Assembly (NCBI GenBank): GCA_015680685.1
Contig: MNCI01000399.1
Location: 103,044-167,043 of the forward strand
Origin: Gnetum montanum
Lineage: Eukaryota > Plantae > Gnetophyta
Reading direction: 5' to 3'
Length of the DNA: 64,000 nucleotides
Both the position numbers and the translations under genes were made by a program. This document shows, piece after piece, positions 1-64,000 of the stretch (within the stretch, counting starts at the first letter, position 1; every line of letters begins with the position of its first letter). The notes beneath the pieces were generated by a model that did no database searches, had not been told where the DNA came from, and saw only the letters and a list, made by a program, of their open reading frames with translations.

Positions 1-1990
1 TGTGACCTTGATGCTCAAGATTTGGTTAGCTTATCTTTCCATAGCAAGAGTACTTGTTTCACACCACTTTTGCTACCCTTCTTAAGCCACAATCCCATGG
101 CCTAATTACAACCTTTCCTTATCCTAAACAACAATGATGATCTATGTTTAGCATTCATGCATTGTGGCCATATGACATCTCCTTCATTAAGCTCCACCAT
201 CAAGTTTGTTGGATGTAACACATCTCATTCATTGAGAAAACCAAGTTTGGCCATGGCAATGAAACCCAATGAAGGTTTCACCCTGTAGAAAAAAGAAGGA
301 GGGGAGAAGCAAATTGCCAAGAAAGTTGAAAGACCAATAAAGCCTAAAAGTCAAGTCAACATCTCCAAAATGAGAAAATGGAGGAGCCTAATGGCCAAAG
401 AAGCCTTGGAGTGAAGTGTCAATTCCTTAAAAACATTACCAAGTGACCAACACTTCAAAGCATAAAGCATGAAGACTACATTGATCGACAAGCATGTCAT
501 TGCCATATTGTAACCATGATGTCAACACGTGGAATTCATTGTTAAGCCTTGTGAGCATTCCCTTATAATCAAATATAGCCTTCATCCTGTAACATTTCAT
601 CATAATCCCATCTCATCATCATAAGCACTCTTCGAAATGGTTCAACCACTATGGAATCAAGCGTGGGGAGGAAACATTGGTGATAGACCTATGGTGGTGT
701 TTTGCATTCTTTGTCAATGTCTCCCAGGTCAATCATCAAAACATCAACCAAGATGATCCAATGAAACACCACAAAGAAATTTCATGTTACAAACCATGCC
801 CAAAACCATTGTAATTTGGTGTAAAATAATGGTAGATATAATTGCCTTATTTTTTCCAACACTTGGCATTGTAACGTTCACCATTGAACTTGAGGTAAAA
901 TTTTATTCTAAAATGTGAAATTTGCAATTCATGGGCTACAATCTCACATACTATAACTTATTAAGGCTAAAAAAGGCTTCATCAGTTATTATTGCCTCGC
1001 TTTCCAAGTGAAAAAAAGTTATATCATGCATGTACCTAGGCTTGGGAAGGCTAAAAATGCCTTAGGAATCATCAAATTTGGATTTTTCATGGCTTTTATA
1101 CTAGTCAAAGCTATTTATATGCTAGTATTATCTATAACTAATGTATAAATTATTGGGCTTTGATTTTCATGGTGAAGCCAACGTATTTTCTATGGGACCT
1201 AGTGTATTAATGTCAAGACCAACATACTTATGGTGAAGCCAACATATCTTTTTGAAGCTAGCATATCATTATGGAACCCAACTTATTTATGATGATGTTC
1301 ATGCATCAAACATACCAAACTAAAGAAATACGTTGAGGTTGATGGCCTTGCAATGTCAAAAATTTGCAACAATGTGTCATCAATCATGACAAAAATTTGC
1401 AACAACGTACCAAACTCCAATGACCTATATAAATCAAAGATGATCACTTCACAAGGAACTTTTGGCAAATTTGCATTCAACTAAGCATAGAGAATCTTAG
1501 AGCATTGCAACTCAACTAAAAGTCCAACACTAACAACCATCCATTTACCAATGAAGTAGATCTAGTACCAGAGAACTAACAAGGAGTTTCAAGAGCACAA
1601 GTTCAGTGCATCTGAATCATGAAGCTGACTGCAGGACACACTCTGCTAGTTTCATCAGACTTTAAGCATGTTCTATGTAGCTCTTTATGCACCATAAGCA
1701 CATACACTTGTGCTCATTTAAACTCTATTTCTTCAACATTTTATTATTTTAATAAAATATTGCAGTTCATTTGTGTATTCCAAGTTTATTTTTGTGTCTT
1801 CTCTAGCATTAGATTTGCAATTTCCATTAATTTTATTTACATAGGTTTTACAAATTCTAGGTCCCTAGGTGATTGCAAAAATGGTCCAAGGTGCTTTAGA
1901 TCCCTTCCTTGAGGCTTGTGAGATCCAATGTTAAACTGTTTTGCCAGATATCTTGAGTTTTTCTAGCACCAAATTTTTCTTGTGCTACAT
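1..1990. mobile_element. Highly decayed LTR-retrotransposon-like sequence
   Basis: PPT-like ATCAAGCGTGGGGAGG at about 656, short internal repeats (GGTGAAGCCAAC) and an end at ...GTGCTACA. No protein motif recognised. Confidence 0.3.
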
Positions 1991-2039
1991 TTAGTAAATC
2001 ATTTTTCTTTGAAAGGTTTTAGTATGGAATCCTTCTAGG

Positions 2040-4400
2040 CCTTTAGTATGTATATTCCTCATCTTATAAGAAAAACACATCAAAGTATCCTTGAAGTAGA
2101 AATTACAACGGAAGAAATCAAAGTAGCAACTTTTAGTTTAACAAATGGTAAATCTCCAGACTTTGATGGTTTTCCTATTGAATTTTTTAAGAAGAATTGA
2201 GACATCATTGAAGATTATCTCTTTAATGTTTTCCAAGAATCCATTAATAAATTTTCTCTTGTAAAAATATTAATAAAGGTTTGATTCATCTTTGTCCTAA
2301 AAATGGAGATCATTAACATATTAGTAATTGGATGTCTATTTCTCTTCTTAATAATATTTATAAAATTTTAGCTAAATGCATGGCTTGTCAAATTCAAAAA
2401 ATTATTGAAGATATTATTAGACCGAATGAGATAGGTTTTGTTAAAGGTAGATATATCTTAAATAATGTTATTGCAACTTAGAAATAAATGCAATGGGCTT
2501 GTGATACTAACCAAGACATTGCTTTTATTAAGTTAGATTATGCTAAAGCTTATGACATGATTGAATGGAATTTCATTATTTCTTATCTCTATTAACTAGG
2601 ATTTGGTGATATTTTATTTGACTTATCCATATGTCACTCATTGATGCTAATGTTCAAGTTGCTACTAACTTTGGATTACGTTCCTCATTTTCTCTTCAAT
2701 GGTTGATTCATCAATGTTGTCCTCTAACTCACTATATATTTATTGTTGTTCTAGATTTTTTTTTCACATAATCTACATTATGATCTACAAAGGAATTTCA
2801 TTAAGAGAATTTCAATTGATGATCAAGGTATGCAATTGCTTAACATGCACTATGCAAATGATTCTTTTTTTATGATACACAATTCTTTACAACATATCAA
2901 TACTCTTTCAACTAGAGTGAAAGATTATTGCATGTTATTTGGCTCTTAGATCAATTGGCAAAAATGCGTTGTTTATTGTAATGGCAATATTGATTAGTAG
3001 GTTACTCTTAAGCCTTAAAACTCTTTAATAAAATTCTAACTTTAAAGTTTTAGGAATACATTTTTCTTTTGAGCCTAATCGTACATTCTGTGAAATTATG
3101 TGGTCGACAAAATGTAAAAGAAGCTTGATAAATGGGGAAAAAAAGCTTATTCTTGCTAGCAAAGTTTTAGTTATTAAGTAAATGCTTTAAGCAACTTATG
3201 TTTATTCTCCATTTGTTAGATTTTTTCTAAAACTTTATGAAACATAGAAAAGGTTTTTCTAGAGTTTCTTGGAATATTTGCTCTAGTAGCAAGAAAGATG
3301 GAGGACTTGGCCTCATTATTTGTTATAACTAGGGTATTTATCTTATAGCAAAATATATGTTGAAGTGCATTAATGGAGATGATGTTTGGATTCTCCTTTT
3401 AAGAAATAGACTTATGCAAGGAGAACTTTCAAATAACTTTCTTCACTATCTTTTTTTTTCCCTCATGTTATTTCTAGTTCTAGTTTTCCAATTCTTAAAT
3501 AAATTTGGAAGGCATGGTGCAAGCCTAGTAAATATTGGAATTACAATCATATTACAATTTTAGAAAATATGCTTAAGCAAATTAGCCCATGGTGGCTTCC
3601 TTTTAATGAAGCTTAAGCTACTATACATTTAGATTGTGTACCACTTGGAGTAAATTTGGCATCACTGTAGTTTCTTATCTGTGTATGCATGATAGATGGA
3701 TTACTTGGAATAAAGCTTCTAGTCTCTATAGTTTGAATAGAAAGAGAAATTTTTTTTTGAAAAATTAATGTCTAATCTCGAGAATTTATTAAAGTTGAAA
3801 ATAATTTGCATCAAACTTTCCAAATATCTTTTGGAAGGATGGCAAATATGTTTTTCCTTTTAATTTGAAATTTGCTTATGACATTATTAGAAATAATGAT
3901 TTTATTTATAACAAATTCAATCAAGCCTGGAAAATGCAATGATCATCACACTTTTGGATGAGAAAGATATTTCGAGAGCTCTTACATTTCCTAAAATTAG
4001 TATTTTTTTGTGAAATCTTATTCATGAAGGTCTTCCTATTGACACTTGTTTTAAATATATTGGAAATGTTTCTCCTCAATGTCCTCTTTGTATAAGTGAA
4101 GACTCGTTTTCTCATGTTTTTTTGAGTATCTTGCTACCCAACATGCTTGGAAATGGACATTCAAATTTTGTAACAATTTTCTTGGTGATCAACCTACTTT
4201 GTCTACTTCATCTCTTTGCATTTGGAATTTTCTTCAATCACTTGTTCTTTACTCAATTTGAAATCTTTGATGTGTAGTTATTTTCTAGCAACAAGAGCAT
4301 AACTATGACCTCTCTTCAAGTGTCAAATACCAGATTCTTCAAGATGTCACTTTTTAGCTATAACTTCAAGCAAAAAAGCTTTTAGTAAAAGATGAATAAT
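2040..4400 (+). mobile_element. Old, AT-rich, degenerate L1-type LINE ORF2 (RT) remnant
   Basis: Interrupted motifs: EITTEEIK..NGKSPDFDGFPIEFFK (2095-2190), GFVKGRYI, KLDYAKAYD (about 2530), HYAND (about 2850), GGLGL (about 3300) and zf-RVT CPLC..ED..SH (about 4080). Many stops and frameshifts. Confidence 0.8.
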
Positions 4401-5334
4401 TAATTTGTTTTTTATAGTGTTAATTCTTTTGGAGGCTTATGGATGAGAAGCTTTCAACCTTTATTGCTATTTGTTCCTTCACCATCCCCTTCCCCCACAC
4501 ACTCCCACCCAACCCCACCACAGCACCCNCCCCCCAAACCACGAATCAAAACAACTCATAACCCAAAACCAATATACATACTAGGGGATGTTAGCCTAGT
4601 GGTGAAACTCTTGATTTGGAAGCTTTAATTCACAAGTTTGATTATGGTGGACAATGCTAAGTTATAAAGTTCTAAGTAGACTATTTATCTTAGGGTGTAC
4701 CTATATTACAATCATTTCAGAGTTCCAACATGCCCCAATATATATGCTGTGAGTTTTAAAAATATCATTAAGAAAATTACCAAGCATTCTTGGTAACATT
4801 TGGAACAAATCAACCAAATTTGCAATTGTAATATTCCATCTGTCTAATATGCTCAAATGAATGACATTGTAGAAAAATATGATATTCATCTTTAATACTA
4901 TTTGTATTGCATAGTTGGTATATTCATTTTTCACAAGGAATTTTGTGCCATCTACCTATTTTCACTCTTAAATAATGAGATCCAATTCCTACTTTGCTAA
5001 TTATGCATTATAACTGATGAGGAATAGTAGTAGATAAATAATTTGCCTTTGAATTAAGCCCTCCTTTGATACTATTCAAATAGAAAAGTTTTTAGCTTTC
5101 TATATTTTCCCAAAGTTTTTGATATATTGCTTATTTTACCAAATTGCAAACTTGGCTTAGGATCAAAATAGAGAATGCACTCTTGAATATTGCACTTAGT
5201 AAGCCATAGAGCTCATGCATGAAGCTATCTTTTTTCATGGATTTCAATCATTACTTTTTAAAGAATATTTATTCAATAAAGATAAAAGAAGATTATGAGT
5301 GTATGATAAACAGCTTAACCTTTAATAACATCAT

Positions 5335-6221
5335 TGATGAAACATGTTTTTGGCTAGACCTAACGTCACATACGTGATGTCTAGGCCTACATCCAATGTC
5401 AAACATCCAACAACAAGGCATTTTCCCAAGTCTATAAATACCACTGTTGGGCTTTATTTTTTAGTCAGCTTTGGATAGTTTAGTTTTCAGTTTTTGAGCA
5501 AGGTAGCGAAGCTCTTGTCTTTTCTCTTCCTCTGAGTTAGAATATTTTTTGAATACCCATAAAAGGAGTCTAAAGTGTGTACGGTTCTTTCTTTGAACAT
5601 TGATGTACCTAAGCGCATCATTGTGACAGGAATAAAATGAACTCTTTTGATAATCCTTGTAGCACTAAGAATAGCTTAATATTTCCTTTAGTGCATTCTA
5701 CTTTCTTGTTCTTTACTTTAATGCATTTGATTAAGCAATATATTTTTAGTAGTTAATGAACACGACCATGACCACTTCAAGCATTCATATAGTACTTGGT
5801 AACCCAGCAACACTTAACATTTGGTAGCTCAGCAATGCTATATATGTTCAGGAAAGTGGGATAGTTACTTGTGTTAGGCTAGCTAGGCAATAGACATTAG
5901 TTTTTAATCTACTCTACCCTTTCTTGTAGGTGATCACATCTATAAAACATAAACGATAAAAATCAAATATCTCAATTCCACTTAAACCATACCCTTGAGT
6001 TTCACAAGTGTAGTTGGGAAGACAATGAACATTCATAGTACCTATTTCACTTCTTAGAGGAGCTAGTGTACAAGATAACTATAGGTCCACNGTAGTACCT
6101 ATTTCACTTCTTAGAGGAGCTAGTGTACAAGATAACTATAGGTCCACAAAATTTGTCAGGATTGCGTGTAATGCCTTAGTGATTTGTATGATTGGGCATA
6201 GGGGTACCTTATCGCTCATCA
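5335..6221 (+). repeat. 5' LTR of the Athila-like element
   Basis: TG...CA termini, direct repeat of 14623-15358, contains CTATAAATA (about 5432), followed by the PBS. Confidence 0.88.
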
Positions 6222-9200
6222 TTGGCACTGTTACCAAGGAACTTTTTGTTTTTTTATGCACTATCTAGGACTTATTGGAAGTATTTAAATTGTTGAAGCA
6301 TACCTTAGAGTCATATCTTCTTTCACTTTTACTACAAAAAATTATCATAGCACACTATGATTTCTATTTTGCTAACCAAAAATGTCTTCTTCACAAGAGC
6401 ACTTCTCTGCCCAAGCCTGATAATGTTGTTCCATCAAAGCCTCAACAATATCAAATTATATATACTCATCCTAATGAGTGTGTGCCAAACTTCACCTTCA
6501 TCATACACCAGGATGAACAACTATGGTGGTGTGACATGGAGGGCAACATTGTGATGCTGCCTAATCGTGCTACTCCTATAATGCTCTATCAAATGCTTAC
6601 ACAATGTGGTCTTCAAGACCACCATGGGGATTATATCGTGGAAGATGTCAATGCCAGGTAATATCATCCTACTAAAGCACAACACCTATGAGATTGGCAA
6701 CTAGAATAGTGCTATGAGTTTTTGAAGGGAAAAGGGCTTAACGATCCTCCATTCCTATTGTACCAACAAGCTAGTAGGGAACCCTTCTCTGGGGATTTTA
6801 CATTCATTGATGCTCCTCTCTTTGACTTCAGTGATGGAGGTCAAAACCAAAACTTGCACTCCATAGTTCACAATCCTTATTCTAGTAACAAGGGATCCAA
6901 TAATAAAGAAGGATCCAGGGAGGGGGGGGGGAGAAAGTCAAGATAGGGGTGCAAACAAGAAGCAAGATTATGACCATGGTTGCTATCACTAAAGAGGCAG
7001 TAGTAGGCATCGTGATGGTTCTGGTTCTTCTTCCTTTTCCCCTTTGTCTTCTTCTTCTTCTTCTATCTTTGATCATAACCATGAAAGGCGAGATTGTGAT
7101 GGAGGTGAATGAAATGATCAAAATGAGTGTAATGATCAATGGGACCATGATAAGCAAGGGGACCACCAAGATAGAAAAAATCAAGGACATAGACATTCAA
7201 GAGAAGTACATCACCTTGAAAAAAGAGGCAGCAAAGGGCATTCTAGGAATCATGATCAAGGCCTTGATGAGCCTGTATTTGCCACCTAGAGCATGCTCAA
7301 CATTGTAGAGGCAGTCAAAATCCCAACAAGACATGTGAAAGGTAGCTGAATCAAATGGTTAGACATGAACAATATTCCTCAATTTGAAGGGGGATATAAC
7401 TTTGATCTGTAGAATCATCTTCAAGCTTTTCAAGATGCATGTGCCTTGGAGAACATAGAGCATGAGTGGCAGAAATTGAAGTTGTTCCCAATGATACTTA
7501 TCAAAGAAGTAGAGAACTGGTATCAGTCCTTGGAACTGGAATCTATTAAGTGATGGAGTACCATGCTCGAACTGTTCAATGAAAAATATCAAACATACTC
7601 CAGAGTGTCCAACTTAAGGAAGCAAATCCAAGGCTAGAAGCAAGGAACACATGAACCCTTGGATGCTGCTATTGGCCAATACTATGCCTTAATGCACAAA
7701 TGTCCTTGTATGATTATTCTTAATTAGTTCAACTTTGCCACATCGTAGACAGGCTTCATAATGAAACGAGGAAAACCCTTGGTGTCTATGCCCAAGGACG
7801 ATTATCAGAACTAAGTGCTCACTAGGTATAGAGATTTATAAAGTAGCTAAAGAGGAGGATGAGCTATGAAAAAGAGAAAGTGTAGAGGAGTATAACCGCG
7901 ATCCTTTCATTCACAAAAGGGAGGTTCAATTTTTCAATAGTGAGGAAAAATCCATACTTGATGAGGGGGTGCATAAAAAAGCCTTACCACTTCAATAGTT
8001 CCAATCTAAACTTACAACTAAGGTTGATCAGTTAAGTGACTCTATGGATAGCAGATTTCAAACTATCCTCAAAATTACTGAGGAGTCTATATAACAAGGT
8101 AGTAACCATGAGCATAGGAGGCATAAAGAAACTAAATGTGCATCATACAAAGGTAAGGGCAAAATTGCTGCAATAGAAGAGGTTGTGGAGAGTGAATTAG
8201 ATGATGATAGTGGATGTGATGTTTGTCAATATGAACATCCTAAGGGATGTTGCCCTATCGTGTCACATCTACAAGAGTCTGGGGTGTATGCCTTACATCC
8301 ATGACTACACAAATGCAAACATCCAAAAGGTTGTCTTATCCTCAAAGTAATCTTAGGTAGTTCCACTAGTAACAACTGTACTATCCAAGCAGAGCTCCAC
8401 CACAACTGTATGAATAGTATCAATAGTGGCAGCAACCATAAGCTTGGGCATTGGCACCTCCAAGGCAACAATACCCTTATCGGTAGCCTAATCCATATGG
8501 TTACCTTGTTTAGCAACCCATGTCTCCATGTGACTCTTCTAGTCACATTTCTCATTTACAGCCTTACTACCACCCTTCTAATTATTATCAAACTCCATCT
8601 CCACATGAAAGAAGGGACACCACCTCTTAGCCTTATCCTCCTCTTATCCCTACACACACTCCTCCTCCAGTTGCATAGCTACCACCAACTCCTCCTTCTA
8701 TGCAGGATGAACTACCAGCTCAACCACAATAATGCAATGCTATGAGGATTATTAATTTGCAACCGAACCATCAACTAGAAGGGTTGAATGCCCAATCAAA
8801 GAAAAGACCATTCTTTCAGCCCCATAGTCCACCTAAGTCCTCACCTACATCCATGGTTGACAACCCTGCTTCTGCCTCTTCCTCCATATCAAATTTCTTT
8901 GGGCCTCCTTCAAACCAAACTCTACCAAGGATCCATACTGTAATGCTCACTCATACTGTGTCTGTTGGATTCAAGTAGGAAACCTTCCTAGGAAGTTAGC
9001 CAATTTTGGAAGTCCTCTCATTTATTTTCAGATTACTAGGAATGAACTATGCAAGGCTCTTCTTTATTTAGGTTCTGATGTTAATTTGACTTCTCATGAG
9101 ATCTACACTACTTGGAACCTGCCTCCTCTTAAGAAGAGAAATATCCAATTAGAATTGGCAGACCAGTCCATCACTATTCCATTGGAATTGGTAGAAGACA

Positions 9201-12200
9201 TTGTGACCACTGTCTGTGGGTGATCTTATCCTGTTAATTTCCTAGTAATCAAAGTGAAGAATTGCAAAGGGTTCTTCCCAATCATCATGGGCAGAGCATG
9301 GCTAAGCATCATAGATCTAAGAATGAGCATCCAAGATCTTTCCTTAGAGATATCTAAAGAAAATGAATTTGGAAAGATTGAGAAAAAGAGAGTTCCATGC
9401 ATCATGTACAGCGATAGCAGGTGCAATTGTGTGCAGAAACTTTGGACCATCAAGCGAGCATCTATCTCTACATGCAAGTAGTGTGTGCCAGAAATAGAAA
9501 TTCAAGCTGTCTATATGTAGTAGCCACAAAATAGAAGGGCATCCAGTGGTTGACCATTGATTTTGAAAGTAGCACACTGTGCATGAAACCAACTAAGAGC
9601 CTGACATATGAATATGTCATGAGCATGGATGAACTTGAGTAAGTTCATTACCAACTCTCCGATGATATAGATCATGATATTCATTGGGGAGAGTTGGAAA
9701 TTCCTGATAAATTCAAGCAAGAGCCTCTTGAACTGAAAAAATTACTAATTGGAATGAAATACATATTTTTGAAAAGTAAGAAGTTGGTTATAATTAATGC
9801 AAGACTTGCTCCAGAACAAAAATAGATGTTGTTGAAGGTAGTAGAAAGATAGTTAGCAGCCTTTGCTTAGTCATATCTTGAACTCACAGGGATTGATCCT
9901 AGGATATGCCAACATTGCATTCACATTGACCCAACCATGAAGCCAAAATGATAGCCATAGAGGTGACTGAACCCCAAATTAAAGCAAATTGTCAAATAGG
10001 AAATTGAGAAACTTCTCAAGGCGGGGTTCATTTATCCCATTGTGCATAGTGAGTGGGTTAGTCCACTCGTAATTGTACCAAAGAAGGATGGAAAGTGGCC
10101 GGTTTGCATTGATTTTAGGTTGCTAAATATGGCAACATTCAAGGATCATTTCCCATCATCATTTGTTGAGCAAATGCTAGACACAATATCAGGACATTGC
10201 TATTATAGCTTCCTGGATGGTTATAGTGGTTATAATCAAATTTAAATTGCACCAGAGGACCAACATTCACAAGTCCTTGAGGGAATTTTACATATTGTAA
10301 GATGTCATTTGATCTATGCAATGCTCTTTCCACCTTCCAACACCTAGTCCTAAGCATCTTTCAATAGCAGATTAGTAGTGGTGTGGAAGTCTTCATGGAT
10401 GACTTCTCCACCTATGGAGCTACAGTTCAGCAAGCCTTGGACTGCCTTGAGAATGTGCTAAAATGATGTGTTGAAATTAACTTGCAGCTGAATTAGCAAG
10501 AAGGGTCATCTCATAGTCTAGGAAGGTGTCATATTGGGGAAAAAGATATCAAAAGTAGGAATTGAGGTGGATCCTAAAAAAATAAGGGTCATCTAAGGAA
10601 TAATCCACTAGCTAAAAATAGTTAAAGATGTTTGTTCATTTCTTGGACACACTGGCTACTACCAATGATTCATAGAGAATTTCTCTAAGGTTGCAAAATC
10701 ATTGGTGGAGCTCACAAAGAAAGATGCTCCTTTTGTCTAAACCAAGGAATGTGAAAAAACATTCCAAAAACTAAAGGAAAAGCTTGTAGTGACTCCAATC
10801 CTACAAGCACCAAATTGGTCTAGACCATTTCATAGCATGATAGATGCATCAAACTATGCCTTGGGAGAAGTACTGACACAGTTAGATGACAAGAAACATC
10901 CATACTACATCCACTACGTCAACCAAAGCAGTGTGGGTGCACAACTAAACTACACCACTACAAAGAAAGAATTGATGGTGGTGGTGTTTTCTCTAGAAAA
11001 GTTTAGGCATTATGTGCTTGGTTATAAGATATTTATGCATACAAACCATAGCGCCATTTTCTTCCTAATGAACAAGCCAACGGTGAGCCCTTGTGTCATA
11101 CGATGGCTGTGATCTTTCAGGAATTCGATCTTACGATGATAGATTGAAAGGACATTGAGAATGTGGTGCTAATCACTTGTCTCAGTTGCTATGGGATGAC
11201 AAAGAGGAAGAAATCCCATTATCTGATACATTTTTTGATGAACTCCTCTAGGACAATCACTGAACAAATTCCCAATGAGCCAAAATGGTATGATGGCATT
11301 CTCACCTATCTTCTCACTCAAGAGATGCCACAAGAGTTGGACCACCAAAAGAAATAATAGTTTCTTCACTAGGTAAAGCACTTCATGGAGATTATGGACA
11401 CCTCTACAAGGTGTGCATTGATGGTCTGATTCATTGGTGTGTCCTTGATATTGATTAATTGCGTGTGCTCCAAGATGCTCATGAAGGTCCTTGTGGAGGA
11501 CACTGTGCCAAGAGATGCATGGCCATTAAAATCCTGATGGTAGGGTACTATTAGCCAACACTTTTCAAGGATGCTCACCATTATGTTTGCTCTTGCAAAA
11601 AATGCCAAAGAGATGGTGGAATAACTGCTTGAATGGAGGAACCTCAACAATGGATTCAACCGCTGGAACCATTCAACATTTAGGGCATTGATTTCATGGG
11701 TCTCGTCACATCCATGTCAAATGGAAAGGCATACATCATAGTTGTTGTTGACTATTGTACAAAGTAGGCAAAAGTAGTAGCCATCATCAACTATTCATCT
11801 TCTACTACTACTCAGTTTGTACAACAAAATGTTGTAAACAGGTTTGGTGTGCCACATGTATTAATTTCTAACAATGGAACTCATTTTATAGGCACTACTT
11901 TTTAAAAGCTTATGCAATGCTTGGGGGTTGAACATAAACTCAAAACACCCTACCATCCCCAAGATGATGGTCAAGCTGAGGTTACTAATAGGGAAATCAC
12001 ACAAATACTAACAAGAACTGTTAGTAGGTATAAAAAGGATTGGAGCACAAAGCTCAACAATGCCCTTTGGGCCTACCACTCAACATGGAAACTTCCTATA
12101 GGCTACTTTCTCTATGAACTTTTGTACGGGAAATTATCAACACTTTCCATTCAATTTGAACTTCATACACTTTCAACAACCTGTGACCTTGACCTTGACT

Positions 12201-14622
12201 TGAGTTTAGCCCAAAAAGAACAATTGATGAATCTCAACTTGCTAGACGAAAACTGATTAGTAGCCTTATCATCTAATGAATTGCACAAGGCCTATAACAA
12301 AAAGCGTCATGACCTAAAAATTAGAAAAGTCAAATTTTATCCAAGAGATAAGGTTCTCTATTAGAACCCCACACATGTACCTCAATGAACTAAGTTCCAA
12401 ACGTTGTGGGAAGGATCTTACATTATTTATGAGACTTTTCCTTTTAGGACCATGATGATCTATAAACCTGAGAGCCCAAATAAGAAACTGTTGGTCAACA
12501 TTCAACAAATCAAACCTTTCCATGAGCATAAGCTAGCTAACACAACAACAACCTCATCAGATGGACAACCACATTTCATATTTCAGATCTTCTCCTCTCA
12601 ACATAGTCATGGAGGAGATGGCTAACTATGCTAATTATTTAAGTAGCTTCTCAGTTTTTCAACTTTTTTTGTTTTACATATTTTTTTTAGTTATACAACT
12701 TTTTGTTTTACACATTCTTTGTTTTACATATTTTTGTTTTCATGTTATTGATCTTTTTTAATTTTTGTTTTACACTATCATTAGTATATTTGATATTTCT
12801 TGAAAATTTTACACTTTCTTTGATATTTTCTCTTATTTTATTTGGTGTGATCTTCTCATCTTTTGTTAATAAGTGCAAGGTACATTGGTAAGCAGTAATT
12901 GATGGTGGTATGTACTATTTTTATTGTTTGATTGTTGGTGTCTAGTTTCTAACTTTGAATTTTGTTACTGATAATTAGGACATGGTTTCTTTTCATGCAA
13001 TAGGTAATGAGTTCACAACATCCATCCATTCACAAACTCTATGGTTTTCCTTGTTTGGGAAACAAGTAGTCCCTTTTTCATTAATAAAACTTTAATAAAT
13101 CGGTGACTTTGATAGTTTTCAGAATTGGGAAGGATTCAAAGGTTTGAATAGGGTGTAGCTTCAAGGGGATTTGGTATTCTTTATGCTTTTCTATTTGCCT
13201 AGGGGCAGGTGTGTTTTCATGGACTTCTTATCGTTCTGCGTCATCAAATAAAAGAAGTTGAATAAGTCCTTACATGGTGTGGTTCTCATTAAAAAAATGA
13301 TGAGGATTCAAAGCACACCCCATGGTGTGGTTCTCATTTCAAAAAATAAGAAAAAAATAAAAAAAAATAAAAACAAGCAATGGGAATTCAAAGCACACCC
13401 CTTAGACAGAATAAAAATGGCTACATGCACTAGTTATGGGACTAGTCCCCTCTAACTAAGGCCCTTCCTCACTTCCTATTTCTCCTCTAATAAGGAATGA
13501 TGGTTGTTCTGTGGGAGCACTCTTGTGTCTTAGGGGATGGATTGGTCTTAGAATATCAATGTGAAGTCATTGAATGTGGTTGGTTTTGGTCTGGACTAAG
13601 GATGGATCCTTTCAAGTCATTTAACCACAAAATTCAGAAGGGACTTCATGAGACCATGATTCGAAACTCCATTCCACTCTCTTTCTCATCCATTTATGCT
13701 TTCCATGTCTCACCTCACTGCCAGTTTCATGGTTAGGTCTGATGTCTTGGTTTGATGTGTCGGGATTCTTAGTTGTTTCTTTTGGGTTTTTGTACTTAAC
13801 CTTCTATAACCATTAATCATCCACAGAGCCCATAGACTCTTTGGTTTGAAGTTGTGCAAGGGCATAAAAGGCCTGTGCCTGCTTTGGGGAGGACCCACTT
13901 GAATATCTTTTGGTTGGATTAGTTAAGTTCTTTACCCTTAAACACTCTTACAATCAAATTCCTTTTGTTTTACCCCATCAATGACATCTAATTGTATACA
14001 TCTTCACAATAGTTTTTAGTGAACTTTTCTTTTTATTGTTGTGAATTCTTATACCCTCTTCAACTATTTCCTTGTGTTGAACTTTTTTCAAATTTGCTGA
14101 ACCGCTTATCTACTTTACCCTATTTGTTAGCCTTCTCGCTAATATTATCAAGGAAAACAATTTACCACAATCATAACTTAGCCAAGTGTAAACACCAACA
14201 AGACAAGACATTTAACCACTATGTGTTACACTTTGTATACTAATTCATGATTTTATGTTATTGCAGGGGAAAGTATGGATTAGAAGTAGGACTATCTTCA
14301 CCAAGGATGATGTAGCATCACCACACAATGGGGGTCGTTCGTGATCGTTGGAGCTTTTTTTTCTCTCTCATTCTCCTGCTGCTAAGAGGTGTTGGATGTC
14401 AGTGTTATCCAGGGTGTTCACATCTCTTATCATGAACACTCAATGTTGTAAAAATCTTGTAATTTTGTACACTTGGGCACTCAGAGTTTGTATGTCCGTT
14501 TCATCTGAGTCAGTTTGTGTGAAGAGTCAATAATCCCATACCTATCCTCTATGTTATGTTGTAACGAACTTGTTCCTCCTCTTCTTAACTCGAGGATGAG
14601 TTTTCATTTAGTCATGGGGGTA

Positions 14623-15358
14623 TGATGAAACATGTTTTCAGTCAGTTTTGGATAGTTTAGTTTTTAGTTTCTGAGAAAGGTAGCGAAGCTCTTGCCATTT
14701 CTCTTCTTTAGAGTTAGAATATTTTCTAAGTGCCTGCAGAAGGAGTCTAAAGTGTGTACGGTTCTTTGTTCGAGCATTGATGTACTTGAGTGCTTCATTG
14801 TGACGAGAATAAAATGAACTCTTTTGATAATCATTGCAGCACTAAGAATAGCTCAATATTTTCTTTAATGCATTCTACTTTCTTGTTCTTTACTTTAATG
14901 CATTTGATTAAGCAATATATTTTCAGTAGTTAATGAACACGGGCATGATCACTTCGAGCATTTATATGGTACTTGGTAACCCAACAACGCTTAATGTTTG
15001 GTAGCTTAGTAGTGCTATGTATTCAGGATGTGTCCAGGAAAGTGGGATGGTTACTTGTGTTAGGCTAGCTAGGCAATAGACATTAGTTTTTTATCTACTT
15101 TACCCTTTATTCATTGTTGTAGACAATCACATCTATAAAACATAAACGATAAAAATCAAATATCTTAATTACACTTAAAACCATACCCTTGAGCTTCACA
15201 AGTGTAGTTGGGAAGACAACGAACATTCACAATGCCTATTTCACTTCCTAGAGGAACTAGTCTACAAGATAACTATAGGTTCACGGAATTCGATCGGATC
15301 GCGCGTAACCCCTTAGTGAGTTGTATGGTTGGGCGGAGGGGTACCTTGCTGCTTATCA
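14623..15358 (+). repeat. 3' LTR of the Athila-like element
   Basis: Preceded by the PPT, TG...CA termini, lacks about 110 bp of the 5' LTR including the TATA segment. Confidence 0.88.
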
Positions 15359-15989
15359 ATTATCTTTGCTTAAAGAAGCATAATATTATATTATGTTTGT
15401 CTCTTTGCTTTAGATTCATGAGCAAAAAAAGTTAATACACCCTTAAAGAATAGTAGGTTTAACAATGACATGATAAAGTTATTTTGGCATATCCTAATTA
15501 TAATAGATTTCTTCTTATATTTAATTTTTAAAGCAAATAAGACTTTCATACCACTTGAACTCTTTGAATAATGCATTGATCCCATTTGTAATTGTAGAAG
15601 TATTCTAAACCAAAATATTTGTAAGAGGAAATTATGTCCACATGTTCTTGTCCAATATCCTTAAAGCTGAATGTGAACTCAAATATTGTTATGACAATTT
15701 ATTGTCTACACTTAGGTAAAATATTTTCCAGTATTTAGTAATTTGTTTTTATCAAAATATTTGCGAAAGAAGTTCAATTTTAAAAAATATGTTTTCATTG
15801 GAAACCAAGTCACAAGTTCGGCTCTAACAAGTAACACTAAATTATGAACATATAAAAAGGAATCATGAAATTGGTTTCTTATCGTAAATCTAAAAACATC
15901 TCAATAAATGTTAAGTAAAAAATTCAAGAAAGCATAACATGCCATCATGTGTGATTGTCTCATGATTTACTTATGAATCCAATCCCCAG

Positions 15990-16730
15990 TGGCAGGCAGG
16001 GAAACGGTCGGAAAAACCATTGCGACAAATGAAACACCTGTATCGACGGTTTAACAGGGGAAAGGACGGTGGAATCAAAACTTGAGGGGCTGTATATTAG
16101 AGAAAATGAAACTGCTCAACTGTCAACGAACTGAAGCTGGTATTTGTAGGCCGACACACAGGGATGGATTGAATGCTCTCTGGTACGAACCGGCCGCAGT
16201 TCTGCACGACTTGTTTGTTCTAAAACTGTTAATTGATTGGCCGGATTTTGACTCTCATGGACGGGGAGACGGACGTACGAGTGAGTGAGTTGTGAATACG
16301 GTGGCCTGCCACAGATGCATATTCATCAATCGGCCTGACGTACAGTGGACACAAGCGATAAACATGGAACATGTCTAGATAACTGCGGGCGGACGACGTC
16401 GCGCCAAACCGTTCGATTAATATAACATATACATATATATATATGTATACATACAGATAATAGAGATAGCTGCGCACAGACGACATATTGTGACGATTTC
16501 CAGATGTACCTTGGGAAATTTGATTGCAGGAGATATGATAAGTTTCGAAACGATGAGACTTTGGCAAAAATGAGATTTGCATCAGAAAATGCGTAATGGT
16601 CTCTATCTCGACTTCAAGCTACTGAGCAGCAGCGGCAACGCGTGTACGGTTTAGCCATTAGCGATCACATCTGGGAAGTATCATCAGGAGCCGAGCCGAG
16701 CCAATACAAGAAGAAGAAGTAATAGCCAAA
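15990..16730 (+). promoter_or_regulatory. CpG-retaining promoter and 5' UTR region of LSF1
   Basis: Sharp local rise in CG dinucleotides relative to the CpG-depleted TE flanks, several ACGT cores (e.g. TGACGT near 16336) and a TA-rich tract at 16420-16450, directly upstream of the ATG. The TSS cannot be determined. Confidence 0.55.
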
Positions 16731-17099
16731 ATGGCGCTGGTTAAGACTCCAGGACCATGTCCAAGTCGGATCCCGTGGCTTTTCCGCAGTGAAAGCTTAG
16801 GAGCTCATTCTCATTCTCAATCGGCTTGCACGCTACCGCCGCTTTCGCAGTTTAGCGGAAGCAAATGTGCTTTGTTGGAGGCATTCCCAAAGCCAGTTCC
16901 GCCGAGCAATTCCTCTTCCTCTTCTTATTATGCTGCCAAAAGAGCTGGACTTTTGTTTCGCACCGTGAAAGCCGAGGCCGTTGTAGGCAACAAGAAGCTC
17001 AATTTGCAGGAGTACATGATTACTTTGCAAAAGCCGCTTGGAATCAGATTTGGTGTCACTGTCAATAACACAGTTTTCGTCCACTCCCTCAGGAAAGGA
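16731..17099 (+). CDS. LSF1: Phosphoglucan phosphatase LSF1, exon 1 (transit peptide and start of PDZ-like domain)
   Basis: ATG at 16731, a Ser/Pro/Ala-rich transit-like N-terminus, then KLNLQEYMITLQKPLGIRF...VFVHSLRKG, matching the plant LSF1 motif MNLNEYMVTLEKPLGIRF. Donor GGA|GTATGC at 17100, phase 0 (123 codons). Confidence 0.93.
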
Positions 17100-18919
17100 G
17101 TATGCGATTTCTTGAATTTCTTGCCCTGTTATTTCTTGTATTCAAAACTCCTGGCCTATTTTTGTTTTTAGTAGCCTTGTAATGATCCTTTGTGCCAGTT
17201 GAAATTTCGATATACGCCGTTATATAGCAATTGTAAGATTACAATCGTGGATACAACCTACCAGTGTAAGATGATTTTAATGAGATTGACTGTCACCCAA
17301 CGTTCAAATGATAATTCTTTGCTTTCGCGTCTATGCTGCAACGCTGCATTTTATGAACTCCTTACGTTACTCTTCTGTTTTCTTTTTTAATTGTTTTATT
17401 TGGCCATGTTACTTCTTGTTGTTCCTTTTCTTTGTTTTATGTTGTCCTTTATCCCTGAAGAAATATCAGGCTTGGTTTTCCATTTCACACGTAAACATCA
17501 AATGGGAAGTCAATTTTTTTTTGCGATGGTTTGGATGTGGATGGGATGATTGTACTGTATGGGTCCAAAACCACTCAACCAAACTAATACCTTTCGATGC
17601 ATCCATATTTCATATTTCCCATGTCACCATACTTGGCAAAAAATACCTTCTTCTTTGCTTGTTTTTGCTCATTCGCATTTCCTTACCAACAGCTCTGGTC
17701 ACTTTTTCGCAGCTCCATTACTTACAAATTCTCTCAGGCTTTGATCTTTTTTTTTGCTATCATATTAAGCTGTAGCTTTGGAGAAATGCTTATGCTTTCA
17801 GTGATACATCGACCTTTATGTTTAGTCATGATTGAAAGCTACTAATTAGCCATCATTGTTTTATTCCTAATTGTTTGTAATTATGAAAAACTTTGAATTC
17901 TTAGTCTTAAGTGTGCAAGAAGATGTGTGGCATGATTTTTTTTTTTCTAATGAAAGACGTTACATTTCTGCCAGAAGCTCTGTTAGAACATGTCTGAGAA
18001 AAGATTTGTTACAGAAAGGAAGATACATTTTAAATATTCATTCATTCAGCATGCTATCAAATTCAGAGAAGAGTAACGTAAAATAAGAGCAAGAATAATG
18101 TTCTTGCAAATTTAAAATGCATCCGGAATAAACATATTCTGCTCTGCTCTATACTGTTTTTGCCTATAATGATTTTTTGGTTACTTTGTTGTTCCCATTG
18201 TAAAATTTGTTATGGTTCGGCCTTAATGTTGCTTTGATGTTTGTACAGTGAAATGTTTTGCACTCACACATACATTTTGTTCTGCAAAGTGTTTAAGCTT
18301 GCTGTTACACTAATTGCACGTAGAAGTAATTGAAAAGTAGTATGGTTTGGTCTAGCTGTTTTCCAAAACGGCTGGACCTGTTAAGTTCAATCATCCCTGT
18401 GGATTTCATGTGAGTGCATGTTCAGGTCAGATGTTCATGTTTAGGAATCTCAATTTCAGACGCCTGCTTTACGGTAGCAAGGTCCACTAATGCTATAACT
18501 TCTGTCTTATTAGGCAGTGTCAATACAAAATTATCTTGCAATGTTGTTTTCTGCTACTGCCATGCCGAAGTCATTTTCCACGTTAAGTAGAGGTGTGTTA
18601 ACTATATAGAAATTGATTTACAGTTTTTTTCTTTAAAATATTTGGTAGCCTTCAATGTTGCTTTATTGGGGAAGGTTCTATGAAAGTTGTACACAACAGA
18701 TAAATCCTGGGTTTTGAAGCATGCACACACGATTTATCATAGTACTTAGGAATTTCTGATCCATTCTTGGTGTGGAAGGAACTTGACAAAGATTAAATCA
18801 TGGTGATCATTATGAGTTTGATCAGTAGATGGATGGAATAGCTTCTCAAAGGATGATTATAAGTTTTTCATCTGGCCTTAAAGATGAGGATATGATTAAA
18901 TGGAAAAAAGGTTGTAGAT

Positions 18920-20146
18920 GGTTGTAGGTGACATCGAGGAGGCATTAGGATCTAAATCACTATGGGTGGAGGCCTTGTTGGCAAAGGTGATAGAGTCGGT
19001 GGCAAGGGAAGAGCAGAGTTGGTGGGAATGAAGGTGGGCAAAGAGGGAGGTAGCATTCTAGCAATAGTTGGAGGAAGAGAAGAGGCATTCGGAATGTAGG
19101 ATAGTAGAGCATGAGGAAACCTTCCAGCAGCAGTTGGAGGACATTGAGCGGCATTTTCTTGATGTCGCAAGGGAGGAGGGTAGGAGGTAGGACCTTGTAG
19201 AAGCGGTGGCATGGGAATCGTTGGAGATGGAGCTGCGGCTGTCATCCGGGCTCAACTTTAGGAGGAGGCTTAGGAATAGGAGTAGCAGCAGTACGAAGAG
19301 CAAGAGTGTAAGGAAAGGGAGAAGGAGGAGGAGGTGTAGATCTAGCAGAGGCTGGATGTGGCACATGAGCACAAGGTGCACGTTGGGTTGCGATAGGGGC
19401 ATTGCCCCTACATTATTTTGAACATCAGGAGAGGGACCCTGTGGAGTTCTTTGCGTCAGGGATGGGAACTACATCTAGATAACAAAGGGGATCCGACTAC
19501 ATGTGCATGACTAGAGGTAGCTTTCAAAACCATTCAAGAAGCATCTATGTTTGTGGATTCGGAAAGGCACCAGTTGGTTTTGGATAATGTGCATAGTCAG
19601 GAGAGGCTGGATTGTGACTGCACTCACCTACCGCTTAGGCTTTAATGGGGGTGGGTGGGGGTTGGAGTCCTTTTGGTTTTTTCTACCAGTTTTTTTTTGT
19701 CCTTTTGCTTTGCGGGGTTAGGGTCCAGATGATATGCGGGACCTTTGTCTTTTGTTTAGAATTTCTATTGAGGGTGTAAGCATGATGGCCAAGTCTTGTT
19801 TTTTTCTGTAGATTGGGTTGGTTTTCTATGAGCAGCTAGAGGGAGGCTCCATGTTTTATGGTTGACCCGGGGGGCGGCGGGGTGGGTTGTGGCGGGGTGT
19901 TATATCCTTGAGTAAGTTTGGAGGTTTTTTTTTTTTTTTGAGGTATTGGGGGGTAACACTCCCCCGAATTATTTTGTCGTGGGTTTAGTTGGGGGTTGGG
20001 CGGTGTTACCAAGTGCTTGGGAGGGGGTTCCCTCCCCTCATGAAATTTTGTCTAATGGTTATTTTCCACTTACAGCATCAGTTGTTGTGGAGCATCATGT
20101 ACATAGTGAGTTTATTTAATTTACCTGAACTTCTTAAAAAAAAAAA
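18920..20146 (+). mobile_element. 5'-truncated LINE 3' end with coiled coil and degenerate J-domain (J-LINE, divergent subfamily)
   Basis: E/Q/R-rich coding, then AHEH...GHCPYIILNI...LHLDNKG...AFKTIQEASMFVDSERHQLVLDNVH..RLDCDC, stop at 19643-19645, G/T-rich 3' UTR, poly(A) at about 20136-20146. The 5' boundary is approximate. Confidence 0.75.
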
Positions 20147-20351
20147 GTATATGCAATTTAGAAGACAAAAAATTGAAAATCCATAAAAAGCAATATGTTC
20201 AACTTTAAAATATAAAAACATTATCATGAACATCAACATAACTTAATTGTTGATACTTCCATATACATTACAAAAAATTTCAAATGTAAGCTACACTGTA
20301 GTATTCATTCACTATCATTTAAAACAAATGAGTTGAAGAATGTCTAAAATC

Positions 20352-20597
20352 ACCTACTAAAGTGATTCAAAATGAGTTGAAGAATGCATTGTTGAGCTCT
20401 TGAAGAATGTGTTGTTGAGCTCCCCAAGAATGTGTTGCTCCTTGCAGAAAACTGTGCACTCAAAGTGTTGAAAACCTACTAAAGTGATTCAAAATGAGTT
20501 GAAGAATGCATTGTTGAGCTCTTGAAGAATGTGTTGTTGAGCTTCCCAAGAATGTGTTGCTTCTTGCAAAAAAATGTGCACTCAAAGTGTTGAAAAC
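20352..20597 (+). repeat. Tandem duplication, 2 x 122 bp
   Basis: ACCTACTAAAGTGATTCAAAATGAG... begins at 20352 and again at 20474, nearly identical. Confidence 0.9.
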
Positions 20598-23559
20598 CTT
20601 TAAAACTGCTGATGATGTATGTTTAGACTGTTATATGCGCATTCCTTCTTTTATAGCTATATTAAGTCATGAATTTTGTTACTGGATAGTATTTTAATGT
20701 TTAGTGTTAAAAAAGTATAAACTTCTAATTGGTATTTTTTAAGATTCCAAAATTTTTTGGAATCACTTGGAATTATCCAGAATTGCTTGGAACCATCCAG
20801 AATTGTGATTCCAAACTGGATCATGATCTAGAACAGATTCGGATCTTGATCTAGAATCACTTGGATCACCATCTCGATCCAATCTTCATAAGTATGGTTT
20901 AAACATAAGAAGCTCACCATTGTTGGACCACATCAAGGGCTAAGATTGAATGGGAGCTGAAGAGTTTTTAAATATCCTGGAACATAGGTATTATATATGT
21001 CTGTTTAAACACATCCTCACTTAGAAATAAATGGAACATAATTACATAAAATGGTTTTATAATGTAATATCTTATTAACGAACAATTCATTTACAATGTT
21101 TATAACATAACATCTGTTTAATATACAAATTACAGTCGTACATAAAAAATATTTGGTCTCACATTATTTCATCACTTGAAAGGATTTGGCTTCACTCGTC
21201 TTTTAATTTTTCAAATGCTTGTGCAATCATCCTGCAACACAAGAATTCTTAATGTGATGGGGCATTGTCTTTGATTCTACTTGTCTATTTTGCATATCTA
21301 AAATCAAATATCTGCATCGTATTTTTATGCATTTTGATTTTTCTCATAATGTCTGGAACAATTTGCGTGACTACAATTTGAATTTCCCATTTTCATTGAC
21401 TTTGCTGTAAGTAATCTAAGGCTAGCATTGGTAAGGTACTTACTTTAAATATAGACTTAGCTTGCACTATTAATCTTTGTATGTAATTAGATTTTGTGTA
21501 AAAAGAATAAGGCTTTTCAGCAAAAATTTGCAACCCCAGTAGTTTCTGGATGCTGCTTTTTATATACAGACCCTGTGTACCAGGCCATGATTACAATGAT
21601 GAGGAGGCTAGGATACATTTGTTGTTACTTGATAATAATCAATTTACCCAGGGTTGACTCTTGTTCTGTAAGTTTTGAATTAGTGCATTCCGTGAGTTTG
21701 TCCTGTTCTACCTATGGAGGCTAAGGCATACATCGTTGATGTTTTTTAGGTGGATATTCAGAGCACTCATGATATTGGCTTTAGGTGAAGGGGGTATGAA
21801 TAACATGGATTATAAATTTTTTACTAATTGATGGCAAGTTTTAGTTGCTGTGTCATAGTCTTTAGGCTTCTCTTTATGGCAGTACCCCTAGATAGACATG
21901 CCTTGGTGGTGATCGTGGTGTTAGCATAATGATTGGCCAATTGATATCCCTTTGACCCTTTGTTCCTTGAGGAAATTTTGCATGTTATCCATGTTTATAA
22001 TGAAGAGGTAAGTGGAGAGTGGATGTACCTCTTGAGGAGGTGAAAAAGCTCATGTGGATCCATTAAAATCTATTGCGAAATCTGTTCTTGGGATGTTAAG
22101 GCATAGGCTTACAAAGCAATAATGAAACCGTTTCCTGTTTATGATATGTTGCAGTTCCCTAGCTCAGCATGTTATAAGCTTTTGCTATATGTAGTTCTAG
22201 AAACATGTCTGGAAATGTAAATCTGTTACAAGAATGTGTGAGTCCATGATTATGTATGATTTAGTCTTGAATCTACTTGCTGCTAACAAATCTTTCCTGG
22301 TTTGAAGAAATAAGCATAGTGTAACACCCATCTGTAGGGAGCAAGAGTTAACAGCCAAAGTCTCCAACAAGCTGGCTGAAAATGCAAGGGTAAGCTTTCT
22401 TTTTCTCAAATAATAGATCAATGATTAGAAATTGGACTTGCATATATACCAGCATAGACAAGGATCAATTAAAATAAAGAATAACACAGAAAATTATATG
22501 ATGCAAAGAATGATTCATGGATCTAGTAGGAAGAGAATGCCAATATGAGGAGTGATATCTCACGATACACTATGCATCCAAGGTGCAGTACAAATGCAAA
22601 ACATCTAAAACATAAAATCATATCCATAACCATCTAGCTCAACAAGAAGCCAATTAACTTAAATCATTTCACATAGCAATCTTAAATTATGCACAACCAA
22701 AATGTAATCAATCATACGGAAAGTCAAAGTAACGGTAAACATATTATTTGTGTACTTGATAAATTGCAAATTGAAATCCAAAATAATATAGCAATCTCAA
22801 CATTTATTCACATCCTTGCTGCCAATGATATATATTCAATATTCAACAAAAAGGGAAAATTAGAAACTAGATTGTGTACATTAATAAACCTGTTTACACA
22901 AATAGCTAGGCAGTAAACACAAGAATCTTATGAAAAAATGGTTCACAAATCAAATTATTGAAACTCTTAACAAAAAAATTAAAAACACCTACAACTAACA
23001 TCAATTAATAAACCATACTAAATAATGTTAACAAATAATTTGATAGATTTTTCTAATATTTAGTATATATAATATCATATAAACTCTAGTTACTAATAAA
23101 GATATAGGATAGGCTTTGCTACCTTGGATTTTGCTTATGATAATAAAGAAACGAATTCTGATTTTCTGATGGACAACCACATGAGGTTTGAACAAGACTT
23201 AGAATAAATACTCATGCTTCTTAAGCATAATTTTTGATAAAAGACAACCATGAAAGTAAATAGTGACAACAAAAATCTATGCAAGATTCTTTTGATACAA
23301 TGTATAAGTCTGATTTTTTATTTATTTATGGATCAGATTTTGATTCTTCTCAAATTATAAAAATAGATCTGATGTTGGTCATCAACAAATTTGTTCAACC
23401 CAATAGTTGGCCACAAGAAACATATAAATCAATAGTTTCAAATCCATTCAGTTGCACAATAATGCTATTTTATTTTGTTTTAGCAGCCCTCACAATAAAA
23501 ATAATGCACACCACTAACATTTAATTAAGCTATCCAATTTACCAACAATAGAGAAAAGA

Positions 23560-23966
23560 GGGCTGCGTTGGAGATGCAACCGTCGACATCAAGACAGGAG
23601 TGGTAGGAGAGTCATGATTCCAGAATGGGAATAGGGCCAACTTATTCGAGGGAAAGGCAAGAGTTGGGGAGTTGGGCAGCTCCTACGATGTCGACAGAGC
23701 TCCAAGCGATGCTTGAGAAGGCAAGTAAGGTTGCTGCTGACAACACAAGGGCGGAGGAAATGGCTTTGTGGGAAACGAGTTGGAGGCAGCGGGAGGAAGA
23801 TATCCGATGGATTATAGACCTTGTTGAGCAGCAACGTGCAGAATTGCAGCAAATGAGAGAGCATAGGAGGCAAAGGCTGGAGCAAACCTATAGATGGGAG
23901 CTAAGGTTCGAATTGGAAGAGGAAGTGAGAAGGGAGCTCCAAATAGAGATGGCATGGGGAAGAGGA
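23560..23966 (+). mobile_element. GC-rich coiled-coil coding fragment, probably from the J-LINE cargo, cut by an LTR
   Basis: ORF 23625 (ELQAMLEKASKVAADNTRAEEMALWETSW...RWELRFELEEEVRRELQ) resembles the coiled coil of the other copies (EELRQATQRAADEAREAERKEWEAKW). It stops at the LTR start 23967. Confidence 0.5.
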
Positions 23967-24827
23967 TGTAACGAACCACTTCTCCTTGAGTTTTTGCATT
24001 AACGATATGTTTTGTTGACAACTAGTGTGTGTGCTTTTTTTGGACTATGGTGGAAATGGCTAATTGGAATAGTAACAAATTTGTTGATCATATTTTTATA
24101 TGTATTATGATTAAATGTTTAAATACTTTATGCATAAGAAATATGATTTAAAATACATGATGGAAATGTTTTAAAATAATAATAATAAATGATATATGGG
24201 AAAACAAAATATTTTTTGTTCTATTTCAACAGAGATGTTGAAAAACAAAGGACAAAGCTCTAAGGTGTGCCTCAAGAGCTAAAACAAGTATGTTGAGATG
24301 CAAAAGAATGCTCATATAGAGGAACTTGACCTATGAATCAAGTTGAAGGAACCTGACCCATGAATCAGGGATATTGTGTGCAAATATTGTAGCTTTATAT
24401 TTTATTTTATCCAAATGTGATGCATTGCTCTTTTTAGTTTAAAATAGTAGAGTATAAGTACTCTCTCCATTACTGTAGAAAGGTCACGTGATGACCTTTC
24501 AAGGCTTGTAAGATGATGGAAAAATTCACATCACTGATGACCTGAAAAGGAAGTGCCTTATTTGATTATGTATCTTGAACTGTCCCTATCATGAATCTAT
24601 TTGAAAACTCTTTCCTTGCATCTTATGACAATTCTGAATGATAAAGAGATAGATATTATGCTAGAATGTTTTGTAATTATCAAGAGGAATTGAACCTGAG
24701 ATTTAGCAAAATCTAAATTCTGAAATATCAAAAATTGTTGATTTAGGAATTGAACTTGCAACCTGTGAATATACATATTTTATTGATTTTATTATAGTGA
24801 TCATGAAGAGAATTGAACTCATGACCC

Positions 24828-24830
<3 letters not shown>

Positions 24831-24870
<40 letters not shown>
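24831..24870 (+). repeat. (GA)20 microsatellite inside LTR copy A
   Basis: Perfect GA run. The sister LTRs have only a short CT tract at this position. Confidence 0.95.
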
Positions 24871-24873
<3 letters not shown>

Positions 24874-25380
24874 CCTTAAAAAGAAAGAAAAGAATACAAA
24901 CAGTCCCCAAGAAGTCAGTTACAAGAAACCATTCATTATCCCTTATTCCACCTACAAATAGGAAGAGGAGGAGAGGAAAAAAGAGAGACATAAGGCAAAA
25001 CTAGCTGTGCAAAACACAAAAAAAGAGGGATACAACAACAAGGAGTGTGGCTGAGAAGGGAGAGAAGACTGTGGTTGCTAAAAGAGATAGCAAGGAGAAA
25101 GAAATCAAGGGAGGCATAGCAATTCAATATTTTGATAATTTCTTATAGTAACAAGATATCTAAGCAAGGAGGTAAAATGATCCATCTTTGTTATGTTTGA
25201 TAATGGTCAGCAAGGGTTGATTTTCTCAAACTTTTCTCTTCTTGCTTTTCTAACCACCTTTCACAATGCTTGTATACAAATACCAAGATTGTTGTTGTAA
25301 GCTTAGATTTTTTTGATATCCTTTATTACCCTTTTTTTGGATCTCTCTACCTATCCTTTGCACTCTCACACCTAAATGAC

Positions 25381-26543
25381 TTTTTTTTGAGAGAGTATTC
25401 GGGATTTTATAATTGGAAATTGCAAATATGTTACAAGATTACAATTGGGGGGTCACCGNNNNNNNNNNNNNNNNNNNNNNNNNNNNNNNNNNNNNNNNNN
25501 NNNNNNNNNNNNNNNNNNNNNNNNNNNNNNNNNNNNNNNNNNNNNNNNNNNNNNNNNNNNNNNNNNNNNNNNNNNNNNNNNNNNNNNNNNNNNNNNNNNN
25601 NNNNNNNNNNNNNNNNNNNNNNNNNNNNNNNNNNNNNNNNNNNNNNNNNNNNNNNNNNNNNNNNNNNNNNNNNNNNNNNNNNNNNNNNNNNNNNNNNNNN
25701 NNNNNNNNNNNNNNNNNNNNNNNNNNNNNNNNNNNNCTAGCGCTTCGTAGGAAGCTGCTGGCATGCACAGTCGGGGCGCACTAGCTCGTGAAGAATGTCG
25801 AGAGTATTCCGATGCTCCTCTGTATCCATGAAGCTGGCCGCCTGTTGGACGCCCTGCATGGCTGCCTCCCATATGCTTTTATCCTTGTGGGAGGCTCCGG
25901 CATCGGGGTGGCAATGTGCCGAGGTTCGGCGGATATATCGACGAAGGTCGCCCCAAGAGCTCTCACAGCTGATTCCTAAAGTAAGGTACGGGCATTGTCC
26001 CCCCCATAACCATTGTCGGGTATTGTGCTCGTGGGCACGGTCCAGTTGCCTCTGCCTCTGCTCCTCCTCCTCCTGAAGCCGGTCCCGCTCCACCTGTTCC
26101 ACCTGCTGTCTCTGTCTCCGGGCCTCTTCCTCCTGTGCCAGCTCCTCCCTCACTTGGGCTCTGATTTCATCGATGAGCCGAGCCCTGGCGGCTTCTGCCA
26201 ACAGGTCCTGTTGTTTCGCCCGTTCCTGCTCCCACTCCTTAAACTGGGCTTCTAACTCGTTGCGGGCCTGGGCGAGGGCTTTAGTCCATTTTGCCTCCCA
26301 TTCCTTCCTTTCTGCCTCTCGGGCTTCTTCCGCCACCCTCTTCCGCAGTTCCTCGTTCCAAGCTTCCTGGTTGGAGGTTTCTGGGGGGGGAGAGGTTGAT
26401 TGGTCCTGACGCTCAGGGGGGCGCCTTTCCCGCGGGGTCCTTTGGCTCCACGAGATATTAGAGCCCCAAGGGCCCTAGCCCCTTCCCAGCTCGGGCACCA
26501 TCGTCGCCTTAGGCGACCTGGGGGGGGCGTCCCGGGGACACCC

Positions 26544-26577
<34 letters not shown>

Positions 26578-26984
26578 AGGACGAGGGGTGCTGCTCCCCT
26601 TCTGCCCCTCTCCATAGAGCCAAAATCAAACCCGAGTGGCAGCCCCGACGTTTGAGGCTAAGGGTCTCATTAAAGTAGTGGGGGAGGTTGACCAGGTAGC
26701 CCCCTTTAAGGCAACGGAGAAAGGCGAAATGTAGGCCCTGTAGCTTGGACCCGTTGCTAGACTGGACGAAGAATCTGTCCACTAGATCTGCACCGTGGGC
26801 CAAGAGGCGGGGGAGGGAAGATCTAGGCACCTGTTTGCTCCTGGTCCTGGGAACTGGCCCATCAAAGAATAGCTCTGCATCTTGGAGGCCATGGGTGGAG
26901 GGCAGGATGGTCTCCCCCACAATGGGGGCCCCCAGACAGCTGGCAATCGCTACTTTTGTGACCCAGATCTCATGCCTCCTGAAG
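25381..26984 (-). mobile_element. 5'-truncated J-LINE copy 1 (accessory domain, coiled coil, intact HPD J-domain)
   Basis: Poly(T) from 25381. The 3' UTR matches the reverse complement of 30890-30964. TSD AAATGACTT at 25374-25382 and 26985-26993. ORFs 26252-27067 and 25737-26336, the latter ending PYLTLGISCESSWGDLRRYIRRTSAHCHPDAG...AMQGVQQAASFMDTEEHRNTLD. Contains the N-gap. Confidence 0.9.
25459..25736. other. Assembly gap (278 N)
   Basis: Run of N. It falls in the LINE 3' UTR and its size is close to the homologous UTR segment of the copy at 30639-30890. Confidence 1.
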
Positions 26985-27837
26985 AAATGACTTAGATGAG
27001 AGTTGTTTCTGTAATGATTCTGAAACACCCATAATGATTTGGGGCATTTTTGGCAAAGGATTGCCAATAGGGGCTATGGATCCTTGATATGAGGATTGGT
27101 ACCGTCGGCAGAAAGTGAGAGTATCCTTGGGCCCATCAGTAATTGTGAATGCTTTAAAATTGTTGAATTCTTGGATTTTGGTTGATGAACCCTCTCCTTT
27201 TGAATGCATAAATCTTGGATCTGAATCTTGAATTATACTTATTTTTTTTCCTAGACCTTCTCAAGTCTGATTTTAATATCTTTCTATAAGTTGATGGAGT
27301 GGGGGAAAACCTAGGATGTTAATTTATGGTTGTGATTTATCTATTCTCTACTATTGAACATATGAACTTCCTGATTAAATGATTACTAGTAAAATGGTTA
27401 CAAGAGTTAAATTTGGATCTTGTTTTTGTGTGGTTGGAAATTATAAAAATATTATTATGTGATTGAACAAATATGAGATTATTAATTTATCTACTTTTGT
27501 GGTCATTTCTTTGGTTTTAAAATGTGCAAATGATCCTAATTAAATATTTCTTTTAGGTTGAATAATAAAATGTTTGATTTTTTTAATCTGATGAATCTTG
27601 CATATATGTTTTACTATGGCTATTTCTTTATAAAATTATCTCTTGATTCATAATATTGATTGACTTGTTTTAGAGCTAGATCTAGGTGTTGTTGATTTCG
27701 TTTTAATTTTATAGGTTAATGTTAGTTTGATTGTTGTAAAAAGAAAGCCACCTGGGCATTTTCTTCTTTCAACTAGCTTTCTTTCTAGGGGGCTTTGGGT
27801 GCTAGCTCTTGCTCCATATGAATGGGTGTTTCTGAAT

Positions 27838-30800
27838 TGTTACATAAACAACTCTCATCCAAGTCATTTATGTGAGAATGTAGAGGATGGGCGGAGAGAT
27901 AAAAAAAAAGTATCCTTTGATGGGGGGGGGGGGCGCGGTTGTGGGGCCTCTCCTCCCCAGGTCGGGGGCTGAGGCAAGGAGACCCACTCTCACCCCTCCT
28001 CTTCATCATCGCCATGGACTTAATGCAACACTACTGCAGCACATCAGGGGTGGATGGTCTGAACATTGCCGGGGTGGCATGTCGGGCCGAACACTATGCA
28101 GACGATACGATGTTGCTCAGTAGGGCAGTGGTCCCGCAGGCACGTTGCATCAACGTTGCTCTGTCCCACCTGGCTGTCAAGTTGGCGCTGGAAATCAATA
28201 GTACCAAATCTTCAGCCCACTTCATTAATGTGGATGAACAAGTTAAAAATCGGGTAATACAAGTTTTGAATATCCTGCCAGGGACAAACAGTGACACATA
28301 TCTGGGCATCCCCCTCTTCGGGTGGGGATGGACCATGGTGTGAGGCCCGCTGTTAGAAAAAATCGAAAGAAGAATGGGCCACTGGGCGAATAGATTCCTA
28401 AGCCGCAAAGGTTGCTTGCTTGTGGCTACTGGAATCCTCATGGCAATCGCTCGTTTCGTGGCTGCCGTTGCCACCCCCCCAAATGTCATCATCAATGCAG
28501 TTAACACGCTGATTTGTAGCTTCATCTGGGAGGGGGGCAAAGGGGGGAGCAAAATCCATTTGGTCCATTGGGAACGGGTGGTGCGCCCCCGAAACGCGGG
28601 TGTGTTGGGCATCACGTCATTCGAGGATGAGTTGATGCTGGGACAACAACAGTTAGTGCTTCGGTTTTTGCACCTGCATAGAGCACTGATCCTGTGGATT
28701 TGCATCATGAATGCCAAATATCTGCGTTGGGAAACGGGGGCACGGGACTCTAGGCCCTGGCAGGCGCTGTGCCGGCACACACGTGCGATGCAGGCCCTGG
28801 GATGGGGGGGCCTCGAGCCGCGAGCCCTTCTGACTACCAAATATCCTCGAATTGACGGTTGGCAGCGGATCTGGCAAGGGCAGTTGCCTGAAAAAATCAA
28901 AATCTTTTTGTGGCTATTCAAGCGCGATGCGCTGCCCGTACGTGCCTTGCTGTGACGGCGTGGAATACTGCAAAGCGACACGTGTCCTGCATGTGGCGCT
29001 GCTACAGAGACATCACAACATTTCGCGTTTGAATGTGCTTACATGCACGCCACGTGGCGCACGGCGGCGGTGCCCCCTCCGAGGCACCTCATGGGTGACT
29101 CTTGGGCCACACTACTTTTATGGGTAGCGTGGAAAGCACGAAATAACATTGTTTTTCGGTAGAAACAGCGCCCCCCGCAGCGGCTGGTCTCCTAGGCTCT
29201 CAACGCATGGAAGGGAATCGAGGCGACGATGGGAATCACACCCACATTCGAGCCGGACTGCGCTGCGTTCCAGGAGGACGAGGCGCTCTAGCAGATGGTG
29301 ACCCAATGCGGCTAGTCTGACCCTCTGCAACGGCTGGTCAGGGATCCAGATCTGGTAGACGATGCGTTCTTCTCCAACTGGGCCAACGACCGTACCTTTT
29401 TCCGAGGCCGTGAAATCTTGATTACAGAATCTTCAATTGCCAGCTGTCTGGGGGCTCTGATTGATGGAGAGGTCATTCTGCCCTCCACCTGCAGCCTCCA
29501 GGACGCTGAATTGTTCTTTGATGGGCCCGTTCCTCGAACCAGGAGCAGACAGGTACCCAGATCTTCCCTGCCCCGCCTATGGGCCCAGGGCGCAGATATG
29601 GTGAACCAATTTTTTGTCCAGTCTGGCAACGGCTCCAAATTGCAGGGCCTACACTTTGCTTTTCTATGCTGTCTCAAGTTGGGTCGCCAGGTCAACCTCC
29701 CCCACTTCTTTAAGGAGGCCCTTCTGCTCAAGCGCCACGGCCGCCACTCTGGTTTAATTCTAGCGTTGTGGTGGAGGGCAGAGGGGGGGCAGCACCTGTT
29801 GTCCTCTGCCCCCCCATGGGGCTCTCTTCGAAGCACCCCCTCAGCAAGGCCACAGGACCCTACGACGTTGCCCAGACAGGGGGGCAGTTGGCCCCTCTGG
29901 GAATCCACCTTTACGCAGGGCCGGAGGACCCAGCAGGAGCGGCGCCCCCCCGAACGCCCTGACAGACTAGTTTCCTCCCCACCAGAGACCTCTGGCCATG
30001 GGAACTGGAATGAGGAGCTTCGGCAGGCCACACAGAGGGCAGCAGATGAGGCTCGGGAGGCAGAGAGGAAGGAATGGGAGGCCAAATGGAATGAAGCCCT
30101 TGTGCAGGCCTGGGCCGACCTGGAAGCCCAGTTCTCTGAGCACGAGTAGGAGCAGGTGAGGCAGCAGGATCTCATGGCTGAAGCTGCCAGGGCTCGCCTA
30201 ATTGATGAAATCAGGGCCCAAGTGCGAGATGAATTGATCCAAGAGGACGAGGCCTAGAGACGACGTGAGCAGGTGGAGCAGGCAGAGCAGGAGCGGCTTC
30301 AGGAGGAGGAGGACTAGTGATAGCGGCAGCTTGACCGCGCCCACGAGCACAACACCTGATAATGGCTAAGAGGGGGGCGATGCCCATACCTCATTCTTGG
30401 CATCAGCTGTGAGAGCTCTTGGGCTGAGCTTAGACGACATATCTGTCGAACTTCGACGTGCTTCCATCCAGATGCGGGAGCTTCGCAGGCGGACATGAGC
30501 TGACGGGAGTCGGCCATGCAGGGCATCCAGTAGGCGGCTAGTTTCATGGACACGGAGGACCACCGAAACACTTTGGATATCCTCCATGAACTGGAGTGCC
30601 CCGACTGCGCCTGCCGACGACTGTCGACGAACCCATAAGGGGTTGGCCCGAGTGGTGGGGGACGCTTGCCCCCCTCTATCGGGTCAATGCCCCCTGATCT
30701 TCTCCGCTGTTTTGGCTCGTCCACTGGGTGGGGGTGCCCCCCTCTCTGTTTCCTGGGGGGTGCCCCCCCTCCCCCGCTGTTGCCCAGGGTTGGCTCCAGG

Positions 30801-32301
30801 GTCAGTGTTTGTTTATGTTCTGTCGTTGGAGCTGTTTTGATTAATTTGGGGATCCTCCCCTCTCATGGAGGGGCCATTCCTGATGGCCCACCATTTGTAA
30901 TCTCTTGTACCATATTTTGTGTTTCTCAGTTATATAATCCCGACTACTTTCAAAAAAAAAAAAACAATCTAAACTTACAACAATAATCTTGATATTTTCA
31001 TACAAGCATTGTGAAAGTGGTTAGTCAAGCAAGAAGAGAGAAGTTTGAGAAAATCAGCCCTTGCTGGCCATTATCAAACATAACAGAGATGGATCATTTT
31101 ACCTCCTTGCTTAGATATTTTGTTTACTAGGAGGAATTATTAGAATATTGAATTGCTATGCCACACTTGTTTTCTTTCTCCTTGCTATCTCTTGTAGCAG
31201 GGACAGTTTTCTCTCCCTTCCCAGCCACACTCCTTGTTGCTGTATCCCTCTTTTTTTTTTTTGTTTTGCTTAGGTACTTTTGCCTTGTGTGTTTTTTTTT
31301 CCTGTCCTCTTCCTATTTGTAGGTGGAATAGGGGATAATTGATGGTTTCTTGTAACTAACTTCTTTGGAACTGTTTGTATTCTTTTCTTTCCTTTTAAAG
31401 GTTTTTTTGTCTCTCTTTCTTAGCAATGAGTCATGAGTTCAATTCTCTTCATGATCACTATAAATAAAATATGTATATTCACAAGTTGTAGGTTCAATTC
31501 CTAAATCAACAATTTTTGATATTTTAGAATTTAGAGTTTGCTAAATCTCAGGTTCTATTCCTCTTGATAATTACAAAACATTCCAGCATAATATCTATCT
31601 TTTTATCATTTAGAATTGTCATAAGATGCAAGGAAAGATAGATTCATGATAAGGGCAGTTTAAGATACATAATCAAATAAGGCACCTTCTTTTTTAGGTT
31701 ATCAATAATGTGAATTTTCCCATCATCTTATGAGCCTTGAAAGGTCATCACGTGACTTTTCTACTGCCATGCAGAGGGTACTTATACTCTACTATTTTAC
31801 ACTAAAAAGAGCAATGCATCACATTTAGATAAAAGAATAAAATATAAGGTTACAATATTTGCACACAATATCCCTGATTCATGGGTTGATTCATAGGTCA
31901 AAGTTCCTCAGTATGAACATTCTTTTGCATCTCAACATACTTATTTTAGCTCTTGTGGCACACCTTAGAGTATTGCCCTCTATTTTTCTTTTGTTTCTCA
32001 ACATCTCTGTTGAAATAGAACAAAAAATATTTTGTTTTCCCATATATTAATTGTTATTATTATTTTAAAACATTCCCAACATGTATTTTAAATCATATTT
32101 CTTATGCATAAAGTATTTAAACATTTAATCATAATACATATAAAAATTTGGTCAACAAATTTATTACTATTCCAATTAGCCATTTCCACCACAGTCCAAA
32201 CAAAGCACACACACGACTTCTTAACAAAACATGCACACAGACACACAGTAAGACTATTACAATCGTTAACACAAAAGCTCAAGGAGAAGTGGTATGTTAC
32301 A
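27838..32301 (-). repeat. LTR copy B (tandem extra LTR), interrupted by a J-LINE
   Basis: TGTTACATAAACAACTCTCATCC at 27838. LTR sequence resumes after the poly(A) at 30965 and runs to GTGGTATGTTACA at 32301. Confidence 0.85.
27911..30964 (+). mobile_element. 5'-truncated J-LINE copy 2: L1-type RT, zf-RVT, accessory domain, coiled coil and J-domain in one frame
   Basis: RGLRQGDPLSPLLF, HYADD, TYLGIPL, CPACG..ETSQH..FEC and WKARN are followed in the same frame by MGITPTFEP..., CPYLILGIS...FHPDAG (CAT CCA GAT 30465-30473) and TAA at 30636-30638. About 15 point stops, no frameshift. Poly(A) at 30952-30964. Confidence 0.93.
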
Positions 32302-35300
32302 AACTCTCATCCAAGTCATTTAGGTGTGAGAGTGCAGAGGATGGGTGAAGAGATCCAAAAAAAGAAATCAAGGTTTCAACAATCTAAGCTTACAACAACA
32401 ATGTTGATAATTTTATACAAGCATTGTAATGGTGGTTAGGCAAGTAAGAAGAGAGAAGTTTGAGAAAATCAACCCTTGTTGGCCATTATCAAACATAACA
32501 GAGATGGATCTTTTTACCTCCTTGCTTAGATATCTTGCTTATTAGGAGGAATTACCAGAAGATTGGATTACTATGCAAAACTTGTTTTCTTTCTCCTTGC
32601 TATCTCATGTAGCAGCCACAGTCTTTTCTCCCTTCCCAACCACACTTCCTGCTGCTATATCTCTTTTTTTCTATCCTGCTTAATTACTTTTGCCTTGTGT
32701 GTTTTTTTTCCTCTCCTCTTCTCCCTATTTGTAGGTGGAATAAGGGATAATGGATGGTTTCTTGTAACTGACTTCTTGGGAACTGTTTATATTTTTTTCT
32801 TTCTTTTTAAAGTTCTTTCTCTTTTTTTCTTAGCAATGAGTCATGAGTTCAATTCTCTTCATGATCACTATAAAAAAATCAATAAAATACGTATATTCAT
32901 AAGTTGCAGGTTCAATTTCTAAATCAACAATTTTTGATATTTTAAAGTTCAGATTTTTTTAGATCTCAGGTTCAATTCCTCTTGGTAATTACAAAACATT
33001 TTAGCATAATATCTATCTCTTTATCATTTTGAATTGTTATAAGATGCAAGGAAAAAGTTTTCAAAATAGATTCATGATTAGGGAAGTTTAAGATATATAG
33101 TTAGAAAAGGCACCTTCTTTTTCAAGTCATTAGCGATGTGAATTTTCCCATCATCATATGAGCCTTGAAAGGTCATCACGTGACCTTTCTCCATGTAGGC
33201 ATGGAGAGGGTACTTATACTCTACTATTTTAAACTAAAAAGAGCAATGCATCACATTTAGATAAAATAAAATAAAAAAGTAAAATATAAAGCTATAGTAT
33301 TTGCACACAATATCCTTAATTCATGGGTTAGGTTCTTTCAACTTGATTCATAGGTCAAGTTCCTTAGTATGAGCATTCTTTTTTATCTCAACATACCTGT
33401 TTTAGCTCTTGCAGCACACCTCAGAGTATTGTCCTCTATTTTTCTTTTGTTTTTCAACATCTTTGTTGAAATAGAACAAAAAATATTTTGTTTTCCCATA
33501 TATTTATTATTATTTTTATTTTAAAACATTCGTAGCATGTATTTTAAAGAATATTGTTTATGCATCATAATACATATAAAAATCTAGTCAACAAATTTAT
33601 TACTATTCCAATTAGCCATTTCCACCATAGTCCAAACAAAGCACACACACAACTTGTCAACAAAACATGTACACAAACACACAGAAAGACTATTACAATT
33701 GTTAACACAAAAACTTAAGGAGAAGTGGTTCATGACATCCTCCTCCCCTTAAGACATTTCCTCCTGGAAATGTTTAAATAGGTGGGGGTAGCTCTATTTG
33801 ACCACATCCTCCATCTCCCAAGAGGTTTTAGATCAATCCTCATTCCAATCAAGCTAAACTTGGGGCACTGTATGGTGCCTGAGATTGAGCATCCTCTAGT
33901 TTGAAATCCGGATTGGTTGAACTTGGACAGTACAATTTGGGCTGACTTGAAGGTTTTCCCATCACAAACAATGCTTAGAATCATAAACATACCTCCTTAA
34001 CATAGAAACATGAAAAATATTATGTAAAGATGATAAACTAGGAGGTAAAGCTATTCTATAAGCAATAGGACCAATTTTTCTTAGACTTCAAAAGGGCCAA
34101 TAAATCTAGGTTTAAGTTTGTTCCTTTTAACACCTATAATGACATTTTTAAAGGGTTGGACTTTTAGAAATACTTTATCTCCAACAGAAAATTGACTCCT
34201 TCTATTATCTGTGTAACTCTTTTGTCTATCTTGTGCTTGCTTTAGTCTCTCTTTAATTTGATTCACCTTTAGTTGCAAATCCAAACCCAAGAGCTAGGAA
34301 CTCTACACTTTCTACCATACAAAGCTTCATAAGGTGCCATTTCAATGTTGCTTTGGTAGTTGTTATTGTAGACAAATTCTACCAAGGGCAATACCTTATC
34401 CCAAGTTTTGTGATGATCCAATACATTGGTTTTTAAAAGATCTTCTACCAACTAATTTGTTCTTTTAGCTTGACCATTAGTTTGTGGATGATAGGCTATG
34501 CTGAAATTTAGTTTTGTTCCAAGAGCTTGCTAAATAGCTTGCCAAAAATGAGATGTAAACTTTGGATCCCTGTTTGAAATGATTTTCTTAGGTATGCCAT
34601 GCAATCTAACTATTTCTTAAATATAAATTTCTGCAATCTTTCTAGCATTGTAATCTAACTTCACTTTGATGAAGTGTGCTGACTTTGTTAGCCTATCAAT
34701 TACCACCATTATGGAATCATATCCTCAAAGGACTTTAGGTAACCCAACAATAAAATCTATTCCAATCTCATCCCATTTCCATTTTGGAATATTGTGTGGT
34801 TGTAAATGACCTGCTGGTACTTGATGTTTAGCCTTAACTTGTTGACACGTTAAACACCTTGCCACAAACTCAGCAACATCTTTTTTCATTCCAGGCCACC
34901 AAAATTGTTTTTTGATTCCATGTAGTATTTCTGTTGCCCCTAGATGACTTGTATAAACTATTTCATGGTGTTCTTGCATTACCAAATTTCTAAGTTTTGC
35001 ATTGGCTGGAACATATAAATGATCTTAGAAAAGTAGCAAACCATCAGCAGTAATTTTAAATCCATTTTCTAGTTGACCTAGGTTCTTCTTTTCAAATTTC
35101 TCAGCAAAGAACTTATCATTTCCAGTCCCTTTTTAATTAAATCAGCAATTGTACTCTGAGGTAAAAAGGTTCCCTTAACATACCTCCTTCGGCTAAGAGC
35201 ATTTGCCACCTTGTTTCCTCTACCCTCATGATAAAGGAGCTCAAAATCATCATCACACAAGAATTCTAACCAACCTCTTTGCCTCATGTTTAAATTAGGT

Positions 35301-38300
35301 TGCATGAAAATGTATTTCAAATTTTGATGATCTAACCATACTCTAAATTTCTTTCCATACAAATAATGTCTCCATATTTGCAAAGCATGGACCATTGCTG
35401 CAAGTTCCAAATCATGCACAGGGTAATTGTGTTCATGAGGTTTTAATTGTCTTGATCCATAAGCAACTACCTGATTTTGCTACATTAAAACATAGCCTAA
35501 TCCCTCACTGGAGGCATATGTATATACATCAAATTGAACATTTTCTAAAGGCATGATTAATATAGGAGTTGATGCTAACAATTTTTTCAGGTTTTGGAAA
35601 GCCAAAGTACATTTCTTTGACCATTGGAATTGATTGCTCTTCTTTAACAATGATGTCAAAGGGGTTGAAATGTTTGAAAAATCTTTTACAAACCTGCGGT
35701 AGTAGCTTGCTAACCCCAAGAAACTTCTGACCTCTGTAACATCCTCTATAACATTATCAGGTTGAGGCCAACTAATTATTGCATCAATTTTATCTGGATC
35801 AATGACTAACCCTTTGTCTACCAAGACATGACCAAGAAACCTTATTTCAGATTGCCAAAATACACGCTTGCTCTTACTTGCATACAACTTATGTATCCTA
35901 ACGGTCATAATGTCCATACCTTGTTTGAAAGGCTATTTTTGAAATGTCTTCTTCTTTGATTCTTAGTTGGTAATATCCTGACTTTAAACCAATTTTTGAA
36001 GATACCTTTGCTTGTTTGAGCTGATAAAAAAGCTCATCAATCCTTGGAAGAGGATATTTATTCTTAATAGTTACCTTGTTTAGCTGTCGATAATTAATGC
36101 ATAGGCGTAAAGTTCCATCTTTTTCCTTGATGAATAGAATTGGTGCTCCTCATGGTGACACACTAGGCCTAATGAATCCCTTCTTTAATAGTTCTTCAAG
36201 TTGGGTTTTTAACTCATGCATCTTAGCTGGTGACATTCTATATGGTGCCCGTGAGGTTGGAGCACTCCCTGGAAGAATTTCAATCCCAAACTCTACCTTC
36301 CTTTTTGGTGGCATTTTCGGTCACTCATTAGTAAACACATCTTTGAATTCATCTACAACTAGACATGCCAATGGTGTCTTCTCTTGTTGGCAATCATTAT
36401 CACTGTTAGTTGCATACAGTTTGACCAAAATTGTTGCTTTTGATGTTTGCATCTTTTGCACCATTTGTTTTGTAGAAATAATGTTTCTTGAGAAATCCCA
36501 AGGTTGACAGAAAATTTTCTGGTTTATTTCTCCATTGTTAATTTCTATGCAGTTCTATCCACAATTAATTTTTGCCTTATTTTCACCAACCAGTCCATAC
36601 CCAACACCACATCGTATTATCCCAAATTCATAACAAGGAAGTCCATAACAGAAGGTTGATTCATGATTTTTATCTCACAACTAGGCACAAAACATTCTAA
36701 GGCTTTATGGTCACCTCAAGCTAATTCCACCTTTCCCATACATGGTAAGAGATGAATTTTACTCCCTAATCTTTTAACCAAAGAATCTGATATAAATGAA
36801 TTTGTTGATCCATTTTTAAAAAGAATGGTAACAGATTGAAAATGAATGATACCTATTGTTTCTTGGACTGATGCTTGATATTGCACACTTGTTGGAACAT
36901 TTGTTGCAGCATATAATTGGTGAAAGCTTGTTGGCTGGAGATGTTTGTTTATTTCCTTCAAGAGCCTTTGTTTGTGGGCATTGAGCTTGAAAATGGGCCC
37001 CTCCACATGTCCAACAACCCTTCCTTGGCTCTCTAAGGGTTGATCCTTCACCTTGTATCATTCCTATTTGATTTTTTTCATCAAATCATTTTCCATTTGA
37101 TCCTTGACTTCTTGGTACTTTAAATTGCTACTTGGATTTTTAGATACTGTGGTGGATTTATCAAAATTTTTGCTATTAAATTTGTCCTTTGTGATTTTCC
37201 CGTGGCATTAGTTCCTTTATGGTTTGTTGATAGCAATTCCTTCTTCCTAATGAATTCAACTTCCACAAGTTTAGCTTTATCAATAACTGCAAATAAGTTA
37301 TCCAACTCAAACAAATGAACTTTTTCTTGGGCTGAAGGATGCAAGCTATTGATAAAGTTTCTGATTCTCATGTATTCTGGAATTTCTGGTGTATACATCA
37401 TTAAATTAACAAACTCACGTTCATATTCAGCCACATTCTTGGACCCTTTGCTGTAGGTGCAAGTATTCCTATCTTTTTTGTTCCACATGTGCTTTTGAAA
37501 TATATCTTGTTCTGAACAATTGTACAAATTCATTTCATTCAACACCTTCGTTATGAATTTTTACTTTTTCAGTTCTTCACCAATTGGCAGCATCACCTGC
37601 CAAAACATGAGTTGCAAGAAGAACTCTTTCTCTAGCATTTGTATGTAACAGTTCAAACAAATCATTCATCATGAACAGCCAAGATTCAGCTTGCTCTCCA
37701 CTTGAAACTCCATCAAATGATGGTGGCTTGCACTTCAGAAATTCTTGCAACTTGATAGCTCCATTATTTCCTTTATTTTGATATTGTCTTGCCTCATTTT
37801 CCTCATGATTATGTACTATTTGCTGTATATATTGTTGTATAGCTATAGTAAGCAAAGTGATAGAATGGGCAAGTGCTGCAAAGGCCTCTTGCCAATGTTG
37901 AGGAGGCTCATTCTCTTGGTTGCTAGAACTGGCACCATGTTTTTTCTCTTGTAAGTCTTCATTGTACTTATTGTTCAAAGGCCTGTACACACTTTGAATG
38001 CTATGCTTTAGTTGCCATGATAATTTATTCCAAATCAACACTGAAGCCATTTCTTCTCAATTTAGGCATATGAAAGACAAACTAACACCACATCAAACAA
38101 TGCACAAATTCAGACTTTATAAGAGGTTTGAAGGAAAGTAAAAGAAAGCCAAACCTAGCTCTTTGATAACAAAATGTTATTCCCCTCTCCTCCTCTTCTT
38201 GTTATTGACTTCTTGAGAACTGTTTATATTCTTTTCTTTCTTTTTAATGTTTTCTCTCTTTTTTTTTCTCAACAATGAGTCATGAGTTCAATTCTCTTGA

Positions 38301-39169
38301 TGATCACTATAAGAAAAATCAATAAAATATGTATATTCATAGGTTGTAGGTTCAATTCCTAATCAACAATTTTTGATATTTACAATTCAGATTTTGCTAG
38401 ATCTTAGGTTCAATTCCTCTTGGCAATTACAAAACATTTCAGCATAATATTTATCTCTTTATCATTTAGAATTGTCATAAGATGCAAGGAAAAAGTTTTC
38501 AAAATAGATTCATGATTAGGGAAGTTTAGGATATATAATCAAAGAAGGCACCTTCTTTTCTAGGTCATTAGTGATGTGAATTTTTCCATTGTCTTACGAG
38601 CCTTGAAAGGTCATCACGTGACCTTTCTATAGGCCATGGAGAGGATACTTATACTTTACTATTTTAAACTAAAAGGAGCAATGCATCACATTTAGATAAA
38701 ATAAAATAAAAAAATAAAATATAAAGCTATAATATTTGCACACAATATCCTTAATTCATGGGTCAGGTTCTTTCAACTTGATTCATAGGTGAAGTTCCTT
38801 AGTATGAGCATTCTTTTGCATCTCAACATACCTGTTTTAGCTCTTGTAGCACACCTTAGAGTATTGTCCTCTGCTTTTCTTTTGTTTTTCAACATCTCTG
38901 TTGAAATAGAACAAAAAATATTTTGTTTTCCCATATATTTATTATTATTTTTATTTTAAAACATTTGCAGCATGTATTTTAAAGAATATTTTTTATGCAT
39001 CATAATACATATAAAAATCTAGTCAACAAATTTATTACTATTCCAATTAGCCATTTCCACCACAGTCCAAACAAAGCACACACACAACTTGTCAACAAAA
39101 CATGTACACAAACACACAGAAAGACTATTACAATCGTTAACGCAAAAACTTAAGAAGTGGTTCATTACA
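32295..39169 (-). mobile_element. Decayed Ty3/gypsy chromovirus (Tekay/Del-like) LTR retrotransposon
   Basis: 5' LTR 39169-38175 (internally deleted) and a degenerate tRNA-Met PBS at about 38159-38171. Gag 38050-37120, zinc knuckle CWTCGGAHFQAQC, protease, [26 protein letters not shown] (YxDD region deleted near 35910), RNase H HDLELAAMVHAL, integrase with GPF and a chromodomain-like tail. PPT AAGGGGAGGAGGA at 33738-33750 and 3' LTR 33737-32295. Confidence 0.92.
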
Positions 39170-39688
39170 AGAGCCCCAAACTTCCACATCGTTGTGTAAT
39201 TTAGAGCTGCCCACTCTATCTTCTAAAGTGACTTAACTCTAATGAAATGAAATCTTCTTTTTGTTATTCCTTGGTCATTTGTGATGGGATATAAGTAATG
39301 TTCCTACAACTGCCGTTGGTAATTTTACTGTTTTTGAAGAATAGAAAAATTGTCCAAAAATTATTAAAGGCTCATATTTTTGCAATTTTTCGTGCCATTT
39401 CCATTAGTGGTTGTAAAATTGTAACTTAATTTGTTGGAAATTTGGTGGCAAGAATTCTAGCAAAAGTTATATACCTAAATTGAATTGCTCATGATCCAAA
39501 GACATTACATGGCATAAATCAAGGTCCATAGTCTTGGATTTCTCATCATGATTTGCTTATTGATTCAATTTACTAAAGATACATGTTGGTGTTTCCTGCT
39601 GTTTTATCCTTCATTTTGCGTGCTTATTCCTTGTATGAGAATGATTTGATGTTTACTTTTTATGAACGTATATTGTATTGCATTGAAG

Positions 39689-39795
39689 GGTAATGCTGAG
39701 AACTCCAGGATGATAATGGTGGGAGATGTTTTGAAAAAAATAAGCAGCCCTTATGGAAATGGAATGGTTGATGTTAACAATTTCTTTGATACAAT
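39689..39795 (+). CDS. LSF1: LSF1 exon 2
   Basis: Acceptor TGAAG|G. Reads GNAENSRMIMVGDVLKKISSPYGNGMVDVNNFFDT (LSF1: SNAEKARIIMVGDTLKKAS). Donor AT|GTAAG. Not in the ORF track. Confidence 0.92.
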
Positions 39796-40190
39796 GTAAG
39801 TTTTTAAAATTTTTATTTTCATACTAGTTCTTATTTGAATTTGTCATACATTTGATATTAGCAAATAATAACAATGAGTTAAGTATCTATTTTAATTAAA
39901 ACTATTAACAATGGCATAATGACTGTCTTCCTTTATGATATGTTGATTTGCACTTGGAAATTTAAGCTTGTAGAGCGGTGAACAAGATCTGACTGGAAAC
40001 CCATAGTCTATAAGCTATTTAGCTGCAACCTATCACGACCTTGCTGTTAAATTTTTTTTAAATGTACATGAGTCTATAGTTACATGGGCAACTGGTGAAG
40101 ATGTGACACATGTAATGATGGATTGACTACAGAGCCTACGTACCTCCTCTCTTTCTTAGCTCAGGTTGTTGATGAGAGACCTTACCACTC

Positions 40191-41638
40191 TTTGTAATCC
40201 TAAGTATTGAAGCATCACTTGCTTATTTGTACTATGATATCTAACAATGAATATAACCTATCGTTTGGGGTCATAACTCTATGTTATTCTCAAATACCTG
40301 CCTCATCACCCAAAAGAAAGAGTATTTAGTTGTATATCATTTAATCCATAAAAAGGGTAGCTTTCTTTGATACCTTGTCAAGGTCATAATTAGCACAATT
40401 GTGTGACTCACTTGTTTTCAAATTTCAGTTTACAAACAACACCAATGGATGTGGTTGGGTGTATTCCTAGTCCTCCATGATGTTTTTGCCATACAAGATC
40501 ATTCACTGCATAATAGGCTTTAAACAATGGTTGGGAGTCAAAAATGTATAGGTTTCAACAACTTTGCCCATGCAATGTGGGGTTGCATTCCCACATTGAG
40601 TGCCATCCAACTTGAAGAATATGGTCACCATCTAGCCATGAGTTGGGTTATCTTTAGGTTCTAACTACACAAATAAGTCTTGTCTCAATGATGTGGAGCC
40701 TACCTCAAACAACTGTTAAAACTTTCCTTCTTACAAAGGATTGGAATACACACCTCTAAATTGGAGTTTGCTCAACTTTGGGAGGGGAAGACACCACAAG
40801 CTTGGGTTGTTGTCCAACAGGTAGCCTCAAGAGATCAGCTTTGAATTGCAAGTCCAAGGTGTTGCTGAAATCCTCCCACAAAAATCAGGAAATTGAATAA
40901 GCCAAACAGCCCCCAAAAATTAGTCACAATAGCCTTCAACAATAGTAGCAAAATAGCCCTCCCAAGAGCCCACAAGAACACTCAATACAGCCCAAGAGGT
41001 GGCTGAGAACAAGAAGGAACAATAACTCTCCCTCCTCTCCTTAAATTCTCACCTCAAACTAGCATAGTTTCTTTTACTTGGGCAATGGTATCTTTTTTTT
41101 TTGGAAAAAGGTGTCTTTGAGAGAAAACCCACCCTTCTATTTATAGGATGAAGGACATCTTATAGCTTGGACACAAAAGTCTACTTGATGGATCCAATCA
41201 CCTAATATTTTTTCTTTAAATTCATGGCATCTTTGACAATCAAACTCTCACTCAAGAAAGTAATATGTGAGTGGTTGTGTGAGAATGACATCACTCAAGA
41301 GGGTCACATGGGATTGAAAATGACAACACTTAAGAGGATCACATGCCCCTTATTAAATGAGTCCTTTGTCCCTTAGCCATCAATATGAAGTAACTCAGTA
41401 ATGTTAAAATTCATTTCATCTTATTTTGCACATCTCCAAAAGCCATAAACTTTTTATACATTTTACATATGTTGAGCTAATAAAAATACACACAAATGCC
41501 ATAGCTACTAAGGTAAAATTAAAAATTTATATTTTAATCAAACCAAAGAAACTATAGGTCCACAAGGTACTTTTATTTTTTATTTTTTTAAAAATACATA
41601 GAATGCTAAGGTCACATCTATAAATGTGGGGCACTACA
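40191..41638 (-). repeat. Probable solo LTR (a different gypsy family)
   Basis: Begins TGTAGTGCCCCACA on the minus strand at 41638. The 5-bp direct repeat CACTC flanks it at 40186-40190 and 41639-41643. CTATAAATAG occurs on the minus strand near 41140. The other terminus is imperfect. Confidence 0.55.
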
Positions 41639-41779
41639 CACTCAAAGAGGAGGTGCAAGCTTAGATGAAGTTGTTTTACTTTTCTAGCTCTATGCAGTTT
41701 TTACATTTATCTCATTTTTGTTTGGGTCAATTTCTTGTCTATGGTTGATCTGTTTGTGTGATCAATATCTACGACATTG

Positions 41780-42550
41780 ATAGCTAGCATGATTTTGAAA
41801 AAGGTGTAAAAGATGATCATAGCAACTGGAGTTGAATGCTTCATAGTTGAGATCTTTAAGTCTAATAATGATTTTCCATGATACATATTTATTTGGAGTC
41901 AAATTAACATTAGTACTAGAATTCTGGATATCATTCTTTATTTTTGCAAACCAAGTATGTTTTGGTCTACTTCTTTGTTGTTTTCCCCTTAAAGTTACAT
42001 CTTCTAATAGGTGCACTCTCACTCTTTGGTGTTGTTATCGTATGAACAAACCATTTGAGACAAAATTTTCTTAATCTTTTCCTCTCTAGGTGCTAGTCCC
42101 AAACTTTTCTTAGTAAAAGAGGAGTTGATTTAATCTTTCCTAGTGACACCCAGTAGCCATTATAGCATAGACCTCTACCATGTGCATTTGTCAGGCTTGA
42201 TGTCTTTTTTTTGGATAGGCCAGCACCATAAAGGAGTGCAAGTGTAATTGTAGTTTTGTAGAACTTTCCCTTCAACCTAGTAGATATTATTTTATCACAA
42301 AGCATACCATTAGCTTCTTACCATTTCATCTATACTGCTTCAATTTTGTTTGTCATATCTTTGTTAATCTTACCATCCATGCAATACAAGTGATCTCATG
42401 TATCTAAAGTGCTTATTTTTTATAACTTCTTGGTTTTGAATATAAATCTTCATATATTAATTCCTCACTTTTCCACCAAAAATACATTTCATGTATTCTG
42501 TGTTAATAATAGTAATCCTTAATTCCAATGATTCTAGGGTAGTTCTGCAA
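41780..42550 (-). mobile_element. RTE-clade LINE 3' remnant
   Basis: LCDKIISTRLKGKFYKTTITLALLYGA and RGKQQRSRPKHTW match the C-terminal signature of plant RTE RT. Confidence 0.8.
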
Positions 42551-43092
42551 GTCTCCATTTTCATAACCAAGGTTTGTTATATTTATGATGTTTTGGATCA
42601 TGGAAGTAAAAATTGGTTCAGCAAGTATGAAAGCAGTTTTGAAGGATAGATTGTTGGATCTAATCTATGGCTATCAGGCTTTGGAGAATAAGCTTATTTA
42701 TTATGAAGCAATTCTTGAATTTTTCGTGATTGCAATTTGTAAAAATATTGGTGGAATGTATCTATATAATTCGGCACAGTGGGCTGACTTGGTAGGCGAA
42801 ACTGCTGAGGACATGAAAGATAAAACAAAGGTTGAAAATTTGATTGATTTAAATTGATCAGTCAAGAGTCATACCTGAAAATAGAAATAAGTTACGTTAA
42901 TAGAGTCCCATAAAAGAAGTGTTAAACATTAATGCATGTTCTAAAACAAAGTTTTAGCTTCTTGTTTAATCATTTTCATTACAATAGTATTGTTAGAAAG
43001 TTTTCTGCTTTTTTCTAAAGTATCACTGATATGTAACATTTTTTATTTTTCATTTTTTAAACTTTATGTAACACATAAATGATACATTTCAG

Positions 43093-43573
43093 GGAGTCTA
43101 TCAGAGAAATTAATGGATCAGTGAATTTGATACTTGAGAGGCCTGTAATACCATTTCCAATCCAAAAATTTCCATTAGCGGATCTAGGAGCTTCTTATAA
43201 TTGTGGTAAGGTTTCTTGTGCTATATGGGACCAAACATGTCTTACACATGCTCTTCAGCCAGAGAATGCAAAATGTGCGAATGTTGGCTTTGTTTTTTAC
43301 TCACCAAAGTTTCTTAATCCCAAGGGATGGAATGCTTTGAAAAAAGAAGGAAAACATCTAAGAGATGACAGAGAAATATACATAAATGCATCAAAAAGAG
43401 GTTCTCATGTGCTTCCCTCCGATGATATTGTTGCTTTATGTTATGAGGAAGAGCCAACGGAGGGTTTAGAATGGTCGTATGGAAGCTTTCCAATCGATGA
43501 ATACATGAATGCACTAAGGAGATCTGAAGGAGAGTTACGTTACAATCATTCCCTGGGCATGAAGTGTACAAAG
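43093..43573 (+). CDS. LSF1: LSF1 exon 3
   Basis: Acceptor TTTCAG|G completes ATG. Reads ...LILERPVIPFPIQ...EWSYGSFPIDEYMNALRRSEGELRYNHSLGMKCTK. Donor AAG|GTGATA. Confidence 0.95.
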
Positions 43574-46500
43574 GTGATATCTTTTTAGTTTTTATTCAGT
43601 TGCCACATATTCCAGTATGGTTTTTTTTTTTAAAACAGAAATGAGTATTGAAGGTTTAGTATTGTAATTACACTTCCATGCTTTAATTAATCACAACATG
43701 ACAATTTAGTCTATGTATTTTGTTTTGAACACGCTAATTTATCATTCTTTTGAACAATTTGTTTTATCAACAACTTTACACATAAAGCAGGTAGCAAGAA
43801 TTTAAGGTAGGATTATTAATATTTTATGAATGCATATACATTGCTTTTGATGCAGCCTACTTATCATGAGATGTTAAGCCATGAAATGTACCACCCTCCT
43901 TTGTATTCTTCTAGGGCGGGAATTTATATTGGTAGATCTTTTAAATTTGTGATTAAAAATTCAGTGGTACCTTTAAAATCTCAGGGAAAAGGTTGCCTTT
44001 GCAGGGCACCAATATTTTCCTTTTTTAATTAAAAGTGGCTTTTTCTTTGCTGTTATATTCCAATTTTTGGTAGCTTTTTTTTTTGACATTTTTTTCAAAA
44101 AAAAAAAAGCTTGTATTTTCCTGTGACTTTTTGAAATCACAGGTGTTTTTTTGGGCCGTCAAACTTTGACTTTTGCCGACTTTTCAAAATAGTTTCACAC
44201 CGTAACCCAATAACTTTTCTGAGTCTGATTCATGCCCTATAAGAACTCAATAGCGAAAAAATAAACTTGCAATTGGTTGTTTCTTCTTCATCATCCTTGC
44301 ATTGTTTCAACGGTCATGGGTTGGCAAAAATCTCTTTAAAGAAAAAAAAAACTTGCAATTGGTTGCATGTAGTTGTAAAATTGATTTTCTGCCTTCGTAC
44401 AATCTGGATTTCTGCCACATATTATGAAGAACAAGGAATTTCTGCTCCACATACCATGACTAATAATTTAGGGCATCAATGTTCTACTTCAATGTTCTGT
44501 TCTAATGATTTCAAGGTTGTGCTAGATAAATCTCTTTCCAGTATGTTCTAATCTTTGTCCCCGCTTTAGGACACTTGACATCAGGTAGAGAAGATTCTAA
44601 TATGTAATTCTACAATCTAACTCAACCAAAGCATGCCTGTGTAAACAAGTTACAGTTCTTTTTCTTTGTTTTTGCCATTATTATGTATGTGTAAGAGGTA
44701 ACAATGTTTGATGTTGATGCTAGTGTGTACATGGAAAAATTTATTTATATAAATATACTTAGCGAACTTTTTTATTACAATTTGTTGCTATCTTGATAGC
44801 TCAGCAATTTAAATCCCATGAAACAAATTGTATAATGGGTTGTCTTAAAATATGATTTTGGTCGAGAGGCCAACTCATCTCGCAGGATAGGGGGAGGGGG
44901 GAGTGCATTTGTCGCCCTCCATGTCATGTGCCACGTAAGGTCCCATGAAATGGGAAAAAACATGAATCGAAGAGCCACACCTTTTCATATTCCCGTTGCA
45001 CAGAATGTGAACCAAAGAGCCATAGCTTTTCATATTTCCGCTGCACACATAAAAAGGCCAAACGCAACCAAATGCAGAATGGGAATGGGAATGAGAATGA
45101 GAATTCTATTTCCATTCTGTCTTCGTCTCCATCTGCAACTGCTGTTGCAGGCCACCTAGCCCAACCGAACCAGCTTTGATGACGCCAGCTTCAGAGCTCT
45201 GCTAGAGCGTTGGAAAGGCACATATGATGGTGGCCCATGCTTTAGCTATAATAACAAGCTCATTGACATGTGCTTCTTCAACCAAGGTAGTAATAAGGCA
45301 ATAGGCCAGTCGTCCCTTGCTGCATCCTTGCTTAACACTGAAGGCCACGACATGCACACATCATCGACAATCATAATACAATTTTTGTTATAATAGCTAA
45401 AAGATTCCTTCATTTAGGTTTCTTTTTTTTGGATAAAATTTATATATGAATTAGGCCAATATGTTTCTTGAGTAGTTTTGTTTGAATGTATGTTTTAAGC
45501 ATTAAATTTTGCAGATAGGGGTAGGATGAGGGGTAGAGCCAGAGGCATTTGAGGAAAGATGGTAATGGCTACAGTTGAAGTTGTAGCCCTAGGGGAAGTG
45601 TCTTCTGAAGTTTTTGTGTCAACAATAGCCTTTGGTTATTGGAATCTTTTTCTAGAAACAAACTTTCTGCTAGTCTTTTTATGTGTGTTTTTGTTAATTT
45701 TTTTATAGTGAATTGTAACGTGTTGAACATTACATTTTGATGGTTTTGTGCAATTTTCATAGTTTCACTTCAAGTTGAGCTCTTCTGTCATCAGTACTTA
45801 GCATGCCTTCCTATACATTTGCATTCCCAATGCAAAAACATTCCAAAGTTTGGTTCTGTTCTTTTTTCAATGTTTTCTGGAGTGGCAGGGAATTATGAAA
45901 TTGTAATTTTTTGCTACTATCTTGAGTAATCTTCTTTTGCTACACCCTTTTTCAATGTAAAGGAACATTTGTAAGTTCATTTTCTCTTTATCTCATTGTA
46001 TATTTTATGTAGGTTTTATCATTTATATGGTTGTGTTTTGAAATTCAGCAGTTACCATGGAGTAGATGCATTCAGTTGTTACGATTGTGACTGCTTTTTT
46101 GTGTGCAATATGCATTTTAATAAAATGCAAAAGCGTTAGCATTTTTGCTAGCACATGAAAATTATTAGCCAATTTGAGATGTTGGCCTGACTTCGGTCAT
46201 AATTTTAACAATTTTTCCTACTTATTGGGAGGACTTAAAGAGTTCAAATTTGATAATTTCTTCTTACCTTCTCGCATGTAGTGAGGCCTTTTCTTTATGT
46301 ACATATTCTTTGATTGATGGAATCTAATGGATGATATGGTTGTTAACCTGGTAAATTTTAAAAACGAGAACTTCTGCATCTCTGACAGCCTAGACCCTGG
46401 GAAGATCTCCGACAAGATCATGCTGTGATGATTCTAGCTAATGTCGAGGAAAATGGTGACGAGCTCTCTGTCGACGCACATGTCTTGCCATAATCATAAA

Positions 46501-47121
46501 TAACCAATTATTTATAAATCTCCCCTGGCCAAAGAGTCATTGCAGGGGAGCCAATGATTATATTTATCTTGGTTATTCATAATTTCGATTATATATAATG
46601 ACATATTTATAATCATAAACATAAATGATTATATATAATGATTATAAACATTTCATCATAAATAAAGTCGGTTATTTATAATCATTTCATTATATATATC
46701 TTATGGATAATGCTAACTGAGATATAATCATTATGGTTAGCATTATGAATGAATAAATAATATCTCTAAAATTATGGATTATAAGCAGTATTTCATTATA
46801 TCTTGACTTTATTTATTATGAAATATTTACCATTCGAATGAATCTTATAATCCATAATATTGCAGATTATAATTATGGATTATTGCTCTAATTATAATAA
46901 TCTCATAACATTTATTCGATTCCACAATAATTATAATATAATAATTATGAATGAGGTGTTAGCATTATTCATATTTTGTCCATTGTAACAATAATGTCAA
47001 TATACAAAAGCACGTGATATAATAATAACATTATTTATGCATTTGTAACGTGATTTTTTATATCTCCATGAACGAATATGCATTACAAATATATGTTACA
47101 GTGCCAATTTAGTTTGATCTT

Positions 47122-47365
47122 TTTGTATTCTCTCACCCGCATGCGCCACATGCATGGGAGCTAAAGAATTAGTGCAGGGGAGTTGAATCTCTACTTGATT
47201 AATGCCCCCTAAGCCCTGAGCTTCTCATTCGTCTCTTTGTATTCTCTCACATGCACGCACCACATGCAAGGGAGCCAAAGAGTCATTACAGGGGAGCCGA
47301 ATTTCTATTCAATTGACGCTTCTTGACCCTTGGGCTCCCCATTCATCTCTTCGTATTCCCTCACG
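47122..47365 (+). repeat. Tandem repeat of about 114 bp (2 full units and 1 partial)
   Basis: TTTGTATTCTCTCAC..CACATGCA.GGGAGC.AAAGA at 47122 and 47236, partial at about 47350. A related motif occurs at about 46530. Confidence 0.75.
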
Positions 47366-47559
47366 CATAGGGCCCGATGTGGGTAATAATGAATATTTAT
47401 TATTATTATAAATGGTGATGGTTACGATTACAGTAATAATGAATATTTATTACTATTATAAACGATGACAAATATGGTTATAGTAACGGTTACGATCATG
47501 GCAACGGTTAAGGTGATGATGGTTATGATGTGATGTAGTATTTAAAGATATTGAACTTA

Positions 47560-48882
47560 GGCATTGTGTTACAAGATTAAGAGGTGCAATATTGAAATTC
47601 ATGCATTTTTAGAAACATGGATTCTGCTGCTATTAGTCCCAATAGAGAAAGTGAAGAACACTTTTTTCAAGATCAACAACAACAGACATCTACTACAACA
47701 AGTAATGCAACAACTATCTACTGCAACAAGTAATGCAATCTCTGCTTGTATGTGAAGGTGCAAGGGTAATGCTTACAGTTAACCTTTGGCCTGAAGCAGG
47801 ATTGGTGAATGGTGCACTTGGCATAATTCACAATATTATGTATCTTTAAGGTAAATAGCCACCTACATTACCATTATATGTTGTTGTTGATTTTGACTCC
47901 TACATCGGATGTGCCTTTAATAATTGTAATCCTCATTATGTGCCAATTGTACCTGTGGTCCAAGGAGCATCTCATCAGTCACCATTACGGTTGGCATGGG
48001 CCATAACTATTCATAAATCTCAAGGAATGACACTAAATAAGACTACTATTCACATTGGTTCAAGAAAAGTTATGAGTTTAACGTTTGTTGCATTATTTAG
48101 AGTCAAGACCATTGATTCTTTAAAGATTCATCCTCTTTTTTATGTGCAAAGATACAGAAAGATTTTAGATGTTAAACATCTCCAAAGTAGAATTGCACAA
48201 GAAGTTTGTTTTGCTTAGTTGGAGAATTAGGCATATTGAGTTCACACTTATTATAGTTACCTTTTGCTCAATCCTATTATACAGCTCTGTAATGTTTGTT
48301 GCAATAATTGTGCAATGTATTCCTTCATCAACATATACGAAATATATAAATTTTTATTTTAACCAATTTATGTTTACCAGTATATATTATTTGGAATGCA
48401 AATAGTGATGATAACTTAAAAAATAAAAAAAATAATTAAATTCTACTCATAGCCCACGAGCTCCACAAGAGAACTTACGGGTCTAACGTTTATTGCATTA
48501 TCTAGAGTCAAGACCATTGATTCTTTAAAGATTCATCATTCTTTCCATGTGCAAAGATATAGAAAAATTTCAGATGCTAAACATCTTCAAGTAGAATTGC
48601 ACAGGAAGTTCGTTTTGCTCAATTAGAGGATTAGGTATATTAAGTTCACACTTATCATTGTTTTTTGCCTTTTGCTCAATCCTATTATACAGCTCTGTAA
48701 TGTTTGTTGCAATAATTGTGCAATGTATTCTTTCATCAACATATATGAAATATATAAACTTTTAGTTTAACCAATTTATGTTTAACAATATATATTATTT
48801 GGAATGGAAATAGAGATAATAACTAAAAAAATAAAAAAAAATAATTAAATTTTACTCATAGCCCGCGAAACCACTCCACTAG
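47560..48882 (+). mobile_element. Helitron-type PIF1 helicase C-terminal fragment with duplicated 3' end
   Basis: GARVMLTVNLWPEAGLVNGALG...PLRLAWAITIHKSQGMTL..LTFVALFRV are PIF1 motifs V/VI. Ends ...CCACTAG at 48882. The element probably extends 5' to about 46200, boundary unresolved. Confidence 0.75.
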
Positions 48883-49350
48883 CTTATATATATATATATA
48901 TATCTATCTATCTATAAATTGGCCGAGATTATTAAAAAAAAATTATGTTAACCAAGCCCTACTACTCAACGAGGTAACAAGATAACTAAAAACGGAATCA
49001 CTCATCCTTTTTTTGTTTCTCTACCACTTACCCAATTTAGTTTTATCCTCTTGGTCAAATTTGCTTTTTCTTTGTTTGTTCATGACGTCTTTTAACATTA
49101 TTTATGCAAGAGATTTATTTAGCATTATTTATGCAAGAGATTTATTTCTCAAAAACGCCATGAACAAAGAAAGAAAGAGCAAACTTGACCGAGAGGGTAA
49201 AACTAAATTGGGTAAGTGGTAGAGAAACAGAGGAGGGATGAGTGATTTCGTTTTTAGTTATCTTGTTACCTCATCCAGTAGTTGGGCTTGGTTAACATCA
49301 TTTTTTTTAAAATCATCTTGGCCACCATATATATATATATATAAGCTAGT
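48878..49350. repeat. Foldback/MITE-like long inverted repeat
   Basis: Arms of about 200 bp (48878-49092 and 49151-49350) are reverse complements, with ends ACTAGCTTATATA / TATATAAGCTAGT. The loop holds a 25-bp direct duplication. Confidence 0.9.
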
Positions 49351-51375
49351 ATATATGTCTTTCATTGTAGCCTGGTAATTTGACCATTTGATTTATTTGG
49401 AGAATTCTATTTTTGTATATTCACTACTCTTAAATTATTCTACCAAATGAGAGTTTATTCAAAAGACATTGTCCTTATTCTACCAAACCATATCTATAAA
49501 TGAACAAGCTTTCCAAAGAGGGATGAAAACTTGTCAATAACTAAATAAACGTAGACCTTTTTGCAGAGGAAGTGAAAATAGACCAGCAGGTAATATATAT
49601 ATTTTTACTATCTAGAAGCTTGGCTACACACAAAAACGTTGCTGAAAAAAACATGCTTACAGCTATATTGTCAAACAGAATCACAAAGATGTAGAAGCAA
49701 GTTAGCAAAATCAGGGTACATTTGCTGAAGAGAAAACAAGAGAATGAATCAAACACTTATGTCCAAAAATACTCATATCTAGAACTGATCTTCATGATAC
49801 AGTATTACAAATTTTATAATAAAGACGAGCAAGAGCAGCATGTTTTGAAAGCTACTAGAGCTTACCAACCAAAAAAGACTAAAAAAGAGGGAAGAACATC
49901 TGTTACAAACTAAAAAGAATATAGAATAGCAGACAGTTCTACCTCTTCGAAGATAATTATGGAAAGCCACAACATTAACACTCTACTGCTGTCACTCCAA
50001 ACTGGTAAGAACACTCAATTATAAGACTTGAAAAATGAATTTCATTTGTTGTATCGGACACCAAAAATAATTCAATATTATCATGAAGCAATGGGCAAAG
50101 AAAATTCTAAAAATAAAATACTGCAAGTTAAACAAAGTTATTATTGACTATTGAGGAAAACACAGAGCAACAGTCAAGGCTCAAATATATAAAATTAGCA
50201 CGTTAAATGAAGAAGGTATACATGAGATTGTACACCTAGAAATGAGAAATCAGAAAAAAAAAATGGAAAAACGATGGAACAAGATAAATAACAGACCCAA
50301 GGCAAAGTGATCTAATGTCCTCATCATCACTATCATTGTCACTGTCAAATTCATCATATTCTACAGGATCACCTGAAAAATCATCATAATCATTAATTTG
50401 TACATTATAAGTGCTTGGAGGCTTTGAAGTAGAAGAAGTAGCTTTTTTACAAATTTTCATTAAAATTTTTATCTTTAATTAAGATTGAGGATGTCTGAAT
50501 TTAATTTTTTCAATTGAAATAAATTATATTTTTTTGCTACTTTTTTGAAAAAGTCAGCTGAAAAAGTCACACCGAATTGGTAACTTTTTCATCATGAAAA
50601 AGTTGGTGACTTTTTAATCACTGGTGTTAACCAAATGCATCTGCAAGAAACTTGTGAAGTATGGAGAAAAATATAGAAGACCTGATACAAGTAGTTCTGT
50701 ATTTACCTGGTGTGAAACAGCATTGAGTGGGTTGGCAGAAGACAAAAGGACTTCAAAGGATGAGAGCAAGTTGTTTGGCAGAATGCCAAAAGGCTTGCAA
50801 AACAAGGAGGCAGTAATGGACATCCAGGAGCATTCTGCTCCACATGGATGACCATGAACTCCACAACCTATCAAAAGCCATCACTGGTGTTTTCAGTATT
50901 GTACCTAAAAGTCTGTTAAATGCTGAATTCTGAATCTAAATATGCAAGATGTTAACTACTCGTCTGCTAATTTAATTGTTCGTTGTTGACCAAATCAACA
51001 GTTAACTAAACATTACTTTGATTGTATGCACAACTCTAACAAAACAATGATCACACATAAATTAATTTTTCAAGGACAGTGAAAAATTGTTGGAAATGTC
51101 AAATGTCATGAAAGTGATTGTTTTAATTACTGTCCAAACAATTTGACATTGTTTTGATTCATTTGTAGATTGGTGCTTGATAACCTTTTTTTTAAGGTGA
51201 AAATTTTGATCCTCTCATATTGGTTGATAGTTAAGAATTCAAGAATAATCTCATTGCATTTCAGATTTTATTTTATAAACCTAATCTCTTTTTACTTTTT
51301 TAAAAGAGGGTAAAAAACGCTCTCCTTCACTATATGTTGTTTGTTTTGTAATGTTAGACAATCTTCATTTTGCAG

Positions 51376-51447
51376 ATTACAGATCGAATTCATATTGGAT
51401 CTTGTATACAGAATGCTGAGGATGTAGCTGTTCTATCAAGCTCAATA
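51376..51447 (+). CDS. LSF1: LSF1 exon 4 (start of DSP domain)
   Basis: Acceptor TTTGCAG|ATT. Reads ITDRIHIGSCIQNAEDVAVLSSSI (LSF1: ITEQIYVGSCIQTEEDV). Donor ATA|GTATGT. 72 nt, phase 0/0. Confidence 0.92.
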
Positions 51448-52576
51448 GTATGTTTTTGTTGTTTATATTTTTTTGTTATTTATTTTATTTTGAAAATGAT
51501 TGATGGTTTTATTTTTAGTTGAAAAAGTTCTACTACGGATCAATGGATTGATTCTGAATATACGGCTCATAATTCAAAAAGGATAATACAGAAGTTTGAG
51601 GCTAACTTAGTTTTCAAAGCCTTATACTTTGTTCTTGGTTAATGGTGGAAAAAATCTAGGCCTCAAAGATAAATTGAAATGCTTTTAGTTTTAAGTTGGT
51701 GAGTGAAAGAATTTGGATATTAATGACATAAAGAGGATTTGATGTTCAGTTTCTAGTTAGTATCATGAAGGCCCCTTGCAAGCACACCACCTATACTGTA
51801 ATGTTTACTGTTTTTGTGAACCTACTTTTTTTTTTTTTGTATTTTAATGCATAGTATATTAGCTGCTTGTTTTGTCAACAGTGCAAATAATTTAAGATGG
51901 AGATGAAGGCAAAAACAACTATTACACTTTGCTGGATGTTCACTGGAATGTGTTGACTATATAAAATTAACATGCATAAGAAATGTGTTAATTGTAGAAC
52001 CGTATTGAGCAGCTTGCTAATCAGTTGGACCAGTGACACCATCTAAATTAGTAACATTCTTTATTGGAATACGGGTAGCAAACTCCAGGTATTCTTAATT
52101 TAACCCTAGTGCTTTCCAATGACTTGTCATCAGTATGTAAATAAACTTGGTTGTGGTTTACCTCTTCATCTTCTCCTTCATTTGCTTTTCCATTATCAGT
52201 AGGTGGACCTTCCTTTTGAGGAGCACAGGTGATCTAAGATTCTTAACAATAGCTTTAACAAGAATATACATATTTCTAGCCTTTTATTGATTGGGTCATA
52301 ACAGTTGGTCTCTTTCAAAGTGCCATATAAATTTTCAGTCAAGCACAACACAAATCTGGAAATGATATTAGGATTTGTTATTCTTCCAATACCAAAGAAG
52401 CAATTTCCTAATAATTAACACAAGATTACATCCATTTGCAAGGGAGGAACTCAAACTCTAGAATTCTTCATGCTTATCTATGGGCTTGTGTCGTAGGAAT
52501 CACTTGATACTTTGACAAGTTTTGTTTTCATTACCTTCTTGTGTTTTTGATTGCAATCAATGAATAAAAGGTTGGG

Positions 52577-53304
52577 TACGTCAAGATAGATGGGTTCTCC
52601 TTCTGGCGATGCCGATGCTTTGGGCACATCAACAACCATGGAGCTAGCTTGGCATGATTGCACATGCTCTAGCAGCAGAACATTACTAGAGGTGCATCAC
52701 ACTGTTGTTGGGCAGGCATAGATGGAGGAGGGAGTGTAGTGGCAACATTGGTGGGAGGAGATGCGACAGCAAGCTCGGAGGGAGGCAAATGCGGCAAGAT
52801 TATAGGATATTCAATGGATGGAGGCGGTTCTCACGGAACACCACATGGGCCTGGCACAACTAATCGTCACGAATCAGGTCATTGCGCTTGGGCCAGGGAC
52901 TACAACACAACAAATGATGATAACGGTTGTGTTGGGAACTTCAGTGGGGGTCGGGGCTTGGGGGGNTGCTCCAGCAGGCCAACATTGCCTCAACCCTGGA
53001 TACATCTTGTTAAGGGTACATGGCCTTTGAGGACCTGTGGGGTGGGGGGTGGGGGAGGAACTAACTGCTAGGAAAATGAATAAATGAATTAATCTTCTAT
53101 TTCCCATGGGGACATTATATGTTTGGCTTCCTTGTCATGTGAATTCCAGTCCTTGAGTGATGGGTGGGATTGCTATGGGGATGGTGTGTAGGTGCTCACA
53201 ACATGGGCATGTGGTTGAGGTTTTCTGGTGACAAGGGGCCCACGATGTACATTTGTACCTTTATTTTTTGGATTAATACAAGCTCGAATACTTTTCCAAA
53301 AAAA
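52577..53304 (+). mobile_element. 5'-truncated LINE 3' fragment with poly(A) and TSD
   Basis: TSD AAAAGGTTGGG at 52566-52576 and 53305-53315. Short coiled-coil-like coding (WWEEMRQQARREANAARL). The 3' end CGAATACTTTTCC(A)n resembles the J-LINE end CGACTACTTTC(A)n. Confidence 0.75.
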
Positions 53305-54415
53305 AAAAGGTTGGGCAAACAAGTCTTGTTGGTCAAAAACACATCAATTTTCAAATCATCTACAAAGTATCTATTAATGATCTACTTCACAAAACAGAGC
53401 TCGTTTGCAGTGTACTTATTTTAAGATTATGTAATTCAGGGATGCAAATGACACCAATGTTTATTGGTCATTAAAATATGAACGTCTTGTAGATTCTATC
53501 ATGGTCAAACTATTTGGTGCCCTTCATATGACAATGCAGTCAAAATTCTATATCATTGCAAAATCTTTCAAAATGGTTCTAAAAATAATAATGTTTTGTA
53601 CAGAATCATGATGTAGAAGGCCATTTTCACATACAGTTGCTCAGCAAGGTTCCTTTGACATTGCAGGTAGGGAATACAACCAATGCAACATCTGCAAATG
53701 CCTAATACAACCCATTTGCAATCACATAAACATTCAATTACATTATTGGAAACAAAAATTTGAGACAATGAATGTGCTAAAGGGTATGAGAGAGTTTGAA
53801 TTGGTGTTGGGACTTCCTAGAGAAACCATACATAGCTCAAACAATAGGCATCGGGGCATTGTTTGTTGCAATGAGGGCAAGAACATATTTGTAATAGTGA
53901 GGGTGCTCCATGAGAAACTTTTTTGCATAGGTATGACCATGTAGGTGGTGGATTTGATAGTTGGCAAGTCCCAAAAGCATGGTGTGCGATATAGCTATCA
54001 CCATAGTCTCTATTCCACATAGTGTGTATGCATTGAATGCTCTATCAATGTTGTTGGCCCAAAGCAGTAGTACCATTGCAATACACCTTTAGTGTAATGC
54101 AACATTGTTTTGTAGTTGTGAAAGCATTTTGCCTTGTGCAGCTTCCTTTATGTTTGTGTCATGCTTTTGTAAACTTGCATTGGCAAAAAATTGACAAGTT
54201 GCAAATGTGGTAGTTAGTCACTAAAAGTTAAGAAAAATAGATTGGGAGGACCCAAGGTGGGTTGGCCTTAATTTGAGCATGACTAATTGTCAAACCAATG
54301 ATTAATTGTGGAATAGAAATTTTTGGTTCAACTCAATGTCTTCTATCTTTTTGATAAAATATTTGATTAAAAAATAAATATGTATTCCTGTGAAGAGGAA
54401 AGGGAACTATTGTAG

Positions 54416-57400
54416 TTTTTTTTTTTTTTTTTTTTTTGAANTAGCCCACAAGGGCCAACTGCAATTGAAAAAACTAAAAACTTGGTAGTCCCTGACACCT
54501 GAAGGCCCTAGGCCTTGCCATCCCCAGGACCCCAAAATGATTTGCACATAGAAATAGTGGTGGATCCCCTTATCCGAAATTTCTAGCTCTCAACCATAAA
54601 GATTTGTCAAAACCCGAAAATTGGGTGCCAGACATCCCCATCTACCCCAAACCCTGGAACATCTAGAGCCTTTTTGGGAGGCTCATGCATTCGCAATTTC
54701 TGCATTCCTAACAAAGGATTTCTAGGAGGGACTCCTCGTGTCCATTTGTGCCCACAAGGCCATGGTCTCCTGGAACAAGTCTACACTTTGCCTCTTTCCT
54801 GACCCGCTTGACCTCATCCCCTTTCCCGTCCAAACCAAGTATGTACATTAGTTGCGAGAATGCTATCCAGCTACTACTAGAGTTGAGCAACCTCAATTTG
54901 ATCTCTTTCCTGTGTCCGCCTAGCCTCCTTCTCCAACTGTTGCTTCTCTTGTTATTCCATTTCCTCTCGTATATGAACTCACAGCTTGTTAAGAATCATT
55001 GCCCTAGTGATTCTTCTTGTACTTGTCAACACTTGTTGATCTCCTCTTCTAGCTTGGCACATTGCAGTGCAGCTAGGGTAGTAACTTGCTTCAAATCTTT
55101 CTCTCGCGTGGTCCATCTTGCCTTCTAGAAAGCTTGCTCCTATGCCCTAGCACGCACGGTAACCTCTTTCGCAACCTTTTGAATCTAGGTCTAAATTTCA
55201 GCCTAAGAGTAATACATCATTTCTTGATCCTGTCCCTTGAAGTTAGTCTACCCTTGTTGCACCTCTTTTGCTAGTAGCTCGGCCATCCTCCATGTTGACT
55301 CCTTCCTAAGCATTGGGTTGTGCAGCCACATTGCCCCCCCACCTTGACGCAGACCCCAATGTCCCAGATCGTTTTAGTCTTCTAGTATACACAAACCTGG
55401 GATCTGACCTCAGCTCTTGTGGCAGCGTTGGCATCCGATCCTCCATAGGCTAGAATTAAACCAAAATGGTGCCCATTATGTTGTTGCCGAAGCTCTGCAA
55501 GAAAATACCTCAGCAAATTGACCGAATTACCATGCCGCATATAGCTCATAAAAGCAAAGTGGATGCCTAATAACTTAGCCAAGCTATTGGAATGGACCAA
55601 GTATCTTTCGATTAATACAACCACCTCTTGCCATATTTGTGGCAATGTGGACTTCGGCACATGTTTGCTCGCCGTTTTTGGTATTGCACATTTGAAGAAG
55701 CTTTTTGCATGTTCAAGGTTGCACTGAACCAGGGGAATAGTTTCCCCCTTTACTGGGACCCCTAAAGACATTGCCAATGTAGGCTTCGTTAATGTAATCT
55801 TCATGCCCTGAAACGTTGTCTCCTCTCCCATCCAATTGGTAAAGAATGGGCCATCGGCCAGCCTAGGGTCCCCTTCAAGCCTGGGCAAGAGCTCAGCCCA
55901 TCCTATATGCTCTACCATCTTCCACAATGGCATATTCGCTTATAAGGTGGCAACAAATGGCTCAAACAACTATGTGCAACCCATAGTAACTAAAGCCTCC
56001 CATCATAGCTGGGCCTTAGCTACAATAACCAACACTAACGAAGGAAGGCATTGGGCCCTAAAAATTAGATTATTTCTTGTTTTCCATAAAATCCACAACA
56101 ATGCAGTCACTTTTAAATCACCATCCAAGTTGACCGACAATGATATTGCGGTTGCCTACCAAATGTCCTGTGAATAGGAGCATTGATAAACAAAATGGTT
56201 AATTGTCTCAAGTGCCTTCAGACCTAGGGGGCAAAGAGGATTAACACCTAACCCACACACTTTGAGAGAAGCCCAAATCGGGAGAGCGGTCTGCTTAATG
56301 AGCCAAACAAAAACTTTCATTTTTTCGAGCAACCTACCCTTCCACAGTCTTCTAGCTAGGAATCAAGGGGTACTTCGTAGTAACAATATCTTTGGGAAAT
56401 TTTCCCAGGAGTCTCTTTTGCATAATCTCTCTTGCATGTTTGCTCATGGCTTGCCACAACAACGACTCCATGTCCTAGATCACCCATTGTTGGTACTTTT
56501 GGCACATGATGTGCACCCATGGAGCTGGACACTCCTCAGGCAGCAGTAATTGATTGACTAGGTGTTGAAGCCCGATCATGATCTCATCCTAGAATTTCAA
56601 CAGCCCAATACCCCCAGCCTCCTTTGGCCTCACTGTGTTTTCCCAACAAACAAGGTGTAACTTTTCTTCCCCTTACTCCTGACCAAACGAAATTATGAAT
56701 AACTTGGTCAACCTTGAGGATGATCCCCATTGAAGGGGATGTCATGGATTCTGTGAAGCAGGAAACCACCATGAGGACAGAAGAGGCCAGCATAATCTTT
56801 CCTTTCCATGTTAGGAAATGATTAGTCTAGTGGCCTGTCCATTGCTACATTTTTTGTACTAGGGTTGTCCATGAGTGGCATCGAAGCTAGGCAAAAATTG
56901 GCATTCCCATATATGAGTCCGGAGTTGTGCCTAGCAAGATCCTCAGTATCTGGAAGATCCTACCCTTAACTTGATCATCAACATTCACCAAGTGAATCCC
57001 TGACTTTGCCTAATTTATCTCAAGACCCACCTCTTGGGCCATGTGATCCAATGCACGATTAAGTGCAAGGGCCTATGGCATAGTCGCGCGTGAGAAAAGG
57101 ATTGTATCATCAGCATAATGTTTTGCAAGGCAATCCATACCAGCAACCTCCAAGCCTCTTATCTCCTCTAACTCATAGTAGATCTATAGCATATCCATGG
57201 CCGTAATAAATAGGAGTAGGGAAAGAGGGTCTCCTCGTTGGAGCCCTCGTCCTGGTTTAGCAAACCCCCAAAATGATCCATCAATATCAAAGGAGTAGCT
57301 CCCCAAAGCCTGCAGCTGGATACAAAGGTCCACAAAGTTGGGATCAAAACCTTTGCATAACATAATCTCCTTTAGCACATCCCAACTAACAGTATCATAC

Positions 57401-59935
57401 ACCTTTGTAATAGCTAACTTGATGCACATTCTCAGGTACCTTGTATTACGTAGTGAATGCAAGATTTCATGTAGTAGTATGAACTTGTCCTATAGAAATC
57501 GTCCTTTCACGAAACCCACTTGATGCTCCCCAACCAGCTTCAACATCCTTGGGGCTAGATGGCGAATGAGCATCTTCGTAAAAAGCTGAAGTAGGGTATT
57601 ACAAACCCCAATAGGCCTGAACTATGCCAGTGCCATTAGATTAGTCACGTTGGAGATGAGGACAATCCTTGAACAGTTAATCTCCTGCTGGACTTGTTGC
57701 TAGTGTAGCATTTGGTTGAAAGCCTTCGACATATTCTTCCCCATGATATCCATGAACTCCTTGAAAAATTCAATTAGCCATCTATCTGCCCCCGAAGTCT
57801 TATTAATTTTCATGGTTATCATTACTTCTTCCAACTCCCTCATTGTGAAGGACCTGAGTAGCACCCTATTCTCTACCTCCCCAATGATCCTTCTGACTTG
57901 GACCAAGAGTGGCTTGGTGCACTGCTTGCGCCAGATGGTGGCCCAATATTGATGCATTGCCTTGACAATATCATGGTTGTCAACTAGAGTGGTGCCCCTC
58001 TGCACCAGTTGTTGTAACATCTTCTTTGCTTGCCCCTGTGCCCTAGTGGGAGCGAAGAAAAAACATGTGTTTTGGTCTCCTTCCTGTAGCCAAGTTATTC
58101 TCACATGCTACCTCCAATACATTTCTTCCTTTGTTGAAAGGTTCTATAGCTCACACAAGATCGCCTGTTCTTCTTCTTCTAACTCCACACCTTCCTCCTG
58201 TTGTGCCTGAATTTCTCCCAATCTCTGTCATAATTGAGCACGATGAGCACGAAAGGTATATTTATCTTTCAAAGCTTTAGCGCGTAGCTTCTATTTGAGC
58301 TAGTGCAGTGCATTGTTCAGAAACTCCCTAGGATGCTCATGTGTCTAACAGGTCCCCCAAATTGCTGCTACCATTGGTTGGAGCCAAGGTTTGATTAACC
58401 AAGTCCACTCAAACCAAAATGGACAAGGAGTAGTCCTCAAGCCTCTATGTATCTGACAAATAATCAATTGGTGGTCTAAAGCTTGGCTCGCCTTCCCAAA
58501 CACCTAAATATCAACTTCAGCACAAGCCTCAAGCTAATCCAGACCCAGTCAATCCGTGACAGCACCCGATCCTTCCCTTGGCATAGGTTACTCTGTGTGA
58601 ATTTGCAATCCTTGATTTCCATATTGATGAGCTCATGCTCTTTAAGAAACACTTGGAATTCCTGACACCTCAAAGGATCCACATTGTCGCTTCCGGAGCT
58701 CTCCCATGGATATAGCATTTGATTGAAACCTTTGATCAAAACCCACTATCTCTGATTGGGGACCACCTGCACCAACCGTCTAAGCTCTTGTAGTTGAATC
58801 TCCCAATTTTGGGCCCCATAAACATTGGTGAGCCAAATACCTTTTGGCACAAGGAGGACTATTATGCTCCAAGTGGACATGTCAACTAATGTGACAAGTA
58901 ATTGGGAAAGAATGGCCAGCCCCCCTACCTTGCCCTGGCAGGGGACTATTTGTTTTTGCCAACCCTCCCACTTCAAGAGCTGAGATTCCGTTGTAGTTTT
59001 GTTTCATGCAAGCATATCACATCACATTCTTCATTCCGAACAATTTCTTTCAGGGTATTTCGTTTATAGGGCGTACCCTAACCTCTACAATTTCATGTCA
59101 AAATCTTCATGGTCTACTAGTAGACCATTTTTTGTAGACCTCTTTCAAGGTCTATTGACATCTAAAATCAATCTCCAATTGCATTTTCTTACTTTTGGCA
59201 ATCAACATGATGGGGCAACCAGTTTTCCTAATACTTGATGAGATCGGATATTTTCAATATTTTCCTTGTGGGACGGTACAATCTCCTGCATTTGGGGTTT
59301 TGATGATCCCTGTATGGTAGATTCTCAACCCCCCAACGATGGAAGATCCTTGCCATTATCAACCAGGTCTGGTTCCAACTAGTGGGGTGTCGTCGTTTCC
59401 TTTGGAGACTCACACCCCTCTTCCCTATGTTCTCTAGACCTTGTGGTTTCTAGGACAAGGCGGCCTTTCTTGCTGACCTTATACCAACCTGATTCCACTT
59501 TTTTTGCCAATGGTTGAGCCTTAGGCTAGACCCTGCAAGTGGCAGCCAAGTGACCCACCTTTCCACAAATGGTACAACCACCCCTTGGAGAAGCTTTGGT
59601 CACATCAATGTTCTCATATTCTACTAGGATTCGATCCTCTCCCAATGGAAGATCCAGAATCACTTCACACACTAAATCTTTTGATAAAAGCGACTGCCAA
59701 ATGCAAAAACGCGTGAATCCCATTTGCTCCATTGAGCTTGTGAACTTGTCAAATGTGATAAACTCGCCAAAGAACCCAACAAGGGTTTCCAAGAAGTTTT
59801 TATTCCACATTTCCCAGGGGATGCCAGATGCCCTAACCCACATGGGTGCCCTGGTGAAATGATCTTCGTCCTTGTGGGCCCTTGGCCTCCATGATGTCAA
59901 TGCCAATCCACGGGCCCCATAGAAACATGTATAAT
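54416..59935 (-). mobile_element. Near full-length L1-like LINE (ORF1, EN-RT ORF2, same accessory C-terminal extension); J-LINE copy 3
   Basis: ORF1 has DUF4283-like MWVRASGIP and a CTICGKVGHLAATC knuckle (59526-59935). EN has NVYGAQ and SRIDW. RT has WLQEGDQNTCFF, RGLQRGDPLS and HYADD (about 57105-57120). WKTRNN reads in frame into MGCT.LFEP and ORF 55382-55933, then a coiled coil. Poly(T)22 at 54416-54437. Confidence 0.92.
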
Positions 59936-61248
59936 GGTAATATACTGTATTGAATTTGTGATCAAGGTTGAACATGGAATGCTAGATTTACAAGCATTTG
60001 CAATGAAGCAAGAAGTGGAACATCTATAAATAGAAGATAAGGTTCTGAATAAACTAAGTTAAGTATGTCTTTTGTTCTTTTTCTTATTTGTAAAGTTTCT
60101 CCTCATCTAAGCATTTGATTGTTATGGTGACTAAAAAGTCTGCAAAAAATAGCCAAATTGGTGAACAATATCCAATTTTTTATTGGAATAGATAGCAATG
60201 CCAATATTATTAGCTAGTAGACTTTTCTAGGAAGTTTTTAGGTGATGGTGAAAATGTCTTGGTTCAATGAAGCTTAGGTTGGCATATAAGGAACCACATG
60301 TATACATTGAGATGAAGGGTAATGGATTTGATTTCCTGAGCATTTATCCTAGTTTGGAAAGGGCTCAAGACTTTGTTAGTTTCTCACCTTTCATTATGGT
60401 GTCAGATATGTGGTTGATCTTATTTCTGCTGTGCTAGTCCATCTTGTTAATATTTTAATTCTGATCATAGAATCTGTTATTGTTAATGGGACGTAACATT
60501 TTTCAGCTGGAGAAAGTTTTCATTACTAAATGATTTTTTTGAAATGAAATTTTCAAAAAGGTAGTGCAATTGACTCTTTTCAAAGAGTCACAATTTCTTG
60601 CCAAACATTTTGAATAATTTGCACAACATTTTAAAAGAAATTTGATTTTAAACTTTGAATCGACAAAAATGCCAACTAAAGTAATAGGTATGATTTTTTT
60701 TTTTGTTTTTTTGTTTTTTTGGAAAAAGAAAGGTACGCTACTTTTGAAAATTACAATTCTGTCTATTTATTTAAAACTTTGGCTTGGGGGGACCATTCAT
60801 GAAAAGGGCCTATTTGCTGAATACAGCATTTGTGGTTTTTTCTATTTTATTTATTATATATTATTTTTTGAGATAATATCCCAATTAGATGCTTTGCTGG
60901 GTGATAGCTTGTGAGCATTGAATTATCACCCATGCTTCGTGGTTGCTTGTTTATTTAACATCGAAAGAAGACAGATATTGTTCTTGCTTGATACGTAATT
61001 AATTTATTCATACTGATTTACGCGTTTAACGTAAATTTCTTTATTGAATTTTGAGTGGGAAGCAAACTCATGATGGTGTCTTTCTCTTTATCTTGTACAT
61101 GATATTATTTTTATCCCATGTAATCTATGGACATTGTAAATATTTTTCTTTGTTTAAGAATCTGTGCCGTTGTAAACTTTAGCAGATTATTAATGCAAAT
61201 TGGATACTTCAAAAATTATTTTACTAAATCAGATCTTCCTGGTTTCAG

Positions 61249-61370
61249 GGTATAACAGCTATTCTGAATTTGCAAAATGACACGGAAAAGCAAAACTGGG
61301 GAGTGGTTTCAGAAGAGCTTCACAATGCATTTCAGGAGCATAATATTGTGCTTGCCAATTGTCCAATCAG
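61249..61370 (+). CDS. LSF1: LSF1 exon 5
   Basis: Acceptor TTTCAG|GGT. Reads GITAILNLQNDTEKQNWGVVSEELHNAFQEHNIVLANCPI(R). Donor AG|GTGC. Confidence 0.92.
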
Positions 61371-62339
61371 GTGCTTTTTATTAGATATATTCATTAGATT
61401 GTTGAAATAATAGCCTATCTAAAGTATGGTTTTCTTCAAAACCTAAATAGAGAAACGGCAACTGTCATCTTGATTCCTGAAGACATAATTTGTAGAAATA
61501 CTGTATCAGCATCCGTGGTATTTCACAATGAATTTTAGGGTGTCATGAATGATATGGCATTCTTAAGTCTTTCTGTTGCAACATCAGAAATGGTCATAAC
61601 ATTACATAATTTGATAGGTTTCAAATTAGATATGCATTCAAATTAGATAACATCATAGTGCTATGCATTCATATTACCTAATCACTACAACAAATTGCAA
61701 CCACATGCACATCTAGGACTCTTCATTCGATATGGCCATACTTTGAGTAACATATGTGCAGAGACTCTACCCTTTGAGGGAGATGTGGTCTGCTCAATGT
61801 GATTTCTTAGTCACCAATCCTAGACTTTGCAAGAAGATGGCTATACAAGTTGCTAGAGCAGCAACAAGTTGCAATAGGAAGACATCTTGATCAACAAGAA
61901 CCATCACTTGCATAAGTTAAGCAGCTAGAAGAACAGGATGTGTAGGACTCTGATTTTGATATCAATGAAAAAGGGCACATACATGTTCCTTAGAATATTG
62001 CCCAAGAAGAGTTAATCTAGGGAGCAAAACCTCTCAGCTTTGTTAATGAAGTTCATTGCATGGAATTTTAAGTGCTTTCATAACCCCTAAAGATTGTACA
62101 TCATGAGGGATGTTGTCTAATTATGGAACATGACTTTCTATTTATTTTCCAATGTAAGTGCAATGTATGGTTAAATCTAAAATTGAGATTTAATTCATTT
62201 AGGATCCACATGGAAGCTAGATTGAGAGGCTTGCGGTTATTATGGAACTCCCTAGAATGCCTAGTTCTTCTTCATCATGATCATGCTAGCCTTGTCTCAA
62301 CTACATGGGGTAAGCTATATGATTTCTTTTTCAATATTC

Positions 62340-62680
62340 ATTTCTACTAAGCCAAATTACCGTTAATGCCCAAATCTTGAATATCTGTCTTTATTCTTGC
62401 AAACCAAGTATGTTTTGGTCTACCTCTTTGTTGTTTTATCTCAACTTTAATAAAGTGTCATCTTTTAATAGGTTCACTCTTTGGAGTTCTCAGTACGTAA
62501 GCAACCATCTAAGATGACTTTCTTTAATCTTCTTGTTTATGAGTGCTGCCCCTAATAAGAGAATTATTGATTTGATCTTTCCTACTGGTATGCAGCATCC
62601 ACCTTAGCATACAAATCATTACCACATGCACATGTTAAGTTTGATGCTTTTTGAAAGGTCAACATTTTGCACTGTAAGGG
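62340..62680 (-). mobile_element. Second RTE-clade LINE remnant
   Basis: AAACCAAGTATGTTTTGGTCTAC.TCTTTGTTG and the downstream sequence match 41950-42230. Confidence 0.65.
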
Positions 62681-63022
62681 ATTCCCTATAATGTTTAGTA
62701 ATCCCTGTAATGTTTAGTTTTTAACATATTTTGTAACTGTAATGGGAAAAAACATATTTGAGAAACGTAAATGGCTTTCTTGGCCTGTTGGGATAAGCTC
62801 ACTTAATATGAACTTGTAAGCACAAACACAAATTGTTCATTACATAATTTTGAATTTCTAATTGTTAATTTAAAAAATTACCAAACTGTCTTTTCGGTCT
62901 AATTTAGTGGTGATACTTTTATTACATGTTTTTGTACATTGGTTGCTTTTTATGGTATATGGAAGTGTTTCAAATTTTTCAACTTTTAGTAAATTAACCA
63001 TATACACATTATCGACTTTCAG

Positions 63023-63238
63023 GGAATTTGATACTGTTGATTTGCGTTATAAACTCCCTTTTGCAGTGGGGGTTTTATACCGACTACTAAGACAAAATCA
63101 CCACGTTCTTGTGACATGCACTACTGCTTTTAATCGATCACCAGCGTGTGTGATTGCCTACATGCATTGGATTCAGGATGTGGCATTAGAAGAAGCAGTT
63201 GACTTTGTCACATCATTGCATAGTTGTTCACCAGATAG
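63023..63238 (+). CDS. LSF1: LSF1 exon 6 (DSP catalytic loop); gene continues beyond the window
   Basis: Acceptor TTTCAG|G. Reads EFDTVDLRYKLPFAVGVLYRLLRQNHHVLVTCTTAFNRSPACVIAYMHW...HSCSPD(R), with the LSF1-type T-C-x5-R loop. Donor AG|GTATG. No stop codon or CBM48 is seen in the window. Confidence 0.95.
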
Positions 63239-63498
63239 GTATGCTTATATAAGTCAAATTCACTAATATCAGCACTAGGAATGCCATAATATTAATGTGC
63301 AGCTTTCCCTTTCAAATTATTAAAAATTTGTCTTTATTTTTCTAGAGGAACATTAAAAACGTCATTATAAATGCTCAAAGATGTAAACAAGTAGACACTA
63401 ACATACCATAAATGCTTTAAATGGAGATCCTATCAAAGATGAGAAAGTCAACAAAACAGTTTTTTTTTGTATTTTTGTATTTTCGTTTCTTTTATTGA

Positions 63499-64000
63499 TG
63501 TTTGAAAAGTGAACATTTGAAGAAGCTGGTAAACATCCAGGAAAAAGTGTGGAAGATGATGTGTAGACATTCCACAAATTTAGGAGTTTGATCTCATCCT
63601 CCTATCTTTTCTGAATAAGATGAGATCCTAGTTGTCCATGCTTATCCATATTCATGCTTATCTATATCCATGATTGTCTCATCCTTGAATGTTGTTGGAA
63701 GAATCCAACTTTATATATTTGTAGCAGCACATACTCAAAAACACAGATTGAAGATTAAAAGATTAAGAGAGTTTATTTTTGTTCTTTACTTTCTGCTCAG
63801 CATAGGTAGAAGATCCAGGGCCCTTTAGTTTAGATTTTTCAATTGGTATCAGAGCGGGTTAGCTCAAATTCTTGACAACAGATCTCTCCAGAATGGCTTA
63901 AAACAACGGATCCGTGTCTTTCCAAATTCCTGTATTCAATGGAGAAAATTATGAATATTGGGCAATCAAGATGAGGACATTCATGATCTCACAAGATCTG
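63499..64000 (+). mobile_element. 5' end of a Ty1/copia LTR retrotransposon (LTR, PBS, gag start) in LSF1 intron 6
   Basis: LTR TGTTTGAAAA...TTTTTCA (63499-63841, start inferred), perfect tRNA-iMet PBS TGGTATCAGAGC at 63844-63855, and gag N-terminus IPVFNGENYEYWAIKMRTFMISQDL. Confidence 0.88.

Follow-up and report, generated by a model that had tools for sequence, protein, structure and literature searches.

A high-copy LINE of the plant L1 clade, of which four copies (A to D) were located in a 64-kb stretch of Gnetum montanum DNA (contig MNCI01000399.1; the whole stretch is called the window below), has probably gained in its ORF2 a module of ~500 aa with a J-domain by which host Hsp70 would be docked. 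Judged from its sequence, the LINE appears to encode its own chaperone-recruiting handle.

Copy A (27911..30964, + strand) is a dead, 5'-truncated copy of an L1-type LINE. The preliminary description of this DNA had placed the ORFs beginning at 27939, 28374 and 29418, the HPD codons (30465-30473) and the final TAA (30636-30638) in one reading frame broken only by point stops, and a common frame was indeed found, with 909 codons, 15 internal stops and no frameshift. An extra stop at 27918 adjoins the 5' junction, and the ends of RNA and DNA reads indicated that other copies of the family continue upstream of 27929. The C-terminal part of the reverse transcriptase (RT) (27939..28340; RVT_1 profile positions 117-203, Pfam, E 2.3e-9) is followed by a TGA (28341-28343), which was TGG in all other contigs according to the read data (40 of ~2,060 rows of the read-variant table being listed). 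The zf-RVT zinc-binding region (28830..29057) was matched by Pfam in two halves (E 2.4e-4 and 1.1e-4) and is divided by a single stop at 28953. It is followed by a connector from WKARN onward (29058..29315), a conserved accessory domain of ~150 aa (29316..29790; 70% and 38% aa identity to copies B and D, respectively) and a variable Pro-rich linker (29791..30005), across which dN/dS was 0.36 and the read depth dropped ~10-fold. Next come a charged E/R/Q/A-rich stretch of ~115 aa (30006..30356; composition measured, dN/dS 0.09), the predicted J-domain with helices I-IV (30384..30578; stops at 30501 and 30531), which was aligned residue for residue with copy B, and a conserved C-x2-C-x-C tail ending in the TAA stop (30597..30638). 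The copy is terminated by a 3' UTR, which contains a GC hairpin motif and has a conserved AT-rich end, and by A13 at 30952-30964 (together 30639..30964); its target-site duplication (TSD) is indistinct. All of these features lie on the + strand. The order described earlier (RT, zf-RVT, WKARN, accessory domain, Pro-rich linker, J-domain, 3' UTR and poly(A)) was thus retained, and the label of coiled coil given to the charged stretch was dropped because no heptad periodicity was detected in it; the region is therefore described only as a charged, presumably helical stretch.

Copy B (25381..26985, - strand) is young and 5'-truncated, with the TSD GTCATTT and A8, and ends of empty-site reads fall at 26985, the edge of this copy. 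It is composed of the accessory domain, a poly-Pro tract (C29), the charged stretch, the J-domain and a 3' UTR interrupted by an N gap (25459-25736), and it holds an intact ORF of 199 aa (25740..26336, - strand) for the charged stretch and the J-domain, with the HPD codons at 25900-25908. Copies C and D represent subfamilies far more divergent than B from A. The end of the charged stretch and a J-like segment with stops were recognised in copy C (19346..19642, + strand; tblastn E 3e-13, 35% identity to B; poly(A) at 20136-20146), where HPD is replaced by HLD, CTA versus CCA being one C>T change. Copy D (54416..59975, - strand; A22 at 54416-54437) is a nearly full-length divergent LINE, in which ORF1 (59529-59975, - strand; DUF4283 E 3e-14, CCHC E 6e-3), the RT, zf-RVT and accessory domain in a single frame (55448-57273, - strand) and a decayed J-like remnant with no clear HPD (54666-54884, - strand) were assigned. 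All four copies are terminated by a 3' UTR and poly(A). No APE-type endonuclease was matched when pieces of copy D were compared with Pfam, and copies A and B are truncated before such a region; a SRIDW motif was noted in copy D by eye. Weak tblastn matches were also seen at 44843-44988 and 21875-22022.

No intact full-length ORF2 was present among the four copies in the window, and the continuity of the frame was assessed from alignments of the natural copies, with stops masked as X within local alignments only. When the stops of copy A were aligned to copy B, eight of nine faced CAG, CGA, CAA or CGG, each of which is one C>T change from a stop. Stops are dense in the connector (four in 52 codons in A, three in D), as would be expected if the cargo (accessory domain, spacer and J-domain) were a separate third ORF, independently translated downstream of ORF2. 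This arrangement is improbable, since zf-RVT, connector and accessory domain of A and D were aligned in a single frame with none of eight stop positions in common, and since every stop of A or D faced a sense codon (W, Q, A, K, R or P) in the other copy; within the connector, a TAG of A stood opposite a TGG of D twice, and a TAA of D opposite a CAG of A. Moreover, residues including TMG and FEP are conserved between the connectors of A and D, and the cargo frame is the RT frame in both subfamilies. Because the stops from zf-RVT to the cargo are not common to A and D, a single ORF2 is concluded.

The J segment is supported as a part of the ORF2 of the LINE family and not a passenger, because in four copies, which represent at least three subfamilies, it is enclosed by the 5' junction and the poly(A)/TSD, because it is in the RT frame, because in three organisms the J bins had a read depth (~3900-6500) equal to or higher than the RT bins, and because it is under strong purifying selection. 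In the J segment, dN/dS between A and B was 0.07 (CI 0.04-0.16; pS 0.71, pN 0.14), which is not neutral, and in the accessory domain it was 0.15, both values being approximate because dS is saturated. Strong purifying selection on the C-terminal module is thereby shown here. LINEs are generally known to transduce and capture host sequence, and a host DnaJ fragment might have entered in a single event of template switching or 3' transduction and have no function in the element; this explanation is largely refuted and hardly tenable, given a segment in frame, upstream of the 3' UTR, in four copies of subfamilies that are 35-40% identical in protein, with the low dN/dS and the RT-like read depth given above. 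As the module is in ORF2, is present in three or more subfamilies of deep divergence and is under purifying selection, it is concluded to have served the element's own propagation.

For the identity of the segment as a J-domain, which had been proposed from the HPD pattern, the sequence comparisons, structure models and structure searches were concordant, though individually weak. The Pfam DnaJ profile (PF00226) was matched by the J part of copy B over its full length (positions 2-63 of 63; E 2.1e-4), with 21.8 bits where the gathering score is 27.8, and by the whole 199-aa ORF with E 5e-4. Among the best PDB sequence matches, 12 of 15 were J-domains with HPD in register, and a profile built from the A, B and C pieces gave E 1.4e-3 to 0.03 against PDB entries of Hsp40, DNAJB12, DNAJC8 and E. 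coli DnaJ. NCBIfam DnaJ models were matched with E ~0.01, and 29 of 30 named matches in the ESM Atlas were DnaJ clusters (top score 0.92). The AF2 model of the segment, of low confidence (pLDDT 64), has the helix order expected of a J-domain, in keeping with four helices of which II and III form an antiparallel hairpin; its helices are at 13-16, 25-38, 47-67 and 70-83, and HPD (40-42) is in the loop that joins II to III. Nearly all of the top ~30 Foldseek matches to this model were J-domains, yet with E above 0.5; TM was 0.42-0.53 when query-normalised and up to 0.6 when target-normalised, and VIA Z against J-domains was 3-5, with a maximum of 5.0. Assignment of the last ~70 aa to a J-domain is supported by sequence and model, each test being weak or moderate alone and all of them agreeing.

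The same likeness could be a chance property of helical, charged sequence, as no score exceeded a curated threshold. Such a coincidence is highly improbable, because five independent methods led to one family in one register, and because the model of the accessory domain, used as a control of equally low confidence, gave scattered, unrelated matches only. The likeness of the segment to J-domains exceeds chance.

The signature residues bear on whether the predicted J-domain would still signal to Hsp70. HPD is intact in A and B only (CAT CCA GAT and CAC CCC GAT, respectively), C and D both being decayed. Helix II of copy B carries R at four basic-face positions, which in E. coli DnaJ are aligned with R22, K23, K26 and R27, and one of these is Cys in copy A, possibly by decay. 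The spacing from G to HPD equals that of E. coli DnaJ. In all copies, conserved Cys and His flank the domain, and the Cys tail reads ECPDCAC (A), RPDCAC (B), LDCDC (C) and ECRNCEC (D). These bracketing residues, together with the weak scores against canonical J-domains, would fit a conserved scaffold derived from a J-domain and devoid of Hsp70 signalling, similar to Pam16/Tim16, which might serve dimerisation, RNP binding or, with the flanking Cys/His, zinc binding. J-like proteins that no longer signal to Hsp70 typically lack HPD. A non-signalling scaffold is considered unlikely, since both copies in good preservation still have HPD although their synonymous divergence is saturated, and since the four basic positions of helix II were kept as well.

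The accessory domain gave no usable match when its A, B and D versions were compared with Pfam (E up to 10), NCBIfam and the ESM Atlas, and the Foldseek matches to its AF2 model (pLDDT 48) were scattered noise. By eye, its I-T-x3-I/L-A-x2-L-G motif resembles the plant mobile domain (PMD). No profile of the PMD or Transposase_32 type was matched, and the PMD-like reading is unsupported by these comparisons. No relatives were obtained by the homologue searches of protein libraries with the 199-aa ORF of copy B or with the accessory-domain alignment, and the HMMER search of 1.84 billion representatives with the charged stretch plus J-domain returned one match, to the charged stretch only. Locus scans, one across viral contigs and two across metagenome contigs, gave no further copies. 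Oligo-dT RNA reads covered both strands equally across the family, mostly at under 90% likeness, and these reads are uninformative as to sense transcripts of individual copies.

In the proposed mechanism, an ancestral ORF2 with endonuclease, RT and zf-RVT would have gained the ~500-aa C-terminal module, which would comprise the ~150-aa domain, the variable Pro-rich linker, the ~115-aa charged helical spacer, the ~70-aa J-domain with its HPD and basic helix II, and the short Cys-rich tail. We infer that Hsp70 is recruited: the J-domain would dock host Hsp70 in the ATP state and trigger ATP hydrolysis beside ORF2p, so that the ORF2 protein, which is very large, or its RNP would be loaded with the chaperone in cis, possibly for folding, for RNP assembly or remodelling, or for import. 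The long helical spacer may act as a tether, in the way that auxilin or polyomavirus T antigen steers Hsc70 to a chosen client.

A bolder proposal, tentative and judged slightly short of evenly balanced, is that this LINE may be the first retrotransposon with a built-in Hsp70 co-chaperone, whose ORF2p would fire Hsp70 in cis and whose retrotransposition would depend on HPD. If this is true, the activity of the element would be tied to the state of chaperones and heat stress in the plant cell. Hepadnavirus reverse transcriptases and many viral replication proteins rely on host Hsp70/Hsp40, and a J-domain has become part of the proteins of polyomaviruses and several RNA-virus families. A LINE with its own J-domain would show that the chaperone bottleneck known from viruses also applies to non-LTR retrotransposons, and HPD would provide a natural, genetically separable handle for placing the action of Hsp70 within target-primed reverse transcription. 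In three or more related organisms this family is very abundant, so gaining the J-domain was no bar to high copy number. Through the accessory domain, the set of domains in LINEs would grow by a second uncharacterised, conserved member. The architecture had been put forward as undescribed for LINEs, and this was not contradicted by full-text searches of the literature, in which no published retrotransposon or LINE with a J-domain was found (Repbase and Dfam being outside this search).

The Gnetum LINE shares with plant L1-clade LINEs an ORF1 with DUF4283 and CCHC (copy D), RVT_1, zf-RVT and WKARN, as well as poly(A), a TSD (copy B) and 5' truncation. The usual ORF2 of that clade consists of an APE endonuclease, RT and zf-RVT, in some cases with an added RNase H, whereas that of the Gnetum LINE has the ~500-aa extension ending in a J-domain and gave no match to RNase H. 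As a precedent for domain gain, the addition of RNase H at the ORF2 C-terminus was reportedly described by Smyshlyaev et al. in 2013. In insect R1/TRAS LINEs, ORF2 contains a C-terminal viral SF1 helicase domain (PMC4686597, PMC5563155). The two cases are alike in that ORF2 gained and retained a further C-terminal domain foreign to the normal retroelement set, and differ in clade, host and domain, an enzyme of viral origin there and a putative co-chaperone signalling module here. J-domains are also encoded by polyomavirus large T antigens and RNA-virus polyproteins, with proposed roles in folding, processing or assembly via host Hsp70 (bioRxiv 10.1101/2022.02.15.480533, section 12). These viruses and the LINE are similar as selfish replicators with their own J-domain inside a replication protein or polyprotein; the viral domain is often N-terminal, whereas that of the Gnetum LINE would form the C-terminus of a non-LTR retrotransposon RT, and it is no nearer to viral than to cellular J-domains (1faf, VIA Z 2.8). 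With cellular class C J-proteins, a sequence relationship was seen in the J-domain only, and the layout of a client-binding part, a spacer and a C-terminal J-domain resembles that of auxilin/GAK. Dph4-type J-domains were among the structural matches (1wjz, Z 5.0; 2l6l), and Dph4 combines a J-domain with a Cys-rich zinc finger; in the LINE the Cys-rich tail, a putative zinc-binding element, follows helix IV.

Copy A, the L1-type LINE copy at window positions 27911-30964 (+), has a GC content of 54-59% and lies in AT-rich surroundings of ~33% GC. Its translation from 27912 yielded 909 codons in a single frame ending with TAA at 30636, with 15 internal stops, one more stop at 27918 beside the 5' junction and no frameshift, in agreement with the preliminary description, which had placed the RT, the HPD and the final stop in one frame. 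The domain order claimed there was also recovered: the C-terminal part of RVT_1 (27939-28340 (+), Pfam E 2e-9), zf-RVT in two halves flanking the stop at 28953 (+, Pfam E ~1e-4 each), WKARN and its connector, a conserved accessory domain of ~150 aa, a Pro-rich linker, an E/R/Q/A-rich charged stretch of ~115 aa, a J-like segment whose HPD lies at 30465-30473, a 3' UTR of ~310 nt and A13 (30952-30964), all on the plus strand. The J-like segment is followed, directly after helix IV, by a C-x2-C-x-C tail at 30597-30614. The coiled coil claimed before the J segment was not borne out: no heptad periodicity was found in the charged stretch of copy A, which is therefore referred to here as a charged, presumably helical stretch. 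Copy A was judged to be 5'-truncated inside the RT, because the read ends of other copies extend upstream of 27929. A G12 run (27922-27933) is located at its 5' end, where the frame seems slipped relative to the S-F-D-I-D-G motif of copy D.

Three further copies of the family (B, C and D) were found by tblastn of the window with copy A as the query, and no copy in the window is both intact and full-length. Copy B (25381-26985, -) begins within the accessory domain, ends in A8 and is flanked by the duplication GTCATTT; empty-site reads break precisely at its edge at 26985. Between the 5' end of copy B and its stop codon the frame changes once, within the poly-Pro part of the linker that surrounds a C29 homopolymer (26546-26574 (-), coding strand), which itself encodes poly-Pro; this change could be due to slippage or an assembly length error. 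Its 199-aa ORF (25740-26336, -) is unbroken across the charged stretch and the J segment, and a 278-N assembly gap (25459-25736) interrupts the 3' UTR right after the stop codon. Copy C (19346-19642, +; 35-37% protein identity, E 3e-13 to copy B) retains the end of the charged stretch, the J-like segment, the 3' UTR and poly(A). Copy D (54416-59975, -) is nearly full-length, with DUF4283 and a CCHC knuckle in ORF1 and 38-45% identity to copy A in RT, zf-RVT and the accessory domain. Downstream of these, its charged stretch is decayed, and what is left of the J-like segment (Y-I-L-G-L, then a basic helix) precedes a C-x2-C-x-C tail and A22. A short, weak RT-like fragment at 21875-22022 (-; E 0.006 to copy A) is probably another decayed LINE piece.

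The cargo, namely the accessory domain, the linker and spacer and the J segment, lies entirely in the RT frame in copy A. Eight of the nine copy A stops that could be aligned with copy B face CAG, CGA, CAA or CGG, each one C>T change away, and the remaining one faces ATA; the TGA at 28341-28343 is TGG in all other aligned contigs (41 to 53 contigs per run, three runs). The density of stops in the connector could suggest a native ORF2 terminator, with the cargo as a separate ORF3, but an alignment of copies A and D there keeps one frame throughout (267 aa, 38% identity) with none of eight stops in common, two TAG codons of copy A facing TGG in D and one TAA of copy D facing CAG in A, and a separate ORF3 was considered quite improbable. 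In copy A, an unbroken ORF of 243 aa links the accessory domain with part of the charged stretch, and in copy B another unbroken ORF covers the charged stretch and everything after it. On sequence grounds, the simplest reading is that cargo and RT would form a single ORF2 polypeptide.

The intact copy B segment (96 aa) was used as the test sequence for the J-domain searches. Pfam DnaJ (PF00226) matched it at profile positions 2-63 of 63 with E 2.1e-4 and 21.8 bits, under the gathering score of 27.8, and NCBIfam DnaJ models gave E ~0.01. Among the 15 top-ranking matches of a phmmer search of the full PDB sequence set, 12 were J-domains with HPD in register (E 0.08-2). Scores improved when the pieces of copies B, A and C were combined in one profile, with all matches spanning the whole J-domain (Plasmodium Hsp40, 1.4e-3; DNAJB12, 6.5e-3; DNAJC8, 7e-3; E. 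coli DnaJ, 0.027). In the ESM Atlas feature search, DnaJ clusters made up 29 of the 30 named matches, with a top score of 0.92. The AlphaFold2 model of the segment, of low confidence (pLDDT 64, five-row alignment), had helices at 13-16, 25-38, 47-67 and 70-83, with HPD (40-42) in the II/III loop. J-domains accounted for nearly all of the top ~30 PDB matches of this model by Foldseek, although weakly (E 0.5-5, TM ~0.47), and VIA-align gave Z up to 5.0. These results are supported by a control: the accessory-domain model, which is just as poor (pLDDT 48), gave scattered unrelated structural matches only. Pfam likewise lent no support to a PMD-like identity of that domain. Copy B carries Arg at all four basic positions of helix II; its conserved helix I Gly and its HPD are as far apart as in E. 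coli DnaJ, and T-E-E-H-R-N-T-L-D in the element corresponds to the helix IV motif D-x2-K-R-x2-Y-D. No single J-domain score passed a curated threshold, yet all were concordant, so that the J-domain pattern proposed for the terminal segment was upheld and the segment is very probably homologous to J-domains.

Selection was estimated by the Nei-Gojobori method between copies A and B, with stop codons left out. The dN/dS ratios, which are approximate because synonymous sites are saturated, were 0.15 for the accessory domain, 0.36 for the Pro-rich linker, 0.09 for the charged stretch and 0.07 for the J segment (bootstrap CI 0.04-0.16; pS 0.71, pN 0.14). The contrast between the regions is nonetheless unambiguous, and the J segment was protein-coding and constrained during the divergence of the A and B subfamilies. 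HPD is intact in copies A and B; copy C has HLD, with CTA at the CCA of copy A (one C>T change), and the corresponding region of the copy D remnant is too decayed for judging.

C-x2-C-x-C follows helix IV directly in all four copies (30597-30614 in A; 25764-25781 (-) in B; 19613-19627 in C; 54666-54707 (-) in D), accompanied by His residues and by a Cys ahead of helix I, in C-P-Y, and this set may form a small zinc site. The arrangement is reminiscent of Dph4, a J-domain with a Cys-rich finger, and Dph4-type J-domains were among the structural matches (1wjz, the best, with Z 5.0, and 2l6l). In the 3' UTR of copy A, a GC-rich hairpin motif, GGGGATCC..CCCCTCTCATGGAGGGG (30851-30880), has counterparts in copy C (~20030-20060) and copy D (~54560-54590, -), and is common to subfamilies whose UTRs are otherwise unalignable. 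Copies A and B also share a conserved, AT-rich stretch in the final ~70 nt ahead of poly(A). The hairpin and this AT-rich end may mark the 3' end for recognition by the RT.

The whole element was covered by contigs from DNA runs of three organisms, and parts of the copy A stretch were present in runs of eight. Over the J bins the summed depth was ~3900-6500, against ~2800-6000 over the best RT bins, which fits a J segment belonging integrally to the 3' part of a family with frequent 5' truncation. The Pro-rich linker and the GC-rich portion of the 3' UTR showed a depth ~10-fold lower, which, at the read likeness cut-off of 80%, places the J segment among the better-conserved parts. Oligo-dT RNA reads over the family gave nothing firm on expression, since both strands were equal and likeness was mostly <90%. 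Copies A and B each lie within a copy of one very abundant 1.4-kb host repeat (24000-25380, 26986-27910, 30965-33000; summed depth 20,000-36,000 in three organisms), which contains a (CT)n microsatellite at 24830-24875. Their flanks are ~90% identical, whereas the elements share ~75% DNA identity, which makes A and B separate insertions of different subfamily members. The insertion points are ~45 bp apart in repeat coordinates, with an empty repeat copy at 32286-32400, which could reflect a hot spot at the A-rich tract of the repeat or chance in a very common repeat. Elsewhere in the window, a 146-aa ORF (16731-17171, +) with a Ser/Pro-rich N-terminus had no match in a Pfam search and might be exon 1 of a host gene whose product carries a transit peptide.

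The analysis shows a LINE ORF2 that ends in a conserved, selected J-domain, attached through a long charged spacer. In J-domains, HPD and helix II dock ATP-bound Hsp70, trigger hydrolysis and clamp the chaperone onto a nearby client. By analogy, HPD and helix II of the element would dock ATP-bound Hsp70 and trigger hydrolysis, with ORF2p itself or its RNP as the client; this could help a protein of >1,600 aa to fold, assist in assembling or disassembling the RNP, or serve import. Searches of the full-text literature found no account of a J-domain in any retrotransposon, and no relatives were found in two protein libraries. LINEs with a gained C-terminal ORF2 domain are already known, among them plant L1 elements with RNase H. 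In insect R1/TRAS LINEs the extra domain is a viral SF1 helicase (PMC4686597, PMC5563155). The layout of the element resembles that of class C J-proteins such as auxilin, and its strategy resembles that of polyomavirus T antigens and also that of RNA viruses from 11 families, whose polyproteins were recently found to contain J-domains with a proposed role in folding or assembling the polyprotein (bioRxiv 10.1101/2022.02.15.480533).

Follow-up and report, generated by a model that had tools for sequence, protein, structure and literature searches.

An L1 retrotransposon type of Gnetum montanum whose ORF2 frame runs on into a cargo domain with a predicted VANC/PMD-like fold

The window analyzed here, a stretch of 64,000 nucleotides of Gnetum montanum DNA, contains three decayed copies of one plant L1 LINE type in which the ORF2 frame continues beyond the WKxRN motif into additional coding sequence, hereafter the cargo (Table 1). 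The locus raises the question of whether this cargo is part of ORF2, a true ORF3 separated from it by a fixed stop, or an unselected passenger. A sequence-only reading had proposed that a divergent copy independently establishes an in-frame extension of ORF2. The ORF2 frame is open into the cargo in three divergent L1 families, a result held with high confidence. The reading that we favor, with a probability of roughly 0.6, is that ORF2 continues into a captured cargo as one EN-RT-cargo protein, the predicted VANC/PMD-like tail of which would bind DNA or chromatin and aid escape from silencing.

The window comprises repeat-rich plant DNA and a host gene with very long introns, which we take from its motifs to be an LSF1-like phosphoglucan phosphatase gene; copy 3 lies antisense within its 9.8 kb intron. 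The copies display the traits of the L1 clade, namely poly(A) tails, 5' truncation (copies 1 and 2), no LTRs, and a reverse transcriptase (RT) followed by a zf-RVT region. The DUF4283 domain of ORF1 is found in copy 3, together with a zinc knuckle, and in the distant family L001 considered below. The endonuclease of copy 3 is presumably the frameshifted region in which APE-type motifs can be read by eye; a Pfam search of positions 58100-59000 in three frames gave no match. The RT-to-cargo frame of copy 2 contains 16 stops in 906 codons, the last of which is the terminal TAA at 30636. Copy 2 belongs to a family that is GC-richer and probably younger, and copy 1 shares 72% DNA identity with copy 2. 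The copies are old, and no target-site duplication of at least 12 bases was found except for A-runs.

Table 1. Positions of the L1 copies, their parts and the host-gene exons in the window.
Feature	Position	Strand	Remarks
Copy 1	25381..26947	-	5'-truncated, cargo only; N gap 25459-25736; short poly(A)
Copy 1 J-like part with HPD	25797-25991	-	PF00226 E 7.9e-4, under cut-off
Copy 2	27921..30964	+	5'-truncated L1; RT through cargo end in one frame, 0 frameshifts
Copy 2 junction	W 29130, ATG 29229	+	stops TAG 29160, 29193, 29289, 29313
Copy 2 WKxRN-to-Met linker	29130..29228	+	33 codons, two private stops
Copy 2 cargo domain	29229..29777	+	sequence used for folding
Copy 2 J-domain-like part with HPD	30384..30578	+	downstream of long charged helix; PF00226 E 0.0067, under cut-off
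Copy 2 poly(A) tail	30952-30964	+	
Copy 3	54416..59981	-	near full-length decayed L1: ORF1, ORF2 with cargo, poly(A); 5' end not fixed, ~60000
Copy 3 ORF1 piece, DUF4283 and zinc knuckle	59529..59981	-	PF14111 E 2.7e-14, PF00098 E 0.006
Copy 3 endonuclease region (presumed)	58400..59110, approximate bounds	-	frameshifted; APE-type motifs by eye
Copy 3 reverse transcriptase	56965..57624	-	PF00078 E 1.7e-18
Copy 3 zf-RVT	56159..56368	-	PF13966 E 2.5e-12
Copy 3 WKxRN motif and usual ORF2 end	55985..56086	-	34 codons, cargo in frame, one private stop 56005
Copy 3 junction	W of WKTRNN 56086, ATG 55984	-	stops TGA 56005, TAG 55972, TAA 55942
Copy 3 retained cargo ATG	55982..55984	-	A at -3, G at +4
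Copy 3 cargo domain	55442..55984	-	remote PF20167/Athila-ORF1 type; E 1.4e-23 with profile of 11 outside relatives; predicted VANC/PMD-like fold
Copy 3 decayed C-terminal part	54690..55133	-	charged helix, CxxCxC-like end; J domain not recognisable
Copy 3 poly(A) tail	54416..54437	-	22 bases
Host-gene exons	near 43400-43560, 51377-51450, 61247-61370, 63030-63240	+	last exon DSPc PF00782 E 2.7e-7

Several other repeats accompany the L1 copies. An LTR-like repeat of ~1.4 kb occurs in several copies, two of them in tandem (23956-25382, 30963-33748 and 38196-39170), and surrounds Ty3/gypsy gag and RT/RNase H fragments at 35081-38056; copy 2 appears to be inserted in one of these repeats. A second LTR pair (5458-6221 and 14635-15358, 87% alike) flanks gypsy-type RT/RNase H remains at 10741-11109. 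Copies 1 and 2 stand head-to-head, and the AT-rich stretch between them is bounded by a 48-base inverted repeat (26985-27032 and 27822-27869). A PIF1-type helicase fragment on the plus strand (47740-48150; PF21530 E 6.8e-5), accompanied by a 408-base tandem copy at 48061-48868, is probably of Helitron origin, and a self-complementary stretch of ~440 bases (48901-49343, 79% match) is perhaps a MITE. A TATA-AATCC-GA-like motif lies just 5' of the poly(A) of copy 2 (30929-30950), copy 1 (25395-25412) and L001 (7965-7980), and is missing from copy 3; it could be a 3' recognition signal.

The translations that had been quoted across the junction of copies 2 and 3 are both correct, and the two copies are indeed very divergent, with 38% identity that extends equally over the zf region, the linker and the cargo domain. 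Their alignment exceeds 300 shuffles with z-scores of 8.4 in the linker and 31.6 in the domain. The frame is kept between them; the spacing, said to be equal, is not quite so, with 34 codons from W to M in copy 3 and 33 in copy 2, and is identical from M to the FF motif. Relative to the Met, stops fall at codons -7, +4 and +14 in copy 3 and at -23, -12, +20 and +28 in copy 2, so that none is common to the two copies, whether counted from W or from M, as had been noted. Every junction stop is one transition away from a sense codon, a pattern that would fit methylation decay. The density of stops in the cargo domain (1.1-1.6 per 100 codons) lies within that of the RT and zf segments (0.5-2.3), and is far higher in the off-frames of the cargo. 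Two decayed copies are nevertheless weak evidence on their own, because a free spacer stays in frame one time in three. The in-frame claim consequently rests mainly on read contigs from several runs and on L001, which uphold it.

Contigs from four DNA runs (organisms A, B, C and E; three studies), numbering 1,754, 1,942, 1,792 and 953, were aligned to positions 29000-29480 of copy 2 at 80% likeness. By depth, the share of sense codons in runs X1, X5, X7 and X9 amounts to 59, 74, 92 and 93% at stop 29160, to 68, 82, 69 and 78% at stop 29193, to 87, 78, 79 and 91% at 29290 (third stop), and to 83, 88, 88 and 87% at 29314 (fourth stop). All four stops of copy 2 are thus the minority state in each of the four runs, and the junction stops therefore represent private decay. 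Run X1 is possibly the source of the window itself, and the other three runs, from two studies, agree with it. None of the 22 differences listed within 29130-29320 creates a stop or touches the ATG, and the sole linker indel among those listed is a 3-base insertion; these belong to the 40 listed of 150 differences, beyond which a majority stop allele would probably have shown, the weakest one listed reaching 43% in its best run. Contig depth does not equal copy count, and the comparison covers the family of copy 2, not that of copy 3. The contigs are also ten-fold deeper over the cargo than over the linker. We do not read this excess as a sign of cargo-only copies: contig depth cannot rank parts, the loose ends mark subfamilies that diverge at this point, and in an oligo-dT run the RT core reaches the depth of the cargo.

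A scan of metagenome contigs, in which one of 140 pattern matches was confirmed, yielded L001, the contig underlying one of the profile matches described below. It represents a full L1 with DUF4283, endonuclease (PF14529 E 1.8e-8), RT, zf-RVT and a poly(A) at ~8008. The 36 codons from WKxxN to the Met contain no stop and lead in frame into the same cargo domain, which shares 27-29% identity with the window copies (z 15-17); the RT is 42% identical to that of copy 2. Past the cargo domain, L001 contains one frameshift, a long charged region and a J domain (PF00226 E 6.6e-9; 36.2 bits, above the cut-off). The stop-free linker of so widely differing a family indicates that the open junction is common to all three families.

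The cargo would be a true ORF3, expressed by reinitiation or read-through, if WKxRN and MG were separated by a fixed stop or frameshift. The linker is interrupted by stops in both copy 2 and copy 3, and in copy 2 their density of 2 in 33 codons exceeds the 2 in 403 of its RT. Neither a fixed stop nor a frameshift was found among the contigs of the copy 2 family or in L001, however; the stops stand at different places, are in the minority in all four runs and are absent from L001, which largely refutes this alternative and leaves it highly improbable. The single ORF2-cargo frame that had been proposed is hence supported by the contigs of four runs and by L001, and from it we infer the long protein, the translation of the EN-RT-cargo fusion as one product being likely.

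An unselected passenger, acquired by chance 3' capture or nested insertion, is equally improbable. L1s transduce flanking DNA, according to PMC7264820, and stand-alone relatives of the cargo occur in seed-plant data. Against this, the cargo has the same position and reading frame in all three families, whose proteins differ by 60-75%; it belongs to one clade, and it is conserved to a degree resembling that of the zf region, with pairwise identities of 38, 29 and 27% for the cargo domain versus 38, 24 and 21% for the zf region.

The cargo consists of a domain of ~183 residues remotely of the PF20167/Athila-ORF1 type, followed by a stretch that is coiled coil or disordered and then by a J-like domain. 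A profile search of 1.84 billion representatives returned 26 matches at E up to 0.001, of which two have a named source, Welwitschia and Ginkgo. Conversely, a profile of 11 outside relatives recovers the three window copies (E 1.4e-23, 4.1e-22 and 3.7e-11) and nothing else notable. The window cargo proteins have no Pfam match to PF20167, DUF1985 or PMD (PF10536), and DUF1985 was not found at E up to 1, nor at 0.05 in a second Pfam search. Relative P0022 does match PF20167 (E 1.5e-5), and the best relative scores 25.4 bits against a Pfam cut-off of 45 bits. P0005, the one relative that was mapped, maps to PF20167 clusters (26 of 30 matches, best 0.92) and to an ATHILA/PF03078 cluster (0.90). 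The cargo domain therefore appears as remote kin of PF20167/Athila ORF1 only. The sequence-only reading had given the cargo no name; by sequence it is, remotely, a PF20167/Athila-ORF1-type domain with a J-like part.

A tree of 28 rows places the L1-borne domains (four rows) and the Welwitschia protein on one side of a branch with support 99/97; the tree is midpoint-rooted and L001 forms a long branch. P0002 (same locus as L001), P0027 and P0025 were left out, the last having been dropped as a spurious bacterial repeat protein. The Welwitschia member of the L1-borne clade, P0012, is a transcriptome protein that begins exactly at MG. In P0018, a single predicted gene combines a cargo-type domain with a PPR-DYW protein, perhaps through domestication or perhaps as an artefact of gene prediction. 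All 26 HMMER matches lack a Pfam match to RT or zf-RVT, and word-index searches, which are weak evidence here, found no longer protein holding the cargo among 7,988, 516 and 6,982 candidates. No cargo relative was found in viral contigs, and none in the PDB by sequence. The LTR fragments of the window hold no cargo homologue either (the three profile matches are all L1), so that the donor element was not seen.

The AlphaFold model of the copy 2 cargo domain, built from an alignment of 15 sequences, has a pLDDT of 89 and a pTM of 0.85. A structural search revealed DNA-bound VANC21 (PDB codes 9LNK and 9LNJ) as the best match among 48,161 chains and the only one above Z 5 (Z 5.4-5.5, 5.5 for 9LNJ; rmsd 4.2-4.6; 168 of 183 residues aligned), the next chain reaching Z 2.8; values of Z below 8 may reflect a common arrangement and lie under the tool's stand-alone trust level. 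VANC21 also has the highest TM-score among the Foldseek rows (0.46), with E 3.0 and 11% identity. The sequence profile of the cargo domain does not recover VANC21, and a viral fold library contains no match to the model. The match is modest, and is given weight because it covers the full length, is separated by a gap from the next row and joins two accessory proteins of plant transposons. The domain is not basic (K+R 16-19, D+E 13-25). A true homology of the modeled fold with VANC/PMD is probable, somewhat less so than translation of the fusion. The VANC fold is itself reported to be homologous with MAIN/MAIL1 (PMD) in PMC13547354 and 10.1101/2024.09.27.615353, and VANC binds short motifs and removes methylation, as stated in PMC5735166.

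The region 3' of the cargo domain comprises a 126-residue helix in the model of copy 1, whose counterpart in L001 is a charged low-complexity stretch. Scores for PF00226 are 36.2 bits in L001, 19.9 in copy 1 and 16.9 in copy 2, with none in copy 3 (cut-off 27.8). The HPD motif is present in copies 1 and 2 and absent from L001 and copy 3, both of which are decayed; the J-like part of copies 1 and 2 is followed by a CxxCxC-like end that is shared with copy 3. Foldseek with the C-terminal model gave nine J-domain titles among the top 11 rows, at low confidence (E 0.3 or worse, pLDDT 45-56). The J part of copy 1 does not align with that of L001 (E 0.11); one capture and two are therefore both possible.

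The sequence-only reading had added that a conserved T-M-G leaves room for an internal start, a caveat that is strengthened here. The Met aligns with an MG..EP motif that occurs at the start of the cargo domain in 14 of 26 database relatives, at residue 1 in 7 of them. All three L1 families retain it, as does the Welwitschia protein, and each of the three DNA copies has A at -3. T-M-G most likely preserves the start codon with which the donor gene began. Order in the model is lowest at residues 1-10 (pLDDT 57), where a pure fusion has no need of a Met; its retention there speaks most strongly for a second product made of the cargo alone, which is plausible on sequence grounds. The main product could even be this separate protein, made from the retained ATG by a spliced or internally started RNA within an open frame and acting in trans on all copies like VANC. 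LTR elements can express env-like extra ORFs by splicing (PMC7264820), and a YAG lies 32-35 bases upstream of the ATG in all three copies. This match is weak, as every copy has five YAG per 110 bases. In the oligo-dT run X24, moreover, depth is 104-142 over RT bins versus 54-85 over cargo-domain bins, starts do not pile up, and no joint falls at the ATG among the 15 of 21 joints listed. X24 is a weak test: of its 1,886 reads none is 99% alike and 1,295 fit partly, and they may be passive intron transcripts, because copy 3 sits in a host intron, so that the element's own expression is not shown by X24. Run X21 gave only 130 reads, and among the indexed runs no RNA holder is on record. A separate cargo protein as the main product accordingly seems unlikely, at about one chance in four in our judgment.

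Smyshlyaev and colleagues reportedly described in 2013 plant L1 LINEs with RNase H at the end of ORF2. No LINE with a domain of the present kind or with a J domain was found in the literature surveyed; Repbase, Heitkam 2014, Smyshlyaev 2013 and subscription papers or supplements, such as the domain tables of PMC5203782, may list one. Within that literature, an L1 ORF2 with a PF20167-type and J-like tail, as assigned by sequence, is a new L1 variant. The plant L1s with an ORF2-terminal RNase H in PMC5203782 resemble it in their ORF1 with DUF4283 and zinc knuckle and in an extra domain placed in frame behind RT and zinc finger, but the window L1 has no RNase H and carries instead the PF20167-type domain, the long helix or disordered stretch and the J-like domain. 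In insect R1/TRAS LINEs, a viral SF1 helicase is fused to ORF2, likewise as a foreign in-frame C-terminal domain for which anti-silencing has been proposed (PMC4686597); clade and host differ, and that helicase is of RNA-virus origin.

VANC21 of VANDAL (MuDR) elements is transposon-borne, like the cargo, and its coiled coil is also predicted to dimerise (PMC13547354). VANC is, however, a separate gene of a dicot DNA transposon with DUF1985, whereas the cargo, of predicted function, shares 11% identity with it and is fused to a LINE RT. At most, the cargo would work like VANC by analogy; it is not classed as VANC, having no DUF1985 and lying outside MuDR. In sequence, the cargo is remotely related to PF20167 (Transposase_32) and PF03078 (Athila ORF1) of Ty3/gypsy elements, which are described as separate ORFs within LTR (Athila) elements (PMC11728184, PMC7264820); the L1 copies score under the Pfam cut-off and group in a clade of their own. 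MAIN/MAIL1, for which the VANC fold is reported, act at promoter motifs against Polycomb silencing (10.1101/2024.09.27.615353), but are host genes; with no PF10536 match in the cargo, the link runs through VANC21 only.

The favored model of a single EN-RT-cargo protein builds on three observations, the frame open in three families, the domain order and the one clade of L1-borne domains; the data examined held neither an intact copy nor a transcript or protein of the fusion. An ancestral L1 would have captured a whole accessory gene of a plant transposon, of the PF20167/Athila-ORF1 kind, directly behind the last ORF2 motif and with its start codon included. The resulting fusion, of ~1,470 codons in copy 3 and ~1,940 in L001, would enter the nucleus with the RNA of the element as a ribonucleoprotein. 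There the predicted VANC/PMD-like domain would grip DNA at or near the new copy, or chromatin, while the predicted long helix would dimerise the tail and the putative J domain would recruit Hsp70. The tail could then shield new copies from silencing or steer insertion.

An anti-silencing role, drawn by analogy, is tentative. It is placed before insertion targeting because it is the sole tested function met for a transposon-borne protein of VANC fold. In the targeting alternative, ORF2p would be anchored by its tail at a DNA motif or a mark on chromatin, in the manner of integrases with a chromodomain. In its favor, the tail is joined to the very enzyme responsible for nicking and priming at the target, PMD-C proteins associate with promoter motifs (10.1101/2024.09.27.615353), and copies 2 and 3 sit inside another repeat and inside a host intron, respectively. 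The three copies share no common target, however, and targeting is improbable, more so than either an anti-silencing role or a separate main product. Tandem repeats that might serve as target motifs were not found beyond homopolymers in the untranslated parts of the three copies, whose 5' UTR was not located owing to decay, which favors neither targeting nor anti-silencing.

At its boldest, and with little confidence on our part, the finding would point to an old L1 lineage of seed plants whose VANC-like anti-silencing factor, equipped with a J domain that recruits Hsp70, is produced in two forms, as the tail of ORF2p and separately from the ATG. It would be the first case of sequence-specific anti-silencing in a non-LTR retrotransposon, and the PF20167/Athila extra ORFs would have the same fold and likewise act in anti-silencing. 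Such anti-silencing is established for VANDAL DNA transposons, and none was found reported for a LINE. Even without it, the ORF2 architecture is one not met in the literature surveyed. If the favored reading is true, a VANC/PMD-like module moves among DNA transposons, LTR elements, host genes and LINEs; the extra ORFs of the PF20167/Athila kind would gain a testable function, and the module might help to explain the persistence of LINEs in large, methylated plant genomes.
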